DNA of 64,000 bases from Candidatus Latescibacterota bacterium (GCA_965207885.1 OZ242311.1:4800001-4864000), one strand, 5' to 3'; positions 1 through 64,000 are shown, counted from the first letter of the stretch. The notes: generated from the letters alone by a model not told the origin. Numbers and translations: made by a program.

Positions 1-741
1 CGCGTTTGCAATGGGTTCCAGGTATGGCGCGACATCGCCTTCGCCCAGGGGATAGAATCCAACGGTGGCACGCGCAATATCGGCTTTTGCGTCTTTGATG
101 TGAATATGGCCGATATAATCGCGAATTTCATTGTAGGCATCGGGGAAGGGGATATCCGTACAGTACATTGTGTTGGGAATATCCCATAGGAGTTTGAGGT
201 GGGAGCTACCCAATTCGTCGATCAACTTTCGCGCCAGAAAGCCCGATGTTATCATGGCATTATTACCCGTTTCAACGACGAGTATCACGCCTTCTTCTTC
301 GGCTATTTGGACGGGTACAGCCATCAGTTTCACCAGTTTGTCCCAAGCACCAGCAGTGACAATCCAATCTTCTGCGCCGTTGTACCCAAATAGGATCATT
401 TCTTTTTTACAACCCATAATTCTGACGATATTTGTCCTGAGGGTTTTGGCAAGGGCAATGCACCGCCGCAATCCCGATACATGATCTTCAAATGTGGTAT
501 CTCCTATTTCGGTCTGCAATACGGGCAAGCCGCCAAAGTTGTGCCGCGAGATGCACGAGACTTCCATGTCGTGCTGATCCAGTAGTGCCTTTATGCGCGC
601 CACTTGCCCGGCGTCGTGATCTCCCACTTCTCGATCCCATACAAACTGGAGTTCTGGATATCTCAGGCCATATTCCGCCATGACATTCAATGCGTGTTCA
701 AAATCTCTGCTGATTCCATCTGTAATTACACCGAGTTTCAC
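1..741 (-). CDS. Sugar phosphate isomerase/epimerase (xylose isomerase-like TIM barrel), truncated at window start
   Basis: Not in the ORF track; read manually. GTG at 741 with GGAG RBS gives VKLGVITDGISRDFEHAL...VVETGNN...LWDIPN...GHIHIKD, with the E/D/H metal ligands of the family. Confidence 0.8.
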   Translation of the reverse strand, partial: MKLGVITDGISRDFEHALNVMAEYGLRYPELQFVWDREVGDHDAGQVARIKALLDQHDMEVSCISRHNFGGLPVLQTEIGDTTFEDHVSGLRRCIALAKTLRTNIVRIMGCKKEMILFGYNGAEDWIVTAGAWDKLVKLMAVPVQIAEEEGVILVVETGNNAMITSGFLARKLIDELGSSHLKLLWDIPNTMYCTDIPFPDAYNEIRDYIGHIHIKDAKADIARATVGFYPLGEGDVAPYLEPIANA

Positions 742-760
742 TGTAAGCTCCAATCTCGTC

Positions 761-1645
761 TTACCGTTTTTTCACTTCAATATCCAGCATGTTTTCAAAA
801 ATTTTGATGATGGCCCAGTTCGCTTCTTCGGGGTTTACGCTGATGCCCGCTTGAAACCACTCTGCAGCCGATGAGAGCGTGAACAGGGGCACGCCACATT
901 CTCGTCCCAGTGTTTTTGCGATTCCGAGGTCTTTATACATTGTGCCAATGCGGCTTTGGCCCGCGAAATTTCGTTCCATGATGTTTTGCGTTGTGTCCCG
1001 AAATAAAAAGCTGCCGACCACACTCGTGTTGATGACTTCGTAGAGGGTCTCGGCTTTTACGCCGGCTTTTACGCCCAGTGATAGGGTTTCGAAGATGCCC
1101 GCATAGGTTACACCTGTCAAGACGGCCAGACACGCTTTCACGGTTTGTCCGGCTCCGATTTCTTCGCCGACGTGGTAGATATTTTCTCCGACTGCTTTGA
1201 GGACTTCTCTGGCGTCCTCAAAAATATCTCGCTGTGCCGCTACCATCATTGTCAGTGTGCCAGCCGCTGCGCCGGGTGCGCCACCGCTTACCGGGGCGTC
1301 TATGACGCGAATGTCTCTCTCTTTTAAGAATTGCGCGATTTCGACCAATTCCGACCGCAATATGGTTGCGGTACAGATAAATGTCGATCCCGGTTTCATG
1401 CCGTCCAACAAGCCATTGTTTAAGATTGCTTTAATTTGATCGCCGTTCATGACCATGACGAACACGAAGTCTGTGCGTTCGCCTACTTCGCCTACATTTT
1501 TGGCTGCATAAGCTCCCCGCTCGACAAATGGTTCCAATTGTTCGGGGCGCAAATCATACACGACAAGCTCATGGCCGTTCTTCAAGATGTTCGCAGCCAT
1601 CCCACTGCCCATATCTCCGACACCGATTAGCCCAACACGCGCCAT
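761..1645 (-). CDS. NAD(P)-dependent beta-hydroxyacid dehydrogenase (3-hydroxyisobutyrate/tartronate semialdehyde/L-threonate dehydrogenase family)
   Basis: GLIGVGDMG Rossmann motif, DAPVSGG, catalytic K in GQTVK, MYKDL. Start moved to ATG 1645 (AAGGA RBS). Confidence 0.85.
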   Translation of the reverse strand: MARVGLIGVGDMGSGMAANILKNGHELVVYDLRPEQLEPFVERGAYAAKNVGEVGERTDFVFVMVMNGDQIKAILNNGLLDGMKPGSTFICTATILRSELVEIAQFLKERDIRVIDAPVSGGAPGAAAGTLTMMVAAQRDIFEDAREVLKAVGENIYHVGEEIGAGQTVKACLAVLTGVTYAGIFETLSLGVKAGVKAETLYEVINTSVVGSFLFRDTTQNIMERNFAGQSRIGTMYKDLGIAKTLGRECGVPLFTLSSAAEWFQAGISVNPEEANWAIIKIFENMLDIEVKKR

Positions 1646-1735
1646 TTTTTTTCCTTTCGCATTTAAATTTAGTTTGCTAATTAACAATAAACTACGAAAC
1701 GCTATTGGTCAAACTTACACTACAGGAGGTTTACA

Positions 1736-2614
1736 ATGGACAATATATATCTGAGATGGTGGGGGTGTGGTGCTTTCGACATTCTCTCTGAGGATGTCAA
1801 TATCGCCATTGATCCGTATCTTTTCGGTGATAATCTAAAAGAGGCTGAACCTATTTACGATTATATTTTTATTAGCCACGAACATTTTGATCATTGTCAT
1901 CCCAAAACCCTGACGAAATTGTGTCGGGCAGATCGCTTCAAAAAACTCTTTGTCAATATCGGTTGTATGACGCCAAATGAACCTGTTGACGAAAATTATG
2001 GCGACGCGGCTTTTTCTCGGGATTTGCCCATCAGCAAGCATATACCCGAAGAAAAAATTCAGGTGCTCTTTCCCAAATATCGCACCGATGACATGCGCAT
2101 TTTTCCCGGTCCTTTTTCGTGCGACCTGGGCGCTGTACAGGTAGAAGCTGTTGAAAGTGGTGAAAATGCGCGGCCCGATTTACCCACCTGTGGTTATTTA
2201 ATCACATATATCGAGAAAGATATCTCGTTCCATCACACCGGGGATCTTCACGCGACCTACCCTGCGCTCGGCAACCTGAAGGGCCGTGTGGATTATCTCA
2301 TCCACATGAAAACAGGGCTGAAGAACTGGCCTGTTTTTTCAAGTCTTCTCGATCTCGTGCAGCCCCGATTTTTGATCCCAACCCATTATCGAACGGATCG
2401 CAAAACCGATCCTATTCCCGAAGGACATTGGCCTCCTGATGTTACGGATGTGAACGCTTTTATCGAGAGTATCCGCGAACACGCTGGTGACCGAACCCAA
2501 ATTTTGCCTTTCACTGCTGGCGTTCAGTACGAGATTGAATTGCCCGAAAAAAAAGTTGTGTGGGCGTGGGATTGGCACAATACATGGACTGTGCCCCCGT
2601 GGCGAGAGGGATAG
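1736..2614 (+). CDS. MBL-fold metallo-hydrolase (UlaG-like)
   Basis: IDPY, SHEHFDH, HTGD and PTHY motifs; GGAGG RBS. Confidence 0.8.
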   Translation: MDNIYLRWWGCGAFDILSEDVNIAIDPYLFGDNLKEAEPIYDYIFISHEHFDHCHPKTLTKLCRADRFKKLFVNIGCMTPNEPVDENYGDAAFSRDLPISKHIPEEKIQVLFPKYRTDDMRIFPGPFSCDLGAVQVEAVESGENARPDLPTCGYLITYIEKDISFHHTGDLHATYPALGNLKGRVDYLIHMKTGLKNWPVFSSLLDLVQPRFLIPTHYRTDRKTDPIPEGHWPPDVTDVNAFIESIREHAGDRTQILPFTAGVQYEIELPEKKVVWAWDWHNTWTVPPWREG

Positions 2615-2624
2615 ATCCCTGTTT

Positions 2625-3389
2625 TTATTCAGGGTCTTTCAACTGATATGCAATCGCGTAAAATGCCATTGAGTTACCCGTGCGATTTGGCTCGCTCCGA
2701 TGCCAGGTGTAATTTGTGAAGAAGAGGCCGTCACCCGGTTTCATTTTGACCAGGACTTCATCGGAGTAATCGATCTGATCCAGGGGGATGCGGTGGCGCT
2801 TAAAGGGTTCATAGGTTTCTTCGCCATTCACACGGGATTTTCTGAACATCGGCGGGTCGTCGTAATAAGATTCGTGTGGCACGAGTTCCCAGCCGATATG
2901 GCTGCGCGGCATGACCGATAATGCGATGGCGTTTTTTCCCACTTCTTGCATCGGGATCCAGCAATTGCACCCCAATTCGGGATCGATTTTCCAGTACCAC
3001 GAGTCCTGGTGAAAATAACTGCATCCACCTTGCTCAGTGTCAATCCATCCGTGTTTAACCCCTATCTGATCTGTGAAGAGTTCCACATCGCCTCCCAAAA
3101 CTCCCGCCATCGCATTTGCCATATTGCAGTGTTCTGCGACTTTAGCAAATACTGCTTCTTCCAGGCCCGGACGTTGAATGCCCTTGGGCACTGGATCGCC
3201 TGATGTGGCGCAGTATATTTCGGGATTGAGGACTTGAAATCTGCCTTTTTGCCAATCTGGCGGATGATCTACTATTTCTCTTACTCGCGACCAGGCGTTT
3301 GCCATGAGTTCGGCGGGGATCAATCCCTCCACATGGCAGTATCCCTCTTCTCGATACTGTTGGATATGTTGTTCGGTGACTGTGCTCAT
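2625..3389 (-). CDS. Phytanoyl-CoA dioxygenase (PhyH) family Fe(II)/2-oxoglutarate enzyme
   Basis: HQD motif plus distal H and R/N in WHRSEPN. Confidence 0.85.
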   Translation of the reverse strand: MSTVTEQHIQQYREEGYCHVEGLIPAELMANAWSRVREIVDHPPDWQKGRFQVLNPEIYCATSGDPVPKGIQRPGLEEAVFAKVAEHCNMANAMAGVLGGDVELFTDQIGVKHGWIDTEQGGCSYFHQDSWYWKIDPELGCNCWIPMQEVGKNAIALSVMPRSHIGWELVPHESYYDDPPMFRKSRVNGEETYEPFKRHRIPLDQIDYSDEVLVKMKPGDGLFFTNYTWHRSEPNRTGNSMAFYAIAYQLKDPE

Positions 3390-3400
3390 TCTTTTCCCTT

Positions 3401-4201
3401 TCAGTCGCTTATCCAGTGTCGGAACAGGGGTTTTGCGTTTTCTGGCAATTCCTCGTAAACCTGGCGGGGTACAGGTTCCTGATCGTTGTCGGTCAAGCCG
3501 GTTTCATCCACCATCATTTTGCGCTCTTCAGACCCGGGCATCAATACGCGCGTGTTCAACCACCAGGGGGCATAGCGAACGACAACGGATACCCGGTCCT
3601 CTTGCGATTGATTGGGGGCGGTTGCGTGCCATATCCGACTGTCCAGCACGAGGACACTTCCCGCCGGACCCGTTGCATTCATCTCGGTTGAATAAGGTTC
3701 GAGCGGATCTACATCTATATTTCCGGTTGGATTATTCGACCATCGGTGGCTGCCCGGCACGATCAATGTGCCGCCATTCTCATGGGTAAAGGGAGATAAC
3801 ATCCACAGGGTTGTGATATGCATTACCGCATCTGGATAAGGTGCAAGCACATGCGCGGCGTTGATCTGATTGAACGGCCAGTCTGCATGCCATCTGCCCC
3901 GTGGGTTGTCCCGGCGGTTGATGGTCGCTGAGACATAAGACACTTTGACAAAGGAGCCAAAAAGAGCTTCGAGGATAGCCATCAGCCTTGCGTCTGCGAG
4001 ATAGGGCGCGAGGGATTGGTCATAGCGTATAAATCCCGGCACGTGTCCGATGCCCTCTTTTGCGGCCTTTGCTCTGCCGTGTATCCCGGTCGAATGCCAT
4101 ACGTGATCGCGTATGGCATCTATCTCATTTTTCGGGATTACGCCTTCTATTACGGTCCAGCCATCTCTGCGGATTCGGTTTAGATCGGTATTTAAACTCA
4201 T
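3401..4201 (-). CDS. Phytanoyl-CoA dioxygenase (PhyH) family protein
   Basis: WHAD, NGGT.IVPGSH and WHATAPN...R motifs. Confidence 0.85.
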   Translation of the reverse strand: MSLNTDLNRIRRDGWTVIEGVIPKNEIDAIRDHVWHSTGIHGRAKAAKEGIGHVPGFIRYDQSLAPYLADARLMAILEALFGSFVKVSYVSATINRRDNPRGRWHADWPFNQINAAHVLAPYPDAVMHITTLWMLSPFTHENGGTLIVPGSHRWSNNPTGNIDVDPLEPYSTEMNATGPAGSVLVLDSRIWHATAPNQSQEDRVSVVVRYAPWWLNTRVLMPGSEERKMMVDETGLTDNDQEPVPRQVYEELPENAKPLFRHWISD

Positions 4202-4216
4202 AGCGCATCCATTTGG

Positions 4217-5308
4217 TTATATGTCAAATATGATGATCTGCCGGGCGACTTCACCTGCGATCAGAGCCTTAAACGCATCGTCAATATCATCTAAGGATAT
4301 ATTGTGTGAAATCATTTCGTCGATCTTGAGATTGCCCATGAGATACATATCCACATACCGCGGCATATCCACGCGAAAGCGATTGGACCCCATGCTCGAT
4401 CCCTGAATTTTGCGCTCGCGCAAAAAGTTGTGTCCTGTAAGTTCAATTTTAACGCCCTGGGGAATCATGCCAATTATCGTGGCGGTGCCGCCTTCTTCGA
4501 GCATATAAAAACACTGTTCCGCAGTCTGTTTTAAGCCGACGGCTTCAAAAGAGTACGCCACGCCTTTTCCGCCGGTCAGATCCATAATTTGCTCAACGGG
4601 GTCGCCATCATTGGCATTGACCAGGTCTGTCGCGCCCAATTCTCGGGCCAGTTGCAGTTTGGAAGAGACGGTATCTACTGCAATAATACGCCCTGCACCG
4701 CCTATTCGCGCACCCTGTACAGCACTCAGGCCAATGCCACCGCATCCGACAACGGCTACTGTGCTGCCAGCCTCTACTTTGGCGGTGTTGAGCGCAGCGC
4801 CAACGCCGGTTGTCACACCGCATCCGATCAGGGCTGCTTTGTCCAGTGGCATGTCTTCGCGGACTTTGCATACCGCATTTTCGTGTACCAATAGCTGTTC
4901 TGCATAAGAGGCGAGGTTTGCAAATTGGAAGAACGCTTGATTATCCTGGGATAGGCGCGGTTTATCTGTCTCTTTGCGCTGTGTCGATTCCCTATCTTCA
5001 CATAGATTTGGACGTCCGGTGGTGCAGTAGCGACAATGTCCGCAAAAAACCGATAGACAGGTGATTACGTGGTCGCCGGGTTTTACATAGGTCACGTCTG
5101 GCCCGACCGCCTCTATAATGCCCGCTGATTCGTGGCCGAGCACGGCAGGTAGCTCGCAGGTATAAAGTCCTTGCTGATAATGAACATCGCTGTGACAGAC
5201 TCCTGCGGCGGCGGTACGAATCAATACTTCGCGCCCGATTGGATCGGCAATTTCGACATCTTCTACACTTATTGGCTGATGTGCTTCGCGCAAAACAGCG
5301 GCTTTCAT
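4217..5308 (-). CDS. Zn-dependent alcohol dehydrogenase (class III-like MDR)
   Basis: CHSD, GHE, CGHCRYC...C structural Zn cluster, GCGGIG. Confidence 0.9.
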   Translation of the reverse strand: MKAAVLREAHQPISVEDVEIADPIGREVLIRTAAAGVCHSDVHYQQGLYTCELPAVLGHESAGIIEAVGPDVTYVKPGDHVITCLSVFCGHCRYCTTGRPNLCEDRESTQRKETDKPRLSQDNQAFFQFANLASYAEQLLVHENAVCKVREDMPLDKAALIGCGVTTGVGAALNTAKVEAGSTVAVVGCGGIGLSAVQGARIGGAGRIIAVDTVSSKLQLARELGATDLVNANDGDPVEQIMDLTGGKGVAYSFEAVGLKQTAEQCFYMLEEGGTATIIGMIPQGVKIELTGHNFLRERKIQGSSMGSNRFRVDMPRYVDMYLMGNLKIDEMISHNISLDDIDDAFKALIAGEVARQIIIFDI

Positions 5309-5325
5309 TGTGGACCTCCTGTTGT

Positions 5326-6846
5326 TTATCGACCTTCTTCTTCCCAGCGGCGAATCACAATTTTGGGATCGAAATAGGTGTTGTTCGGATAAAAATCGGG
5401 CAGCGACGAGCGATCCCCCTGTCTCGCACCTTCCAGATGTAATAGTGCGAGTGGTAGCGCGGTATCGATATTCGTTTCGCCTTCCCGACTATCTGAGACA
5501 ATCAGGCCATTCACCTGATATTGCCGCAGCAATTGTTCTCCGAGAGAGGTGGCGGACTGCAATAGCGCATTATCGCCTGTTGCCGAGTGGAGTTCCAATA
5601 AACCGAATAACGCGCAGGCGTCGTTTTGTCCTTTGTTTACCCACGCTTCATCACTTGCAGGCGAACCGCCAGATCCAAAATCCACAGGCGCGTTTAAGTC
5701 GCCCCAGCCCATCCCCTGGGCTGTGGAAAAGGCTATTTCTCGAAAACGATCAATGCCGGTCAGATGGTATGCCCGCGCGTAAGATAAGAACATCAGGCCA
5801 TTTGCAGGGACTTTTCTCAGCTTTGTGGGCGGACAATAGCCGATTGCTTCATTGCTATTTTCTGGATAGAGGCGGGTGCCGTCATTGATTGCGGGATAAA
5901 AGCTGTGGTCGTTGATATTGTAACAGTGGGTTGCCAGGGCTTCTAAATCCGCGGTTACTACATCGAGAAATGCTTTGCCCTTTTCATTGCCCAGGACCTC
6001 CGCAGCATTGAGAAAGGTGACGGCGGCTCGTCCGTATCGAACTTGAATCACGTTATTGGTGATGACTGTTACTTCGTTGATATCTGCCCGTTCGCTAAAC
6101 GGTAGTTTGAATGATTCTCGGACCCGACAGGGATCGCGATGATTAAACTGATACCCCGCCAATCCCGCCTCGGGATGCCGGATCTGATCGTATCGCGAGA
6201 GTAGATGCTTTGCCCATCTCAAAGGTGTTTCATCGCCTGAGAGCGCGTGTAGTATTGCCCCGCTCAGGATTAAATCGCTTCCCGTGTTGACAAAGGAAAG
6301 CGCGGTGTTCTCCACAATCGGCAATGGGCCTCCTTCAAATTCTATATCCCACTTTTCTTTCCACGCTTCGTAAATTCCGTGCCGGTTAAAGAGCAAGGTG
6401 GGCCAATCCCAGATGTGCGCGTGCCAGACGGCTTTGGCAAAGCGGCGCATGCGTTCGGGATGAACTTTATAGAGGTACGCATAGTGCGGATAGACGCACT
6501 TCATTTCGTGATTGCCCAGTACTGGCGCATCTGTTAAGAGGTCGTAACTGGTATGGCCTCCCCAGTAGAACAGGTCAGATTCTATATCGTGAATTTTATC
6601 CAGCGCACAATTGATCCATTTATCTGCCTGATTATGGTATTTGTCGTTCCCTGTTAGTGTTCCCAATGCATCCAGCGCCCGCAAAAAATTCTGCTGACAC
6701 GCGAGGTTGGATAGCATATTTCCCTCCCAAATCAGCGGCTGTGCGGTTGCCAGGTCGAGTCCATCTGAGAGCATTGCACCGTTTTTGTGTGTACAATGCG
6801 CGAATACCTCCTGTACGTGCTTATCTACCGCGTCGATAAATCCCAT
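5326..6846 (-). CDS. Polysaccharide lyase family 2-like (periplasmic/exo-pectate lyase) protein, no signal peptide
   Basis: SNLACQQNFLR, FYWGGH, HEMK..YP.Y, W.AHI.DW...NRHG, LSFVNTGSDL and YQF resemble PL2 motifs. ATG 6846 has a GGAGG RBS. Confidence 0.7.
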   Translation of the reverse strand: MGFIDAVDKHVQEVFAHCTHKNGAMLSDGLDLATAQPLIWEGNMLSNLACQQNFLRALDALGTLTGNDKYHNQADKWINCALDKIHDIESDLFYWGGHTSYDLLTDAPVLGNHEMKCVYPHYAYLYKVHPERMRRFAKAVWHAHIWDWPTLLFNRHGIYEAWKEKWDIEFEGGPLPIVENTALSFVNTGSDLILSGAILHALSGDETPLRWAKHLLSRYDQIRHPEAGLAGYQFNHRDPCRVRESFKLPFSERADINEVTVITNNVIQVRYGRAAVTFLNAAEVLGNEKGKAFLDVVTADLEALATHCYNINDHSFYPAINDGTRLYPENSNEAIGYCPPTKLRKVPANGLMFLSYARAYHLTGIDRFREIAFSTAQGMGWGDLNAPVDFGSGGSPASDEAWVNKGQNDACALFGLLELHSATGDNALLQSATSLGEQLLRQYQVNGLIVSDSREGETNIDTALPLALLHLEGARQGDRSSLPDFYPNNTYFDPKIVIRRWEEEGR

Positions 6847-6961
6847 GATTGCCCTCCTTGTCCTGGTCAAAACAATTATAGCTCCAACAGACCAAATATC
6901 AAAGTGCTCTTACATCCGCTCAACAATCGACTTGACATTGTTTGCGACAGCAAGCATAAAT

Positions 6962-7059
6962 GAGAAGGGTGAAGTGTGAAGGAGGAAGGGTGAAACGCGG
7001 GGTGGTGTTGGGTGGTTTTCTCACTTCTCACTTCTCACTTCTTACTTCTCACTTCTTTC
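6962..7059. repeat. Heptamer tandem repeats in inverted arrangement (GAAG-type arm, then TTCTCAC-type arm)
   Basis: 6962-6996 gagaagg gtgaagt gtgaagg aggaagg gtgaaac; 7018-7059 about six ttctcac-like units. Confidence 0.8.
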
Positions 7060-7070
7060 GGAGGATTCAC

Positions 7071-8021
7071 ATGTTAAAAGCTGGATTTATCGGAGCTGGG
7101 GGGCGCAGTCAGGGCGCGCATTATCCAAATGTCCATCGCCTGGAGCAAGATGTCGAGATGTGCGCGGTTTGCGAACTCGATGAAGAACGCCTGGATCAGG
7201 TTGCGAAAAAATACGAGTTTCCGCAAGTATATACAGATCACAAAAAGATGCTCGGCGAAGCCGATCTCGATATCATCTATTGCGTTATGAATGAAAAATG
7301 GATTTTGCAGACGGCTATTGATTGCATGAATGCGGGCAAACACATTTTTATTGAAAAGCCTCCCGGTGCCAATCTCGAAGAGACCGAGCAATTGCTCGAG
7401 GCGGCGGTGTCCAACAATGTGTTTGCAATGGTTGGGTTCCAGCGGCGCTATACCGCGGTTACGCGCGAGGCCATGCGTGTCGTAGCAGAAAAAGGTCCCG
7501 TTTCATCTATTGTCACGACATTCAACAAGCAAATGCTCGGTGGCGATGGCAAAGAATTTACTTCTACTCTGTGGAATGACGTCTGCCATATTGTCGATCT
7601 CACGCGCTATATGGCCGGGAGTGAACCCGTGGAGGTGTCCGCCTATCAGGACAAATTTGGTGGGGAGAGCTATAATAATTACACGGCTCTCATACGTTTT
7701 GAGAATAACGCGGTCGGCACCATCCATGGCAATCGCGCTTCTGGTGGGCGCGTACTGCGCTCTGAATTGCACGGTGTGGGTATTGGGTGTTATATGAAGA
7801 TTCCCCAGGAGATCGAGATTCACGAAGACAATCAGGTGCGTACCCTGGGAGGATGGGAAGTTGATGGCGTGGAAGAGGATGATGTCGCCAGTTACGAGGG
7901 TGTTTTGACGATGCACCAGCATTTTGTCGATTGTATCAATAAAAACGAGGTGCCTCACAACGACCTGCGAGATGTTATCCATTCCATCCGTCTGGTGGAT
8001 CAGCTCGAAGCTAAGGAGTAA
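7071..8021 (+). CDS. Gfo/Idh/MocA family oxidoreductase
   Basis: GFIGAGG, IFIEKPP and VGFQRR motifs. ATG 7071 has a GGAGG RBS; the longer ORF's N-terminus is translated heptamer repeat. Confidence 0.88.
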   Translation: MLKAGFIGAGGRSQGAHYPNVHRLEQDVEMCAVCELDEERLDQVAKKYEFPQVYTDHKKMLGEADLDIIYCVMNEKWILQTAIDCMNAGKHIFIEKPPGANLEETEQLLEAAVSNNVFAMVGFQRRYTAVTREAMRVVAEKGPVSSIVTTFNKQMLGGDGKEFTSTLWNDVCHIVDLTRYMAGSEPVEVSAYQDKFGGESYNNYTALIRFENNAVGTIHGNRASGGRVLRSELHGVGIGCYMKIPQEIEIHEDNQVRTLGGWEVDGVEEDDVASYEGVLTMHQHFVDCINKNEVPHNDLRDVIHSIRLVDQLEAKE

Positions 8022-9004
8022 ATGTGCTCGGGTGAGTCAACCAGTTCGCCCGCGGCCTCTAATACCTCAATTCCAGCATCCTTTTTGTACGCATTTTCGC
8101 TGATATATCGCCGCCAGGCTTTTGCACCCGGCATGCCGGCAAATAGCCCTATGAGATGTCGCGCTATATGGTGCAATCGCGTACCGCGTTCGAGTTGGTC
8201 GGAGACATAGGGCAGATACGCGTGCAGGATTTCGTGTCGAGATGGTATTGGGCGTGTTTCGCCAAAGAACCGATGGTCAACTTCGGACAGAAAATAGGGG
8301 TTTGAATAGGCTTCCCGCCCGACCATCACGCCATCGACACGCGCCAGATGCGCAGCGGCTTCGTCGAGCGATATAATTCCCCCGTTGATTACGACATCCA
8401 GATCTGGAAAATCGCGTTTGATGCGATAGACGATGTCATAAGATAATGGGGGAATTTCTCTGTTTTCTTTGGGACTCAGGCCCTGAAGCCAGGCTTTGCG
8501 CGCGTGAAACGCAAAGATACGGCATCCCGATTCGGCAACGGTCTGGACAAAATGCACCAGTTCCTGGTAAGAATCGCGATTGTCAACGCCGATTCGCGTT
8601 TTTACGGTTACGGGAATATCTACCGCGTCGCGCATTGCGCCTACACCATCGCGCACCCGTTCGGGTTCTTTCATCAAGTACGCCCCAAAAAGCCCTGATT
8701 GCACGCGGTCGCTCGGGCATCCCACATTCAGATTGATCTCATCATATCCCCAGTCTTCCCCCACTTTGGCGCACAGTGCGAGGTCGGCGGGATCGCTTCC
8801 GCCCACTTGTAGTGCTATGGGATGTTCAATCGGATCAAATCCCAATAAACGCGCGCGATCACCGTGTACGATTGCGCCAGTGGCAACCATTTCTGTGTAT
8901 AGCAAAACCCGTTGGGAGATCAGGCGCAGAAAATACCGCTCGTGCCGGTCTGTACAATCCATCATGGGCGCGATTGAAAATCGTCTGCTGTTTCCAATAG
9001 CCAT
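8000..9004 (-). CDS. dusA: tRNA-dihydrouridine(20/20a) synthase
   Basis: APMMDCTDRH, NLNVGCPS.RVQ and HARKAWLQGLSPKENR motifs. Confidence 0.92.
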   Translation of the reverse strand: MAIGNSRRFSIAPMMDCTDRHERYFLRLISQRVLLYTEMVATGAIVHGDRARLLGFDPIEHPIALQVGGSDPADLALCAKVGEDWGYDEINLNVGCPSDRVQSGLFGAYLMKEPERVRDGVGAMRDAVDIPVTVKTRIGVDNRDSYQELVHFVQTVAESGCRIFAFHARKAWLQGLSPKENREIPPLSYDIVYRIKRDFPDLDVVINGGIISLDEAAAHLARVDGVMVGREAYSNPYFLSEVDHRFFGETRPIPSRHEILHAYLPYVSDQLERGTRLHHIARHLIGLFAGMPGAKAWRRYISENAYKKDAGIEVLEAAGELVDSPEHIYSLASS

Positions 9005-9075
9005 ATAAAAACTCAATAAAAAAACGAGTCGATTACATGGGCAACCGACTCGTTTTGGATTAATACCAGTGTTTA

Positions 9076-10221
9076 TCACGCATAGGCGGAAAGCCCGACT
9101 TCACTTGCATTGACAATACTGGGGGCTGCCTGTGGGGGATTGTCGCCGAGGAAGGGCAACACACCGTCCGGATCTTGCCAGGCGCCATAGCCATTCAGAA
9201 CACCAGCAACATTTGAGGCCGCCAAAGTGGCCATTCCCGAACGAGTCCATATTGTCGCCGATGCAATATGCGGTACAATGACCACATTGGGCAACTCTTT
9301 AAGCCCGGGTTTCATCAGGGGTTCGTCTTCAAATACATCAAGGCCGACTTTGAAATCGGGATGGGTTTGGCAGTGTGCGACCAGTGCGACTTCGTCGATG
9401 ACCGGGCCGCGGCTGGCGTTGATGAGTATCGCATTGTCCTTCATCAGTGCAAGACGCTCGGTGTTCATCAGGTGGAAGGTGGTGTCATCCAGTAGTGGAT
9501 GTAAGCTGACCACATCGGCAACTCTCAACACGTCTTCGACCGAGTCCAAACGCCGACAGGTTATGGGTTCATCGCCTTGAGCTTTTAAGAATTCGCCATA
9601 AGCCGCGATATAATTTTCCATGTATTCATTGGGGTACGGGTCAAAATAAACCACGTTCATCTTGAACCCTTCGGACATCATTTTGGCATAAGCACAGCCG
9701 ATGCGACCAGCGCCAATTACGCCGACTGTTTTCCCGGTCATCAATTCGCCCAGATAAAGCGTGGGCAACCAGCCGTGATATTTTTCGGCGCGCATAAAAG
9801 CATCGGCTTCGATTACCCGACGCGCTGCTGAAAAGGTGAGGGAGACGGCCATTTCCGCGGTGGTCTCGGTCAATACACCCGGCGTATTGCCCACCGGTAT
9901 GCCGTATTTTGTCGCTACGCCAACATCTACATTATTGTATCCCACGGCATAGTTGGAATACGCTTTGCCTCCCGCATTCTTGAGGGCGGTAAACAGTTCT
10001 TCACCCCACTTTTCCGTCAATTGTCCGATTACGGCATCGCATTGATCGCCGATTTTGTCTTTGATTTCTTCGACACTCAAAATTTCTGTGGATGTGCCAA
10101 TCTCTACGCGGCAATCAGCAGCGGTGAGTATCCCAAGCCAGCGGTCGCCGGGCAATTCTTTGGTTACGACTACGCGCTTGCTGCCCGATTCGTTGTGTGT
10201 TCTCCAGTCATTGGTGCTCAA
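9076..10221 (-). CDS. Hydroxypyruvate reductase / D-glycerate dehydrogenase, plant HPR1-like
   Basis: D-2-hydroxyacid dehydrogenase motifs (GAGRIG, N.SRG, LDVFEDEP, PHIAS) plus VIGQLTE.WGE.LF and AYG.FLK segments typical of plant HPR1. TTG start with AAGGAGG RBS. Confidence 0.88.
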   Translation of the reverse strand: MSTNDWRTHNESGSKRVVVTKELPGDRWLGILTAADCRVEIGTSTEILSVEEIKDKIGDQCDAVIGQLTEKWGEELFTALKNAGGKAYSNYAVGYNNVDVGVATKYGIPVGNTPGVLTETTAEMAVSLTFSAARRVIEADAFMRAEKYHGWLPTLYLGELMTGKTVGVIGAGRIGCAYAKMMSEGFKMNVVYFDPYPNEYMENYIAAYGEFLKAQGDEPITCRRLDSVEDVLRVADVVSLHPLLDDTTFHLMNTERLALMKDNAILINASRGPVIDEVALVAHCQTHPDFKVGLDVFEDEPLMKPGLKELPNVVIVPHIASATIWTRSGMATLAASNVAGVLNGYGAWQDPDGVLPFLGDNPPQAAPSIVNASEVGLSAYA

Positions 10222-10271
10222 AATACATCCTCCTTAAATTATGCGTTTTATTTAGAAAATTGCGAATGCGA

Positions 10272-10300
10272 AATATAACCAATCAAAGCGTTTGTTTCAA
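10272..10300 (-). promoter_or_regulatory. Putative sigma70 promoter for the HPR-dusA unit
   Basis: TTGAAA-17 nt-TATATT on the minus strand. Confidence 0.5.
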
Positions 10301-10343
10301 GAAAATCTCGTTTTGTATTAGAGGCTGGTGGTTGGTAGATAGT

Positions 10344-13300
10344 CTAAGCGTTTTCGACTATAGGCTCGATATCCAGAACCCTGCGGTCGAGTTTGGGGGG
10401 TGTTCCTTTACCATTGAGCCAGTAGTTAGCCATTTTTTTGGCAGCGGCCATCTTGGGCCAGATTACCTCGCGGTAGCCCCGTACGTCGTCGGGCAGGCGC
10501 AATGCTTTCACATAAGTATCGTACCGCTCTGTATTGTTAAAATCAAAATTATCTACCAGATCGATATACCAGTCTCGATAGTTTTTTTCTTCGCGATGCC
10601 AGGCGGGAAGCCTGCGTAAAAAGCGCGCCCGTTTCATGATATTGAGCATCCAGTCGCGGGTTTGAATATCGAATCTGATGTCCAGTCCCAGGACGGTGAA
10701 ATGCGGTCGGGTTAAATGCCTGTAAGAAATCTGATCTCCGCGATCTGGATCGACATCGTAACGCGCACGGTCGCGGCGATACTTTTCCTCGCTTGTCAAT
10801 AGATGAGCCACGTAGATTTCATCTTTATAGGCCATCACGCGCGCGAGAAAGCGCACTACAGCATTGGTTGCGCGATACTGATATAGGGCGTTGTCGCGGT
10901 CATAAATATTTTTTACGCGGACGACATAAGACTGTGCGTATTCGATGCCACCCCATTGGATGAGGTCGTAAACGCCGAGGGCAAATTGCAATTTTGTCGC
11001 GTCGGAAAGAGACCAGTTGGCGACTGTCTCTGAGAGGGTGCGATAGGTCTCGGCCAATTTTTCGCCCCGCGTTTTGGCCAAAATTTCCGTTTTATCGTCA
11101 ATGAGGCCCCTGTATGTGGTTACGGGTTTGGGTTTGAAAAATGCATCGGGATCCAACGCGGCTTTGCGCCCCATCTCAAATGCTTTGAGATTGGCTTCGA
11201 GTTCATTCGATTTGATATTTTGCTTCATTGCCCACCGGATATTTTCCAGCGTGAGGGGCAATGCGCCCCGTTGAAATGCCGCGCCCAGCAAGATGCTATT
11301 GGCATAGATTTTATTGCCCAGGTATCGTTCAGAGATTTCGCCGAGGTCCATCCCAAAATACGTGTCGGAATTGGTATAACGCCGCAACATATCCTCCAGA
11401 TGATCTGTATCAAAATCATCTCGGCCAATCATCGACAAAATGGTTTCGCGCTTGCCGGTTTCCACGACGGCTGTGGTGCGCTGAGGGCTACCTACGCGAC
11501 CGGTTCCATTCGGATCTAACCCGCGCACGGCCTCCAGAATGTCCAATCCCAACAGCAAGTCTGCATGCCCGTAGGGTGTCAATTGCGAAATCACCCGCTC
11601 GTCTTTGGTAAAACTGACGTGCGAATACACGCCGCCGTTGCGGATAGCCAGTCCTTTTTTGTTGGTGAATCGAACGGTATATCCCTGTTTCGCGCCTGCA
11701 ACGGCGATAATCGCAGAAATGGTATTGATGCCCATGCCGCCTACGCCAGCTACATAAGCGTACCAGGCCGTATCAAAGTCGCGGGATTTGGGTTCGGGAA
11801 TATTCGAGAGGTCGATTGATTCAGTTTGCACCTCGGGCGCGCGCGACCGGTGAACGGTCAGGCGTTCAAAAGAGGGACACGTTTTATCGCCATTTGCTAC
11901 TTCGACCTTTGTACACGCTCCATCTGCAACGCACAAAGATAAATCGGTTGCGACTTTTGGACCGTGAAGCGATTCTTCTACGGTCAAGCCGCTACACCCG
12001 GTTGCCTGCGTGCATTCCAGACAATATTCACAGACTTCTGGCGTGATGTTGATGTGGGTTTCTTCCGACAGAAATCCCTTGTCTCGAACGGTCTGAATCT
12101 GCTCTGCGCGCACGCGACGGTAATATGTGATGCCACACTCTTTGTCGGCAATGACAATTTTGACGCCGTCTTTTAGAAGTGCTTGTTCCAGGACATCGCG
12201 ATATGCCTCCCGATTTTCCGGATTCATGCGGGCGACCATCACCGGACCATTTGTGCCGCCACCCAAACCGCGCACGACCTGTTCGATATCCTGAGCAAAG
12301 GTCGGGCGTCCCATCAGGTCAATATCTACCCCTGGCGTGGGCTGGTGACCCGTCATTGCCGTGGTCTTATTGTCTAAAATGACATAGGTAATATCTTGTC
12401 CGTGTTTAATCGAATCGGAAATCGCTGCCATTCCGCTGTGGAAAAATGTCGAATCGCCCATGAACACGAGTTGTTTGTTGTCGATAAAAGGATCGATACC
12501 CGCACCCGTACCACCACCGAGTCCCATTCCCGACAAATTGTGCATCAGCCGGTTAAATGGCTCGTATTTCAATAGGGAATAACATCCGATATCTCCGTGA
12601 AAAATCAGATCCGTCGGATCTGTGCCGTGCTTGCGCTGCATATAATCGCCATCTTGGAAATCATCGATCATCTTGTCCAGCACACTGGCTGAATCTCGGT
12701 GCGGGCAGCCCGGACAAAACGATGGTGTGCGAACCGATGCGCTCAGGTCATAAGTTTCTGTCTGAGCCATCAAGGCGACAACGGCATCAATGCGCTCGGC
12801 ATCTACGGGCACTGTGGGATCGTCGAGCGATTTCAACACTGGGGCCAGCACATTGAGTGTGATGCTCGGATTCAGGCCACAACTATCTGGAAAACCGCGT
12901 CCATGGGGAAAGCGTTTGCCCCATATTTGAAATGCCTTTGTTTTGCTGGCTTGATACAAGTTTTGCAAGGCAGTGGCAATTTGTTCTTCCAGAAAACCGC
13001 GTTTTTCTTCCACCACGTAAATTTCATCGACCATATTTGTAAATTCGCGCAAGATCTCCGAATCAATCGGATACGTAATCCCGTATTTCAAAATGGGAAT
13101 GCTACCCCCCAACCCAACCATATTGAGCGCGTGTTCCAAATAACAATAGGCCAAACTGCTGGTGACAAAGCCGATCCGCTTTTTGCCAGAGTCTGGCCGA
13201 TATAAAATTCGATTCAACCCGTATTCTTTTGCGAGGGTGAGCAGCTTGGGAAAACGCTGCTCGAGGACCTCCTTTTCTTTTATCACAGTATGTGGAGGGA

Positions 13301-13949
13301 TAATCACGCGATCATCTGGGGAAATCGTCTGTGGATCCAGGCGGATGGGATGGTTAAATGTTTTTTCGGGAAACTGGTTTGCGTGTACTTCGACCGTGCC
13401 TCCGCCATCTGCCTGATTGGATGTCACGAGGTAGGCGATATAAAGCCGGGTTTTTTCCGACAACTCAAAGGCTACTTTGATCCAGTCTTTCATTTCCTGA
13501 AAGGTGCTGGGTTCGAACAAGGGCATATACAGGTGTTTGGCAATAAAGCGAGAATCAGCAGGCACTTGCGTGCCCTCAGACCACGTATCATCGCCAAATA
13601 CAGCAACCGCAGCAGCGCCTTCACCTGTTCCGGCCATATTGCCCAGTGCCAACGCGTCTGAAGCGACGTGCGCGCCCACGCTTTTCATGACTGCGATGGC
13701 GCGAATAGATTCCATCTGCGCCCCATTGAGACGCGCTGCTCCCAGGGCTTCGTTGTTGGCAATTTGCACCATTACGCCTTTTTCCACCAACAACTCGCGG
13801 ATGCGCTCTGCTGCATCAAATACTTCTGCCACGGGTGATCCGGGATATCCCGTCATCAACCCCATGCCGCCTTCGAGGCTACCCTTGACAATCAATTCAT
13901 TGCCCGTAAAAATGCCCGTGCCTTTTTCAAATGTAAATCGAGGATCCAT
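10344..13949 (-). CDS. Indolepyruvate:ferredoxin oxidoreductase family, fused alpha/beta
   Basis: GYPGSP, FCPGCPH, DIGCY, GDSTFFHSG...N..TAMTG.Q TPP-binding motif, GVGGMG gamma domain, and DUF6537-like C-terminus with MAYKDE. Confidence 0.9.
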   Translation of the reverse strand: MDPRFTFEKGTGIFTGNELIVKGSLEGGMGLMTGYPGSPVAEVFDAAERIRELLVEKGVMVQIANNEALGAARLNGAQMESIRAIAVMKSVGAHVASDALALGNMAGTGEGAAAVAVFGDDTWSEGTQVPADSRFIAKHLYMPLFEPSTFQEMKDWIKVAFELSEKTRLYIAYLVTSNQADGGGTVEVHANQFPEKTFNHPIRLDPQTISPDDRVIIPPHTVIKEKEVLEQRFPKLLTLAKEYGLNRILYRPDSGKKRIGFVTSSLAYCYLEHALNMVGLGGSIPILKYGITYPIDSEILREFTNMVDEIYVVEEKRGFLEEQIATALQNLYQASKTKAFQIWGKRFPHGRGFPDSCGLNPSITLNVLAPVLKSLDDPTVPVDAERIDAVVALMAQTETYDLSASVRTPSFCPGCPHRDSASVLDKMIDDFQDGDYMQRKHGTDPTDLIFHGDIGCYSLLKYEPFNRLMHNLSGMGLGGGTGAGIDPFIDNKQLVFMGDSTFFHSGMAAISDSIKHGQDITYVILDNKTTAMTGHQPTPGVDIDLMGRPTFAQDIEQVVRGLGGGTNGPVMVARMNPENREAYRDVLEQALLKDGVKIVIADKECGITYYRRVRAEQIQTVRDKGFLSEETHINITPEVCEYCLECTQATGCSGLTVEESLHGPKVATDLSLCVADGACTKVEVANGDKTCPSFERLTVHRSRAPEVQTESIDLSNIPEPKSRDFDTAWYAYVAGVGGMGINTISAIIAVAGAKQGYTVRFTNKKGLAIRNGGVYSHVSFTKDERVISQLTPYGHADLLLGLDILEAVRGLDPNGTGRVGSPQRTTAVVETGKRETILSMIGRDDFDTDHLEDMLRRYTNSDTYFGMDLGEISERYLGNKIYANSILLGAAFQRGALPLTLENIRWAMKQNIKSNELEANLKAFEMGRKAALDPDAFFKPKPVTTYRGLIDDKTEILAKTRGEKLAETYRTLSETVANWSLSDATKLQFALGVYDLIQWGGIEYAQSYVVRVKNIYDRDNALYQYRATNAVVRFLARVMAYKDEIYVAHLLTSEEKYRRDRARYDVDPDRGDQISYRHLTRPHFTVLGLDIRFDIQTRDWMLNIMKRARFLRRLPAWHREEKNYRDWYIDLVDNFDFNNTERYDTYVKALRLPDDVRGYREVIWPKMAAAKKMANYWLNGKGTPPKLDRRVLDIEPIVENA

Positions 13950-13958
13950 CAATATCCT

Positions 13959-15332
13959 TTAGAATGCTGTGTCTTGCCAATTGGGATTGTAGAGTTCACC
14001 CGACATGGTCGAGTGTACCAGTTCGTAAACGCCGGTTCCGCGGCGATCAAAAAATATAAAAATATATCGTCCCGACTTTTCGTAAGTCCAGGTATCTATG
14101 GCTTTTCCTATCGCAGCCGATGTGGTATAATCGCGCTCGCTGGGCGGCCCGTATTTGATATAAACACGTCCTTTGTCTGTCTCTGATCCCCGCTTGCCCG
14201 GTTGTGATGTAAACGTATCATCGGAGTATTTCATGCGATTTATATGGTCTCGAAGCCGTTCATTTAAGGGCGTCTTTGGGGTCGGATCCAGTTTTTTCCA
14301 AAATGTCCGGAGGAATTTCATTTTCGAATCCTGTGTTGGCAAAGATTCGTAAAGACCGAGATCTTTTTCAGACGCAATGTGATGAATGGTTTGAAAATAT
14401 CGCAATTGTTCCTGTTGTGCCTCCGTCAATTGTGGATTTTCATTTTCATCTGAAATGAGAAAGACTTTGCGTTTATGTCGCACATGTTCGCGCGTGCTGC
14501 GGTCAAATAACTCGATTTGCAAATCGTACGCGCCGCCAGATAGTCCTTCTGTTTCCAGAACGTCTGTTTTTACCACGCTTTCGCCGGGCTTAATCAGTCG
14601 CTTTGCCGGATACGATTTGACAACGACATCGGCGGTGTCGAGCAAGCTATATCCCAAAACAAATGAATCATTGGGATTGTTGGGCATGACCTTGAAGTTG
14701 TAAACCTCAAAGTAGATCTGTATTGGTTTACCCACGCGGAAGAAGCGCGTTGTATTGGGGACGACGTGCCATCCATTTTTGACAAAGCGCCCGGCAGATT
14801 CGGCTTTTTTCAATTCCGAAGCGAATACCACATCGCTTACGACCAACTCAGTACCCTCAAAACGACGCACGCGCATATTCCCTTCACAGGCACCTGAAAT
14901 ATCTCCGTAAATATCTTCGGCTGTCAGTGTCATTTTGTAGGGACCAGGCGCAATATCAACGGCGATGATATCGCGCACCAGCGCACCATTTTGTTTCAAT
15001 TCTCGGATATTTACTACCGAAACATTTCGCGTCCACAACTCTTGCACTGTGGGATTTCCCGCGGAGTCTTGCAGAGAAAGCTCAAAGTCAATTTGGGATA
15101 CGTATTTGCCATCTTCGGGTACAAACTGCAATTGTCGCGCATCGATTAATGTATAGACTTCCAGACGCGTGAGGTTTTGAGGTCCCCGAAATGCAGCGGT
15201 TTCGGCAAAAACGCGCAATTCGCCCTTTGAGCGCAAAGGCATATCCCGATATACTGGTGCATCCTCTTGCCCATATGCCGTTGTCCAGAAACAGGCGGCG
15301 ACTATCGCAACATACCATTTTATGAGACGCAT
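13959..15332 (-). CDS. GWxTD domain-containing secreted protein
   Basis: Signal peptide; FW...DPTP.TP.NE and GSETDKGRVYIKYGPP motifs. Confidence 0.82.
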   Translation of the reverse strand: MRLIKWYVAIVAACFWTTAYGQEDAPVYRDMPLRSKGELRVFAETAAFRGPQNLTRLEVYTLIDARQLQFVPEDGKYVSQIDFELSLQDSAGNPTVQELWTRNVSVVNIRELKQNGALVRDIIAVDIAPGPYKMTLTAEDIYGDISGACEGNMRVRRFEGTELVVSDVVFASELKKAESAGRFVKNGWHVVPNTTRFFRVGKPIQIYFEVYNFKVMPNNPNDSFVLGYSLLDTADVVVKSYPAKRLIKPGESVVKTDVLETEGLSGGAYDLQIELFDRSTREHVRHKRKVFLISDENENPQLTEAQQEQLRYFQTIHHIASEKDLGLYESLPTQDSKMKFLRTFWKKLDPTPKTPLNERLRDHINRMKYSDDTFTSQPGKRGSETDKGRVYIKYGPPSERDYTTSAAIGKAIDTWTYEKSGRYIFIFFDRRGTGVYELVHSTMSGELYNPNWQDTAF

Positions 15333-15385
15333 GACGATCCTCCAGGTGTTATATACCACAATTCCCCGGCTGGTATTGTAAGAAC

Positions 15386-15414
15386 AGTATAAAAAGTTGA
15401 GAAAATGGAATCAA
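15386..15414 (-). promoter_or_regulatory. Putative sigma70 promoter for the GWxTD gene
   Basis: TTGATT-17 nt-TATACT. Confidence 0.5.
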
Positions 15415-15420
15415 GCGTTA

Positions 15421-16305
15421 TCAAGCCACTTGATCTGCGGCGTGGTAGGAACTGCGCACCAGTGGGCCGGATTCGACATGCCGAAAACCCAGTGTGAGCG
15501 CGAATTGTTTGAGCTCCAAAAATTCATCGGGATGGTAAAAGCGCGCCACAGGAACGTGTTGAGCAGACGGTTGCAGATATTGGCCTATTGTGAGAATATC
15601 TGTTTTGCAATCTGCGATATCTCGTGTCGTCTGGCGCACTTCGGCCGGGGTTTCGCCCGCGCCGACCATAATACCCGATTTTGTAGGCATATTGCGCCCC
15701 ATTGCTTTGGCCCGTTTCAAAAGTGCCAGCGACCTGTCGTACTTTGCCTGGGGACGCATGGTTTTATACAGGCGCGGTACGGTTTCGACATTGTGGTTTA
15801 AGATATCGGGTGCTGCTTCTATGACCATGTGCAATGCCCGCCAATTGCCCTGAAAATCCGGGATTAAGACTTCGACCTTTGTGTGTCTGCACAACCGCCG
15901 AATCGCATATATCGTTTCGGCAAAAATGCGCGCCCCCCCGTCTGGGAGTTCATCGCGGTTGACCGATGTGACCACTGCATGCCGCAATCCCATAGTCTGC
16001 ACGGCTTCGGCGACCCGTTCGGGTTCTTCGGTATCAAGGCCCTCTGGACGACCGGTTTTTACCGCGCAAAATCCACAACTCCGCGTACACACATCTCCCA
16101 GAATCATAAATGTCGCCGTGCCCGAGTTCCAGCATTCGCCGATATTGGGACAGCGCGCACTTTCGCACACTGTGTGGAGATTTAACCCGCGCATCAAGTT
16201 TTTCAACGCGCGGTATCCCTCACTGCCCGGGGCTGGTACGCGAAACCATTCGGGCAGTCGCCTTCGGCGCACGGGAGGTGTTTCAATGTCCATCAAGCCA
16301 TTCAT
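15421..16305 (-). CDS. lipA: Lipoyl synthase
   Basis: CESARCPNIGEC, CTRSCGFC and RSSYHA motifs. Confidence 0.96.
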   Translation of the reverse strand: MNGLMDIETPPVRRRRLPEWFRVPAPGSEGYRALKNLMRGLNLHTVCESARCPNIGECWNSGTATFMILGDVCTRSCGFCAVKTGRPEGLDTEEPERVAEAVQTMGLRHAVVTSVNRDELPDGGARIFAETIYAIRRLCRHTKVEVLIPDFQGNWRALHMVIEAAPDILNHNVETVPRLYKTMRPQAKYDRSLALLKRAKAMGRNMPTKSGIMVGAGETPAEVRQTTRDIADCKTDILTIGQYLQPSAQHVPVARFYHPDEFLELKQFALTLGFRHVESGPLVRSSYHAADQVA

Positions 16306-17681
16306 TGCACCCTCCGCCCGGTCAGTGTGCGCAAAGTTGTCTGGGTAATCTCGACATTGGTCAGCGCGTTGTCTGCGACGCCCTCACGGGGAAATACAAC
16401 TGTCTTAAAACCATCGGATTTTCCCACGGCGAAACCCTCGCCTTTGCGGGCATTTCCCTGTACTAAAACCTCGAGCTTGCGACCAATATAAGTCGCATTG
16501 ATTTCTTCAGAAATGCGATTTTGTTGTGCTATAATGGTTTCGAGTCTTTTTACCTTTTCCTCTTCTGGTACCGTATCGGGCATCTCGCGGAAAGCGACTG
16601 TGCCTTTTCGAGCAGAATACTTAAACATAAACGCGGAATCATAACGCACCTGCGCCATTAATTCCAGCGTAGCTTCAAAGTCGGTTTGGGTTTCACCGGA
16701 AAAACCGGCGATAATATCTGTACTCAAACACAGATCTGGCATTGCGCTGCGCAAATCATCTACCAGGGCGAGATAGTCTTCGACCGTATAGCTGCGTTTC
16801 ATCGCTTTTAGAACGCGGTTTGACCCCGATTGCACAGGCAAATGAATAAAGCGACAAATTTTCTTTTCACGCGCCATTATTTCAATGAATTTTTCAGAGA
16901 AATCACTCGGATGGGGCGAGGTAAAGCGAATGCGGTCAATGCCGTCTATGCGCGCAATCATCGAAAGCAGATCGACAAAATCACAGGTGCCATCGCGATA
17001 AGAATTGACGGTTTGTCCCAATAAGGTGACTTCTCGAAAACCCGCATCGGCGGCGGCACGAGCCTGTCTGACAATTTCGCGCGCTGGCACACTGCGCTCT
17101 CTGCCACGCACGTAGGGCACGATGCAGAATGTGCAAAACTTATCGCATCCGCGCATAATGGTAATCCAGGCATTGCTGCCCTCTTCGCGCAAGGGATCGA
17201 TGTCCATATAATATTCGCCGCGATCCAAACGCACATCCAGAGCGGAATCGCCACGCGCTTCGGCGATGAGTTCGGGTAGTCGCCGATATGAATCTGGCCC
17301 CACGACGAGATCGACGTAGGGGGCGTCGTTCATCAGGGACTCTGAAACGTGCTTGGCCATGCACCCCGATACCCCCATAATCAGGTCTGGACGCCGATAC
17401 TTCAGCTTGCGCAATTGCCCCAATCTGCCCCTTATTCGCTCTTCGGCGTGTTCGCGTATCGCGCAGGTGTTCAGCACAATGACATCGGCATCTTCCGGGC
17501 GATGGGCAGAGGTATAGCCCGATTGCTTCAAAATGCCCTGCATCAGTTCTGTATCCGATACATTCATCTGGCAACCGTACGTCTCGATAAAAACCTTTTG
17601 CCCAGACATGGGCGCAACAGGTATATCGGGCTCGGTTTGTACGGCGCGACCGTCTAATTCGATATCGAGCAATGCGCTCAC
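16302..17681 (-). CDS. miaB: tRNA-2-methylthio-N6-isopentenyladenosine synthase
   Basis: TYGCQMN, NTCAIRE, GCDKFCTFC and a TRAM C-terminus. Confidence 0.95.
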   Translation of the reverse strand: MSALLDIELDGRAVQTEPDIPVAPMSGQKVFIETYGCQMNVSDTELMQGILKQSGYTSAHRPEDADVIVLNTCAIREHAEERIRGRLGQLRKLKYRRPDLIMGVSGCMAKHVSESLMNDAPYVDLVVGPDSYRRLPELIAEARGDSALDVRLDRGEYYMDIDPLREEGSNAWITIMRGCDKFCTFCIVPYVRGRERSVPAREIVRQARAAADAGFREVTLLGQTVNSYRDGTCDFVDLLSMIARIDGIDRIRFTSPHPSDFSEKFIEIMAREKKICRFIHLPVQSGSNRVLKAMKRSYTVEDYLALVDDLRSAMPDLCLSTDIIAGFSGETQTDFEATLELMAQVRYDSAFMFKYSARKGTVAFREMPDTVPEEEKVKRLETIIAQQNRISEEINATYIGRKLEVLVQGNARKGEGFAVGKSDGFKTVVFPREGVADNALTNVEITQTTLRTLTGRRVQ

Positions 17682-18805
17682 GTTCGTTTCCTTTTTATTT
17701 TGTTTCTTGCCAAACGCATCTCTTCAATTACTTCTGCATCGCGTTCACGCAATAGTGCTTTATCAAGTGCCCGTCTCGCCCGCGCACCCCCAATTTTGCC
17801 CAGTGCCCAGGCCGCGTGTTGTCGCACGAGTGGCTCATCATCTTTCAGGGCATTTGCCAGGGCGGGAACTTCAGATTTGCTTCCCACATTGCCCAGTGCT
17901 ATGGCAACATTTCGCAATAATCCACGCCGTTTGGCGCGTTTGATCGGGCTGTTTTTGAATCGCTTTGAAAAAGCCTCTTGATCCATGTGGAGCAAGTCGG
18001 TTAGCGCGGGCGCATTCAAACCCTCGCGCGCTTGAAAAGCATTTTCAGAGGTTGGTTTTGCGTGTTTGAGATTCCAGGGGCATACTTCCTGGCAGATATC
18101 ACATCCAAAGACCCAGTTGTCTATATCCGATCTCAAATCCCGCGGAATAGCGCCTTTCAATTCAATGGTCAAATAGGAAATACACCGCCGCGAATCCACG
18201 ACATAAGGTTCTGGAATGGCATCTGTTGGACACGCGTCCAGGCACTGCGTACAGGTGCCGCAGTGATCGAGTTGCGGGCGATCAACTTTGAGATCGAGAT
18301 TTAGAATAATCTCGCCCAAAAAAAACCAGGAACCGCGACCCTTGTCAATCAAGCAGGTGTGTTTCCCAAACCAGCCCAGCCCGGCTCGAGCGGCGAAATC
18401 GCGCTCCAAAACAGGTCCGGTATCGACATAGACCCGCCCCTCAGCAGAGGGTTCGATTTGCTGAATTTCAGATAGGAGTTGTAGCAAGCGGTCTTTCATG
18501 ACGGTGTGATAATCATCGCCACGCGCATAGCGCGCAATCTGCCCTTTGGGCTCACCGCCATTATCAGACCCATCGGAACGGGGCTGATAATTGAGACCCA
18601 CGCACAGTACTGATTTGGCGTCTGGAAATATCTGGCGAATATTTGAACGCCGATCCAGATTGCGAGCCAAATACCCCATTTCCCCCGCGTAGCCCATTCC
18701 CAACCACTTTTGATAAAATGCCCAGTGTTGCGGGGGATCTACGGATGCAATCCCCACGGGATCAAATCCCAAACGCCGCGCCGCGTTCTTAATCCGGTGG
18801 GTCAT
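17678..18805 (-). CDS. queG: Epoxyqueuosine reductase with HEAT-repeat tail
   Basis: YARGDDYH, VDTGP, CGTCTQCLDACPT, CISYLTIE and GCDICQEVCPWN motifs. Confidence 0.94.
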   Translation of the reverse strand: MTHRIKNAARRLGFDPVGIASVDPPQHWAFYQKWLGMGYAGEMGYLARNLDRRSNIRQIFPDAKSVLCVGLNYQPRSDGSDNGGEPKGQIARYARGDDYHTVMKDRLLQLLSEIQQIEPSAEGRVYVDTGPVLERDFAARAGLGWFGKHTCLIDKGRGSWFFLGEIILNLDLKVDRPQLDHCGTCTQCLDACPTDAIPEPYVVDSRRCISYLTIELKGAIPRDLRSDIDNWVFGCDICQEVCPWNLKHAKPTSENAFQAREGLNAPALTDLLHMDQEAFSKRFKNSPIKRAKRRGLLRNVAIALGNVGSKSEVPALANALKDDEPLVRQHAAWALGKIGGARARRALDKALLRERDAEVIEEMRLARNKIKRKRT

Positions 18806-18859
18806 GCAGGCACTCCAAAAATAGAGGGCAGGACACAACAATGCCCTGCCCCGTGATTC

Positions 18860-19234
18860 TCAGGTCTGACGAGCCAGTTTGCCAAGTGCGTTGTGAACCG
18901 CATCTACCGCCAGATCAGCGGCGTGTTTTCGCGTGGGGGGCAAGCCGCCAAGCGCGGTCTCGATATCACCGCGAGCGATTTTGCACGCTTGAATGGGCGT
19001 TTTGCCAACCACCCATTCCGTGAGCACAGATCCCGAAGCAATGGTCGCAGCACATCCCTGTGCGCGGAAGAGCGCGCGATCAATAACGCCGTCTTTGATG
19101 GCAAGATGCAGGGATAGGGTCGTCCCCGAAGCGGGATTTTCTGCAAATCCAGTCGCATCGGGGGTGTCCAATGCGCCGACATTTTTGGGATGTTCAAAAT
19201 GATCCCGTAAGATCGTGGAGTAACCGTCAGACAT
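18860..19234 (-). CDS. IscU/NifU-N-like scaffold homolog, degenerate Cys set
   Basis: YS...DHF..PKNVG, F..QGCAATIASGS and LGGLP..RKH motifs. Confidence 0.8.
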   Translation of the reverse strand: MSDGYSTILRDHFEHPKNVGALDTPDATGFAENPASGTTLSLHLAIKDGVIDRALFRAQGCAATIASGSVLTEWVVGKTPIQACKIARGDIETALGGLPPTRKHAADLAVDAVHNALGKLARQT

Positions 19235-19238
19235 GGAA

Positions 19239-20927
19239 TTACGCACCGGCCCGTGCAGAAGTTCCCGAGCGATAATTGCTATTGCGACCGCGTCGTCCGT
19301 AGCGTCGTCCCCGGCTGCGCGAGATGCGTTTGCCAGAGCGACCAGCCCAATCTGTGGCGATTATTTGTCTAATCACCGTGATCTGAATCTCGCCTGGATA
19401 GGTCATTTCCTCGCGAATGCGCTCAGCAATTGCAAAGGATAGATCTTTGGCCTGTTCGTCGTTCACACGCCCGGCATTGACCAGCACGCGCACTTCGCGA
19501 CCAGCATTGATGGCATATGCATCGCGCACGCCATCGAAAGATTGCGCCACCTCCTCTAAATCGCGCACCCGTTTGATATACCCTTCGGCATCGTCGCGAC
19601 GAGCACCGGGCCGCGATGAAGAAATTGCATCGGCTGCTTTGACCAAAAACGAAAGCGGGGTAGAAGCCTCTGCCTCGCCGTGGTGATAAAAAATACCGTT
19701 GATAACCTCCTGGCCCTCGCCGTATTTGCCGGCCAGGTGCGCGCCGATGTCGGTGTGTTTGCCCTCGAGTTCCTGGTCCACGGCTTTGCCAATATCGTGC
19801 AATAGCCCACATCGCCGCGCGAGTTTTTCATCCATGCCCAATTCTGCTGCCATTGCACCGGCCAGAAAAGCCACTTCTTTGGAATGCCCCAGAACGCTTT
19901 GCCCATAACTCGTGCGATATTTGAGCTTTCCGATCAGTTTGACCAGTTCTGGATGCACTGATTCAATGCCCAATTCGCGCACTGCCCGACGGCCTTCTTC
20001 AGCAATGAGCGAATAGATCTTTTTTTCGCAATTGGCAACAACCGCTTCAACGCGGCTTGGATTGATGCGACCATCGCGCACCAATTGCTCCATAGACAAA
20101 CGCGCCACATCGCGCTTAACCGGATCAAAGCTGGATAAGACAACCGCCTCGGGTGTATCGTTTACAATGACTTTAACACCTGTGGCGGCTTCAAAAGCAA
20201 TGATATTGCGCCCCTCTTTGCCGACGATGCGCCCCTTGATATGATCATCGGGCAATGTGACAACCGATATGGATGACTGTACGGTTTGATCTGTGGAACA
20301 GCGTTCTATTGCCTGTGCCAGAATTTTCTTGGCTTCGCGGTCGGCTCGTTCTCTGGCGTGATCGATAATTTCTCGGCCGATATTTGCGGCTGTCTGACGC
20401 AGTGAATTTCGGATGTTTTCGAGTAGCATCTCGCGGGCGCGGTCGGCATTCATGCCCGAAATACGCTCCAATTGCGCCCGTTGCTGATCGAGAATATCGG
20501 TCAGTTCCAGTTCTCGTTTCTCCAAACGTACGGCTTTTTGATTTCCTTCTTGTTCCCGCCGGGTTAAGGTCTTTTCTCGCTGACTTGCAACTTCGGCCTG
20601 TTTTGCCAGGCGAGTCTCTTGTTCGTGAAATTCGTCATTTCGACGGTCTAAAGAACGCTGTTTTTGATCAAAAGACTTTTCAATTTCAGCCTTTTCTTCA
20701 TACCAGCTGTTTTTAATTTCTAAAAAAGCAGCCTTGCGATCTCGGTCTTCCTTTTTTGCGAGTTGGGTTGCGTGTTTCTCTGCCTGCTGTTCAATATCTC
20801 GCATCTTTCGATCTCTAATACGGGTGCCAACAAACCACCCGATTCCAAACGTAATAAGGGCAATGGCGACTGCCAGATAGATGATACTGTTAGCTGCCAT
20901 TGAAGCTCCCTGAAGTAGCATGTCCAT
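19239..20927 (-). CDS. rny: Ribonuclease Y
   Basis: N-terminal TM helix, coiled coil, KH (KGRIVGKEGRN), HD (LLHDIGK) and RPGAR. Confidence 0.95.
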   Translation of the reverse strand: MDMLLQGASMAANSIIYLAVAIALITFGIGWFVGTRIRDRKMRDIEQQAEKHATQLAKKEDRDRKAAFLEIKNSWYEEKAEIEKSFDQKQRSLDRRNDEFHEQETRLAKQAEVASQREKTLTRREQEGNQKAVRLEKRELELTDILDQQRAQLERISGMNADRAREMLLENIRNSLRQTAANIGREIIDHARERADREAKKILAQAIERCSTDQTVQSSISVVTLPDDHIKGRIVGKEGRNIIAFEAATGVKVIVNDTPEAVVLSSFDPVKRDVARLSMEQLVRDGRINPSRVEAVVANCEKKIYSLIAEEGRRAVRELGIESVHPELVKLIGKLKYRTSYGQSVLGHSKEVAFLAGAMAAELGMDEKLARRCGLLHDIGKAVDQELEGKHTDIGAHLAGKYGEGQEVINGIFYHHGEAEASTPLSFLVKAADAISSSRPGARRDDAEGYIKRVRDLEEVAQSFDGVRDAYAINAGREVRVLVNAGRVNDEQAKDLSFAIAERIREEMTYPGEIQITVIRQIIATDWAGRSGKRISRSRGRRYGRRGRNSNYRSGTSARAGA

Positions 20928-21138
20928 TGGAGCCTCCTGTCAAAATTCAAATCCGGTTTTATATCCATAGCGCAGGTGCGTTTGAAGATGTCTCTCTGCA
21001 CAAACTGCGCCGATGCGTTATACGCATCGCAAATAAGAAAAAGCAGATAAAAAATAGGGGTCATGCGTTTTTGTTCCTCAGAAGCTGGCTTAAAGCGATA
21101 AAGGGGTTATGTCGTGAACCCAAATATTTTAAGAGACC

Positions 21139-21172
21139 CAAAAGGGAGGAATCGCGAGACGACCCCTCCCTT
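21139..21172 (-). terminator. Probable intrinsic terminator after iscA
   Basis: AAGGGAGG...CCTCCCTT stem with a short U-tract on the minus strand. Confidence 0.6.
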
Positions 21173-21202
21173 CTGCACATGGGCTTTTCTACAAAGCGAC
21201 GT

Positions 21203-21529
21203 TCAAACGTTAAACGATTCCCCACATCCACACTGATTTTTGGCATTGGGATTGTTGAACCGAAACCCCGTTCCCATCAAGCCATCGTCGTAATCCAGTT
21301 CCGTGCCTGTCAAAAAGAGCGCGCTTTTCATATCGACAAAAACCCGAACGCCATAGGCTTCGATCACGCTGTCATCTGTGCGGGCTGTCTCGTCGAAATC
21401 GAGCTGATATTGAAGGCCAGAACATCCGCCACCGATCACTTTCAGGCGCAAACCGTGATCTTCGGGACGTCCGTCTCGGTCCATGAGCTCTTTGATTTTG
21501 CCCGCTGCGGTTTCTGTGACGCAGACCAT
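21203..21529 (-). CDS. A-type Fe-S carrier (IscA/ErpA/HesB family)
   Basis: GGGCSGLQY and CGCGESF motifs. Confidence 0.93.
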   Translation of the reverse strand: MVCVTETAAGKIKELMDRDGRPEDHGLRLKVIGGGCSGLQYQLDFDETARTDDSVIEAYGVRVFVDMKSALFLTGTELDYDDGLMGTGFRFNNPNAKNQCGCGESFNV

Positions 21530-21541
21530 ATAATGCCTCCA

Positions 21542-22021
21542 TTAACTCAACGCTTGCAGACACGCTTTGATCGCATCAAAATCGGGCAACTCGGTTGGAT
21601 CGTCGGACACAGAAGCAAAGCGCACCACACCGCTTTTATCTACGACAAAAGCAGAACGCTTTGCCACGCCCTTAAATCCAATCAGGTCTTCGAATTGCGA
21701 TCCATAAGCCGCGCTGACTTCTTTGTTGAAATCGCTGAGCAGGGGAATGGTAATACCTTCTTTCTCTGCCCATGCTTCCTGGGCAAAGGGACTATCTACA
21801 CTGATGCCCAAAACCTGTGCATCGAGTGCGTCGTAATCGGCCAAACCACTGCTGACCGAACACATTTCATCGGTGCAGACGCCGGTATAAGCGAGTGGAA
21901 AAAACAAGATTACGACGTTTTTGTTATCTCTGTAATCGCTCAGAGAAATATCGTTCATATCATCACCAGATTTTGATTTCAACGTAAAATCTGGTGCCTG
22001 GTCACCTACAGTAATACCCAT
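21542..22021 (-). CDS. Peroxiredoxin (AhpE/BCP-like)
   Basis: FFPLAYTGVCT.E peroxidatic motif; RSAFVVD. Confidence 0.9.
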   Translation of the reverse strand: MGITVGDQAPDFTLKSKSGDDMNDISLSDYRDNKNVVILFFPLAYTGVCTDEMCSVSSGLADYDALDAQVLGISVDSPFAQEAWAEKEGITIPLLSDFNKEVSAAYGSQFEDLIGFKGVAKRSAFVVDKSGVVRFASVSDDPTELPDFDAIKACLQALS

Positions 22022-22042
22022 TTCTCATATCCTTTGGAAAAC

Positions 22043-22651
22043 TTATAGCGCAGCTTCGTAACGGCGGTTGACTTCGTCCCAGTTAATTGTATTGGTCCAG
22101 GCTTCAATATAATCGGGACGCAAATTCTGATACTTGAGATAATAAGCGTGCTCCCACACATCGAGGCCGAGAATGGGCGTTCCGTCACCTGTCATGATCG
22201 GATTATCTTGATTGGCAGTGCTCAAAATATCGAGTTTGCCGTCTTTGACCACAAGCCAGGCCCACCCACTTCCAAAGCGCGTTGTCGCAGCGGTGACAAA
22301 TTGTTCCTTTGCAGCTTCCATGCTGCCCAAATCGGCGACAATAGCGCTGGCGACTGCACCTCCTGGTTCGCCGCCATTGGGACTCATAATTGTCCAGAAC
22401 AAACTGTGGTTGGCATGGCCGCCGCCGTTGTTTTGAACAGCCGTGCGGATATCTTCTGGCACGCTGTCCAGATTGGTGATCAAACTCTCAATAGACTGAT
22501 TTGCCAGATCATCGTGTCCCTCAAGCGCGGCATTGAGGTTGGTCACGTAGGCATTGTGGTGTTTGGAATGGTGAATTTCCATCGTCCGCGCGTCAATGTG
22601 TGGCTCGAGTGCATCATAAGCATAGGGCAAGTCGGGCAATTCGTATGCCAT
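22043..22651 (-). CDS. sodA: Superoxide dismutase, Mn type likely
   Basis: [18 protein letters not shown] and DVWEHAYY motifs. Confidence 0.93.
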
Positions 22652-22701
22652 TTTGAAACTCCTTGTTTAAAGATGAATAGCGTTACTGAGTCGGAAATCA
22701 A

Positions 22702-22785
22702 AATATAATGAACTCCCATAAGGGCGTCAAGTCCTTATACAAGTTGTTTATTTTATATAACACAAATACTTACAATAAGTTGATA
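22702..22785 (-). promoter_or_regulatory. Putative sodA promoter with an upstream IHF-consensus site
   Basis: TTGACG-17 nt-TATATT (22730-22702); TATCAACTTATTG at 22785-22773 matches WATCAANNNNTTR. Confidence 0.55.
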
Positions 22786-22798
22786 TATATCTGGAAAA

Positions 22799-23653
22799 TC
22801 ATTTGACGCGAATAAGCGCGTTGTCTATCAGGCGTGCATTGCCGAAGCGCACAGCTACGGCGAGCAAAATGGAATCTTTTAGCTCTGCAATGGGCGTGAG
22901 GTCTTTTGCATCGACGGCTTCGATATAGTCGATTTTTGCACTGCGCTGTGGTTCAATGACATCGCGCATGGCTTCGATGACCTTTTGGGCGCGCCTTTCG
23001 CCCCGATCGATCATTTTTTGCCCCACCATCAATGCGCGGTAAAGCGCGGGGGCTTCCCGCCGTTCTTCAGCACTCAAATAAGCATTTCTCGAACTCATCG
23101 CCAATCCGTCTGCTTCGCGCACTGTGGGGACCATCTGTATCTCCACATCCAGGTTGAGATCGCGCACCATGCGTTGAATAACGATTGTTTGCTGCGCGTC
23201 TTTTTGTCCAAAGACAGCTATATGGGGTTTTACAGCTGTAAATAGTTTGGTGACGATTGTTGTCACACCTTCAAAATGCCCTGGACGACTTGCGCCACAC
23301 AGCCTGTCGGTCAGCTTTGCCACGCGCACCGATGTCGCAAAATCTCCGGGATATATTTCTTTTTCATCGGGCAGGTATGCGAGATGCACGCCGTGTTGGT
23401 CGAGCAATTTCAGATCCCGATCCAGGTTTCTTGGATAGGCTGCGAGATCTTCGGCGGGACCAAATTGCAGTGGATTGACAAAAATGCTCACGACAACCCG
23501 GTCTGTCACTTTTAATGCCTGGCGCACAAGGCTGAGATGGCCTTCGTGTAGATATCCCATTGTGGGTACAAGCCCGATGCGCAGGCCCGCCTGTCGGATA
23601 CGGTCCGCTGCGCGGTGCATTTCGCGGACGGTTTTTATAATTTTTACGGCCAT
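22799..23653 (-). CDS. panC: Pantoate--beta-alanine ligase
   Basis: PTMGYLHEGH, SRPGHF, FGQKD and GLAMSSRN motifs. Confidence 0.96.
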   Translation of the reverse strand: MAVKIIKTVREMHRAADRIRQAGLRIGLVPTMGYLHEGHLSLVRQALKVTDRVVVSIFVNPLQFGPAEDLAAYPRNLDRDLKLLDQHGVHLAYLPDEKEIYPGDFATSVRVAKLTDRLCGASRPGHFEGVTTIVTKLFTAVKPHIAVFGQKDAQQTIVIQRMVRDLNLDVEIQMVPTVREADGLAMSSRNAYLSAEERREAPALYRALMVGQKMIDRGERRAQKVIEAMRDVIEPQRSAKIDYIEAVDAKDLTPIAELKDSILLAVAVRFGNARLIDNALIRVK

Positions 23654-24486
23654 TATGTGTCTATTTGCGCTCTAAATCGGCGCAGTTCCGCGCTTTTTAT
23701 CTTAAAACGGTGTCTGTCTTCTGGAAATCGACGCGACTTGATATCTGCGACATAGTCTGCAAATGCCTGATGCATCACACTTTTGAGGTCTGTGTATGTT
23801 TTGACAAACCGATAATGGCTTTTGTAAACACCCAGCATGTCGTGTGCAACCAGCACCTGTCCATCGCATACGCGCCCGGCGCCTATTCCAATGGTTGGCA
23901 TGGACAACCGTTTGGTCACGACTTCGGCAATGCGCTCGGGCACACATTCTAAAACTACGGCCAGCGCGCCGGCAGACGCCAGTGCATCGGCATCTTTCAG
24001 GACATCGAGTGCTTCTTCGGCGCGATCGCCAAACACAGGACGTTTACCCGTGCGCGTTTGAGGCGTATAGCCAACGTGCCCAACCACGGGGATGCCCTCG
24101 GCGGCGAGCGCCTCGACCTGGGGCGTTATATTGCGCCCCCCCTCGAGTTTAACCACTTCGGTGCCAGCGGAAACCAATTGTCGCGCATTTTCTATTGTTT
24201 GCTCCGGCGTTTCGTAAGCTCGATAGGGCAAATCCGCCATCAACAGAGCACTCACGACTCCGCGCCGCACTGCGCGCGTGTGGTGGAGCATATCATCCAT
24301 TGTCACCTGCTGTGGGCTTTTATATCCCAACACATTGACGCCTACCGAGTCTCCCACAAAAATGACATCGACACCAGCAGCATCCTGAAAAACAGCTGTG
24401 GGATGATCGTAGCAGGTCAACATCGCAATGGGTTCGCCTCGTTGTTTCATCAGCGCGAGGGTTTCTGGTTTTACGCGCGATCCCAT
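23653..24486 (-). CDS. panB: 3-methyl-2-oxobutanoate hydroxymethyltransferase
   Basis: MLTCYD, VGDS, VKLEGG and IGIGAG..CDGQVLV motifs. Confidence 0.95.
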   Translation of the reverse strand: MGSRVKPETLALMKQRGEPIAMLTCYDHPTAVFQDAAGVDVIFVGDSVGVNVLGYKSPQQVTMDDMLHHTRAVRRGVVSALLMADLPYRAYETPEQTIENARQLVSAGTEVVKLEGGRNITPQVEALAAEGIPVVGHVGYTPQTRTGKRPVFGDRAEEALDVLKDADALASAGALAVVLECVPERIAEVVTKRLSMPTIGIGAGRVCDGQVLVAHDMLGVYKSHYRFVKTYTDLKSVMHQAFADYVADIKSRRFPEDRHRFKIKSAELRRFRAQIDT

Positions 24487-24489
24487 AGG

Positions 24490-25143
24490 TCAAGTCCGCC
24501 TCGTTTTGCCAGCTTCCATGTGCGCTGGTCGATAATAACGGGTTCCGGACGGAGGCGATTTAATTTGTGCCAATAAATCCTCTAAGTGTTCCGGGCGGTT
24601 TTCAAAATCGACCTCCGATACATTAACTGCGAGCAGCGGTGTTATCGAATAATGAAAGAAAAAATGGTTATAGGCTTCTAATAACTTCGAGACGTATTCT
24701 TTTGTTATCTCTCTTTCATATCCACGTTCATGGCGTATTATACCCCGCATCAGATGATTGACTGTGGTTTGTAAATAAATCACCAGGTCTGGACGGGGAA
24801 GTTTTTCGCTCAGTGTTTCGGCCAGCCGCTCATAGAGCGCAAATTCCGTATCATTGAGTGTCACGTTGGCGTAGATGCGATCTTTTTCAAAAATAAAATT
24901 GCTGACCACGGCTTCTTCAAATAAATCCATCTGATGTAGTTCTTGTTGCTGTCGATAGCGGCTTAGCATAAAAAAGACCTGGGTTTGAAAGCCATATTGA
25001 TCGGGAGCCTCGTAGAACAAAGGCAAAAAGGGATTTTCTTCGGGTTCTTCGAGCATCAGGCGGGCATTTAGACGACGTCCCAGAAGGCGAGCCAAACGCC
25101 TTTTGCCCACACCTGTTACTCCTTCAATGGCTATATATCGCAA
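24490..25143 (-). CDS. Deoxynucleoside kinase
   Basis: IAIEG..GVGK, ENPFL..FY and PDLVIYL motifs; folK-panB context. Confidence 0.88.
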   Translation of the reverse strand: MRYIAIEGVTGVGKRRLARLLGRRLNARLMLEEPEENPFLPLFYEAPDQYGFQTQVFFMLSRYRQQQELHQMDLFEEAVVSNFIFEKDRIYANVTLNDTEFALYERLAETLSEKLPRPDLVIYLQTTVNHLMRGIIRHERGYEREITKEYVSKLLEAYNHFFFHYSITPLLAVNVSEVDFENRPEHLEDLLAQIKSPPSGTRYYRPAHMEAGKTRRT

Positions 25144-25160
25144 TGCTAAATCCCTTGGCC

Positions 25161-25664
25161 TTATTTTTTCATGATCAAATTGAGACCTTCAATTTTTCGC
25201 ACGGGCAAATCCCTGCCCAAAGACTTGGTCAAAAATTGAATCGATTGACCCAGGACGGGGTGTTTGAGGTCGGGTTTGAGGTCGCAAAGCGGCACCAGGA
25301 CAAATGCGCGCTCGTGTAAGTGTGGGTGTGGCACCTGCAAGCCCGGCTGGTTGATGATGGCATCGCCATAGAGTAAAATATCGAGGTCCAGTGTGCGCGG
25401 ACCCCATCGCGTCTCGCGCAGACGACCAAATTTGCGCTCAATTGCCAGTAGGCAATTCAATAAACTTCGCGCAGAGAGACTGGTATGGACTTGCAGAACT
25501 GCATTGAGAAAATACGGCTGGTCAACGACACCTATCGGAGCGGTTTCATAGACAGCAGAGGCAGCGATAATGGCGATTTCGGGTTTTTCATTTAGGATAC
25601 CCGTCGCGTCCTGGAGCGTTTTTTCTCGATCTCCCAAATTCGCGCCAATGCCAATGTAGATCAC
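25161..25664 (-). CDS. folK: 2-amino-4-hydroxy-6-hydroxymethyldihydropteridine diphosphokinase
   Basis: GANLGD, WGPRTLDLDIL and PHP...ERAFVL motifs. Confidence 0.95.
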   Translation of the reverse strand: MIYIGIGANLGDREKTLQDATGILNEKPEIAIIAASAVYETAPIGVVDQPYFLNAVLQVHTSLSARSLLNCLLAIERKFGRLRETRWGPRTLDLDILLYGDAIINQPGLQVPHPHLHERAFVLVPLCDLKPDLKHPVLGQSIQFLTKSLGRDLPVRKIEGLNLIMKK

Positions 25665-26020
25665 GTTTCACGTCTCACTTCAACTTCAACGCCATCGAAA
25701 TTGACGGATACCGGTGGGTTGGGTTTGCGAACTCGCACGAGGAGTTTTGACAATCCCAATTCCGACTGCAAAACGTCAGCGATGCGGTCCGCCAGGGCTT
25801 CGACAAGGCCGAACCTTTCCCCCGTCACAACTTGCTCGACTATTTTACAGACGCGCGGATAATCTACGGACTGAGACGTATTATTGTGTGCAAATCCCCT
25901 GAAATCCCCATAGATTTCTACGTCAACTTCAAATTTTTGACCGAGTTTGGCCTCTTCTTCAAACAGTCCATGGTAGCCGTAAAAAGCCATATTTTTTATT
26001 CTCAGTACGTCATTTGTCAT
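25661..26020 (-). CDS. folB: Dihydroneopterin aldolase
   Basis: FYGYHG..EEE...GQ.F.VD, VDY and RKP.PP motifs. True start at ATG 26020. Confidence 0.92.
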   Translation of the reverse strand: MTNDVLRIKNMAFYGYHGLFEEEAKLGQKFEVDVEIYGDFRGFAHNNTSQSVDYPRVCKIVEQVVTGERFGLVEALADRIADVLQSELGLSKLLVRVRKPNPPVSVNFDGVEVEVRRET

Positions 26021-26046
26021 GGTGCTAATATTTACAATTCCATGTG

Positions 26047-27063
26047 TTAAGTCAAGCGGTTTGCTGTAAATGGCAAGTTGACCACTTCGGCCTCTGATCC
26101 GTCGTCCAGTAGCACGCGCTGTCCTGCTTCGTGATAGCCCCGTCGGATGATGGCAAGGGCGACCACGCGATTGAAGTGGAGAGATTTCACACATGTCGTT
26201 ACCCGTCCGACGGTTTTATCGTTGACTGTGATATTGCCACAAACAGGCGTATTGCCGCTCAATGCATGTGCTGAAGTGCCTTTATTCAGTAACAAGCCGG
26301 TTAGGTAGCGGCGGGGGCGTCCTCGAAAGTGCATTTTGGCGATTACTTCTTGTCCAATGTAGCATCCCTTGTCAAAATCGACTGCGCGATTTAAACCAGC
26401 TTCGAGGGGCGCGACTGATTCATCTATCTCGGCGCCATAGCGGGGGATGCCAGCTTCAACCCGCAATATTTTCTCCACTTGCCAGCCGATTGGCGTTCCT
26501 CCCGCTGTGACGAGTGCCCGCCGCAATGAATCGGCACGGTTTTGTGCAATGCGGAGATCACAGCCCGGTTCACCCGTGTATGATCGCGCGGTGACCCAAA
26601 TTGGGATGCCTTCAAATTTGCGTATAATCGTATGATGTTCGGGGAGGTCAGCCGGTATGCGCCCAACAACTCGACCGGCCAGCTCAAGGGCTGTGGGACC
26701 CTGTACCCCTAATATGGCCCAGGCGTCGGATTCGTCCGATAGTGCGACATCATCGGCGATCAGATAGCGATCCAGGGTTTCCATCAACTTTGTCGCAAGT
26801 CCCGGTTCTGTTTCCATATAGATACAATCTTGTAAGCGGTGGACCCAAACATCTAATAGCGTTTGTCCTCGCGCCGATGTGACTGCAGCGTAATTGCCTT
26901 CATTTTCGGCGAGGGATTCAACGGTGTTGGTCACCATGCCGTGCAAAAATCTCAGACAATCTGCGCCTTCTGCACGCACTTTGCCTCGCTTGCTGCGGTT
27001 GAATACTCCCGCGTTTTCTCGAACGGCACGGTACTGCATTTCCACATTTCGATGCGATGACAT
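26047..27063 (-). CDS. ygfZ: Folate-binding protein YgfZ / GcvT family
   Basis: KGCYIGQE signature and GcvT-like fold motifs. Confidence 0.85.
   Translation of the reverse strand: MSSHRNVEMQYRAVRENAGVFNRSKRGKVRAEGADCLRFLHGMVTNTVESLAENEGNYAAVTSARGQTLLDVWVHRLQDCIYMETEPGLATKLMETLDRYLIADDVALSDESDAWAILGVQGPTALELAGRVVGRIPADLPEHHTIIRKFEGIPIWVTARSYTGEPGCDLRIAQNRADSLRRALVTAGGTPIGWQVEKILRVEAGIPRYGAEIDESVAPLEAGLNRAVDFDKGCYIGQEVIAKMHFRGRPRRYLTGLLLNKGTSAHALSGNTPVCGNITVNDKTVGRVTTCVKSLHFNRVVALAIIRRGYHEAGQRVLLDDGSEAEVVNLPFTANRLT
26264..26290 (+). repeat. 27-nt hairpin micro-insertion, in frame within ygfZ
   Basis: GCATG-TGCTGAA-9 nt loop-TTCAGT(A). Removing it restores GLLLSG. Confidence 0.55.
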
Positions 27064-27100
27064 ATATCTTATCCTCCTATTGCCTAATTGTGGTAATATC

Positions 27101-27130
27101 TATATACTTTGAAAACGCCGTTTTTGTCAA
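27101..27130 (-). promoter_or_regulatory. Putative promoter for the ygfZ-fol-pan operon with an internal palindrome
   Basis: TTGACA-18 nt-TATATA; the spacer contains AAAACG-C-CGTTTT. Confidence 0.5.
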
Positions 27131-27162
27131 AGGATTCTTATTCTCATCAAAAGGAGATTCGC

Positions 27163-28131
27163 GTGAAAGCTATTCGCATATCGCAATACGGTGGTGCAGA
27201 AGTTTTGAGTTTTGAAGATATTGATGTCGCAGATCCAGGCGAGGGACAGGTGAGAATTACCATAGAAGCAGCGGGTGTCAATTTTATCGACACCTATCAC
27301 CGAACGGGCCTTTATCCGCTGAATTTGCCGTTGACGCTGGGCCTGGAAGGTGCCGGCATCGTGAATGCGGTGGGCGCAGGGGTTTCGGATTTGACTGAGG
27401 GCGACCGCGTGGCCTGGAAAAGTGTGGAGGGGTCTTATGCCGAGCAGGTTGTCGCAGCCGCAGCCGAGGTGGTCAAAATTCCCTCAGATGTCGCTACTAA
27501 AACCGCAGCCGCGGTGATGTTGCAAGGGCTGACTTCGCATTATCTGGTCAATAGCACCTATCCGATTCGAGAAGGCGATACCTGCCTCGTCCACGCAGCC
27601 GCAGGAGGCGTTGGTCTTTTGCTCGTACAGATGGCAAAAATGCGCGGGGCTCGGGTTATTGGCACCACATCTACAGAAGAAAAAGCGGCTCTGGCACGGG
27701 GCGCTGGTGCCGATGATATTGTTCTTTATACCGAACGGGATTTTGAAGCCGAAGTTCTGCGCCTCACAGATGGTCAGGGCGTCGAGGTTGTTTACGATTC
27801 CGTTGCCCAGGCCACCTGGGAGAAAAGCATCAATTGCCTCAAGCCGCGCGGTTATATGGTCTTTTTTGGCAATGCCAGCGGGCCGGTTCCGCCGATTGAT
27901 CCCCTGCTTCTGTCGCAAAAAGGGTCTATTTATCTCACGCGCCCGACGCTCAATAGCTACACGCAGACCCGTGAAGAATATCTCCAGCGCACCAGCGAGG
28001 TTATGGGCTGGATTCAAGACGGCAGTCTAGATGTGCGTATTGGAGAAGAACATCCTCTTGAAAATACGGCCGAAGCACATAAACGCCTCGCAGGTCGGCA
28101 GACTACGGGGAAAGTGCTGTTGATTCCATAG
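27163..28131 (+). CDS. qor: NADPH:quinone oxidoreductase (zeta-crystallin)
   Basis: GVNFID, HAAAGGVG and FGNASG motifs. GTG start with AAGGAG RBS. Confidence 0.9.
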   Translation: MKAIRISQYGGAEVLSFEDIDVADPGEGQVRITIEAAGVNFIDTYHRTGLYPLNLPLTLGLEGAGIVNAVGAGVSDLTEGDRVAWKSVEGSYAEQVVAAAAEVVKIPSDVATKTAAAVMLQGLTSHYLVNSTYPIREGDTCLVHAAAGGVGLLLVQMAKMRGARVIGTTSTEEKAALARGAGADDIVLYTERDFEAEVLRLTDGQGVEVVYDSVAQATWEKSINCLKPRGYMVFFGNASGPVPPIDPLLLSQKGSIYLTRPTLNSYTQTREEYLQRTSEVMGWIQDGSLDVRIGEEHPLENTAEAHKRLAGRQTTGKVLLIP

Positions 28132-28135
28132 TTGT

Positions 28136-28645
28136 ATGTGTATCGAGAATCACACTACGCTGATACTACTCGTGAGAGCCTGCCCCTGCGGGGGTAAGCA
28201 GGGGGGCGATCCCATAACCCATGTTTTGCTCGGCTACAAAAAACGCGGTTTTGGCGTGGGGAAATACACGGGTATTGGTGGGAAAATTGAACCCGGTGAA
28301 ACGGTGCGTGCAGCCGCTGTGCGCGAAATGCGTGAAGAAACAGGCGTTGTGATGTCGGCTCAGGATCTTGTGGATGCCGGGCATTTGACGTTTTATTTTC
28401 CCACCCGTCCCAAATGGAGTCTCACGACCCGTATTTTTATTGGGCGCAGGTGGCAGGGTGAGCCGACGGAAACAGGGGAAATACGCCCTGTGTGGTTTGA
28501 AATTGATCACCTGCCCTTTGATGCGATGTGGGATGATGCTACCTATTGGTATCCCTATGTGTTGGCGCATAAGCGCGTCAGAGCGATATTTACATTTTCG
28601 ACCGACTGCAAAACCGTCGCGACCAGTGAGATTGAGATGTGGTAA
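28136..28645 (+). CDS. Nudix hydrolase, 8-oxo-dGTPase (MTH1-like)
   Basis: KKRGFG, GGKIEPGE....AA.RE..EETG Nudix box, and MW.D. Confidence 0.88.
   Translation: MCIENHTTLILLVRACPCGGKQGGDPITHVLLGYKKRGFGVGKYTGIGGKIEPGETVRAAAVREMREETGVVMSAQDLVDAGHLTFYFPTRPKWSLTTRIFIGRRWQGEPTETGEIRPVWFEIDHLPFDAMWDDATYWYPYVLAHKRVRAIFTFSTDCKTVATSEIEMW
28178..28204 (+). repeat. 27-nt hairpin micro-insertion, in frame within the Nudix gene
   Basis: GCCTG-CCCCTGC-8 nt loop-GCAGGGG, encoding ACPCGGKQG. Confidence 0.65.
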
Positions 28646-28743
28646 GCTGTGTGTTTTTTACTTGACTCTTGTGGTAGAATGGCTATATATCAGGGCGTTT
28701 GATAAACGCAACTTAACAAACTCTTCACTTTCTCTTTAATGAG

Positions 28744-29604
28744 GTGATTGTTTTGACTACATCGGCTAAAAGTTTTTCCAAAGATGCATTGCATCACTAT
28801 CTCGAAGATGTGGCTTCGTCTCAACCTCTATCTTCCGAAGAGGAAGTTGCGCTCGCTGTTCGCATTCGCAAAGGCGATCAGGAAGCACGGGCAAAACTCA
28901 TTGAAGCCAATCTGCGCTTTGTGATTACAGTTGCCTACGAATATCAAAATCAGGGCGTTCCGCTCGTGGATCTCATCAGCGCGGGGAACGTCGGTTTGAT
29001 CACGGCGGCAGAGCGTTTTGACGAGACGAGAGGGTTTAAGTTTATCTCTTATGCTGTTTGGTGGATTCGCCAATCTATTTTGCAAACCCTGGCGGAACAC
29101 GCCAGGGTCGTGCGCCTTCCGCTCAATCGCGTGGAATTGCTCAGACGCATATCTCGCTGTAGAAGTAGCCGGCAGCAAGAGACTTCGACGCGCACTGCGG
29201 AAGAAGAAATTGCCGAAGAATTGGATATTCCGGTAGAGCAGGTTACGGATATTCTCACCAGCGGACAGCGCACCTTGTCTCTCGATACGTCTCTTGGCGA
29301 TGGGGAAAATAGCCTTCTTGAGATGATGCCCGACAATTCTCAAGAGTCGCCCGACGCAATGGCATTGAGAAATACCCTCAAAGCTGAAATCTCAAGTGCT
29401 TTGAGCACCCTTGATGAGCGCGAGCAAAAAGTGATCCGACTCTATTTTGGATTGGGCGGCGGTGCGGAGATGACGCTCGAAGAAATTGGCAAGCAATTTC
29501 GCCTGACGCGCGAACGGATTCGGCAAATTAAAGAAAAAGCACTTCGAAAGTTGCGCCATCCCACGCGAGGGCGAAAGCTGATGCCCTATGCGGAAGATAC
29601 CTGA
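28744..29604 (+). CDS. RNA polymerase sigma factor, RpoD/SigA family lacking region 1.1
   Basis: ANLRFV, DLI..GN.GL, FKFISYAVWWIRQ and TRERIRQI motifs. The start may be TTG 28753. Confidence 0.93.
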   Translation: MIVLTTSAKSFSKDALHHYLEDVASSQPLSSEEEVALAVRIRKGDQEARAKLIEANLRFVITVAYEYQNQGVPLVDLISAGNVGLITAAERFDETRGFKFISYAVWWIRQSILQTLAEHARVVRLPLNRVELLRRISRCRSSRQQETSTRTAEEEIAEELDIPVEQVTDILTSGQRTLSLDTSLGDGENSLLEMMPDNSQESPDAMALRNTLKAEISSALSTLDEREQKVIRLYFGLGGGAEMTLEEIGKQFRLTRERIRQIKEKALRKLRHPTRGRKLMPYAEDT

Positions 29605-29613
29605 ACTGAAACG

Positions 29614-30966
29614 CTAATCTCTCAATTTTTCCACCCATTCTCGAAATCGCTCACCGCGCTCTTCAAAATTGCGAAACTGGTCGTAACTCGCCGATGCTGG
29701 CGATAGCAATACCACATCGCCAGCTTGTGCGAGATCCGTTGCACAGCCCATCGCTTCTTCCAAATTTTCTACGCAGTGAATACTGGTTTTCCCTTTTGCA
29801 GTTGCCGCAATCGCATCCCCGGTTTCGCCCATCACAATCAGATGTGCGACTTTTTCCGCTATCGCCACTTCCAAATCGTCAAATGCAATTCCCTTATCGT
29901 AGCCACCAGCGATCAGCACGATCGGTTTGTCAAATGCCATGAGCGCTGTCCGCGTGCGGTCGGGACTCGTGGCTATTGAATCGTTCACATAGAGAACGCC
30001 GTTGACTTTTGCTACTTGCTCCAATCTGTGCGGTACCCCCTGAAATGTCTGCAAGACCTCGGCGATGTTTTCTTCAGATACGCCGCTTATGACTGCTGCA
30101 CCCGTAGCCGCCAGTGCGTTGGCGAGGTTGTGCCGACCACGCAAGGATATGGTATCGACAGAGCAGACGGTTCGCGTATCGCCACTGATGGCATATTGAA
30201 TTTTTCCTTCGCGGACAAATACATCCCCTTCGCCTTCAACGGCGAATACCACCCTCTGCCCGGCGCCCGTCCAACGAGATACTTCGGCATCTTCTCCGTT
30301 GACAATCGTCCAGTCGCCTTTTGTCTGGTGCATGACGATTTGTTGCTTGGCTTTTCGATACGCTTGTAGAGATCCGTGAACGTCGATGTGATTTGGCGCG
30401 AAGTTGGTTGTGACAGCGATGTGGGGGCTCCACGGCAGATCTCCCAATCGGTCGAGTTGAAAGCTCGATAATTCCAGTACGATGGGTACATCGGCGTGTA
30501 GCAGGTCCAACTCATCGAGTAACGATCCCCCAATATTGCCGCCGATTTGCGTGCGTTTGTCTTTTTGTTTGAGCATTTCTCCTATGAGCGCAGTTGTCGT
30601 GGTTTTGCCACTGCTGCCCGTTATGCCGATTATGGGCGCGGGACAGCGTTCGACAAATAGGCAGATTTCCGATGTGATGGGTACGCCCGCAGATTCTGCG
30701 ACTTTCAAGTATCGCGATGACCGGGGTACCGCGGGATTGGCGACAATTAAATCTGTTTTTTGAAAATCCGTTTCTTCATGTCCCCCCAGTTTAAAGGCGA
30801 TGGGTAATCCATTCAGGGCGCGTACTGAAGCGCGCAGGTCTTTTTCAGGGCGCAAGTCCGTCACTGTCACCACCGCGCCTTTGCGTACCAAAAAACGCAC
30901 CGCTCCCACGCCCCCGCCAAATAATCCCAATCCCATTACTGTGACGCGCTGGCCTTTTAGGTTCAC
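29614..30966 (-). CDS. murD: UDP-N-acetylmuramoyl-L-alanine--D-glutamate ligase
   Basis: GITGSSGKTTT, ELSSFQL, NDSIAT and LSPASAS.DQF motifs. GTG start at 30966. Confidence 0.92.
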   Translation of the reverse strand: MNLKGQRVTVMGLGLFGGGVGAVRFLVRKGAVVTVTDLRPEKDLRASVRALNGLPIAFKLGGHEETDFQKTDLIVANPAVPRSSRYLKVAESAGVPITSEICLFVERCPAPIIGITGSSGKTTTTALIGEMLKQKDKRTQIGGNIGGSLLDELDLLHADVPIVLELSSFQLDRLGDLPWSPHIAVTTNFAPNHIDVHGSLQAYRKAKQQIVMHQTKGDWTIVNGEDAEVSRWTGAGQRVVFAVEGEGDVFVREGKIQYAISGDTRTVCSVDTISLRGRHNLANALAATGAAVISGVSEENIAEVLQTFQGVPHRLEQVAKVNGVLYVNDSIATSPDRTRTALMAFDKPIVLIAGGYDKGIAFDDLEVAIAEKVAHLIVMGETGDAIAATAKGKTSIHCVENLEEAMGCATDLAQAGDVVLLSPASASYDQFRNFEERGERFREWVEKLRD

Positions 30967-30986
30967 GGGAAGTCTCCAGGTGAGGG

Positions 30987-31973
30987 CTATTCCTCTAACA
31001 ATTGATCGATGAGATCGACCGGGGTGATGCCTTCGGCTTCGGCGTTGAAATTCGTGACGAGGCGATGGCGCAAGACGGGTTTGGCGACAAAAGAGACGTC
31101 GTCTATAGAGGGTGCAAAGCGTCCGCTGAGTACGGCGCGCGCTTTGGCGCCCAGGATGAGGCATTGGGAGGCGCGCGGGCCGGCGCCCCATCTGAGCATG
31201 TTGCCGATGGATGTGTCTGCATTTTGAGGGCGGGTTTTGCGGACGAGATCCACTGCGTGATCTACGATGTGATCGGCTACTGGAACTTTGCGGATGAGTT
31301 GCTGGAGGTTGCGAATTTGTTCGGCGTTGATTACGGGCTGTACGTCGTGGGTTTGGGCACCTGTGGTGGCTTTGACAATGGCGCGTTCTTCTTCTTGGGT
31401 GGGATAATCGATCCACAGGTTAAATATGAAGCGGTCGAGTTGGGCTTCGGGCAGGGGATAGGTGCCTTCTTGTTCGATGGGATTTTGAGTGGCTAAGACA
31501 AAGAACGGTTCTTCGAGGCGAAAGGTTCCTCCCCCGGCGGTAACTTCGTGTTCTTGCATGGCCTGCAATAAGGCTGCCTGGGTTTTGGGCGGGGTGCGGT
31601 TGATTTCATCGGCCAGGATGATGTTGGCAAATAAGGGACCTTTGACAAAGCGAAATGCTTTGTGTCCGGTGGTCTGGTCTTCTTCGAGGAGTTCTGTGCC
31701 CGTGATGTCTGAAGGCATGAGGTCGGGTGTAAATTGGATGCGGCTAAAAGACAGGTCAAGGGCGCGCGCGAGGGTGCTGATGAGGAGTGTTTTGGCAAGG
31801 CCGGGCACGCCTACGAGCAAACAATGGCCCCCGCAGAGGAGGGCGATGAGTAGTTGATCGACGATTTCCCGCTGTCCAATAATGACTTTGCCAATTTCGG
31901 CGACGATCTGGTCATACGCGGTTTTTAATTGTTCAACTGCCTGGAGGTCTTCGTGAGGCGATGCTTCGGGCAT
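30987..31973 (-). CDS. MoxR family AAA+ ATPase
   Basis: GVPGLAKT, RIQFTPDLMPSD, DEINR and NPIEQEGTY motifs. ATG at 31973. Confidence 0.93.
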   Translation of the reverse strand: MPEASPHEDLQAVEQLKTAYDQIVAEIGKVIIGQREIVDQLLIALLCGGHCLLVGVPGLAKTLLISTLARALDLSFSRIQFTPDLMPSDITGTELLEEDQTTGHKAFRFVKGPLFANIILADEINRTPPKTQAALLQAMQEHEVTAGGGTFRLEEPFFVLATQNPIEQEGTYPLPEAQLDRFIFNLWIDYPTQEEERAIVKATTGAQTHDVQPVINAEQIRNLQQLIRKVPVADHIVDHAVDLVRKTRPQNADTSIGNMLRWGAGPRASQCLILGAKARAVLSGRFAPSIDDVSFVAKPVLRHRLVTNFNAEAEGITPVDLIDQLLEE

Positions 31974-31986
31974 TTTGTTTCCTTTC

Positions 31987-33321
31987 TCAGGTTTTGCGTT
32001 TTTCTTTTTTCGCCGCCGGGAAGAGAATATTGTTGAGGATGAGGCGATAGCCAGGCGAATTTTTGTGCAGTGCGAGTTGCGTGGGCGGGTCGTTGACAAA
32101 GTGTTGATAGTCTTCCGGATCGTGTCCCGCATAAAATGTGAATGTGCCCTTCCCGATGTTGCCGTGGATGTATTTGACGTGGTCGGTGCCGGGTATGTCG
32201 CCCATAATGGTGACGGATTTTTTGATGCGATTTTTGCGAAAGGCCGTTGTTTGGCCCAAAAAGCCGGGGACGATGGGTGTGTGGTTTTGCGTGAGCATAG
32301 TGGGCACGGGATCGTATTTTGCCGAGAATTCAAATAGTGAAAAGGCGTCGATATCGGCATTTTTGATCTGGCTCATTTCAATGGGCGACAGGTCGATGTC
32401 GCCGTGTTCGTATTCGAGGGGGTCCATAACGAGGTTGAAGTTTTCAAAGGCTACTGTGCGTGAAAAATCGAGTTTTTGACGCGCCTGTGGGTCTGCGGGG
32501 TCGCCGTCGTAAACGCTATCGACGATGTCGATTCCTCGCGCGGCAAGGGCAATGTCAAATGTATCGGTGGCCGAGCACATGGCAAAGAGAAATCCGCCCT
32601 GTGCGACGTAGTTGTAAATGGCCTGTGCAACCGCGCCTTTGAGGTGGGAGACTTTGGCAAAACCCAATTTGCCAGCGAGGGCTTTGAATCCGGCCTGTTG
32701 TTGGCGGTACCAGAGGGTGTGGCCGTGGCTGCGATAAAATTTGCCGTATTGTCCTGTGAAGTCTTCGTGGTGCAGGTGCAGCCAGTCGAAGTTTTCGAGT
32801 TTGCCGCTGAGGACTTCTTCGTCCCACAGGGTGGTGTAGGGTATTTCCGCGTATGTGAGGGCCAGTGTGACGGCGTCGTCCCAGGGCTGTTTGTTCGGGG
32901 GGGTATAGACGGCGATGCGAGGAGCTTTTTCAAGGCGCATGCGGTTCATGTTGCCGGATTCAATATCGGCGTAGATGCGCGTGGCCTGCGCGGCTGAGAT
33001 GGCCTGGAATGAGACGGCGCGGATGCGGGCTTCGCGCGCGATGGTTTCGTGGTTGTCGATGAGGAAGGAGCCGCCGCGGTAGTTGAGCAACCATTCGACG
33101 GGATGGCCTTGCTGCAATGCCCAATACGCAATGCCGTAGGCTTTGAGGTGATCTGTTTGCGATACGTCCATGGGGATGAGTATTTTGCCGACGTTCGCGC
33201 TGCCACCACCAATCGCCGCTGTGCAGGGAGATGATGTTGCGAGAATAAGGGCGAGAAGTGTGAAGTAAGAAGTAAGAAGTATGAAATGGGTATGTCTTGC
33301 ATTTTGCCGCTGTATTTTCAT
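31987..33321 (-). CDS. Conserved secreted protein with a glutamine amidotransferase-like domain (often annotated 'asparagine synthetase B' in FCB genomes)
   Basis: ILIPMD..Q..HLKAYG, WLHLHHEDFTGQYGKF and FAMCSATD motifs; hydrophobic N-terminus. The ATG lies inside the 23-bp repeat. Confidence 0.7.
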   Translation of the reverse strand: MKIQRQNARHTHFILLTSYFTLLALILATSSPCTAAIGGGSANVGKILIPMDVSQTDHLKAYGIAYWALQQGHPVEWLLNYRGGSFLIDNHETIAREARIRAVSFQAISAAQATRIYADIESGNMNRMRLEKAPRIAVYTPPNKQPWDDAVTLALTYAEIPYTTLWDEEVLSGKLENFDWLHLHHEDFTGQYGKFYRSHGHTLWYRQQQAGFKALAGKLGFAKVSHLKGAVAQAIYNYVAQGGFLFAMCSATDTFDIALAARGIDIVDSVYDGDPADPQARQKLDFSRTVAFENFNLVMDPLEYEHGDIDLSPIEMSQIKNADIDAFSLFEFSAKYDPVPTMLTQNHTPIVPGFLGQTTAFRKNRIKKSVTIMGDIPGTDHVKYIHGNIGKGTFTFYAGHDPEDYQHFVNDPPTQLALHKNSPGYRLILNNILFPAAKKEKRKT

Positions 33322-33340
33322 CCCGCTTCCTTTGTTTTTT
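33318..33340. repeat. Left 23-bp direct repeat (att/target duplication)
   Basis: TCATCCCGCTTCCTTTGTTTTTT, identical to 46827-46849. Confidence 0.9.
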
Positions 33341-33499
33341 GGTTCTTCCTGAGATGATAGTAATAGCACTTGTCATTGCGGCAGGGTTTTAGCCGCCACG
33401 CGCAAGCACAACGCCAGTAATCCAGAAGGTTTTGATCCACTGGCTGCTGGGAACAGTACAGGAGTTGTTCCCTACGGTGATATTGTTAATCTGGTATTT

Positions 33500-33525
33500 G
33501 TAGGGGCGACCCCCTGTGGTCGCCC
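33500..33525 (+). repeat. GTAG-type REP palindrome
   Basis: GTAG-GGGCGACC-ccctgt-GGTCGCCC; a partial opposite-orientation copy ends near 33475. Confidence 0.65.
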
Positions 33526-33546
33526 GCTGACTATAATTTGGGATAA

Positions 33547-33993
33547 TTAGATATTTCCCAGCAACTGCCTCGCATCAACACCCACATGTTCTTCCAATAA
33601 TTCCCGAAATGCCGCCAGTACTGCCAGAGATTTACTACGGTCTTCAGAGCTTTCAGAATAGAACAAATCCCTAACTTGAGAAAGAGGGAGTTCGAGAAAT
33701 GGAGAGCAAGGTTGAGCGAGTTTTGCCTGGACGTAGTTTTCTGCCAGATGCCGCAACCGAGCATCTACGCCCATGATAGGCTTCCGATGCCCATCTTCAA
33801 TATTTTGAACGATCTTATCCAGTTTTTGAAAAAAAGCTATAAGAATCGCTGTCGCCTGTTCAGCAGCTTCTTTTCTATTTGTATCAAGATACCCCTTTTC
33901 AGTCAATTTACGGTGAATAGACAGGGTATTGATCGCGGATAGGAGTTCCTGGCTTTGTTGGAAACTCTGAATAGCCAGCCAATGTGTACTCAT
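33547..33993 (-). CDS. Hypothetical helical protein
   Basis: 148-aa ORF with AAGG RBS; no recognised motif. Confidence 0.6.
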   Translation of the reverse strand: MSTHWLAIQSFQQSQELLSAINTLSIHRKLTEKGYLDTNRKEAAEQATAILIAFFQKLDKIVQNIEDGHRKPIMGVDARLRHLAENYVQAKLAQPCSPFLELPLSQVRDLFYSESSEDRSKSLAVLAAFRELLEEHVGVDARQLLGNI

Positions 33994-34101
33994 CAGGTTT
34001 TACCTTCTAAAATACATTTCACAAAGATGGTTTGGTAAACAGTTTTTCGCCTTTTCTATACCCGGTTCTGCACTGGTAGTATGTGGTATAATGCTTTGAG
34101 G

Positions 34102-35310
34102 TCATGCAGGAATATTGAAGACGAGCACGGTGAGTATGATTTCCCTGTTTGCATCATCGCGGTGGCTGAGTATGTACCGAAAACCAGTCTCTGAGTCATA
34201 GTCCCTATTCGTTTTGTAGTTAGGATGGTCTTTAACTGCTTCGGGTATCCTCTTGAGGACGGTGGACATCTCGGCGTCTCGATTGAACACGAGAAGGGCG
34301 ATCTTCGTATCCCTCCAGGTAGAGTAATTCAGCAACTGATCGATGGATTTTCTGAATGCCTTTGGACCTTTCCAAAATTTGCATTCAGCGATGAATATGT
34401 TTTTACCCCCTACGCGGATTAGGATGTCAGTCTTGCCATCGAAGTTAAAGGTTTCGGCTGTGGCCTGTCCCTCATAGTGACCATTGAGCTGTACGAGAAA
34501 GTGTTGCCGCAGGTCCTCCTCTTTCATGTCTTTGAAAGCCTTAGGACTGCGCTCAATGACCATGACCATGTCTGAAACGATTGATAGGATATGTTCATAC
34601 TCTTGCATATCCAGTGCGGGTTCGGGTTTGTAGGGTGCCATGGAGGCTGGCGGAAGTTTCGGAGTGATAACCCGTTTCACTTGCGACGCAATATAGGTAA
34701 TGGGTGTATCGTTCCTGCGCCGGAGTGGGAAACCTATATTCTCCACCAGATCTCTATCCCTGAGTATTTTCTCACGTCTGGCTTTGATTCCTTCAGACGC
34801 CGTTTCACGAATTGACGAGTTGAATGATGTAACATCCCCCTCAACCCATTTCAGGTAATTTTTTAAATTCGCCAGTTCCGACTTGAACTCACTCTCAATT
34901 TGCGCGGCTTCAGAGGTTGTCCGCTCGTATATCATCTCAATCTCGCTGTCTCCCACGTCTGCGCGTGGCGGGTTGAAGTTAAAGTGCGATGGCTGTAGCT
35001 CGAATAGACTTGGATCGCCCGTGAATGGTATGTAAAACGTGATACTGGTTCCCGTTACAGATTGAGTACGTCCGTAATCCCATCTATAGCTTACGTCGAT
35101 CTCAGCATCGTCGTAATCTGCTTGGATTTGCAATTCATCAATTTGAAGTGCTTCTACTTTGTATTTTTCGATAAAGTAGTTACACAGGTCTTCTTCTGAA
35201 GTATTGAGTATCCGGTTTTCATCGAGTGAATTAATCTCATCACGCATCTTTTGCCCTTGAGTGCGGAGGGCATCGCTAAGATATCCCCCATTGAATAGTA
35301 AGTCTGTCAC
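34102..35310 (-). CDS. Hypothetical protein with a C-terminal PD-(D/E)XK-like nuclease motif
   Basis: EEDLR...E...GKTDILI...IAECKFW. GTG start with GGAGG RBS. Confidence 0.65.
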   Translation of the reverse strand: MTDLLFNGGYLSDALRTQGQKMRDEINSLDENRILNTSEEDLCNYFIEKYKVEALQIDELQIQADYDDAEIDVSYRWDYGRTQSVTGTSITFYIPFTGDPSLFELQPSHFNFNPPRADVGDSEIEMIYERTTSEAAQIESEFKSELANLKNYLKWVEGDVTSFNSSIRETASEGIKARREKILRDRDLVENIGFPLRRRNDTPITYIASQVKRVITPKLPPASMAPYKPEPALDMQEYEHILSIVSDMVMVIERSPKAFKDMKEEDLRQHFLVQLNGHYEGQATAETFNFDGKTDILIRVGGKNIFIAECKFWKGPKAFRKSIDQLLNYSTWRDTKIALLVFNRDAEMSTVLKRIPEAVKDHPNYKTNRDYDSETGFRYILSHRDDANREIILTVLVFNIPA

Positions 35311-35479
35311 TGTTTCAGTACCTCCGTTTGCATCTATTGGTTATTTTTTTCAGTAATACTTATCCAGTTCTTATAGGATATTAGAGGTATATAATTTTTT
35401 AATGATGCACAAATATACCAAAGGAGCAGTTTAACACTCAAAAGAAATTTAATATTTCGAATATTTTTTGCCCTTGTCT

Positions 35480-36472
35480 CTACAAAAATTTTTCACCGGC
35501 ATGATCTGTGAACGAATCGGCATCGCGGATGTATTTCATTACAGTTGAGGGATTTGTGTGTCTGGTGATTTCCATTATTTTATCTAAGCGAGCATTGTGA
35601 CAAGCCGCGCTGGTAACAAAACCAGCCCTTAATGAATGTCCTGATATTTCCTTCTCATCTAAGCCACTTAATTTCGCATAATGTTTAACTAAGCGGGGAA
35701 TATCCGAATGGTGCATTGGTTTGCCTCGCAGTGTGCCCCCACGCCTCATTGTCTGAAATACAGGACCATCAGTAATTCCCGATGCTTCCAGCCAATCTTG
35801 CAGCCTTTGTATAGGCTTTAAGTACTTGCCTCCTGGTATAGCGATCTTATGCCCTTTCCCTTCTTGATCTGTCTTTGACTTGCGAATATAGAGAAACATT
35901 TTTTTTCTACCATCTGGGGATGGTATGATTTCAATATCATCTGTTGTAAGTCCGCATATCTCTGATCGCCTAAGTGCACCAGCGAATCCAATAGCAATGA
36001 TTGCGGCGTCCCGTAGGCAGATTAATTTTTTCCCTACCTGATTTGCCGTCAGGTCACATATGTTCAGCATTTTTTTGATATGATATTCTCTTAACGCCTT
36101 GACCTGGCGGCAGGCTGAGCCTCTAAGCCGCGCAAGACCTTTCACAACAGCATTGACATTAGGATGGTTAGTAGGGGATGGGATTCCTAATTCAACATAT
36201 TTCCTATTGATTGCGCTCCGATATAAAACTACTGTACCCATAGAAAGTATTTTTCCACTTGCCGGTCTGGGACGTGTCGCCAGTTCAATCATAAAATTAG
36301 CAATGTCTTTTGGTGTGGCGGATAAAGAGCAGATGTTTTGCGAATCACAATAATCGCTAAAACAAGACCAACCTTTGTCATAGGCGATACGGGTATTGTC
36401 CGCTAAAGCGGATGAAACCACCTCGCTATAAAAGTCTATTTTGATTGCATTAGCCTGAGAAGATGATGTCAT
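35480..36472 (-). CDS. Cre-like tyrosine recombinase
   Basis: LRRSE (R), KSKTDQ (K), SGHSLRAG (HxxR) and H...VMKY (H, Y); N-terminal SAM-like domain. Confidence 0.92.
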   Translation of the reverse strand: MTSSSQANAIKIDFYSEVVSSALADNTRIAYDKGWSCFSDYCDSQNICSLSATPKDIANFMIELATRPRPASGKILSMGTVVLYRSAINRKYVELGIPSPTNHPNVNAVVKGLARLRGSACRQVKALREYHIKKMLNICDLTANQVGKKLICLRDAAIIAIGFAGALRRSEICGLTTDDIEIIPSPDGRKKMFLYIRKSKTDQEGKGHKIAIPGGKYLKPIQRLQDWLEASGITDGPVFQTMRRGGTLRGKPMHHSDIPRLVKHYAKLSGLDEKEISGHSLRAGFVTSAACHNARLDKIMEITRHTNPSTVMKYIRDADSFTDHAGEKFL

Positions 36473-36533
36473 TTTGAACTCCTGAGAATTGATTTGGATT
36501 GTACTAAATTGTTGAAACTATAAATATAAATAG

Positions 36534-37310
36534 TCAGAGATAAAAAATATTATCAAGGAGTTATCTATTAACTACGGAATTAAGACTCGTTACAATGAGG
36601 CTTTTATCATTGATAATCAGACTAAGGAGAGATTAATTATCCAAGATTCTAAATCTGCTGAAATCATTAGGCCAGTATTGCGAGGAAGGGATATTAGCCG
36701 TTACAAGGCTAACTGGGCGGGATTGTGGTTGATTGACACTCATAACGGATACGGTGATATTTCCGCTGTTGATATTGACGACTACCCGGCCATCAAAAGC
36801 CATCTGGACATATTCTACCCAAAACTGGAAAAACGCTACGATAAAGGCAGAACACCTTACAATCTCCGTAATTGCGCTTACCATGCAGAGTTCAAAAAAG
36901 AAAAATTGGTGTGGATTGAACTGGTCGAAAATGGGCGCTTTGCCTATGACCACAGCGGGATATACTGTGAAGCCACATCCTTTATAATGACCGGCGATTG
37001 CATCAAATATCTCTGCGTCTTGCTGAATGCAAAGTTAATACGCTGGTTTCTTCAGAAGACAGCACCAACATCGGGTATGGGAACTTTACGCTGGAAAAAA
37101 GCTTATGTTGAAACAATTCCCGTCCCCCAATTATCAGCGAGAGAGCAGTACCTGTTTATTGAACTAATGGAGCATATCCTGACGGCTAAAGCGACTGATC
37201 TGAATGCCGATATATCAGCTACTGAATCCGAGATTGACCTGCGGGTTTACGAATTGTATGGACTGACGGCGACAGAGATCTCCGCAGTGGAAGATCAGCC
37301 TTTACTATAG
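36534..37310 (+). pseudogene. Silent alternative C-terminal specificity (TaqI-C-like TRD) cassette
   Basis: Frame is open from 36534 with no ATG start at its 5' end. Begins KELSINYGIKTRYNEAFIIDNQTKE...IIRPVLRGRDI, paralogous to the C-terminal part of 37376-41116, in inverted orientation. Confidence 0.8.
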
Positions 37311-37375
37311 ACAATCAACGTGGCAACTCACAAAGCTATGTTTTTGCGCTATTTAGAATTTGATTTACTCAGGAT

Positions 37376-40300
37376 TTATCTTTTACCGCTTACCGCAGCG
37401 ATTTCTTTTTCGTCCAGATAGTAGAGGGTGTAGACTAGCCGGTCTATCTCTACCTCATGCTCGCTGACATCGGCTGTTGGATTAGAGGCTTTGGCCTTCA
37501 AGATGCGATCAACCAATCGTATGAACGAAACTTGCTCTGCTACAGTGAGTTTCGGAATAGGGATTGATTCTACGGAAGCATTAATCCATCTCGTAACACC
37601 CATTCCAGAATTCATGGCAGTGTTCTTCATAAACCAAGTTATCAGATTAGAATTAAGTAGGGCGCATAAATATTTGATTGATGGACCTGACATAATAAAT
37701 GCCGTGTTTAAGCAGAACAGACCATCCACATCATAGGCAAAACGTCCTTGTTCTGTCAGATCCATCCAGATCAGCTTTTCTTTGGAAAAATCTGTATGGT
37801 AAGCGCAAGTATCCTGTAATTCGTACCAAGCATGTGTAGTCTTTTTTCTTGACTTCGTGCCATTCGGAAGAGTTTTACCCGACTGTTCTAATCGCGTTTT
37901 GCCAAAAGACAGCAGATGCCTTTTCACTTCTGGATAGTCATCAATGTTGAGGCCAATAGCAGGAAATGTTGCTATCAGCCAGAGTTTTGTACTTTCCCAA
38001 TCAGCTTGATACCTCTGAATATCCCTCCCTCTTAAGACTGGCCTAATAATCTCAGCCGACTTTGGATCTTTTTTAACCAGTGCTTCCTTAGTCTGATTAT
38101 CGATGATAAAGGCACTATTATAACCGGTTAAAACTCCTCGGTAAATAGATATATCCCACTCCTTCAGCGGCACTCCAACGGTTTCCATCTTGTCCATAAT
38201 GGGTTGCTCTATGGCTGAAAGTGCGCTCCAGGGCTTTTCGCTCTGTGGTTGAAATGTCCCCCATAAGTGCTCAGCGGGCGGAAAGTTTTTATTGGATAAG
38301 TGGTCCATATCCACTGCCTTACCGGTCTCATTGCTTTTGCCTTCGCGTATTATCAGTATATTGGTGTCAACAATAGCATTTTCAAAAATGTCCTTGCCCA
38401 TTTCCAGCAATTGTAATGGTGTCTGTTGTTCGGAAAAGTAGCGGCGTGTGGATTTGCCGTACTCTGCTCTCAGCCAGCTATTGGAAGTGATAAAGCATAG
38501 CAAGCCACGTTGTGGTGTGAGCAATTGGCAGCCTTTTTCGTAGAAAAGTTGATAGATATCACCGGTGGAGGCAAAGGTTTCAAAATCAGCGTATTGATAA
38601 CGGCGTCGCAGTTCCCCTCTGTTTTTTTGCAGTTGAATGTACGGCGGATTCCCGATGACCATATCAAAACCGCGCGTTATGCCGAACATATACTCGGGAT
38701 CAAACCAGTCGGCTTTTGCATTTTGGTCGTACGGTTTCCAGTGGGCGACTTTTTGTGCGGTCTCAAGGCTGGCATCGAAACGTTTTTCGCGCAGACTATA
38801 CTTTTTTAGCTCATCTTCACGCAATTTTTTTCTGTCTTTCGGGTTGGGAATCTGGGCAACTCTTTCGTCTATGTCCCGTTGCTGGCGCGTTGCCCATTCT
38901 TCTTTTTGTGCTTTCAGTGCTTGATCCAATTGGTCACGGCAGGCTTGCTCCTCGCGGGTGTATTGAAGCTTTTGTGGTCGGTTGTTTGCGAGAAAATACT
39001 TTTCACGAATCGCCTCAATTTCTTTTAGCAATTGCTGTACAGTGTCATCTTGAAGTAGAGATCTGGCTTCGGATAGCTGTAAACCGATCAGCGTATCTGC
39101 TGCGACAAAGCGTGTCTCTAAATTCGGCAGGGGCTTGATGCCGAAGTTGTCGGCATTCTTATCTTGTTCTTGCTCAATTGCCAGCGAAATGAAAAAACGC
39201 AGTTTGGCGATCTGGCAAGCAATAGGCTGGATGTCCACGCCGAAGATGCTGCTTTGAATCAGGTATAGCTTACGCCCAAAGTCGCCCGAATATCGCTCGA
39301 AGGTTTCGCTAATTTCCAGCAATTCGGCATAGCGTTCTTGTTGGTTTTTGGTCTCAAACGCCGCGTCTGCCTTTGCTTTGGCGCGTTCTTTTTGCAGGGC
39401 TTCCCAACGAGTGTTGTCGGGATCAATTCGCCGCAATGCCAGGGTGAGTTTGTGCAGCATGCCCATCGGAAATGCACCGGAACCAACCGCGGGATCCAGC
39501 ACTTTGATCTCTGCAATCGCCCGCACAATGCCCTCTGCTTCTTCTTCCTCAAAAAGCTCTTTGGCGTCGTCGAATGCGTCCTCATAATCCAGCAGATAAC
39601 GCAAGCGTTCTTGCCAGAAGGCCCTGTCGCCATCGGTAGGCTGGCTGTTCTCGGTGAGTGATGCCATTAGGGCCTCATCTACCATGTAGTCCACCACGGG
39701 GCGCGGGGTATAGTAAGAGCCAGTCTGTTTGCGGGCTGTTTCGCGTGTCTCAGGGTTGTAAGCTGCCAGCAGGTTTTCAAATACCTTGCCGAGCAGTTCA
39801 GGATCGAGTGCGACTTCCTGCTCTATAGGGGTGTTCTCTTCCACCGTGAACTTGTAATTTTCGAATAAGGTGATCAGCCCGTTGGCACCAAAAAACAGGC
39901 GGTTGGGAATAGAATAGTCACGGCGCTGGGTGGGGTTGTCGGTAAAGCAGTCCAGACGAGTGCCACCGGCTTGGACGCCTTCAAAGCTGTCCAGGCAGTC
40001 AAACAGGCCACCGTTGATAAAGGGCGTCTGATTGAAGAGTTGGCGTAGGCCATCTGAGTCGGCCATCTCTTCCTTGTATCGGTACACGGAGGGATTGCGG
40101 TGGTCGGTACGATTCTGTTTGCTGAAACGACGCTTTTCAATCTCGGTGTTCAGGGTGGCGAAAAACAGGTTTTGCAACACAGCGCGGTAGTAGGAGTCGC
40201 CGGTTTCGTGGTCGTAATTTTTTAGGAGGTCACGAACCTTATTCTTTATGAACAGGTCCTCGGCGATCAGCCCCTTTTCTTTGATAAACCAGACGAATAG

Positions 40301-41116
40301 CAGGCGGGTAATGAGGCGGATGACGTGTTCTTCCGATGATATGGTCTGTGTCTGATTCTTGGGAAAAGTGGCTTCCGCGATAGCGCGCTCAAACCAGTTG
40401 TACAAATCCCGATAGAATTGACGGTTGAGTTCCTGGGTATCCAGTTTGGCCAGCTAGGCGGCGAGCAAGCCATCAAAATTGTGCGATTTGTTGTGATCGT
40501 TCATCCACGTCAGCAGATTTGATAGGGATAATTCCTCAAGGATATCCAGATGTGCACGATACGGCTTATTGGGATGAATATCTTTAATCAATGTGACGCT
40601 CTCCAGCACGTTCCGAGTGTTATCGCGCTTGTGCGGGCGGCGGTGAACAAAGGCGAGGGTGAGCAGGTTGGATGGGGTTCGGAAAAGTACGACGGAGGGT
40701 TGGCTCAAGCGCTTGTTAATCTCGCGGGTGAATTCCGCGTACTGCCCGCGAGCATAGGTGTCTTTCTTCAGTTCTACGGCGGAGAAGATAAAACTACTTG
40801 TGTTGCCCTTGTCAAAAGAAGCTGGTTCAAAAATCAGCGTCTGCTGATTACTGGAAGCGATTTCATCGCTGGTAAGCTGAAAAATGAACCGCACGGATTG
40901 GGCGTTTTCACAGAATGCCTGCTCGGTCTTGGTGTTCTCGTTTGGAGCGGGAAATTGCTGGATGAAGTCTTCTGGATGACCCGAAAGTTCCAACGTGCGA
41001 TCACTCTGGTATCCAAGGACTTTCAGTAGGTCTTTAGTCGTCGCCAGAAAATCGCTATCAGGTATCGTTGCCAGAGCCGATAGAATCTGTTCCTTTGGTT
41101 GAATAACACTGCTCAT
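37376..41116 (-). CDS. Type IIG/Eco57I-like N6-adenine methyltransferase with TaqI-C TRD; in-frame TAG at 40454-40456 (split gene or pseudogene)
   Basis: ORFs 40454-41116 and 37376-40405 are in the same frame. GSYYTP, VLDPAVGSGAF (motif I), GNPPY (motif IV) and a C-terminal TRD. Confidence 0.88.
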
Positions 41117-41238
41117 TGGATCTGCTCCAGAGGATTAGACATTGCCATACTTCCGCTCCCATCAATAATTGTCTATATAGTTCCATTTCGGTCGCAGGAA
41201 CATTTTCGATTCGGAACTTCATTCGCCAATCACGGCGT

Positions 41239-42879
41239 TCAATAGTTTATCTTATAGGGCCATGTAATCAGCGTCTCCAGCGCCTGGTAACTCATTCGAC
41301 GGCGCAGTTTGCTGAGTGCTTGATTCTTGATTTGGCGGATGCGCTCGCGTGTGAGATTCATCATGGCACCGATTTCCTGGAGCGTTAGGGGGCCGTTGTC
41401 ATTAAGGCCAAAATAGAGCCTGATAACGCGCGATTCGTGCTCTTTGAGAAGCCCCAGGGCTTGCATCAGCGCTGATTTGCGCAAGATGTCGGCGTCAAGA
41501 GGAGTTGTCGTGTTATCGGTCAGGGTGTCAAGCAGGCTGTGATTGTCGTCAGAGAGGGATTCGTCGAGAGAGTACACGTCGAAGTCGCTGAGGATAGTCT
41601 CTTGGATCTTCTTGACTGGAACTTCAAGCTCGGTGGCGATTTCTTCCAGGTCCTCTTCAGCCGGAACTTCAAGTTCGGCGGCGATTTCTCCTATATCAGG
41701 CTCACTAACCCAGTCTTGGCCCAGTTTGCGCGAGGCTTTGGAAATTTCCCTGAGCAAGCCGACCTTGTTGTGGGGGAGACGCACGATACGCGCCTGCTCG
41801 GCGAGCGTTTGGTGAATAGATTGGCGAATCCACCAGACCGCATAGGTAATAAATTTGTTGCCCCTCGTCCCATCGAAGCGGTCAGCCGCCGTAATCAGTC
41901 CGAGATTGCCAGCGCTAATCAAGTCAGAGAGGGGCAGACCGAGGTTCTGGTATCTCTTGGCCTCGTTAATGACAAAGCGCAAATTCGCCTGGATCATTTC
42001 ATCGCGGGCGCGCATGTCGCCACTTTTGATGCGGTCAGCCAGTTCTACTTCGCGCTCCCTCGAAAGCGGTGTGGACTCAGCAATGTCGTCGAAGTAAAGT
42101 CGCAGATTGTTCGTCTCTCCTTCTGGGATTTTTTTTTCGGACACCGCCTGTTCAAACCAGGAGAACATATATCGGTAGAATTGCCGGTTGCGCTCTGTGG
42201 CGTCCAGTTTGGCAAGCCAGGCAACCAGCAAGCCTTCGCAGTTGTGTGGCTTGGCATTGGAATTCATCCACACGGTACACTCGGGTAGTGATAGCTGGGA
42301 CAAGATGTCGATATCGGTACGCCGTGGATTCTCTAAAGAAATATCCTTGCTCAACGACGTGACGCGCTCCAGCACATCACGGCTATCATCAAGCTTATGC
42401 GGACGGCGACCAATAACCGCGACGGTCAAGCGTGCTCCAGCGCGGAAGAAGACCACGGTTGGCAAGATTATTCGCTTGCCGATCTCCCGCGTTAATTCGT
42501 CATATATCCCCCGGGCATAGTTGTTCTCCTTAAGTTCCACGGCGAAGAAGAGAACGCTTTTCTGCCGGCCCTCCTTACGGGAAGTACCCTCAAGCCCAGA
42601 CGTCTGCTGATTAGCTGAGAGGATTTCGTCATTTGTCATCTGAAAGACGATCAGTATGGATTGGACGTGCTTGCGGAATGTCTGTTCAGTGCTGGTGTTC
42701 TCATTTGGGGCGGGAAATTGCTGAATGAAATCCTCTGGATTGCCTGATTGGTCAGGCAAGATGCGCTCGCTCTGGTACCCGAGAACATTGAGAAGATCTC
42801 TGATTGCCGATAGAAAATTTTTGTTGGACACACCGACCAAAGTAGCTTGAATACGCTCTTTGAGGTCGCCATTGTTCAT
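41239..42879 (-). CDS. Fusion of an R-M N-terminal domain with a complete sigma-70 factor
   Basis: Residues ~1-255 align with the MTase N-terminus (shared PEDFIQQFPAPNENT, AVELK, RRPHK, LAKLD...NRQFY). The remainder has ANLRFV, DLISAGNLGL, YAVWWIRQ and TRERIRQI. Confidence 0.9.
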   Translation of the reverse strand: MNNGDLKERIQATLVGVSNKNFLSAIRDLLNVLGYQSERILPDQSGNPEDFIQQFPAPNENTSTEQTFRKHVQSILIVFQMTNDEILSANQQTSGLEGTSRKEGRQKSVLFFAVELKENNYARGIYDELTREIGKRIILPTVVFFRAGARLTVAVIGRRPHKLDDSRDVLERVTSLSKDISLENPRRTDIDILSQLSLPECTVWMNSNAKPHNCEGLLVAWLAKLDATERNRQFYRYMFSWFEQAVSEKKIPEGETNNLRLYFDDIAESTPLSREREVELADRIKSGDMRARDEMIQANLRFVINEAKRYQNLGLPLSDLISAGNLGLITAADRFDGTRGNKFITYAVWWIRQSIHQTLAEQARIVRLPHNKVGLLREISKASRKLGQDWVSEPDIGEIAAELEVPAEEDLEEIATELEVPVKKIQETILSDFDVYSLDESLSDDNHSLLDTLTDNTTTPLDADILRKSALMQALGLLKEHESRVIRLYFGLNDNGPLTLQEIGAMMNLTRERIRQIKNQALSKLRRRMSYQALETLITWPYKINY

Positions 42880-42936
42880 ATCAGTTCCTGTTCATTTCGG
42901 GGTTTAATCGGCAATCTATACTCACGCGGGCTGTGG

Positions 42937-43236
42937 TTAAGTTACGTGGCTCAGGGTTGAGGCAGGGCGGATGCCAGCGGTAAGCCGAGGCTTTTCGCTG
43001 GCCAGTTTGCGAAAGTTGCACTCGACCTGAAGTCCGTGCCAAAATTCGTCGGACTGGCCGAAGAAGGCACCAAAGCGAATTGACATAGCTGGCGTGATCG
43101 AACGCCGGGCGTGAACGATTTCGTTGATCGTCTGCGGCGCAACACCGATGGCGCGGGCCATGGCATTTTGCGAAATTCCCATTGGCTTGAGGTACTCTTC
43201 CAGGAGAATTTCACCGGGCGTGATGGGTGTTTTCAT
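42937..43236 (-). CDS. higA: HigA family antitoxin
   Basis: [19 protein letters not shown] and FW..LQ motifs. Confidence 0.9.
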
Positions 43237-43264
43237 GATTGCACCATATAATGTATAAGGGTTG

Positions 43265-43543
43265 TCAATGATAGTCAACGATAGCTACTTCCGCTGGTCC
43301 GGAATCCGTCCATCGAAAGACGATACGCCATTGGTCGTTGATCCGTATAGAGTGAAAGCCCGACAGATTGCCTCTGAGAGCTTGTAAACGATTGCCCGGA
43401 GGGACAGCGAGATCGCTGAGTGTGCGAGCCTGATTCATTTGTATCAATTTTCGCAATGCAACGCGAGATATAGCTGCAAAACGACGGTTATGTTCGGAGT
43501 AGAACAGTTCTTCAGTATCCCGGTTTGCGAAGGATTGAATCAT
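43265..43543 (-). CDS. higB: HigB/RelE family toxin
   Basis: [25 protein letters not shown] and VDYH motifs; ATGA overlap with the helicase stop. Confidence 0.92.
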
Positions 43544-46500
43544 GGTGTGTGCATCCCCGAATCGAGGATGATTAACCACGTTACCAACTCAAAATCACCA
43601 GTAGAATTTTCAGATTTTACTGGCAATCTAAAATCGCTCTGACCGTGAATGCCCATTCCCTGGATCTGTGTTGAGGTGTTTGCCCTGTTGATGTGCTTCA
43701 TAACCTCGTCCAGCAATTGATCGTAGCGGACCATGTCCTTGCCGTTTTGGGTTTCGTGGTCAAACTGGTCACAGAGCTTTTGCAGTGGCTCGGTTTTGCC
43801 AATGGCTGCGGATTCAAATAATTCCAGCACTCGTCTGGCATTGGCACAACCGTAGCGAATGTCGCCGCTATCGCGGATATACACGGCGTAATAAGGATGA
43901 ATTGGGCTGGCTACTTTTTCGCGTTTATCCTCGCTGGCGTTGCGCTGGCGCAGGAAGAATATCACGCCCGGCCTTGTGGAATCGCTCCCACCGTCGGTCA
44001 GAGCATAGGCTCCATAGGGCGTTGCCTCCAGTTCTGCTTTGTTTTGTTCTAAATATCGCAACAATTGGGCAAAGAAGTAATCGAGGGTGAAATCGCTCAG
44101 GACGACGCCGTCGGATAACTCGTCAAAGTCCAGCACTTCTTCACGCAATTTTTTTAATTGTTCGTCGCGGAAGTTGAGTTCCATTTGCGCTTCTTCAAAG
44201 GCGTATTCGTTCAACGGGTCATCGTCACCGCTGGCCGCTGCGTCTGCCAGAGCCATGCGCGCTTCTACGCGGCTTTGCAGGCGTAAATAGGCGTCCATGT
44301 CTTTGGTGGGCCAGTAGTTGATCATTTGCACGGATCGGTTGCGGCTGCCAATGCGGTCAATGCGTCCAAAGCGCTGGATGATGCGTACGGGATTCCAGTG
44401 GATGTCGTAGTTGAGCACGGTGTCGCAGTCTTGCAAATTCTGCCCCTCCGAGATACAGTCGGTGGCAATGAGCAGATCAATTTCTCCGTCCACGCCGTTG
44501 CCGCGTTGGCGTGCGCGTGGGGCAAAGTTGGTCAAGATGGCGTTGAAGTTATTATCGCCAAAAGAGGTGTGTGTCGCGTCACCGGATACCATTGCCATGT
44601 TCAATCTGTGTTCTTTTGCCAATTCTGCCAGGTTTTCGTAAAGATATTCCGCTGTATCCTTAAAGGTGGTGAATACCAGCATCTTGCGGTTGATCTTGCT
44701 GTCCTGATCAGTCGTCGGATTTTGCGCCTTACCCTGAATGTGTTCCCGAATGGTTTTGAGCTTGTCATCTCGTGGCGGTGTGATGGCACGGACCTTTTCC
44801 CAGGCTGCTGTGAGGGTTTGCTTGTCTTTTAGTAAGTCTTTTTTCCAGCGAGGCAAATCCAATTCGCGCAGGTGGTAGGGAGTGCGCGCCCGATTGATCA
44901 GAAACTCCTCGTCATCTTCATCTTCGTCGGGCAGTATATCGGCCTGTGCATCCTGTATCGTGGGTTTCTGCTCGTAGCGATGTATCTTGTCTAATAGATC
45001 GTCGATTTTACCGATGGTACGCCAGAGTGTTTCCGTGAGCGCATGCGCGGAACTCTCCAGACGTTTGAGAAAGTTCGTCTGCATCATGCCAATGAGAAAG
45101 CGCTCGCGGTCTGCCTGATTGAACCGCAGTTGTTTTTTTTCATCCGCCAACCGTTTCTTTGCCTCTGCGCTGGTGACATAGCTGGATGGCTGGTAGATGG
45201 ATAGGGCGAATTGACCTATCTGATTGGCCAAATCCCGATAGGACAGTTCGCCTCTTATGTCGGTTTGTGGATAGACATTATCCGGTGCCTGTTGTGTGGG
45301 AAATCTGCCGATTCTGTCTATTTCCCGGGCGTAAAACGTCTTGATCTGTCGCCGCGAGCGGGCAATGGAGACGCCGCCCAGTAAATGAAAGAAATCAGGA
45401 CCCAGCTTATCTAACAATTCAGCCTTATCTCTTTTTGTAGTTGAATTATTCTCCCAGGCCTTAAACTCCTTTTGCGCCCGCCCCAGCAAGGTCCCGATAT
45501 GCCCAATGCCCAGGCTGTTGCGGAATACATCCTCGCGCTTTTCGGTCATTAAATAGATTTGATTGCGCAGGTCAATAAGCGAGGTGTTGACCGGTGTCGC
45601 CGAAAGCATCAGTACTTTGGTTTGGGTGCCTTCCTTGATCACCTCCTCCAACAGCCGCGAGTAGCGGCTATGGCGAATATTGCCGTCGTCGTCTCTGCGA
45701 GGTTTTGATTCATTGCGGAAGTTATGGGATTCATCGATAACCACCAGATCGAAATTGCGCCAGTTGAAATTTGCCAGATCGATAGTGCCTACTTCTCCGC
45801 TATTGCGGGACAAATCGGTGTGCGATAGCAGCGTGTAACCGAAGCGGTCATCGTCGAAAGGATTGCTGGTATGGGAGTTATACGCCGGATACAGTGCCCA
45901 ATTTTCGCGCAGCTTTTTCGGGCATAAGACCAGCACCCGCTCGTTTCGCAATTCAAAAAATTTGATCGCAGCTAATGCCGTGTAGGTTTTTCCCAGCCCT
46001 ACGCTGTCGGCTAAGATACAGCCATTGTGCCGCAACAGGCGGCCGATAACGCTTTTGGCTCCGTCTTTCTGGAAATCGTATAGCTTGTTCCAAATTTGGG
46101 TATCGTAGAGGTGTGTATCCTCCAGTTGGCTTTCGCCCCTTTGTCTATCTTCTATGTCTTCGCGGAACAATTCGTAGAGTGTTTTGTAATAGATAAACTC
46201 TGGCGCGTGGTCTTTACCGATTCGCGCCAGTGCGCGCAGTACATCCCTTTTCACATTTCTGGTCAAATCCTCGTCTGTCCACAGTTCGTCAAACCAGGCG
46301 CTGAGTTCGTCGCGTATTTCAGTGTCGCCAGTCGCCAGGTTGATTTCCACATTTGCACTCGTTCCACAGCCCAAACCGCTCCGGGTAAAGTTGGAACTGC
46401 CGACCACTGCTGCGCCGCCGTTTTCAGATTCGGTGAGATACATTTTGCCGTGCAAAAAATTGGATTTGCTAACAGATCGAATTTTGACCCTTCTGCTGCG

Positions 46501-46830
46501 TACCCATTTGGCGCATTGCTGTGCGAGATATTTTTGCTGTAATGCGTGATTGGGCGAGAGTTGACCTTCGATTAACTCAAAAGATTTTTCCGTTTTCTCG
46601 CTGGGATCTACTTCGCCAACCGATGCTGGGTCGCCAAAGAGAAAGCGCACATCCTTTACATTCTGCAATTCGTTTTGCAGGGCATCGTACCCGTAAATGG
46701 TAAAATACGCCGATACCAGCCGGAATATGTCCGCGGTGGGCAGATGTGCGCGTAGATAATCGACGACCGTATCGAGGCGATTGTCTAAGATATGTTTGTC
46801 TTTTTGCGTTTTGGTATCCTGCTGTGTCAT
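43540..46830 (-). CDS. SNF2-family helicase with an N-terminal phospholipase D-type nuclease domain
   Basis: HGKMYL...GSSNFT (PLD), [18 protein letters not shown] and [10 protein letters not shown] motifs. Confidence 0.9.
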
Positions 46831-46849
46831 CCCGCTTCCTTTGTTTTTT
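46827..46849. repeat. Right 23-bp direct repeat
   Basis: Identical to 33318-33340; contains the TPR gene stop and the helicase ATG. Confidence 0.9.
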
Positions 46850-48662
46850 CAAGGGTCTGGATTTTTTGTCGGAGGTTTCGCAAGCGCTCGCGTGCTATGT
46901 CGGCTTCGAGGCTTGTGGGATAGTTGACGAGCAGGGTTTCGTAGATTTTTTGCGCGTCGTAATATTGGCCGAGGTATTTGTCGTAGATCGCGCCCTGTGC
47001 GATGTATGCGGCGGGGGAAAGTGGACTATGGGGTTGTGTGGCGATGAGTTTGCGATAGGTCTGAAGGGCTTGTGGGTAGCGTTTTTGGTCGGTGTAAATT
47101 TTGGCCTGATGGTCGAGCAAGCGATCCGCGAGAAAGGATTGCGGATGGGCGCGATGGAGGGTTTCAAATGCGTGCAATGCCCCGTTTTGATCTTTTTGGC
47201 GCAGTTTGAGGCAGGCACTGGCATACGCGCTGAGCAGGGTTGCGTCTGCGCGCTGGCCTTCTTGTAATAGCGCGGATAGGGCGATGGTGTCGTTTATGAT
47301 ATCGCGGTTGACATCTGTTTTGAGCACGGCGTCGAGCAGGGTTTGAGCCTGGTCAATCTGGCCCGATAGAAAATGCAATTCGGCGAGGCGAAAACGGGCT
47401 TCGGTCGCTTCGGAGGCGGTCGCTCTTTCGGCGATGATCTGGTGGTAGATGAGCCGCGTCTTATCTGTGTTGTCCGCCTGTAGATGTCCTTCGGCGAGGG
47501 CAAATAGCGCTTTGTATCGCCAGGTGCTGCGTCGATGGGTCTGGATCAGGTTTTGAAATGCCTGTTGGGCACCTCCGGCGTCGTTGTGGTGGTCGCGCAA
47601 GATGATGCCCACGAGAAAACGGGCTTCGTCGGCCTCTGCGCGGTTGGGGTGACGGGTGATGAGGTCGCTGTAGTGGTTTTGTGCCTCGGCGGGGCGGTTT
47701 GCAAGCTGATATGCTTTGCCCAGGCCCAATTGTGCACGCGCCAGATGGTCGGAACGGTCTGCGCGGTCACATATTGCCCGATAAGCGGCAATAGCGGTTG
47801 TGGGATTTTCATTGTCGAGGGCATAGTGCGCAATGCGGAACAGATAATTCCAGTTATTGTCTGTGGGCGCATTGGGCGAGAGCAAAAGGTCGAGTGTTTG
47901 CGCGACAAACCCAGCGGGCAGGGCGTATTCGATGAGCAGACTGAGATCGGTTTGGTCTTTGGGCGATGAGAGCAGGTCAAAGACCTCGGCATGCTGGTCG
48001 CCGTTTTGGGCCATATCGCGCAGGCGTGCTTCAACGTGTGCGCGGTATTGCGGGTTTTGCCGAATCCAGATTAGATATTCGCGCACGGCATCGGGATAAT
48101 GGGCGCGGCGTTCGGCGAGTTCGGCGAGTTCGCGGGCAAAATGCGTTGTGTTTTTGAGTGCGGTTCTCGCGCGGCGATAGGTCTGTTCGGCGCGTTTGTC
48201 GAGGTTGCGTTTGCGATAGCGGTCGGCAATGATGGCAAAGGGATGTGTGTTGGTCGCCTTCTGGAGCAGAGGTTCCCAGGATGCAGCTGCGGAATCTATT
48301 TGTCCCAGTTCAAAGAGGGCGATGCCCAGGCGAAGGCGTGCGTTGTTATCGTTTGGAACAGATGAGAGGCGTTGGCGAAATAGCACGGCGACTTCGTCAT
48401 GCCTGCCCGCCCGCGATAGTGCGGATTCGAGGCGCATGAGAAGGTCGGCGCGATGGGGATGCTGGATGTAAAGGCCGCGGTAGATGTAGATCGCGCTCGT
48501 GAAGTCCTTTTTTGCTTCAAGGGCTATTGCGCGCTGGATCGCGGCGTTGATCTGCTCGGTAGATGCAGTGGCAATCCCCGCGCATAAGAGGAGGAGTGCG
48601 ATATAGCAACTACCTCGCAAAAACCAAATTTTATTCGTCCGTTGTCTTTTTCGCATCTTCAA
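46827..48662 (-). CDS. Secreted tetratricopeptide repeat protein
   Basis: Signal peptide followed by repeated TPR-like helices; exact start uncertain. Confidence 0.8.
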   Translation of the reverse strand: MKMRKRQRTNKIWFLRGSCYIALLLLCAGIATASTEQINAAIQRAIALEAKKDFTSAIYIYRGLYIQHPHRADLLMRLESALSRAGRHDEVAVLFRQRLSSVPNDNNARLRLGIALFELGQIDSAAASWEPLLQKATNTHPFAIIADRYRKRNLDKRAEQTYRRARTALKNTTHFARELAELAERRAHYPDAVREYLIWIRQNPQYRAHVEARLRDMAQNGDQHAEVFDLLSSPKDQTDLSLLIEYALPAGFVAQTLDLLLSPNAPTDNNWNYLFRIAHYALDNENPTTAIAAYRAICDRADRSDHLARAQLGLGKAYQLANRPAEAQNHYSDLITRHPNRAEADEARFLVGIILRDHHNDAGGAQQAFQNLIQTHRRSTWRYKALFALAEGHLQADNTDKTRLIYHQIIAERATASEATEARFRLAELHFLSGQIDQAQTLLDAVLKTDVNRDIINDTIALSALLQEGQRADATLLSAYASACLKLRQKDQNGALHAFETLHRAHPQSFLADRLLDHQAKIYTDQKRYPQALQTYRKLIATQPHSPLSPAAYIAQGAIYDKYLGQYYDAQKIYETLLVNYPTSLEADIARERLRNLRQKIQTLEKTKEAG

Positions 48663-51600
48663 TCAGGTTTTCAAAATACCGCCGGATGAGGGCCTGGTAT
48701 TCGGGTGAATATCCCTCTTTGAGGGCGTCGCGCATCAGATGGCGCAGGGGGTTGTCGGCTTCTCCTAAGTCTGCGGGGAGCGTTCCCGGTCCGCGATAGG
48801 TCAAATTTACGCCCGTGCGCGCCTGTCGCTTTTTGCTCTTTCCGCGCGATCTCATCGCCTGTTGGGCATCGAGCATGCGGGAGAGGATCTGTCGCTGTCG
48901 CATGAGGGTTTGGGGTGCGACCTGGCGTTGGAGAAGTTCGCGTGCGGTTTCCTGCATGTCGCTGGCAATTTTGCCCAGGTCGCCGAGCATTTCGCGCTGT
49001 TGCCGCGCCAATTCGCCGCGCAGGGCATTGAGCGCGTCCCGGATGGCGCGCTGTTGGGCCGCGAGTTTTTGCCACGAGGGTTGGCCACCTTGCCCGGATT
49101 GCCCAAATAGATTTTCGGTTTGGGCGTTGAGTGATCCCTGTTGTTGGGCGAGTTGGGCCATTTTTGCCATCATTTCTTCAAAGCCCGTGCCCGATTCCGA
49201 AGAGGCGAGTTGTCCCAGTGCGTTCTGTACCATCATGGCTCCGCGATTGATTTCTCCCATGGCTTCGCGGGCGAGTTGGGCCGCCTGAGTGGCATTGCCC
49301 GCGTTGAGTTGTTCGGCAGCGCCATCCATTTTGTTTAAGGCCTGACCGAGGGCTGCCTGTGCGCTGGGGGGCATAAAGAAGGTTTTTTGCGAGGCGTCCA
49401 TCAGGCGTTGTGCCATGCGCGATGCCCCGGTTATCGCACGCGCCTGGTCCAGGGCGAGGGGAGCGGTGTCGTCGCGACTTCCAGCCTCATTGGCGCGCTG
49501 TGCCGTGCGTTCCTGCGCCTGGGATAAGGTGAGGAGATCGTGCAATACGCGGTTGAGTTCTCTGGCGATTTCTTCTTTTTGTCGCTGAATAAATTGTTGT
49601 CGGGCCTGTGCGAGGTTCTGGCTCAGGTTTTGTAAGTCCCGGGCGAGAGAATCGCTGTTTTGTCCCGCGCTTTGCCGTTGCCCCAGGGCAAGGTCCTGGC
49701 GCACTTGATCCATGCGAGGGGTGAGTTGTTTGTTTTGTATTGCGTTGGCGATTTGGTCGAGTTCGCCGTCAGTGGGGTTGTCCATTTTTTGCGATGCTTG
49801 TTGCAGTTCTGTGCGCAATTGTTCTGTGTCTCGGGCGATGCGTGTCTGGCGGCGGGCGAGGTCTTCGGTGGGTTCGCGTTCGATATTTTGCGTGATCTGA
49901 TCCTGGGCGTGGGCGAGTTCTTCGAGTTTTTGGTTGAGCGCGTCGAGGGTTTGTTGTTGTTGAACGCGCCGCAAAAGGGCGAGGGTGCGGTCGATGCTTT
50001 CGCGGAATTTTTCGCGCTCCATCTGAAATTGTTCAAGAGCCTCGCGCACCATGTTTGCATCGGCACTTTTGATGGCTTCGTCCAATTTTTTCATGACGGC
50101 CTCGAGTTCTGGCGTGCGAATTTGCGAAAGCAATGTTTGTAGTTCTTCGAGTTTTTGCAGGGTATCGTCTTCGAGTAATCCGCTTTCTTGCAGGCGGTCG
50201 AGTGCGCGTTCGAGTTGTTCGGCTGTGGATTCAATTTGTTCGGCGAGTTGTTCTTGTGTTTGGCGCACTTTTTCGAGTTCGCGTTTTTCCTGCCAATCGA
50301 GTTTGTCTTTGGAGAGCATATCGCGGGCGAGTTCTTTGAGGCGCGCGTCGAGTTCGCGCCCGCGTTGTTGCACGGTTTCGATCTCGTCAATGCTTTCGCG
50401 CTGTGTTTTGTCCGCTTCTCGATGGATTTCAAACAGGCTGGGCATGCGAATTGTAAAGGTGGCTGTTTCCCCATAAGAGGGTCTGGGGTTGTTGTCGTAA
50501 GCGCGGATTCTGTAGGTGATTTGATCGCCCGGTAGCAAGTCGAGGTTGGACAGGTCCCAGTGATAAGATGTCTCAATTTCGCGCCCGGGCGTTGTGATAA
50601 TTGGAAGGATGTGGTCTGTGTCGTCGTCTTTCTGGTATCTGAGTTGCAGGCGCGAGATGCCATAGTCGTCAAAGGCTTCGGCAACGAGGGAGACGCGCAT
50701 TGATTCTGTGAGGTCGATATCTTGTCCCGGTCGCAACAGGCGCACGTCGGGCGGTTGATCGGGCAGCGCGACAATGCGATATGTTACGGGGTCTTTGTTG
50801 GCGATCATATAGGGATCGCGCAAGTGTATGCGATAGCGCCCGTCTTTTTTCACTGTCAGGGTCGCCTGTGCAAGCGATGAAGATACTGAGGCGGGTAATT
50901 CGGTTGCGTCGTCAAATACGAGCGAGGCCGATTCGAGGGGTTTGTTGGCTTCAATGGTCAATGAAATTTCTGTGCCGATTGGTACAATTACGTCGCCGCC
51001 CTGTTGATCAATGCGGTCGGGCAGGGCTGTGTGCGGCGGAAATCGGTCGCGGTGCGAGATGCGCGTGACAATGGGGCGCGGGTGTACGGTTGCAGTGTAG
51101 GTGGAGGTTTGCGCGTCGTGGGCAGACAGGCGGTAGTCAAAAGATCGCGTGACATTGGGGAAGTGGTGAGATGTGCCCGTTTGTTTGACTGGTAAGACAA
51201 AAGATGCCCACGTTTGTACGCCTTTTTCGCGCACATACAGGCGCGCAGTGCGCGGAACAATGCCCGCAAATTGTGCGGTGAGCGTAAGTGGCTCCCCACC
51301 GATGATTTCGACATTGCCCGGTTTTAAAATTATGTACGTGTCTGGCGGGCGAGTGTATGGGGTTTGCGGGTTTGCGAGGCGTTGGGCTGCGCCGGATAAG
51401 GCCGTGGGCCATCCCGCGTGGAGCAAGAGCGCGACGAGGGCGAGCACGACAACTGCCGTGGCAGCGCGGATGGGTGGCTTGCGATTGATGAGTCTTTCAT
51501 AAGGAAGATGCTGTGTGGCGCGTTCTGCCTGGATGATTGCGGCATCGACGAGTGCGGTGGCGTGTTTTTCGCGGTCTCTTTGTCGCCACAATTGGAGTGC

Positions 51601-51921
51601 GTTGATCAGGTGTTGCTGGAGGCCGCCAAAGTGTTGTTCCACGCGCAGTGCGATCTGGTCGAGGCTGGCAGGGCGGATAAATGGGATGACGCAGAAGCGG
51701 GCGAGCAGGTATAAGAGGCATAGGGCGCACAAACTCTCCAAAACAATTTTGAGGATTGGGCGCAGGTAGAATAGCGATTCGAGGATGAGGAGGGCAATTC
51801 CCACGCTGAGGATAAATACCAGCGCGAGTCCTACGCCCGTTAGTGCCCGATTCGCCGCCAGCAGGGTGCGCAGTCTTGTGAGGCGGTGGGTGAGTTTTTG
51901 ATGTGCAGAGTGTGAGGTCAT
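48631..51921 (-). CDS. DUF4175-like membrane-anchored coiled-coil protein
   Basis: N-terminal TM helices, D.PP.V and DDYG Ig-like domains, long Q/E-rich coiled coil, and C-terminal Y..LI..YF. Confidence 0.78.
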   Translation of the reverse strand: MTSHSAHQKLTHRLTRLRTLLAANRALTGVGLALVFILSVGIALLILESLFYLRPILKIVLESLCALCLLYLLARFCVIPFIRPASLDQIALRVEQHFGGLQQHLINALQLWRQRDREKHATALVDAAIIQAERATQHLPYERLINRKPPIRAATAVVVLALVALLLHAGWPTALSGAAQRLANPQTPYTRPPDTYIILKPGNVEIIGGEPLTLTAQFAGIVPRTARLYVREKGVQTWASFVLPVKQTGTSHHFPNVTRSFDYRLSAHDAQTSTYTATVHPRPIVTRISHRDRFPPHTALPDRIDQQGGDVIVPIGTEISLTIEANKPLESASLVFDDATELPASVSSSLAQATLTVKKDGRYRIHLRDPYMIANKDPVTYRIVALPDQPPDVRLLRPGQDIDLTESMRVSLVAEAFDDYGISRLQLRYQKDDDTDHILPIITTPGREIETSYHWDLSNLDLLPGDQITYRIRAYDNNPRPSYGETATFTIRMPSLFEIHREADKTQRESIDEIETVQQRGRELDARLKELARDMLSKDKLDWQEKRELEKVRQTQEQLAEQIESTAEQLERALDRLQESGLLEDDTLQKLEELQTLLSQIRTPELEAVMKKLDEAIKSADANMVREALEQFQMEREKFRESIDRTLALLRRVQQQQTLDALNQKLEELAHAQDQITQNIEREPTEDLARRQTRIARDTEQLRTELQQASQKMDNPTDGELDQIANAIQNKQLTPRMDQVRQDLALGQRQSAGQNSDSLARDLQNLSQNLAQARQQFIQRQKEEIARELNRVLHDLLTLSQAQERTAQRANEAGSRDDTAPLALDQARAITGASRMAQRLMDASQKTFFMPPSAQAALGQALNKMDGAAEQLNAGNATQAAQLAREAMGEINRGAMMVQNALGQLASSESGTGFEEMMAKMAQLAQQQGSLNAQTENLFGQSGQGGQPSWQKLAAQQRAIRDALNALRGELARQQREMLGDLGKIASDMQETARELLQRQVAPQTLMRQRQILSRMLDAQQAMRSRGKSKKRQARTGVNLTYRGPGTLPADLGEADNPLRHLMRDALKEGYSPEYQALIRRYFENLIEDAKKTTDE

Positions 51922-51931
51922 GGAACAGTGG

Positions 51932-52594
51932 TCAGTGCGTTAGTGCCCAGACAATGACATTGGTGCCCATTTTGAGGGCTTCTTGTCTTTTTTCGGGCGG
52001 GTCGTTGTGTACGTCGGGGTCATCCCATCCATCGGCGATGTCGCTACTCGTGTTGTAAAAGACGATCAGGCGGTCTTCGTGAAATAGGCCCAGAGCCTGA
52101 GGAGGATCGCCGTCGTGTTCGTGGATTTTTGGCAAGCCGTTTGGAAATTGAAACGGCGTTTTGAAGAGGCCAAAAGAAGGGGGCAATTGGACGAGTTTTT
52201 TGTCGGGGAATGCGCGTTTGATTTCCCGACGAAAGGATTCGTCCAGGCCGTAGTCGTCGTTGGCAAAAAGAAATCCGCCGCGTTCGAGATAGAGGCGCAA
52301 GCGCCGCAGTTCCTCTTCGGAGAATCGGATGTTGCCATGTCCGGTGAGAAATAGAACGGGATAGGCAAAGAGGTGTTCGTCGGTAAGCGCGACCTGGGCT
52401 TCTTGCTCGGCGGTGCGGATGGGCGTGTGTTGTCTGATAAATGCGAGCAGGTTGGGTATTTCTGTTGGCCCATTGTACCAATCACCGCCGCCGTCGTATT
52501 TGATACGCGCTATGGTGAATGCGGCGGGCGGGTCTTGCAATTGCGCCAGGCTGGGCGCAGAGATTATCAGGAGTAGAAGGATGAAATGGCGCAT
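51932..52594 (-). CDS. DUF4159 domain protein
   Basis: Y.GGGDWY, GGFLF.ND.YG and GLPKIHEHDG motifs. Confidence 0.85.
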   Translation of the reverse strand: MRHFILLLLIISAPSLAQLQDPPAAFTIARIKYDGGGDWYNGPTEIPNLLAFIRQHTPIRTAEQEAQVALTDEHLFAYPVLFLTGHGNIRFSEEELRRLRLYLERGGFLFANDDYGLDESFRREIKRAFPDKKLVQLPPSFGLFKTPFQFPNGLPKIHEHDGDPPQALGLFHEDRLIVFYNTSSDIADGWDDPDVHNDPPEKRQEALKMGTNVIVWALTH

Positions 52595-52632
52595 GGTTTT
52601 TATGACGCGAAAAGGCGGTGTTCGGTTCCGTT

Positions 52633-52691
52633 GTAGGGGCGGTGCCTCCGTATAAAATCATTACGGAGCAGGCTCCTGTGCCCGCCCGTCG
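52633..52691 (+). repeat. GTAG-type REP carrying a nested 28-nt hairpin insertion
   Basis: Matches the 31-nt REP at 54216-54246 once 52646-52673 is removed. Confidence 0.75.
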
Positions 52692-52699
52692 GAGGTCTC

Positions 52700-53041
52700 T
52701 TATGTCTCACTTTTTACGTTGTCAATTTGCAGGATGGAAGGCTCCGTGCCAAAGGTGTAAGTGCAGTCGAAGTCAACTTCTGATAAACACCGCGTGTCAA
52801 TTGGAAATGCCGCGCATTGTTTGGGGCGGTTTTCGTAGATGCTACAGAGGGTATCCCCGGTGTCATTTTTGATGAGAAATGGACATTTGAACAGGAGTTC
52901 GCAGCAGTTGCCACATTGATTGCATTCGCCCTGTCGGTTTTTTTCTTGTTGCGCGACATAGGCTTTGCGAAATCGCAGCAGCACAAAGCGTCGTACTTTG
53001 CCTATGGCTTGTTCGCACATTTTGCCAAGGGTTCTGGGCAT
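52700..53041 (-). CDS. CxxCxxCC (YkgJ-like) cysteine-cluster protein
   Basis: CNQCGNCC...CPFL...CSIYENRP..C..FP. Confidence 0.8.
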   Translation of the reverse strand: MPRTLGKMCEQAIGKVRRFVLLRFRKAYVAQQEKNRQGECNQCGNCCELLFKCPFLIKNDTGDTLCSIYENRPKQCAAFPIDTRCLSEVDFDCTYTFGTEPSILQIDNVKSET

Positions 53042-53056
53042 GGAAAAGTCCTGTTC

Positions 53057-54199
53057 TTATTTTATTTGTCCGATTTCGCGCTCTGCGGCCTGTACGCCGC
53101 TTTTGGTGTCGTGAACGGCGATGGTGAGGTCGCAGTGCTGGGTTTCGCCGCCGTTGAGTGTGATGACGCGTCCGGCGTCGCGTTCAAAGCTTTTGGCGTT
53201 GGGATAGTTGGTGGCGGGTTCGAGGCCTACAACGTATCCATCTGGGGTTGCTGCAGTGTTTTTCCAGAGGGTAAAGTACGGCATTTGTTTGAGTGCGTAG
53301 TGGAGCGAAGATCCCAGATTGCCTTCGGCGTTTTTGAGCAGTACAGATGTGTTGCCTTCGCTGTTGCCAGCGAGTTCGTAAAAATAAACTTGTTCGATAT
53401 AACCCGGGGTGGGACCGAGGCATTGGTCGAATGTTTTGAAGCCTTCCTCTGCGCGTGGGTCGCGTGGGGAGACGGTTTTGTGCGACGTTACGATGGATGC
53501 GCCTTCTTCGAGGAGGGGCGCGCCGTAGTTGCAGTGGTAGAGCAGTTGCATTTCAGCGGGTTTGTCGTTGAGGTTGGTCACTTGATCGGCTATGGTGAAG
53601 TTGTTGCTGCCGAGTTCTGTCGATATGGTTGTGGTGAGGCGCAGCGCGGGACCAAACATCATGGTTTCATCGACGATGCCCAATACGGCGATGCGATGAG
53701 GTGGTGTCAGGCCGATTTGCACTTCAACATGGCGCGCGGGTATGTTGGCGATTTTGCCGTGCAGAGGGACAAAGACTTCGGCTTCGTTGCCGTTGTTGTC
53801 GATTACGATGTCGTTGCCGGGGGCACCATTGCTGTCGATGCCACAGCGTACGATCCATTCGTTAAAGCCTTTGAGCCATCCCAGGCCGCCCCGGTCGTTG
53901 AGTTCGATAAAGGCCGGGTTGACGAGGTCGCGCACGGGCGATTCCCAGCCGAGGGAGATACCGCGATACGTGCCTTTCCATATTCCCATGCCGCGCGTGG
54001 GAACGATGAATATAGAGAGTGCCCCGTTGTCGAGTTCTATGAGGTCAACCCCGTCTTGTACGCCGCCTTTGAGGGCGGTTTTTTGCACGCGCCAGGTATG
54101 TTTTGTGCCAAGTGGCAGGGTGGATCCATCGATGTTCCACGATTCTGTCCAGAGTGCGCGTTCGACATCGGTTAGGACAATGCGATACATGCCTTCCAT
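53057..54199 (-). CDS. Aldose 1-epimerase family protein (DUF4432)
   Basis: PTRGMG, LHG.I.N, LYHCNYG and GLEP.T.YP motifs. Confidence 0.82.
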   Translation of the reverse strand: MEGMYRIVLTDVERALWTESWNIDGSTLPLGTKHTWRVQKTALKGGVQDGVDLIELDNGALSIFIVPTRGMGIWKGTYRGISLGWESPVRDLVNPAFIELNDRGGLGWLKGFNEWIVRCGIDSNGAPGNDIVIDNNGNEAEVFVPLHGKIANIPARHVEVQIGLTPPHRIAVLGIVDETMMFGPALRLTTTISTELGSNNFTIADQVTNLNDKPAEMQLLYHCNYGAPLLEEGASIVTSHKTVSPRDPRAEEGFKTFDQCLGPTPGYIEQVYFYELAGNSEGNTSVLLKNAEGNLGSSLHYALKQMPYFTLWKNTAATPDGYVVGLEPATNYPNAKSFERDAGRVITLNGGETQHCDLTIAVHDTKSGVQAAEREIGQIK

Positions 54200-54215
54200 G
54201 AAAATTTCCTTCTGT

Positions 54216-54246
54216 GTAGGAGCGGTGCCCCCGTGCCCGCCCGTCG
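54216..54246 (+). repeat. GTAG-type REP
   Basis: GTAGGAGCGGTGCCCCCGTGCCCGCCCGTCG. Confidence 0.7.
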
Positions 54247-54422
54247 TTGGGGCAGGCTCCTTTTGTTGTCTATGATTGTGAGAATATACGGGAAAATGTG
54301 CGAGGTGAAAAGCGCAACGTAGAGATGCCGCCGCATGATGATGCCGGGATGGTTGTCAAAATGGGTATAAGGACTTAATTTTATACTGATTTTACGCAAC
54401 TTCTACAGCATTGGCGATTGTA

Positions 54423-55805
54423 ATGAAAAAACAAACTTTTTTCTTTTGCGGTATTGGTGGCAGTGGCATGAGTGCCATTGCACAGGTGTTGTTGCATCAG
54501 GGTCATGCGGTGCGCGGGTCGGATCGCAGCTATGACCAGGGGCAGAATGCGGATTTGTACGCGCAATTGCAGGCACTTGGGGTGGTGTTGTTTCCGCAGG
54601 ATGGGTCGGGCGTGGACGCAGATGTGGATGTGCTGGTGGTGTCGAGTGCGGTCGAGCCGACGATTTTAGATGTACAGGCAGGGCTGGATCGCGGTATTGC
54701 TATTCGCAAGCGGGCAGAGGTGTTGGCGGACTTGTTCCATCGGGGGATGGGGATTGCCGTGGGGGGGACGAGTGGGAAATCAACAGTGACGGGGATGATT
54801 GGGCATATTTTGAGCAGGACAGGACGCGATCCCACGGTGATCAATGGGGGGATGATGCGCGATGCTGTGCAGCCTCCACGATTGGGCAATGCATTATGCG
54901 GTGATGCCGAGTTGGTGGTGATTGAGGCTGATGAGAGTGATGGTACGATTGCGCTGTACGAGCCGACGGTGTCGGTGTTGACGAATATTTCGCTGGATCA
55001 CAAGCCGATGACAGAATTGGAGTCGCTTTTTGGGGCATTCTGTGCGCGAGCAAGAGATGCGGTGGTGGTGAATCGTCTGTGCGCGCGGTCGATGGTGTTG
55101 ACGCAGGGTGTAAAACGGCGGGTGACTTTTGGGGTGGATTGCGAAGGGGCAGATGTGCATGCTGCCGATGTCGCGTTGTTGCCCGATGGTGTGCGGTGCG
55201 TTGTCAATGGGCAGGCTTGTCGGTTGCGCGTGCCGGGCCGACACAATGTTGCCAATGCAGTGGCGGCTATTGCCGCGTGTGAGGTGCTTGGGATAAGTGT
55301 GCGGGATGGGGCAGAAGCATTGGGTGATTTTCGGGGGATTGGCAGGCGGTTGGAGGTGGTGGGCAAGGCACAGGGGGTGACGGTGATCGATGATTTTGCA
55401 CATAATCCGGATAAAATTGCCGCGAGTTTGGCTACATTGAAGGCGCAGCCAGGGCGCGTGTTGTCGGTTTTTCAACCTCACGGGTTTGGTCCAACGCGAT
55501 TTTTGATGGATGGGCTGATTTCGGCATTTGTCAATGGAATGGATGGGGATGATCTGGTGATTATGTCGGAAATTTTTTATGCCGGTGGGACAGCGCAAAA
55601 GGATATTTCGTCGGGGGATTTGATCGCTCAGATCGCGCGTGCTGGACGGCGGGCTGAGTATATTGAAAGACGCGAGGATATTGTTGTGCGTTTGGCGGAG
55701 GAGGCGCGGGAGGGCGACCGGGTTGTGGTGATGGGCGCGCGGGATGATTCGTTGACGGATTTTGCAAGAGATATATTATTACAGATTGAGAGCAGGGTGC
55801 GATGA
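54423..55805 (+). CDS. MurC/Mpl-like UDP-N-acetylmuramate ligase
   Basis: GIGGSGMS, GTSGKST, EADESD, DDFAHNP and FQPH motifs. Confidence 0.88.
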   Translation: MKKQTFFFCGIGGSGMSAIAQVLLHQGHAVRGSDRSYDQGQNADLYAQLQALGVVLFPQDGSGVDADVDVLVVSSAVEPTILDVQAGLDRGIAIRKRAEVLADLFHRGMGIAVGGTSGKSTVTGMIGHILSRTGRDPTVINGGMMRDAVQPPRLGNALCGDAELVVIEADESDGTIALYEPTVSVLTNISLDHKPMTELESLFGAFCARARDAVVVNRLCARSMVLTQGVKRRVTFGVDCEGADVHAADVALLPDGVRCVVNGQACRLRVPGRHNVANAVAAIAACEVLGISVRDGAEALGDFRGIGRRLEVVGKAQGVTVIDDFAHNPDKIAASLATLKAQPGRVLSVFQPHGFGPTRFLMDGLISAFVNGMDGDDLVIMSEIFYAGGTAQKDISSGDLIAQIARAGRRAEYIERREDIVVRLAEEAREGDRVVVMGARDDSLTDFARDILLQIESRVR

Positions 55806-56692
55806 GCTTACCTCCTGAATTGCAACCGGGTGATACGGTGGGGGTGATTGCGCCGTCCGGATCTTTTGAACGCGAGCGGTTGGCCCCCGGGCTGACGTTT
55901 TTGCGCGCGAAGGGGTTTGATGTGCGCGAGGGGACGTCGCTTTACGCTCAGGAGCGGTATTTGGCGGGGACGGATCGGGCGCGTGCAGATGATGTGAATG
56001 CGATGTTTGCCGATGGGGATGTGAAGGGTATTTTTGTCGCGCGCGGTGGGTATGGGGCAGCTCGCATTTTAGAGTTTTTAGATTGGGCATCTATTGCCCA
56101 AAATCCAAAGATGCTGGTGGGGCTGAGCGATACGACGGCGTTGCAGTTGGCGATTTTTGCGCGAACGGGATTGGTGACGTTTTCCGGGTTTTTGCTCTGT
56201 TCGGATGCGACAGCAGAAGGTGTTGACCAGGAGACTGAGCAGGCATTATGGGAAGCGGTGTGTTCGCATCGGTTTGAGGGCGTTGGTTTAACGCCTCTGC
56301 GCGGTGGCGAGGTGAATGGTCCATTCATTGGGGGGTGTTTGTCGCTGGTGGCGTCGCTGGTGGGTACGCAGTTTTTTCCAGAACTCAATGGCGCAGTACT
56401 GGTGCTGGAGGATGTGAATGAGCCGCCGTATCGCGTAGATCGGATGCTGAATCAGTTGGCGATGGCCGGGGTGTTTGACCGCGTCGCAGGTGTGGTGTTT
56501 GGCGAGTTTGTGGATTGCGAACCCGAGCGCGAGTCAGAGGGCCGGGTCGAAGATGTGATCGATGATTTTGTTGCACGGGTGTCCTGTCCGGTTTTTTGTG
56601 GTTTGCCCTATGGACATGGCAAGGCGCGGCGGGTACTGCCGATTGGTCTGGGCGTCAGGATTGCACGAGATGTGTTGGAATTTGATCTATGA
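55802..56692 (+). CDS. ldcA: LD-carboxypeptidase (peptidase S66)
   Basis: ARGGYG, G.SD.T (Ser), LED..E (Glu) and YGH (His). Confidence 0.9.
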   Translation: MSLPPELQPGDTVGVIAPSGSFERERLAPGLTFLRAKGFDVREGTSLYAQERYLAGTDRARADDVNAMFADGDVKGIFVARGGYGAARILEFLDWASIAQNPKMLVGLSDTTALQLAIFARTGLVTFSGFLLCSDATAEGVDQETEQALWEAVCSHRFEGVGLTPLRGGEVNGPFIGGCLSLVASLVGTQFFPELNGAVLVLEDVNEPPYRVDRMLNQLAMAGVFDRVAGVVFGEFVDCEPERESEGRVEDVIDDFVARVSCPVFCGLPYGHGKARRVLPIGLGVRIARDVLEFDL

Positions 56693-57489
56693 AAAAAATA
56701 CCTCTGATATTGATCATTGCCTTGACGATGTCATGCGCGGTGATAAATAAGCTAAATTTGTTGACGCCCGAGCAAGAGGTGGAGCTTGGCAGGCAAGCCT
56801 CGCGAGAGGTGGAGCGGTCCGTGCGATTGTACAGGGATCCACTGGTGCGCGCTTATATAGATAGTTTGGGTCAGGCTCTGGTGCGGGCGTCGAGACTGTC
56901 ACAGTTTCGATATTATTTTAAGGTGGTCGATGCACCCGAGGTGAATGCATTTGCTCTGCCAGGGGGATTTATATATGTGAATCTCGGGTTGATTAAAGCG
57001 GCTGAAACCGAGTCGGAGTTGGCCGGGGTGATCGGGCACGAGATTGGGCATGTGGAGATGCATCACGGGGCTAAGAAAATTTCACAGCAGTATGGTCTTG
57101 CTGTTGTGGTCGATGTGATATCCGGGAGCGGGGATCCATCGTTGAAGCGAAAGGTCATCGCCCAATTATTGGGATTTGGCGGAGGATTGGGCGTGTTAAG
57201 CTACGGACGAGAAGCAGAGCGCGAATCCGATAAGTTCGCGGTACATTGCATGGTAAATGCGGATGTTGATCCCGAGGGCATAGCGCGTTTTTTTGAGACG
57301 CTGTTGAAGTTGCACAAACGGGAACCCAAAGGGGTCGAGGCGTGGTTTTCGACCCATCCCCCAACGCAGTCGCGCATCGATTTTGTCCGATCTGAAATTG
57401 CCAAACTTCCGAATACTGCTGGTCTCAAAAAGACATCCGCGCGGTTCGAGCAAATTCGCGCTCGCATCGGCGGAGGTAAAGGCAGTTAG
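56689..57489 (+). CDS. M48 family metalloprotease, probable lipoprotein
   Basis: Lipobox-like TMSC; NAFALPGG, HEIGH, E.E.D and STHP motifs. Confidence 0.88.
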   Translation: MKKIPLILIIALTMSCAVINKLNLLTPEQEVELGRQASREVERSVRLYRDPLVRAYIDSLGQALVRASRLSQFRYYFKVVDAPEVNAFALPGGFIYVNLGLIKAAETESELAGVIGHEIGHVEMHHGAKKISQQYGLAVVVDVISGSGDPSLKRKVIAQLLGFGGGLGVLSYGREAERESDKFAVHCMVNADVDPEGIARFFETLLKLHKREPKGVEAWFSTHPPTQSRIDFVRSEIAKLPNTAGLKKTSARFEQIRARIGGGKGS

Positions 57490-57495
57490 TAGCCT

Positions 57496-58467
57496 TTGCG
57501 AATTTCACACTTCCTACTTCCTATGGTTCGTTTTCTCAAATGGTTTTTCCCGATTAGCCTGGCGGTTCTGATCGTTGTGGTCGCCAGTGCATACTGGTAT
57601 GTGACGCCGCAACGGTTAAAGGAGATTGTGCAGCCGCGTTTGTCGTCGGTTTTAGGCAGAGAGGTGATGTTCGACCGTATAGAGTGGGGGCTGTCTGATG
57701 GGGTGGTGATTTCGGATTTGCGGGTGGGAGATGGTGCCGATTCCCTTCTAATTGCGGAGCGGGCGCAGGTGGATGTGTCGCTGAGCGCGTGGTTGTTGGG
57801 GGATAAGTGGTGGGGTGAGTTGGCGATGGAAGATGCGGTTGTTTCGCCTGGAGGGCAGAGGCGCATTGAGTTTGTGTTCCGCCGTTTAGAGATGGATTTG
57901 TATCCTCAAAATGGGCGTTTATATCTCTCACAGATGAAAGGGCAGGTGAGCGAGGGGACGCTCACGGGTGATCTGGTGTGGGATAATAGCGCGTGGGATG
58001 GTTCTGTGTCGCTTGCAAATGCCCAGGCAGAACAGGTCGTGCGTTCGATTGGCTGGGATATTCCGCTTTACGGCGCGGTAGATATAGCGATTCAGATTTC
58101 AGATGCAGGCGTGAGTGGTACCGCAAGTATGGTCGAAGGGCGCATAGTGCAGTGGGATTTTTTGCAGCGGTTGTTGCGCCCGATGGCACAATGGGGTTTG
58201 ATAAATGCCGATGAGGTCCCACTCAAAGATGTGACGGTGGTTTTTCAGGTGCAAGGCGATGAGGTGATTCTCGATGGGACAAAGTTCACTGCTTCAGATA
58301 TAGCTTGTGTATTAAATGGTAAGAGTGCTCAGGATCAGTTGGATTATGTGCTGGATGTGGAGATGCCCATTCAATTTGCCGGGTTTCGTCTGGGCAGAGC
58401 CATTCCCATACGAGTAAAAATTACCGGCTCGGCAAACGCGCCAGAGGTGGCGGTAGAGATAAAATAG
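57496..58467 (+). CDS. AsmA-like membrane-anchored protein
   Basis: N-terminal TM anchor, beta-rich body, and C-terminal I.V.ITGS...P pattern. The start may be ATG 57523. Confidence 0.6.
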   Translation: MRISHFLLPMVRFLKWFFPISLAVLIVVVASAYWYVTPQRLKEIVQPRLSSVLGREVMFDRIEWGLSDGVVISDLRVGDGADSLLIAERAQVDVSLSAWLLGDKWWGELAMEDAVVSPGGQRRIEFVFRRLEMDLYPQNGRLYLSQMKGQVSEGTLTGDLVWDNSAWDGSVSLANAQAEQVVRSIGWDIPLYGAVDIAIQISDAGVSGTASMVEGRIVQWDFLQRLLRPMAQWGLINADEVPLKDVTVVFQVQGDEVILDGTKFTASDIACVLNGKSAQDQLDYVLDVEMPIQFAGFRLGRAIPIRVKITGSANAPEVAVEIK

Positions 58468-58469
58468 GC

Positions 58470-58586
58470 TTAAAGAGCCAGCAACAAGATAATGATTATG
58501 CCGAGCACTATCAATCCGCCGAAAAAAACGATGCAAAAACCTCTGATAAAACCGCCTACAAATCCATTATTGTCATTGTTGTTCAT
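58470..58586 (-). CDS. 38-aa single-pass membrane microprotein
   Basis: MNNNDNNGFVGGFIRGFCIVFFGGLIVLGIIIILLLAL with GAAGGGAG RBS; below the ORF-track cutoff. Confidence 0.6.
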   Translation of the reverse strand: MNNNDNNGFVGGFIRGFCIVFFGGLIVLGIIIILLLAL

Positions 58587-58625
58587 GTTACTCCCTTCAA
58601 CTGAGAAGGCGGATCCGCGCGGTTT

Positions 58626-59990
58626 TTAACTTAGCTGGAACCGAAACGCATATAGATCCGCGTCCTTGAGGGTGAAGCGTAACCGCACCGGCTGACCTGC
58701 CAGCAGACGCATATCTCCCCTGCTCTCCCAACGGACTGTACCGTCGATGGCATCACCGAATAGCTCAGGGCACTCGTCCAGTGTGAAGCCCGGCTGCGGA
58801 TGCCCTTCCGTATCCTGGATTTCAACGCGCACAAATCCCACCGCTGATGTCGAAAAGTTCAATCTCAGACTGTCGCCTGTAAAAATTAACGGACGGGTGA
58901 CGAATTCGCCGCCAGTGTAGCCTGCGTGGACCGACACGAACCCGTCGGTTCGGAGCGAGAATCGGCGAATATGGACAGTTGGCAGCCGCCAGTTTTCCAT
59001 ACCGTACAGCGAGAGTTCATCGGGCGATGTTTGCAGAATGCCCCGCTCCATGAACATCCCGCGCTCATGCCAGTTGCCCTCATCGAGCCCGGGACGGACA
59101 AAAGCCTCCATGAAGCGGTCAAAGTGGCGTCCATCGCGGCTGGACATAAACACGATGTCATTTACGCCTGAACCGTATTTCCAGCCCGGAATTGGCTCGC
59201 GTTCTGGCACGAAGCGTGACGGAAACATCAGATACACGGGCGCCCGTTCATAAGGTACGCAGGCATTGGTATAGAGATGTTCAAAGGGCGTCTCGCCGGT
59301 GTCGATGAGTTCAAGCGGTGTCCAATGGCGAAAGTCTTTGGAGGTCGTGCGGCGAATCCAGCGCACCCCGTTTATGAAGTTGCCCTTACCCGCCACGCCG
59401 CGCGTGTAGGCGACATATTCCTCCCGTTCCACGTCCCAAAAGGCGATATTGTGTGAATCAAAGGGTTGATCGGTCAGGATTGGCGCATCCTGCATCAGTC
59501 GCCAGCGGAGACCGTCAGGCGAAACCAACGCGAGTACATCGCCAGTGCGTACAATGGCTTTGTACCGTTCTTCGTCCAATGCGTCGGGGTTGCCATCGAG
59601 AAACGGCGACATGTTATTACCCGGTCCCGCCCAGACGAGGTTATTCTCTTTCGAATCTTGAAACGCAATCAGTCCGAGTCGTGGTTTTTCCCAGTGAACG
59701 CCGTCGGTGCTTTCAGCGTAGGCGATGAGCGGTTGACGCGTATCATGAATCGGCATCTCCTGGTCGCAGCGATACCACGCGCGGAACCGGTCGCCGTCTC
59801 GGAATGTTACCATATAGGAAACACCGCCCCGTTCCCACGGGTGTTCAGGGGAAATTACAACCTCACGACGCACAGGTTCATGCAAGTGCTGCGTGACACC
59901 CCGCGTTTCGGCAATCCAGAAATTGTCCACGAATAATTGGCGGTCTGTGCCGATGTGGATAGGTGAACTGTTGTTATCTTGTCGTTCCAT
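58626..59990 (-). CDS. Five-bladed beta-propeller glycoside hydrolase-like protein (GH32/43/130 clan-like)
   Basis: Asp-box repeats STDGVHW, SPDGLRW, SKDFRHW and SRDGRHF. ATG at 59990. Confidence 0.65.
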   Translation of the reverse strand: MERQDNNSSPIHIGTDRQLFVDNFWIAETRGVTQHLHEPVRREVVISPEHPWERGGVSYMVTFRDGDRFRAWYRCDQEMPIHDTRQPLIAYAESTDGVHWEKPRLGLIAFQDSKENNLVWAGPGNNMSPFLDGNPDALDEERYKAIVRTGDVLALVSPDGLRWRLMQDAPILTDQPFDSHNIAFWDVEREEYVAYTRGVAGKGNFINGVRWIRRTTSKDFRHWTPLELIDTGETPFEHLYTNACVPYERAPVYLMFPSRFVPEREPIPGWKYGSGVNDIVFMSSRDGRHFDRFMEAFVRPGLDEGNWHERGMFMERGILQTSPDELSLYGMENWRLPTVHIRRFSLRTDGFVSVHAGYTGGEFVTRPLIFTGDSLRLNFSTSAVGFVRVEIQDTEGHPQPGFTLDECPELFGDAIDGTVRWESRGDMRLLAGQPVRLRFTLKDADLYAFRFQLS

Positions 59991-60015
59991 TTTGGACTCT
60001 TTCGTCAACAAAAAA

Positions 60016-60990
60016 TTAAAAAAGTGAGAGCTGAACGGGGTCTTGTTCTGTGTCGGGTTGTGGGGTGGGTTGTCTGGAAGGTCTGTCATCGGGGTAGCAC
60101 ACGACTTTGAAGGGGCAGGTGGTACACAGGCGGGTGTTTGTCGTCATTGGAAAGGTGTCTTGCGATGCGGTGTTTTGCTCGGGGTCGTCGAGGAGGGCGC
60201 GCATTTTCTGGACGCTTTCGGTGACGAATATACGGGTCTGATCGAGGTCGTCAGGAGAGAGGTGTAGGGTGCGCTCGGTGTTGGTTTGCAGGTAGATGTC
60301 CTGGAGTTGCAGGTCGGATAATGCGACGCCCCACTGCGAGGTGGCATAGAGAGCGTACACAGCGAGTTGGTGGCGGTCGGCCTGGCGTTCGCGCCCGGTT
60401 TTCCAGTCGAAGATATAGACCGATTTGTCGCGGCGAATCGCCACGTCGAGCACGACCCAGATTTTGGTATTGGCAAGGGTAAAATCTGTGAGGTCTTCAA
60501 TGGTGAGATAGTCTTCGGGGCGGGCAGATTGCAGGGTGGCGTAGGCTTTGGAGGCGAAAAAAGCGTTGAGACTCGTCGAGATGTGATTGGCCGACTTGTT
60601 CTGATCGGTTTCTGTAAAGGGTTCGTTGTAATAGTGTTCAAACAAATTGGTGTATCGAGAGGCTGAATAGCGCCAGAGATGATCCGCGGATTCTTGCAGG
60701 TGTTGGCGGAATAAATTTTGCGCGTAGGTCTCGACGGCAAAGGGGAGAATATCGCGTCCCAGTTTCAGTGCGTTGAGCGCGTTGCTGATGGCGTCGTGAA
60801 CCACGGTACCGACGAGTTGCGGTACTGTGGTTATTTTTTTCAGGCGATAGAGCAACTGGGTCTGCGCGTCTGCGTCTTTGTCCCAGCCTCCCCAGCTTCC
60901 GTAGTAGTTGAAATAGTATTGTCGTTTGCACGAATCAAACATGCGATGGCGCGAAGGCGACCAGGAAAATTCGTTTTGGAAATTGGACAT
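60016..60990 (-). CDS. PD-(D/E)XK nuclease, RecB/AddB-like with Fe-S staple cysteines
   Basis: S.S....FDSC, G..VH, D...DWKTG, QL..Y and C..CPF...C motifs. Confidence 0.85.
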   Translation of the reverse strand: MSNFQNEFSWSPSRHRMFDSCKRQYYFNYYGSWGGWDKDADAQTQLLYRLKKITTVPQLVGTVVHDAISNALNALKLGRDILPFAVETYAQNLFRQHLQESADHLWRYSASRYTNLFEHYYNEPFTETDQNKSANHISTSLNAFFASKAYATLQSARPEDYLTIEDLTDFTLANTKIWVVLDVAIRRDKSVYIFDWKTGRERQADRHQLAVYALYATSQWGVALSDLQLQDIYLQTNTERTLHLSPDDLDQTRIFVTESVQKMRALLDDPEQNTASQDTFPMTTNTRLCTTCPFKVVCYPDDRPSRQPTPQPDTEQDPVQLSLF

Positions 60991-61043
60991 GGAAAAGCAA
61001 CCACTGATGAAAGGGGGGAGGATACAAGGGCTGATATTCAGAT

Positions 61044-62324
61044 TCAATAAAGCGTGTTTAAGACATCAAAATACGTCGGAAATGTTTTGTTGACGCAGTC
61101 GGGGTCGTTTATGACAATGCCGGGGATTTTTAGTCCGATCAGCGATAGACTCATCGCCATGCGGTGATCGTCGTACGTGTCGAGTGCCGCGGGTTGGATG
61201 TGGTCTGCGGGATAGACCGTGAGGCCGTCGGCGCGGGTGTCAACGCGCACGCCGAGCTTGTTCAGTTCGGTTTTGAGTGCGGCGATGCGGTCGGTTTCGT
61301 GGATGCGGAGGACGGCTACGTTGTGTACGCTGATTGGAGCAGAGGCAAACGGGGCCAGGGCGCACAGGGTTGGCACGATGTCGGGCGTGGCGTTCATGTC
61401 GATGTCGAGGCCCGACAGACGCCCTGTTCCGCGCACTTCAATGCCTTCAGAGTCTTTGCGCACATCACAGCCCATTTTGGACAGAATATCGACAAAGCCG
61501 ATGTCGCCCTGAATGGATTGCGCTGTTAAATTGGGTACGCGCACGCGACCGAGGGTGAGTGCGGCTGCGGCAAAAAAATAGGAGGCGTTGGATGCATCGG
61601 GTTCGATCAGGTAGGTGCGGGAATGATAGCGCTGGCCTGCGCGCACTGTGAAAAAGCGGTAATTATTATTGGTGACTTCAATGCCGAAGTCGCGCATGAC
61701 GGCAATGGTGAGGTCGATATACGGTTTGGATACGAGGTCGCCTTTGACGTGGATTTCGACATCACTTTGGGCGTAGGAAGCCACCTGGAGCAGAGCCGTG
61801 AAATACTGGCTGCTTTTGCTGCCGTTCATGGTGGTGCGGCCGCCTTTGAGGCCAGAGGCGACGATGAGCGCGGGGGGGCATAGCCCGTCCTTGCCTTCAC
61901 AACGCGCGGTTACACCGAGGGGGGTGAGGCCGTCGAGAAGGTCCTGGATGGGGCGCTCGCGCATCCGTTCGACGCCATCTATGGTATAGGTTCCAGCACC
62001 CAGGCCGAGATATGCCGCGAGAAAGCGCGCCGAGGTGCCCGAGTTGCCAATGTGAAGTTCTGCCTGATCAGCGGGGATGCGCCCGCCTGTGCCATAGACG
62101 CGAAATGCAGCCTCTGTTTCGTTTTCTTCCACGCGAATGCCCAGATCGCGCAGGGCATTTGCCATATACTGCGTATCATCGCTCATGAGTGCGTTGTTGA
62201 GGTGGCTGATGCCATCGGCAAGTGCGGCAATCAGCAGAACGCGGTTGGTGATGCTTTTAGAACCCGGAATCGCGACATTTGCATCGACTGGGGCTGTCAT
62301 GGGTTGGATTTCAAGAGTTTTCAT
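61044..62324 (-). CDS. aroA: 3-phosphoshikimate 1-carboxyvinyltransferase
   Basis: PGSKS, GNSGT..R, SSQY, ETDRI and DDHRMAM motifs. Confidence 0.96.
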   Translation of the reverse strand: MKTLEIQPMTAPVDANVAIPGSKSITNRVLLIAALADGISHLNNALMSDDTQYMANALRDLGIRVEENETEAAFRVYGTGGRIPADQAELHIGNSGTSARFLAAYLGLGAGTYTIDGVERMRERPIQDLLDGLTPLGVTARCEGKDGLCPPALIVASGLKGGRTTMNGSKSSQYFTALLQVASYAQSDVEIHVKGDLVSKPYIDLTIAVMRDFGIEVTNNNYRFFTVRAGQRYHSRTYLIEPDASNASYFFAAAALTLGRVRVPNLTAQSIQGDIGFVDILSKMGCDVRKDSEGIEVRGTGRLSGLDIDMNATPDIVPTLCALAPFASAPISVHNVAVLRIHETDRIAALKTELNKLGVRVDTRADGLTVYPADHIQPAALDTYDDHRMAMSLSLIGLKIPGIVINDPDCVNKTFPTYFDVLNTLY

Positions 62325-62567
62325 AGGTCTAAAAATAAATGAAAAATTAAAAATGCACAATGCACAATAGTTTTTCTGTGGGCGTTTTTTCGATGTCCTG
62401 TTTTAATGGCGTTACACCCTGCCATTCTGTCGCTTGATTTTTTTCGGTACCGGTTTTAAATTAGAAGACAGATTGTAATATTCTCTCCTGATTCTTTTCC
62501 CTCTCTCCGATTTCTTTGTTTGTCCGAGATGCCCTCCCCCAACATCTCCATTTACGGGAGCGTGTTG

Positions 62568-64000
62568 ATGAAATCCTCTGACTTTGTCCATTTGCACAGC
62601 CACACCATGTACAGTCTGCTCGATGGTGCGTCGAGAATAGAAAATATTGCCCAGGTAGCCGCCGAATGGGGCATGCCTGCGGTTGCGATGACCGATCACG
62701 GCAATCTTTTTGGTGCTATTGATTTTTATCGCGCGATGAAAGATGTGGGCGTCAATCCGATTATCGGGTGCGAAGTGTATTGCGCGCTCGGAAGTCGATT
62801 TGACAAAAAATCTATGCCGGGTCTTCAGGGCAGTTCAAATCATCTTGTTTTACTGGTCAAAAATTATACGGGCTATAAAAATCTGATCAAGCTGGTGTCC
62901 GCGGGATATCTCGAGGGCTATTATTATAATCCGCGCATAGACAAAGACTTGCTGCGCCAGCATTCGGAAGGGCTGATTTGCCTGTCGGCGTGCGTCGGAG
63001 GCGAGATACCCTATTTGATCGAACGCGGGGGATACAAGACGGCGCAAAAGGCCGTGGAGACGTATCTCGATATTTTCGGCGATGATTATTATCTGGAGAT
63101 TCAGCGACACGGCATTGACAAAGAAAAAAAGATCAATCCCGGATTGGTCAAGCTGCACGAGGAGATGGGCGTGCCCCTGGTGGCGACCAATGATTCGCAT
63201 TTTACGCGCGCTGAAGACCACGAAGCGCATGCGGCTCTGGTCGCTATTCAGACGGGTAAGACATTGGACGATCCCAAGCGCATGTGTTATCCCGAAGGCG
63301 TGTATTTTAAGTCGGCAGAGGAGATGTACGAGCTGTTTAAGGATATGCCACACGTTCTGGAACCCACGCTTGAGATTGCCGAAAAATGCAATCTGGAGAT
63401 TTCATTTGATGAGTCTCACGCGCCTGATTTCCCTTTGCCAGAGAGGTATGATTCGGCCAGTGATTATCTGAAAGATCTGGCGCACAAGGGCATGGAAACG
63501 CGTTGTAAGCAGGTGACCGCTGAGCATGAGGAGCGCCTGAAGTTTGAGTTGGGTGTGATCGATCAGACGGGATATCCGGGCTATTTTTTGATTTTGCACG
63601 ATCTGGTGCAATTTTCCAATGCCTCTGGCATCCGCGCAGGCGCGCGTGGGTCTGCGGTGAGCAGTCTGGTGGCTTATGCACTGGGTATTACGGCTGTGGA
63701 TCCCATCGAATACGGGCTGGTGTTTGAGCGATTTTTGAATCCCGAGCGGATTTCGCCGCCCGATATCGATCTCGATATCGCTGACCGCGACCGCGAGCAG
63801 ATCATCGATTACGTGGTGGAAAAATATGGGCGCGACAATGTGTGTCAGGTGATTACGTTTGGCACCATGGGTGCAAAGGGCGTGATTCGCGATGTGGGGC
63901 GGGTGTTGGACCAGCCATTTGCCGAAGTCGATAGAATTTCAAAACTGGTGCCCGGAGAATTGAAGGTGACCCTCGATAAAGCACTCGATCAGGTGCCCGA
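62568..64000 (+). CDS. dnaE: DNA polymerase III alpha subunit, truncated at window end
   Basis: Read manually: FVHLHSHTMYSLLDG, TDHGN, RGSA.SS and FERFLNPER..PPDIDLD. Confidence 0.95.
   Translation, partial: MKSSDFVHLHSHTMYSLLDGASRIENIAQVAAEWGMPAVAMTDHGNLFGAIDFYRAMKDVGVNPIIGCEVYCALGSRFDKKSMPGLQGSSNHLVLLVKNYTGYKNLIKLVSAGYLEGYYYNPRIDKDLLRQHSEGLICLSACVGGEIPYLIERGGYKTAQKAVETYLDIFGDDYYLEIQRHGIDKEKKINPGLVKLHEEMGVPLVATNDSHFTRAEDHEAHAALVAIQTGKTLDDPKRMCYPEGVYFKSAEEMYELFKDMPHVLEPTLEIAEKCNLEISFDESHAPDFPLPERYDSASDYLKDLAHKGMETRCKQVTAEHEERLKFELGVIDQTGYPGYFLILHDLVQFSNASGIRAGARGSAVSSLVAYALGITAVDPIEYGLVFERFLNPERISPPDIDLDIADRDREQIIDYVVEKYGRDNVCQVITFGTMGAKGVIRDVGRVLDQPFAEVDRISKLVPGELKVTLDKALDQVP

Follow-up and report, generated by a model that had tools for sequence, protein, structure and literature searches.

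A probable inversion switch for the C-terminal TRD of a nonsense-mutated Type IIG-like enzyme gene in a Candidatus Latescibacterota bacterium

The locus described here raises the question of whether a Type IIG-like restriction-modification enzyme can exchange its C-terminal TRD by the inversion of part of its own gene. The window, that is, the whole stretch of DNA that was analysed, consists of 64,000 nucleotides from Candidatus Latescibacterota bacterium (GCA_965207885.1 OZ242311.1:4800001-4864000), and the original prediction had placed in it a candidate switch of this kind next to a tyrosine recombinase. All the elements that it described were confirmed to lie where it had put them, and the reading that best explains the whole, namely that inversion driven by the recombinase swaps the C-terminal TRD in frame, is considered highly probable. 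The features needed for the argument are the following.

35480-36472, minus strand: Cre-like tyrosine recombinase of 330 aa, the presumed invertase (Phage_integrase, E 1.1e-16)
36534-37310, plus strand: silent, start-less TRD cassette, 258 codons open from stop to stop, modules b-B-B
36557-36717: left arm of inverted repeat 1, with an exact 17-nt core at 36612-36628 in the coding motif AFIIDNQTKE
36869-36949: left arm of inverted repeat 2, with an exact 13-nt core at 36872-36884 in the CAYH motif
37311-37375: spacer of 65 bp between the two converging stop codons, which would flip with either inversion
37376-40453, minus strand: portion of the enzyme that holds the methyltransferase and the TRD, a frame of 1025 codons between stops, the TRD in place having modules a-A-A
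37731-37811: right arm of inverted repeat 2, with its exact 13-nt core at 37796-37808
37996-38156: right arm of inverted repeat 1, with its exact 17-nt core at 38085-38101
40454-40456, minus strand: in-frame TAG that splits the enzyme gene, TGG (Trp) in four relatives
40457-41116, minus strand: N-terminal domain of the enzyme, 220 residues, here a separate ORF, with a fold weakly like the Type IIG nuclease domain
43540-46830, minus strand: HKD (PLD) nuclease joined to Snf2 helicase, encoded by the enzyme's conserved partner gene (PADLOC HKD+Snf2, E 3.6e-110)

The intact, start-less alternative TRD of about 250 codons that had been proposed for the plus strand is present as a frame of 258 codons, which contains a TaqI_C domain and has its first possible start, a TTG, at 36678. 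Aligned with the minus-strand enzyme, the cassette corresponds to enzyme residues 767-1021 (135/259 identities, E 1e-80), and its match to the PADLOC model REase_MTase_IIG (E 1.6e-64) is confined to the C-terminal end of the model. As foreseen, the cassette and the enzyme TRD converge, tail to tail, and the recombinase lies directly beside the cassette. The locus thereby unites inverted repeats inside a CDS, a silent copy of part of that CDS, oppositely oriented but in register with it, and an adjacent site-specific recombinase with intact catalytic residues. A scan of 35300-41300 gave no terminator-like site in the convergent spacer; over that region it counted 2 terminator-like sites (6.5 +/- 2.7 in shuffles) and 17 promoter-like sites (10.2 +/- 3.0 in shuffles), from which nothing useful emerged.

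The repeats were likewise borne out base for base. The pair at 36603-36628 and 38085-38110, predicted as 26 bp with one mismatch, consists of 8 exact bases, the mismatch and 17 exact bases, and the predicted inverted 11-mers at 36666-36676 and 38037-38047 are exact copies of ATTAGGCCAGT; the two arms share the codon register in both places (AFIIDNQTKE and IIRPVLRGRDI). A second inverted pair, with the exact 13-nt core TTGCGCTTACCAT at 36872-36884 and 37796-37808, had been missed. Longer imperfect inverted repeats enclose these short ones (one of 161 nt at 71%, the other of 81 nt at 75%), and the genome of 6.2 Mb has just two copies of the 17-mer core, inverted with respect to each other. Nevertheless, degenerate codons at identical residues are the same in 58/129 cases overall versus 7/10 in the AFIIDNQTKE core, so that the 17-bp exact run, taken alone, says little beyond what two paralogues of 52% identity would give. 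The weight of the case is therefore carried by the reads and the relatives and not by the length of the exact repeats.

The proposed switch would work as follows. The protein of the enzyme would act with the adjacent HKD-Snf2 helicase-nuclease, and its minus-strand gene ends in a TaqI_C-type TRD composed of exchangeable modules, a second TRD, with neither promoter nor start, being placed tail to tail with it. Two short sites, located within the AFIIDNxTK and CAYH motifs and inverted in both TRD copies in the same register, would be recombined in pairs by the Cre-like recombinase, the likely catalyst of the inversion, whose gene flanks the cassette and shares the strand of the enzyme gene. Recombination at the outer pair (36612-36628 and 38085-38101) would flip about 1.5 kb and replace everything past AFIIDNQTKE, and recombination at the inner pair (36872-36884 and 37796-37808) would flip about 0.9 kb and replace only the part past CAYH. 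Because there are two crossover sites, both inversions together would give four in-frame chimeras (A-A, B-B, A-B and B-A) and not two; the in-frame swap of the C-terminus by a ~1.5-kb inversion, as first proposed, is thus supported by reads, relatives and linkage, but the single inversion has to be extended to two sites. The TRD modules differ in 42-57% of their residues, and each chimera would be expected to recognise a different DNA motif, with a corresponding change in the methylated motif.

Evidence for the outer inversion comes from the k=31 contig graphs of X19 and X22, two sequencing runs that are probably from the source sample (share of words 1.00). The contigs cover 34000-36628, 36612-38101 and 38085-38501 and are linked by 43-nt unitigs (36599-36641 and 38072-38114), the breaks falling exactly on the borders of the 17-bp core in both arms (36612/36628 and 38085/38101). 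Since the 30-mers that bound this core are unique in the genome, a k=31 graph can branch at these points only if some reads continue differently on either side of the core. Furthermore, the unitigs of the reference junctions have depths of 49.6 and 45.5 in X19, against 70.9-79.5 in the flanks, and of 100 in X22, against 144-145; at 62-69% of the flanking depth, they point to a second junction form in about one-third of the DNA. Taken together, the graph breaks and the depth imply, indirectly, that the outer pair exists in two junction forms in this sample, which bears on the original prediction's call for both orientations at ~36600 and ~38100. Contigs with the alternative junction are absent among those listed for X19 and X22, whose graph holds at least 55 pieces and 16 loose ends more. 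In a further run (X23, share 0.40), with a depth of 3-7, the contig breaks are uninterpretable.

The source sample is not a pure clone, as 6/8 loose-end strings are absent from the assembly and some of them encode other TRD variants. Because of this mixture, the same pattern could arise from strains that live side by side, each fixed in an orientation of its own, even if switching within a clone would seem the better account. It is here that another explanation enters, in which paralogous TRDs have, in the course of evolution, occasionally undergone homologous recombination or gene conversion, creating variants that are now fixed in coexisting strains and species, programmed switching is not going on, and the recombinase is an unrelated integrase. 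The other related sequences in the source sample would suit this explanation, as would the shortness of the exact cores (17 and 13 nt) and the behaviour of the inner pair, at which the source runs show no branch, the contig 36612-38101 being continuous. However, RecA-type recombination works poorly on cores of 13-17 nt, and the agreement of the graph breaks with the borders of the exact core, to the base and in both arms, also argues against it. Short loose ends of X22, at 36889 and 37787, were considered as an inner-site junction and rejected, as they come from a sequence of a third type (FAQE), which the assembly lacks. In a sponge metagenome that contains a relative (X1), a contig of 1514 nt has 36885-37786 inverted between 36600-36893 and 37796-38110, the joint 36885/37796 being on opposite strands with 13 shared letters.

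Comparison with related genomes, which had also been called for, showed that these TRD modules are combined anew in related species and in a related metagenome, the breakpoints falling on the cores of the inverted repeats. In the relative G014, module 1 of the expressed TRD is 93% identical to the cassette of the window and module 2 is 93% identical to the expressed TRD of the window, the cassette of G014 being the reciprocal combination; in both G014 and a second relative, G019, a nucleotide identity of about 95% gives way at the cores to one of about 55%. Judged from these alignments, the reassorted modules show that both crossover sites have apparently been used, and for the inner site such use is shown between genomes only. 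The longest exact inverted repeats are found at the same two motifs in all six relatives' loci (6/6), and in 23 of 31 further loci the first motif holds one of the top three exact inverted repeats, as the second motif does in 24. Moreover, the two arms co-vary between genomes.

The codons at the sites tell the same story. Particular synonymous choices are nearly fixed at both sites only where a cassette is present: Ile is ATC in 66/66 cassette-bearing versus 6/13 cassette-less loci, Asp is GAT in 65/65 versus 5/13, Thr is ACT in 61/71 versus 2/12, and Ala is GCT in 72/73 versus 3/9, all counts coming from loci that are mutually related and from controls that are mostly of one phylum, no more than 12-14 of the 22 control loci having yielded the motif. 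Synonymous positions next to the sites vary in both groups alike. The linkage to the recombinase is similar: when loci were retrieved by means of the TRD, 6/6 of those that bear a cassette and had sequence available proved to have it next to them, versus 0/8 of those that bear none. The order TRD, inverted TRD, recombinase is present for 29 of the best 80 recombinase relatives in genome contigs and for 2/4 in metagenome contigs, and this layout recurs over many bacterial lineages; the metagenome search with the recombinase gave these 4 loci only, at ~60% identity and none from the same species. Another 47 of the best 80 relatives are not beside a detectable TRD pair, so that the recombinase family is not exclusive to the switch, and 31 relatives of this type are in heterogeneous contexts (34 upstream ORFs scanned), for example next to RTX-repeat, Mrr or transposase genes. 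These other contexts favour homologous recombination with a bystander integrase, but the adjacency (6/6 versus 0/8), the constant gene order in 29 loci of many lineages and the synonymous positions fixed at both sites only with a cassette tell against that explanation, which is considered improbable.

The recombinase itself suits the role that programmed inversion would give it. It has the R-K-H-R-(H/W)-Y catalytic set in a two-domain, Cre-type architecture, and a profile built from 9 homologues matches Cre of phage P1, its nearest solved relative, almost from end to end (E 5.9e-14; profile positions 27-305, Cre residues 56-336). R168, K200, H279, R282, H305 and Y314 are invariant across the 9 sequences, with putative catalytic roles assigned by comparison with Cre. 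The gene is the sole close copy in the genome, which also contains one relative of 35% identity. Although the pattern of catalytic residues is that of Cre, the protein, of about 330 residues, has low identity to it, and the sites lie inside coding sequence, where no loxP-like 13-8-13 site was identified.

What the switch would act on is less straightforward. The 1025-codon part of the enzyme matches Eco57I (E 3.7e-34), TaqI_C (E 9.8e-15, residues 805-966), N6_Mtase (E 1.2e-10) and PADLOC REase_MTase_IIG (E 3.4e-144); its closest solved sequences are the adenine methyltransferase 7lni/8cxz and M.BseCI. The translation contains VIGNPPYIQ, as in a gamma-class N6-adenine methyltransferase with its NPPY motif, and the C-terminal TRD is in the methyltransferase's own chain. 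The crossover sites could not be mapped onto a solved TRD, as a shorter query lost the 7lni match and the M.BseCI alignment was loose. The enzyme of the relatives is a single open frame of 1193-1316 codons, whereas in this genome the TAG at 40454-40456 divides the domains that a Type IIG enzyme has on one polypeptide. The detached N-terminal domain has no match in Pfam, NCBIfam, PADLOC or PHROG, nor by sequence in the PDB; its AF2 model (pLDDT 88) gave no Foldseek match at E <= 0.001 and two weak matches with VIA-align (DrdV, residues 2-142, Z 5.7; BpuSI, 25-171, Z 3.9), and its candidate E-x-K (AVELK) varies among 16 homologues. Thus, of the Type IIG-like enzyme that had been proposed, the methyltransferase and TRD domains stand, but the frame is split and the N-terminal domain, a candidate nuclease, has a weak fold match; similarly, the TRD that had been called expressed is in place, but in a gene interrupted by a nonsense codon.

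Both this codon and the HKD-Snf2 partner gene had escaped the original prediction. The partner gene has PLDc_2, ResIII and Helicase_C domains, and a long match to it (23-94% identity) is present on the upstream side of the enzyme in 9/14 related loci, directly adjoining the enzyme in G004, G003, G006 and G001; in the window, the two are separated by a sigma-factor gene.

The contigs of the source runs match the reference without difference over 39517-41500, the region of the TAG. As the TAG replaces a conserved Trp and no amber suppressor is among the 47 tRNAs of the genome, full-length protein may not be made, and the effect of the switch in this strain is uncertain; the switch may here flip a crippled gene. 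A harsher reading would regard the locus as a decaying relic, with the enzyme a pseudogene, the cassette a leftover fragment and the inversion devoid of biological consequence. It would draw on the TAG without its suppressor, on the sole start past it, a TTG at 40405, 16 codons downstream, and on the cassette of G004, which is interrupted by an IS3-type element. Yet the cassette frame stays open through 258 codons here and through 252-266 in four relatives, the intact recombinase shares 94-97% identity with its counterparts in G014 and G019, and the 1025-codon frame is open save for the single TAG, a one-base change from TGG that looks recent. The relic reading is accordingly held to be very improbable, even more so than homologous recombination between the paralogues.

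If the chimeras of the programmed switch recognise different motifs, one locus would provide a population with up to four restriction and methylation specificities, which would amount to bet-hedging in phage defence and, via methylation, to a possible epigenetic switch. The wide occurrence of the layout suggests that phase-variable defence is common in uncultured, largely sponge-associated communities. As the same sites are kept across many lineages, many of them named as sponge-associated, exchange of half-TRDs both within and between cells is conceivable. A tentative extension, which is doubtful at present, is that the TRD pair and the Cre-like recombinase form a self-contained, horizontally mobile specificity module with DNA-level sites ATCATYGATAAY..ACTAAG (AFIIDNxTK) and TGYGCTTACCAY (CAYH), whose half-TRDs are exchanged within the cell, as the four chimeras, and between unrelated members of the community; a host-associated microbiome would then share a pool of restriction specificities.

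Several known systems resemble this one in part. The Class 1 DISARM DrmMI inversion loci described in PMC9881135 share a large adenine methyltransferase that is targeted by inversion and has an SNF2-type helicase partner. Assignment to DISARM was rejected, as DrmA, DrmB and DrmC are absent among the neighbours scanned and the helicase scores far better as HKD+Snf2 (E 3.6e-110) than as DrmD (E 7e-33). In the BREX type 1 PglX loci of Lacticaseibacillus rhamnosus (NC_013198.1) and Brevibacterium casei, as presented in the same source, an adjacent recombinase exchanges the variable part of an Eco57I/TaqI_C-family adenine methyltransferase with a partial inverted copy, and the inversions are nested; the L. 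rhamnosus system is described there as keeping both termini constant, whereas the C-terminus itself is swapped here. BREX type 1 was also rejected, with BREX_1_MTaseX at 70.6 bits against a cut-off of 500 and with no brxA/B/C, pglZ or brxL, only weak BrxH-type helicase matches, among 14 neighbouring ORFs scanned. The hsdS invertons, such as the SpnD39III/ivr locus of S. pneumoniae with PsrA/CreX (PMC4948785, PMC7096588), have in common with this locus a tyrosine recombinase, silent partial specificity genes, inverted repeats inside the CDS and reassortment of half-TRDs into several specificities. They act on a separate S subunit with two TRDs, and here the target is the C-terminal domain of a single-chain methyltransferase, with one cassette and two sites.

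The closest resemblance is to the Cj0031-like Type II enzymes, for which Milman et al. (NAR 2023, PMC9881135) give programmed inversions confirmed by long reads, with coexisting variants and with homologues in three phyla. Their Bacteroides ovatus locus (CP083813.1:5322008-5329826), homologous to Cj0031, has a PLD+SNF helicase CDS immediately upstream; by its published description, it shares with the present locus an Eco57I-type enzyme, inversions inside the CDS of that enzyme and the upstream phospholipase-D and SNF helicase CDS, and it differs in that a sigma-factor gene intervenes in the window. Mechanism and type of system are thus already in print in that source, and the locus belongs to the class described there. 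What is added to the class is an enzyme with a nonsense mutation, occurrence in many more lineages, a Cre-like recombinase and two crossover sites, defined to the base within the coding motifs AFIIDNxTK and CAYH, together with comparative evidence that both sites are used and a signature at the level of codons by which switching loci can be told from homologues that do not switch, and which could help to find such switches in MAGs that lack read data.

The original prediction held that a start-less second TRD, lying silent and inverted beside a methyltransferase, can be exchanged in frame with the expressed TRD by recombinase-driven inversion. This swap is supported by sequencing reads at the outer pair of inverted repeats and by related genomes at both crossover sites, and the inversion switch is probably the correct interpretation of the locus.

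Gene layout of the locus
43540-46830, minus strand: HKD(PLD)-Snf2 helicase, assigned by domain and family scans
41239-42879, minus strand: sigma-70-type protein with an unusual N-terminal domain
40454-41116, minus strand: 220-codon ORF, the N-terminal part of the enzyme
37376-40453, minus strand: enzyme frame of 1025 codons with Eco57I, N6_Mtase and TaqI_C domains
36534-37310, plus strand: cassette, a 258-codon frame carrying TaqI_C, between enzyme and recombinase
35480-36472, minus strand: tyrosine recombinase
34102-35310, minus strand: protein matching the defence candidate PDC-S54

The predicted architecture was confirmed: the cassette faces the expressed TRD and has no start codon before the TTG at 36678, and the tyrosine recombinase lies beside it. 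The cassette is 52% identical to enzyme residues 767-1021 (135/259, E 1e-80), and the two TRD copies converge at a 65-bp spacer. The recombinase is single-copy in this genome, its R-K-H-R-H-Y set is invariant and its closest solved relative is Cre (E 5.9e-14). Because its gene follows the enzyme gene and shares its orientation, transcription by read-through from the enzyme is possible.

The inverted repeats occupy exactly the positions that had been claimed, and both arms share one codon register. The outer pair, in the motif AFIIDNQTKE, has exact cores at 36612-36628 and 38085-38101. A second, inner pair, absent from the prediction, is an 81-nt repeat of 75% identity in the CAYH motif, with a 13-nt exact core, TTGCGCTTACCAT, at 36872-36884 and 37796-37808. 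The outer repeat exceeds chance when compared with random DNA; its arms are paralogous coding sequence, and degenerate codons at identical residues agree in 58/129 cases overall versus 7/10 in the AFIIDNQTKE core. By itself, the 17-nt exact run is thus little proof, and the case rests on the reads and on comparison with relatives.

All sampled words of 35400-40500 were found in four runs, which probably represent the source sample; the other runs sharing words were, among the matches listed, mostly sponge metagenomes. Contigs from two of the probable source runs, X19 and X22, span 34000-36628, 36612-38101 and 38085-38501, with 43-nt unitigs (36599-36641 and 38072-38114) connecting them. The 17-mer core occurs twice in the 6.2-Mb assembly, in inverted orientation, and the 30-mers at all four borders are unique in it; since the 31-mer graph nonetheless branches exactly there, the reads must include a second continuation on each side of the core. 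Exchange within the core is the event that yields such branching, although co-resident strains in the source sample may also lie behind the second junction form, as six of the eight loose-end strings are absent from the assembly and indicate related foreign sequences. Read depth at the reference-junction unitigs was 49.6 and 45.5 in X19, against 70.9-79.5 in the flanks, and 100 against 144-145 in X22, so that about one-third of the DNA would carry another junction, a form deduced from graph breaks and depth, with alternative-junction contigs not among the matches listed. At the inner pair, the X19 and X22 contigs showed no branch.

At 38078-38113, contigs of the same two runs carry the conserved core fused to other TRD starts absent from the assembly, so the sample contains further related enzymes or strains. 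The genome itself encodes a second enzyme of the family (G000:C1:6085854-6086609, L026), a 1205-codon frame whose TRD is 53-55% identical and which has a distant HKD-Snf2-like gene upstream and neither cassette nor recombinase. The contig break at 38473-38501 is explained by a ~30-mer common to both enzymes.

The relatives bear traces of exchange at both sites. The cassette had a match in 18 of 41 related genomes, and the order enzyme, inverted cassette, recombinase was found at six loci (the window and the genomes G014, G019, G025, G004 and G012); in another genome, G003, the contig ends within the cassette. The recombinase was absent at all eight loci with the enzyme but without the cassette. 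The TRDs are mosaics drawn from common modules, three per TRD and of types a/A or b/B: the window expresses a-A-A and keeps b-B-B silent, G014 expresses b-B-A and keeps a-A-B silent, and G019 expresses a-B-A. Nucleotide identity of the G014 and G019 genes to the window's two copies flips between ~95% and ~55% at the cores. Furthermore, a contig from X1, a sponge metagenome with a relative, carries 36885-37786 inverted with respect to the window, and the 13 letters shared at the joint are the inner core. Thus, both sites have been used. In G004 (L018), the silent cassette is interrupted at 9043-10271 by an insertion with a long ORF resembling an IS3-type transposase, leaving an N-terminal piece beside the recombinase and a C-terminal piece beside the enzyme.

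The longest exact inverted repeats fall at the same two motifs in each of the six loci examined in relatives (17-27 nt and 12-22 nt), and their arms co-vary from genome to genome. Among 31 further loci, one of the three longest exact repeats coincided with the first motif in 23 loci and with the second in 24.

Codon use at the two sites (cassette-bearing loci; cassette-less homologues)
Ile ATC: 66/66; 6/13
Asp GAT: 65/65; 5/13
Thr ACT: 61/71; 2/12
Ala GCT: 72/73; 3/9

Because these particular synonymous positions are nearly fixed where the cassette is present, while neighbouring ones vary in both groups, the comparison points to selection acting on the DNA itself, among loci that are kin and against controls mostly of one phylum, with the motif found in only 12-14 of the 22 control loci.

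The recombinase has more than 575 relatives in genome_contigs. Among the best 80 of these, 29 show the layout TRD, inverted TRD, recombinase, four have a single TRD and the other 47 lack one. Record names of the 29 include Thermodesulfobacteriota, Binatia, Arenicellales, Latescibacterota, Dehalococcoidia/SAR202, Caldilineaceae, Longimicrobiales and Gemmatimonadetes, and sponge-associated names are borne by other records among the 80. At four Gammaproteobacteria loci (L038, L045, L049, L050), close recombinase relatives adjoin large RTX-repeat proteins rather than a TRD pair.

Base composition and divergence hint that the switch block was a separate, recent transfer: G+C is 0.42 across recombinase, cassette and expressed TRD (35480-38173), against 0.50 in the remaining enzyme gene and 0.51-0.55 in the flanks, and the recombinase is 94-97% identical to the G014 and G019 copies, whereas the enzyme N-terminal domain is merely 78-87% identical. 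The PDC-S54-matching protein (402 residues; PADLOC E 1.3e-158; no Pfam or NCBIfam family) adjoins the recombinase in this genome as well as in G014 and G019 (77-82% identity). The sigma-70 family protein has regions 1.2 to 4 and gives a match to the sigma part of MzaA, a factor of the MZA defence system; over its first ~215 residues it shares 54% identity with the N-terminal domain of the adjoining enzyme, and in G014 and G005 the fusion gene likewise separates the helicase gene from the enzyme gene. Ordinary-looking genes border this low-G+C defence island, namely a cluster for DUF4159, DUF4175 and TPR proteins (46827-52594, minus strand) and a MoxR-type AAA ATPase (30987-32360).

A single in-frame TAG at 40454-40456 (minus strand) splits one gene into the 220-codon ORF and the 1025-codon frame; four relatives have TGG there (Trp, in LLAAWL) and single frames of 1193-1316 codons. 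No amber suppressor was found among the genome's 47 tRNAs, and the source-run contigs showed no difference at the TAG site. Because of this nonsense codon, the consequence of switching in this strain is uncertain.

The description of the enzyme as Type IIG-like is fair, PADLOC assigning it to that type (E 3.4e-144), and holds less well for its presumed nuclease: the N-terminal domain matched no family, its confidently predicted model (pLDDT 88) shows only weak similarity to the nuclease domains at the N-termini of DrdV (Z 5.7) and BpuSI (Z 3.9), and its candidate catalytic motif varies among homologues. The system's nuclease may instead reside in the helicase partner, as its HKD domain. Since 9/14 related loci carry an HKD-Snf2 match upstream of the enzyme, the unit looks, from gene order, like a two-gene system of helicase-nuclease and methyltransferase-TRD. 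Membership in BREX or DISARM was rejected, as the matches to their models are weak and none of their partner genes turned up in the scanned neighbours.

The literature search found no paper on inversion of restriction-modification methyltransferases in sponge symbionts. Passages of PMC2853133 on Type IIG genes describe allelic TRD diversity, not inversion. A table in PMC9881135 gives 11 programmed inversions, confirmed by long reads, in Type II enzymes, Cj0031 homologues among them, together with BREX PglX and DISARM DrmMI cases; the homologues occur in three phyla, and one, in Bacteroides ovatus (CP083813.1), has a PLD+SNF helicase CDS immediately upstream. This kind of system is already known, and the locus adds a member to it, contributing two base-precise sites, reassortment across genomes, a codon signature and a wide distribution.
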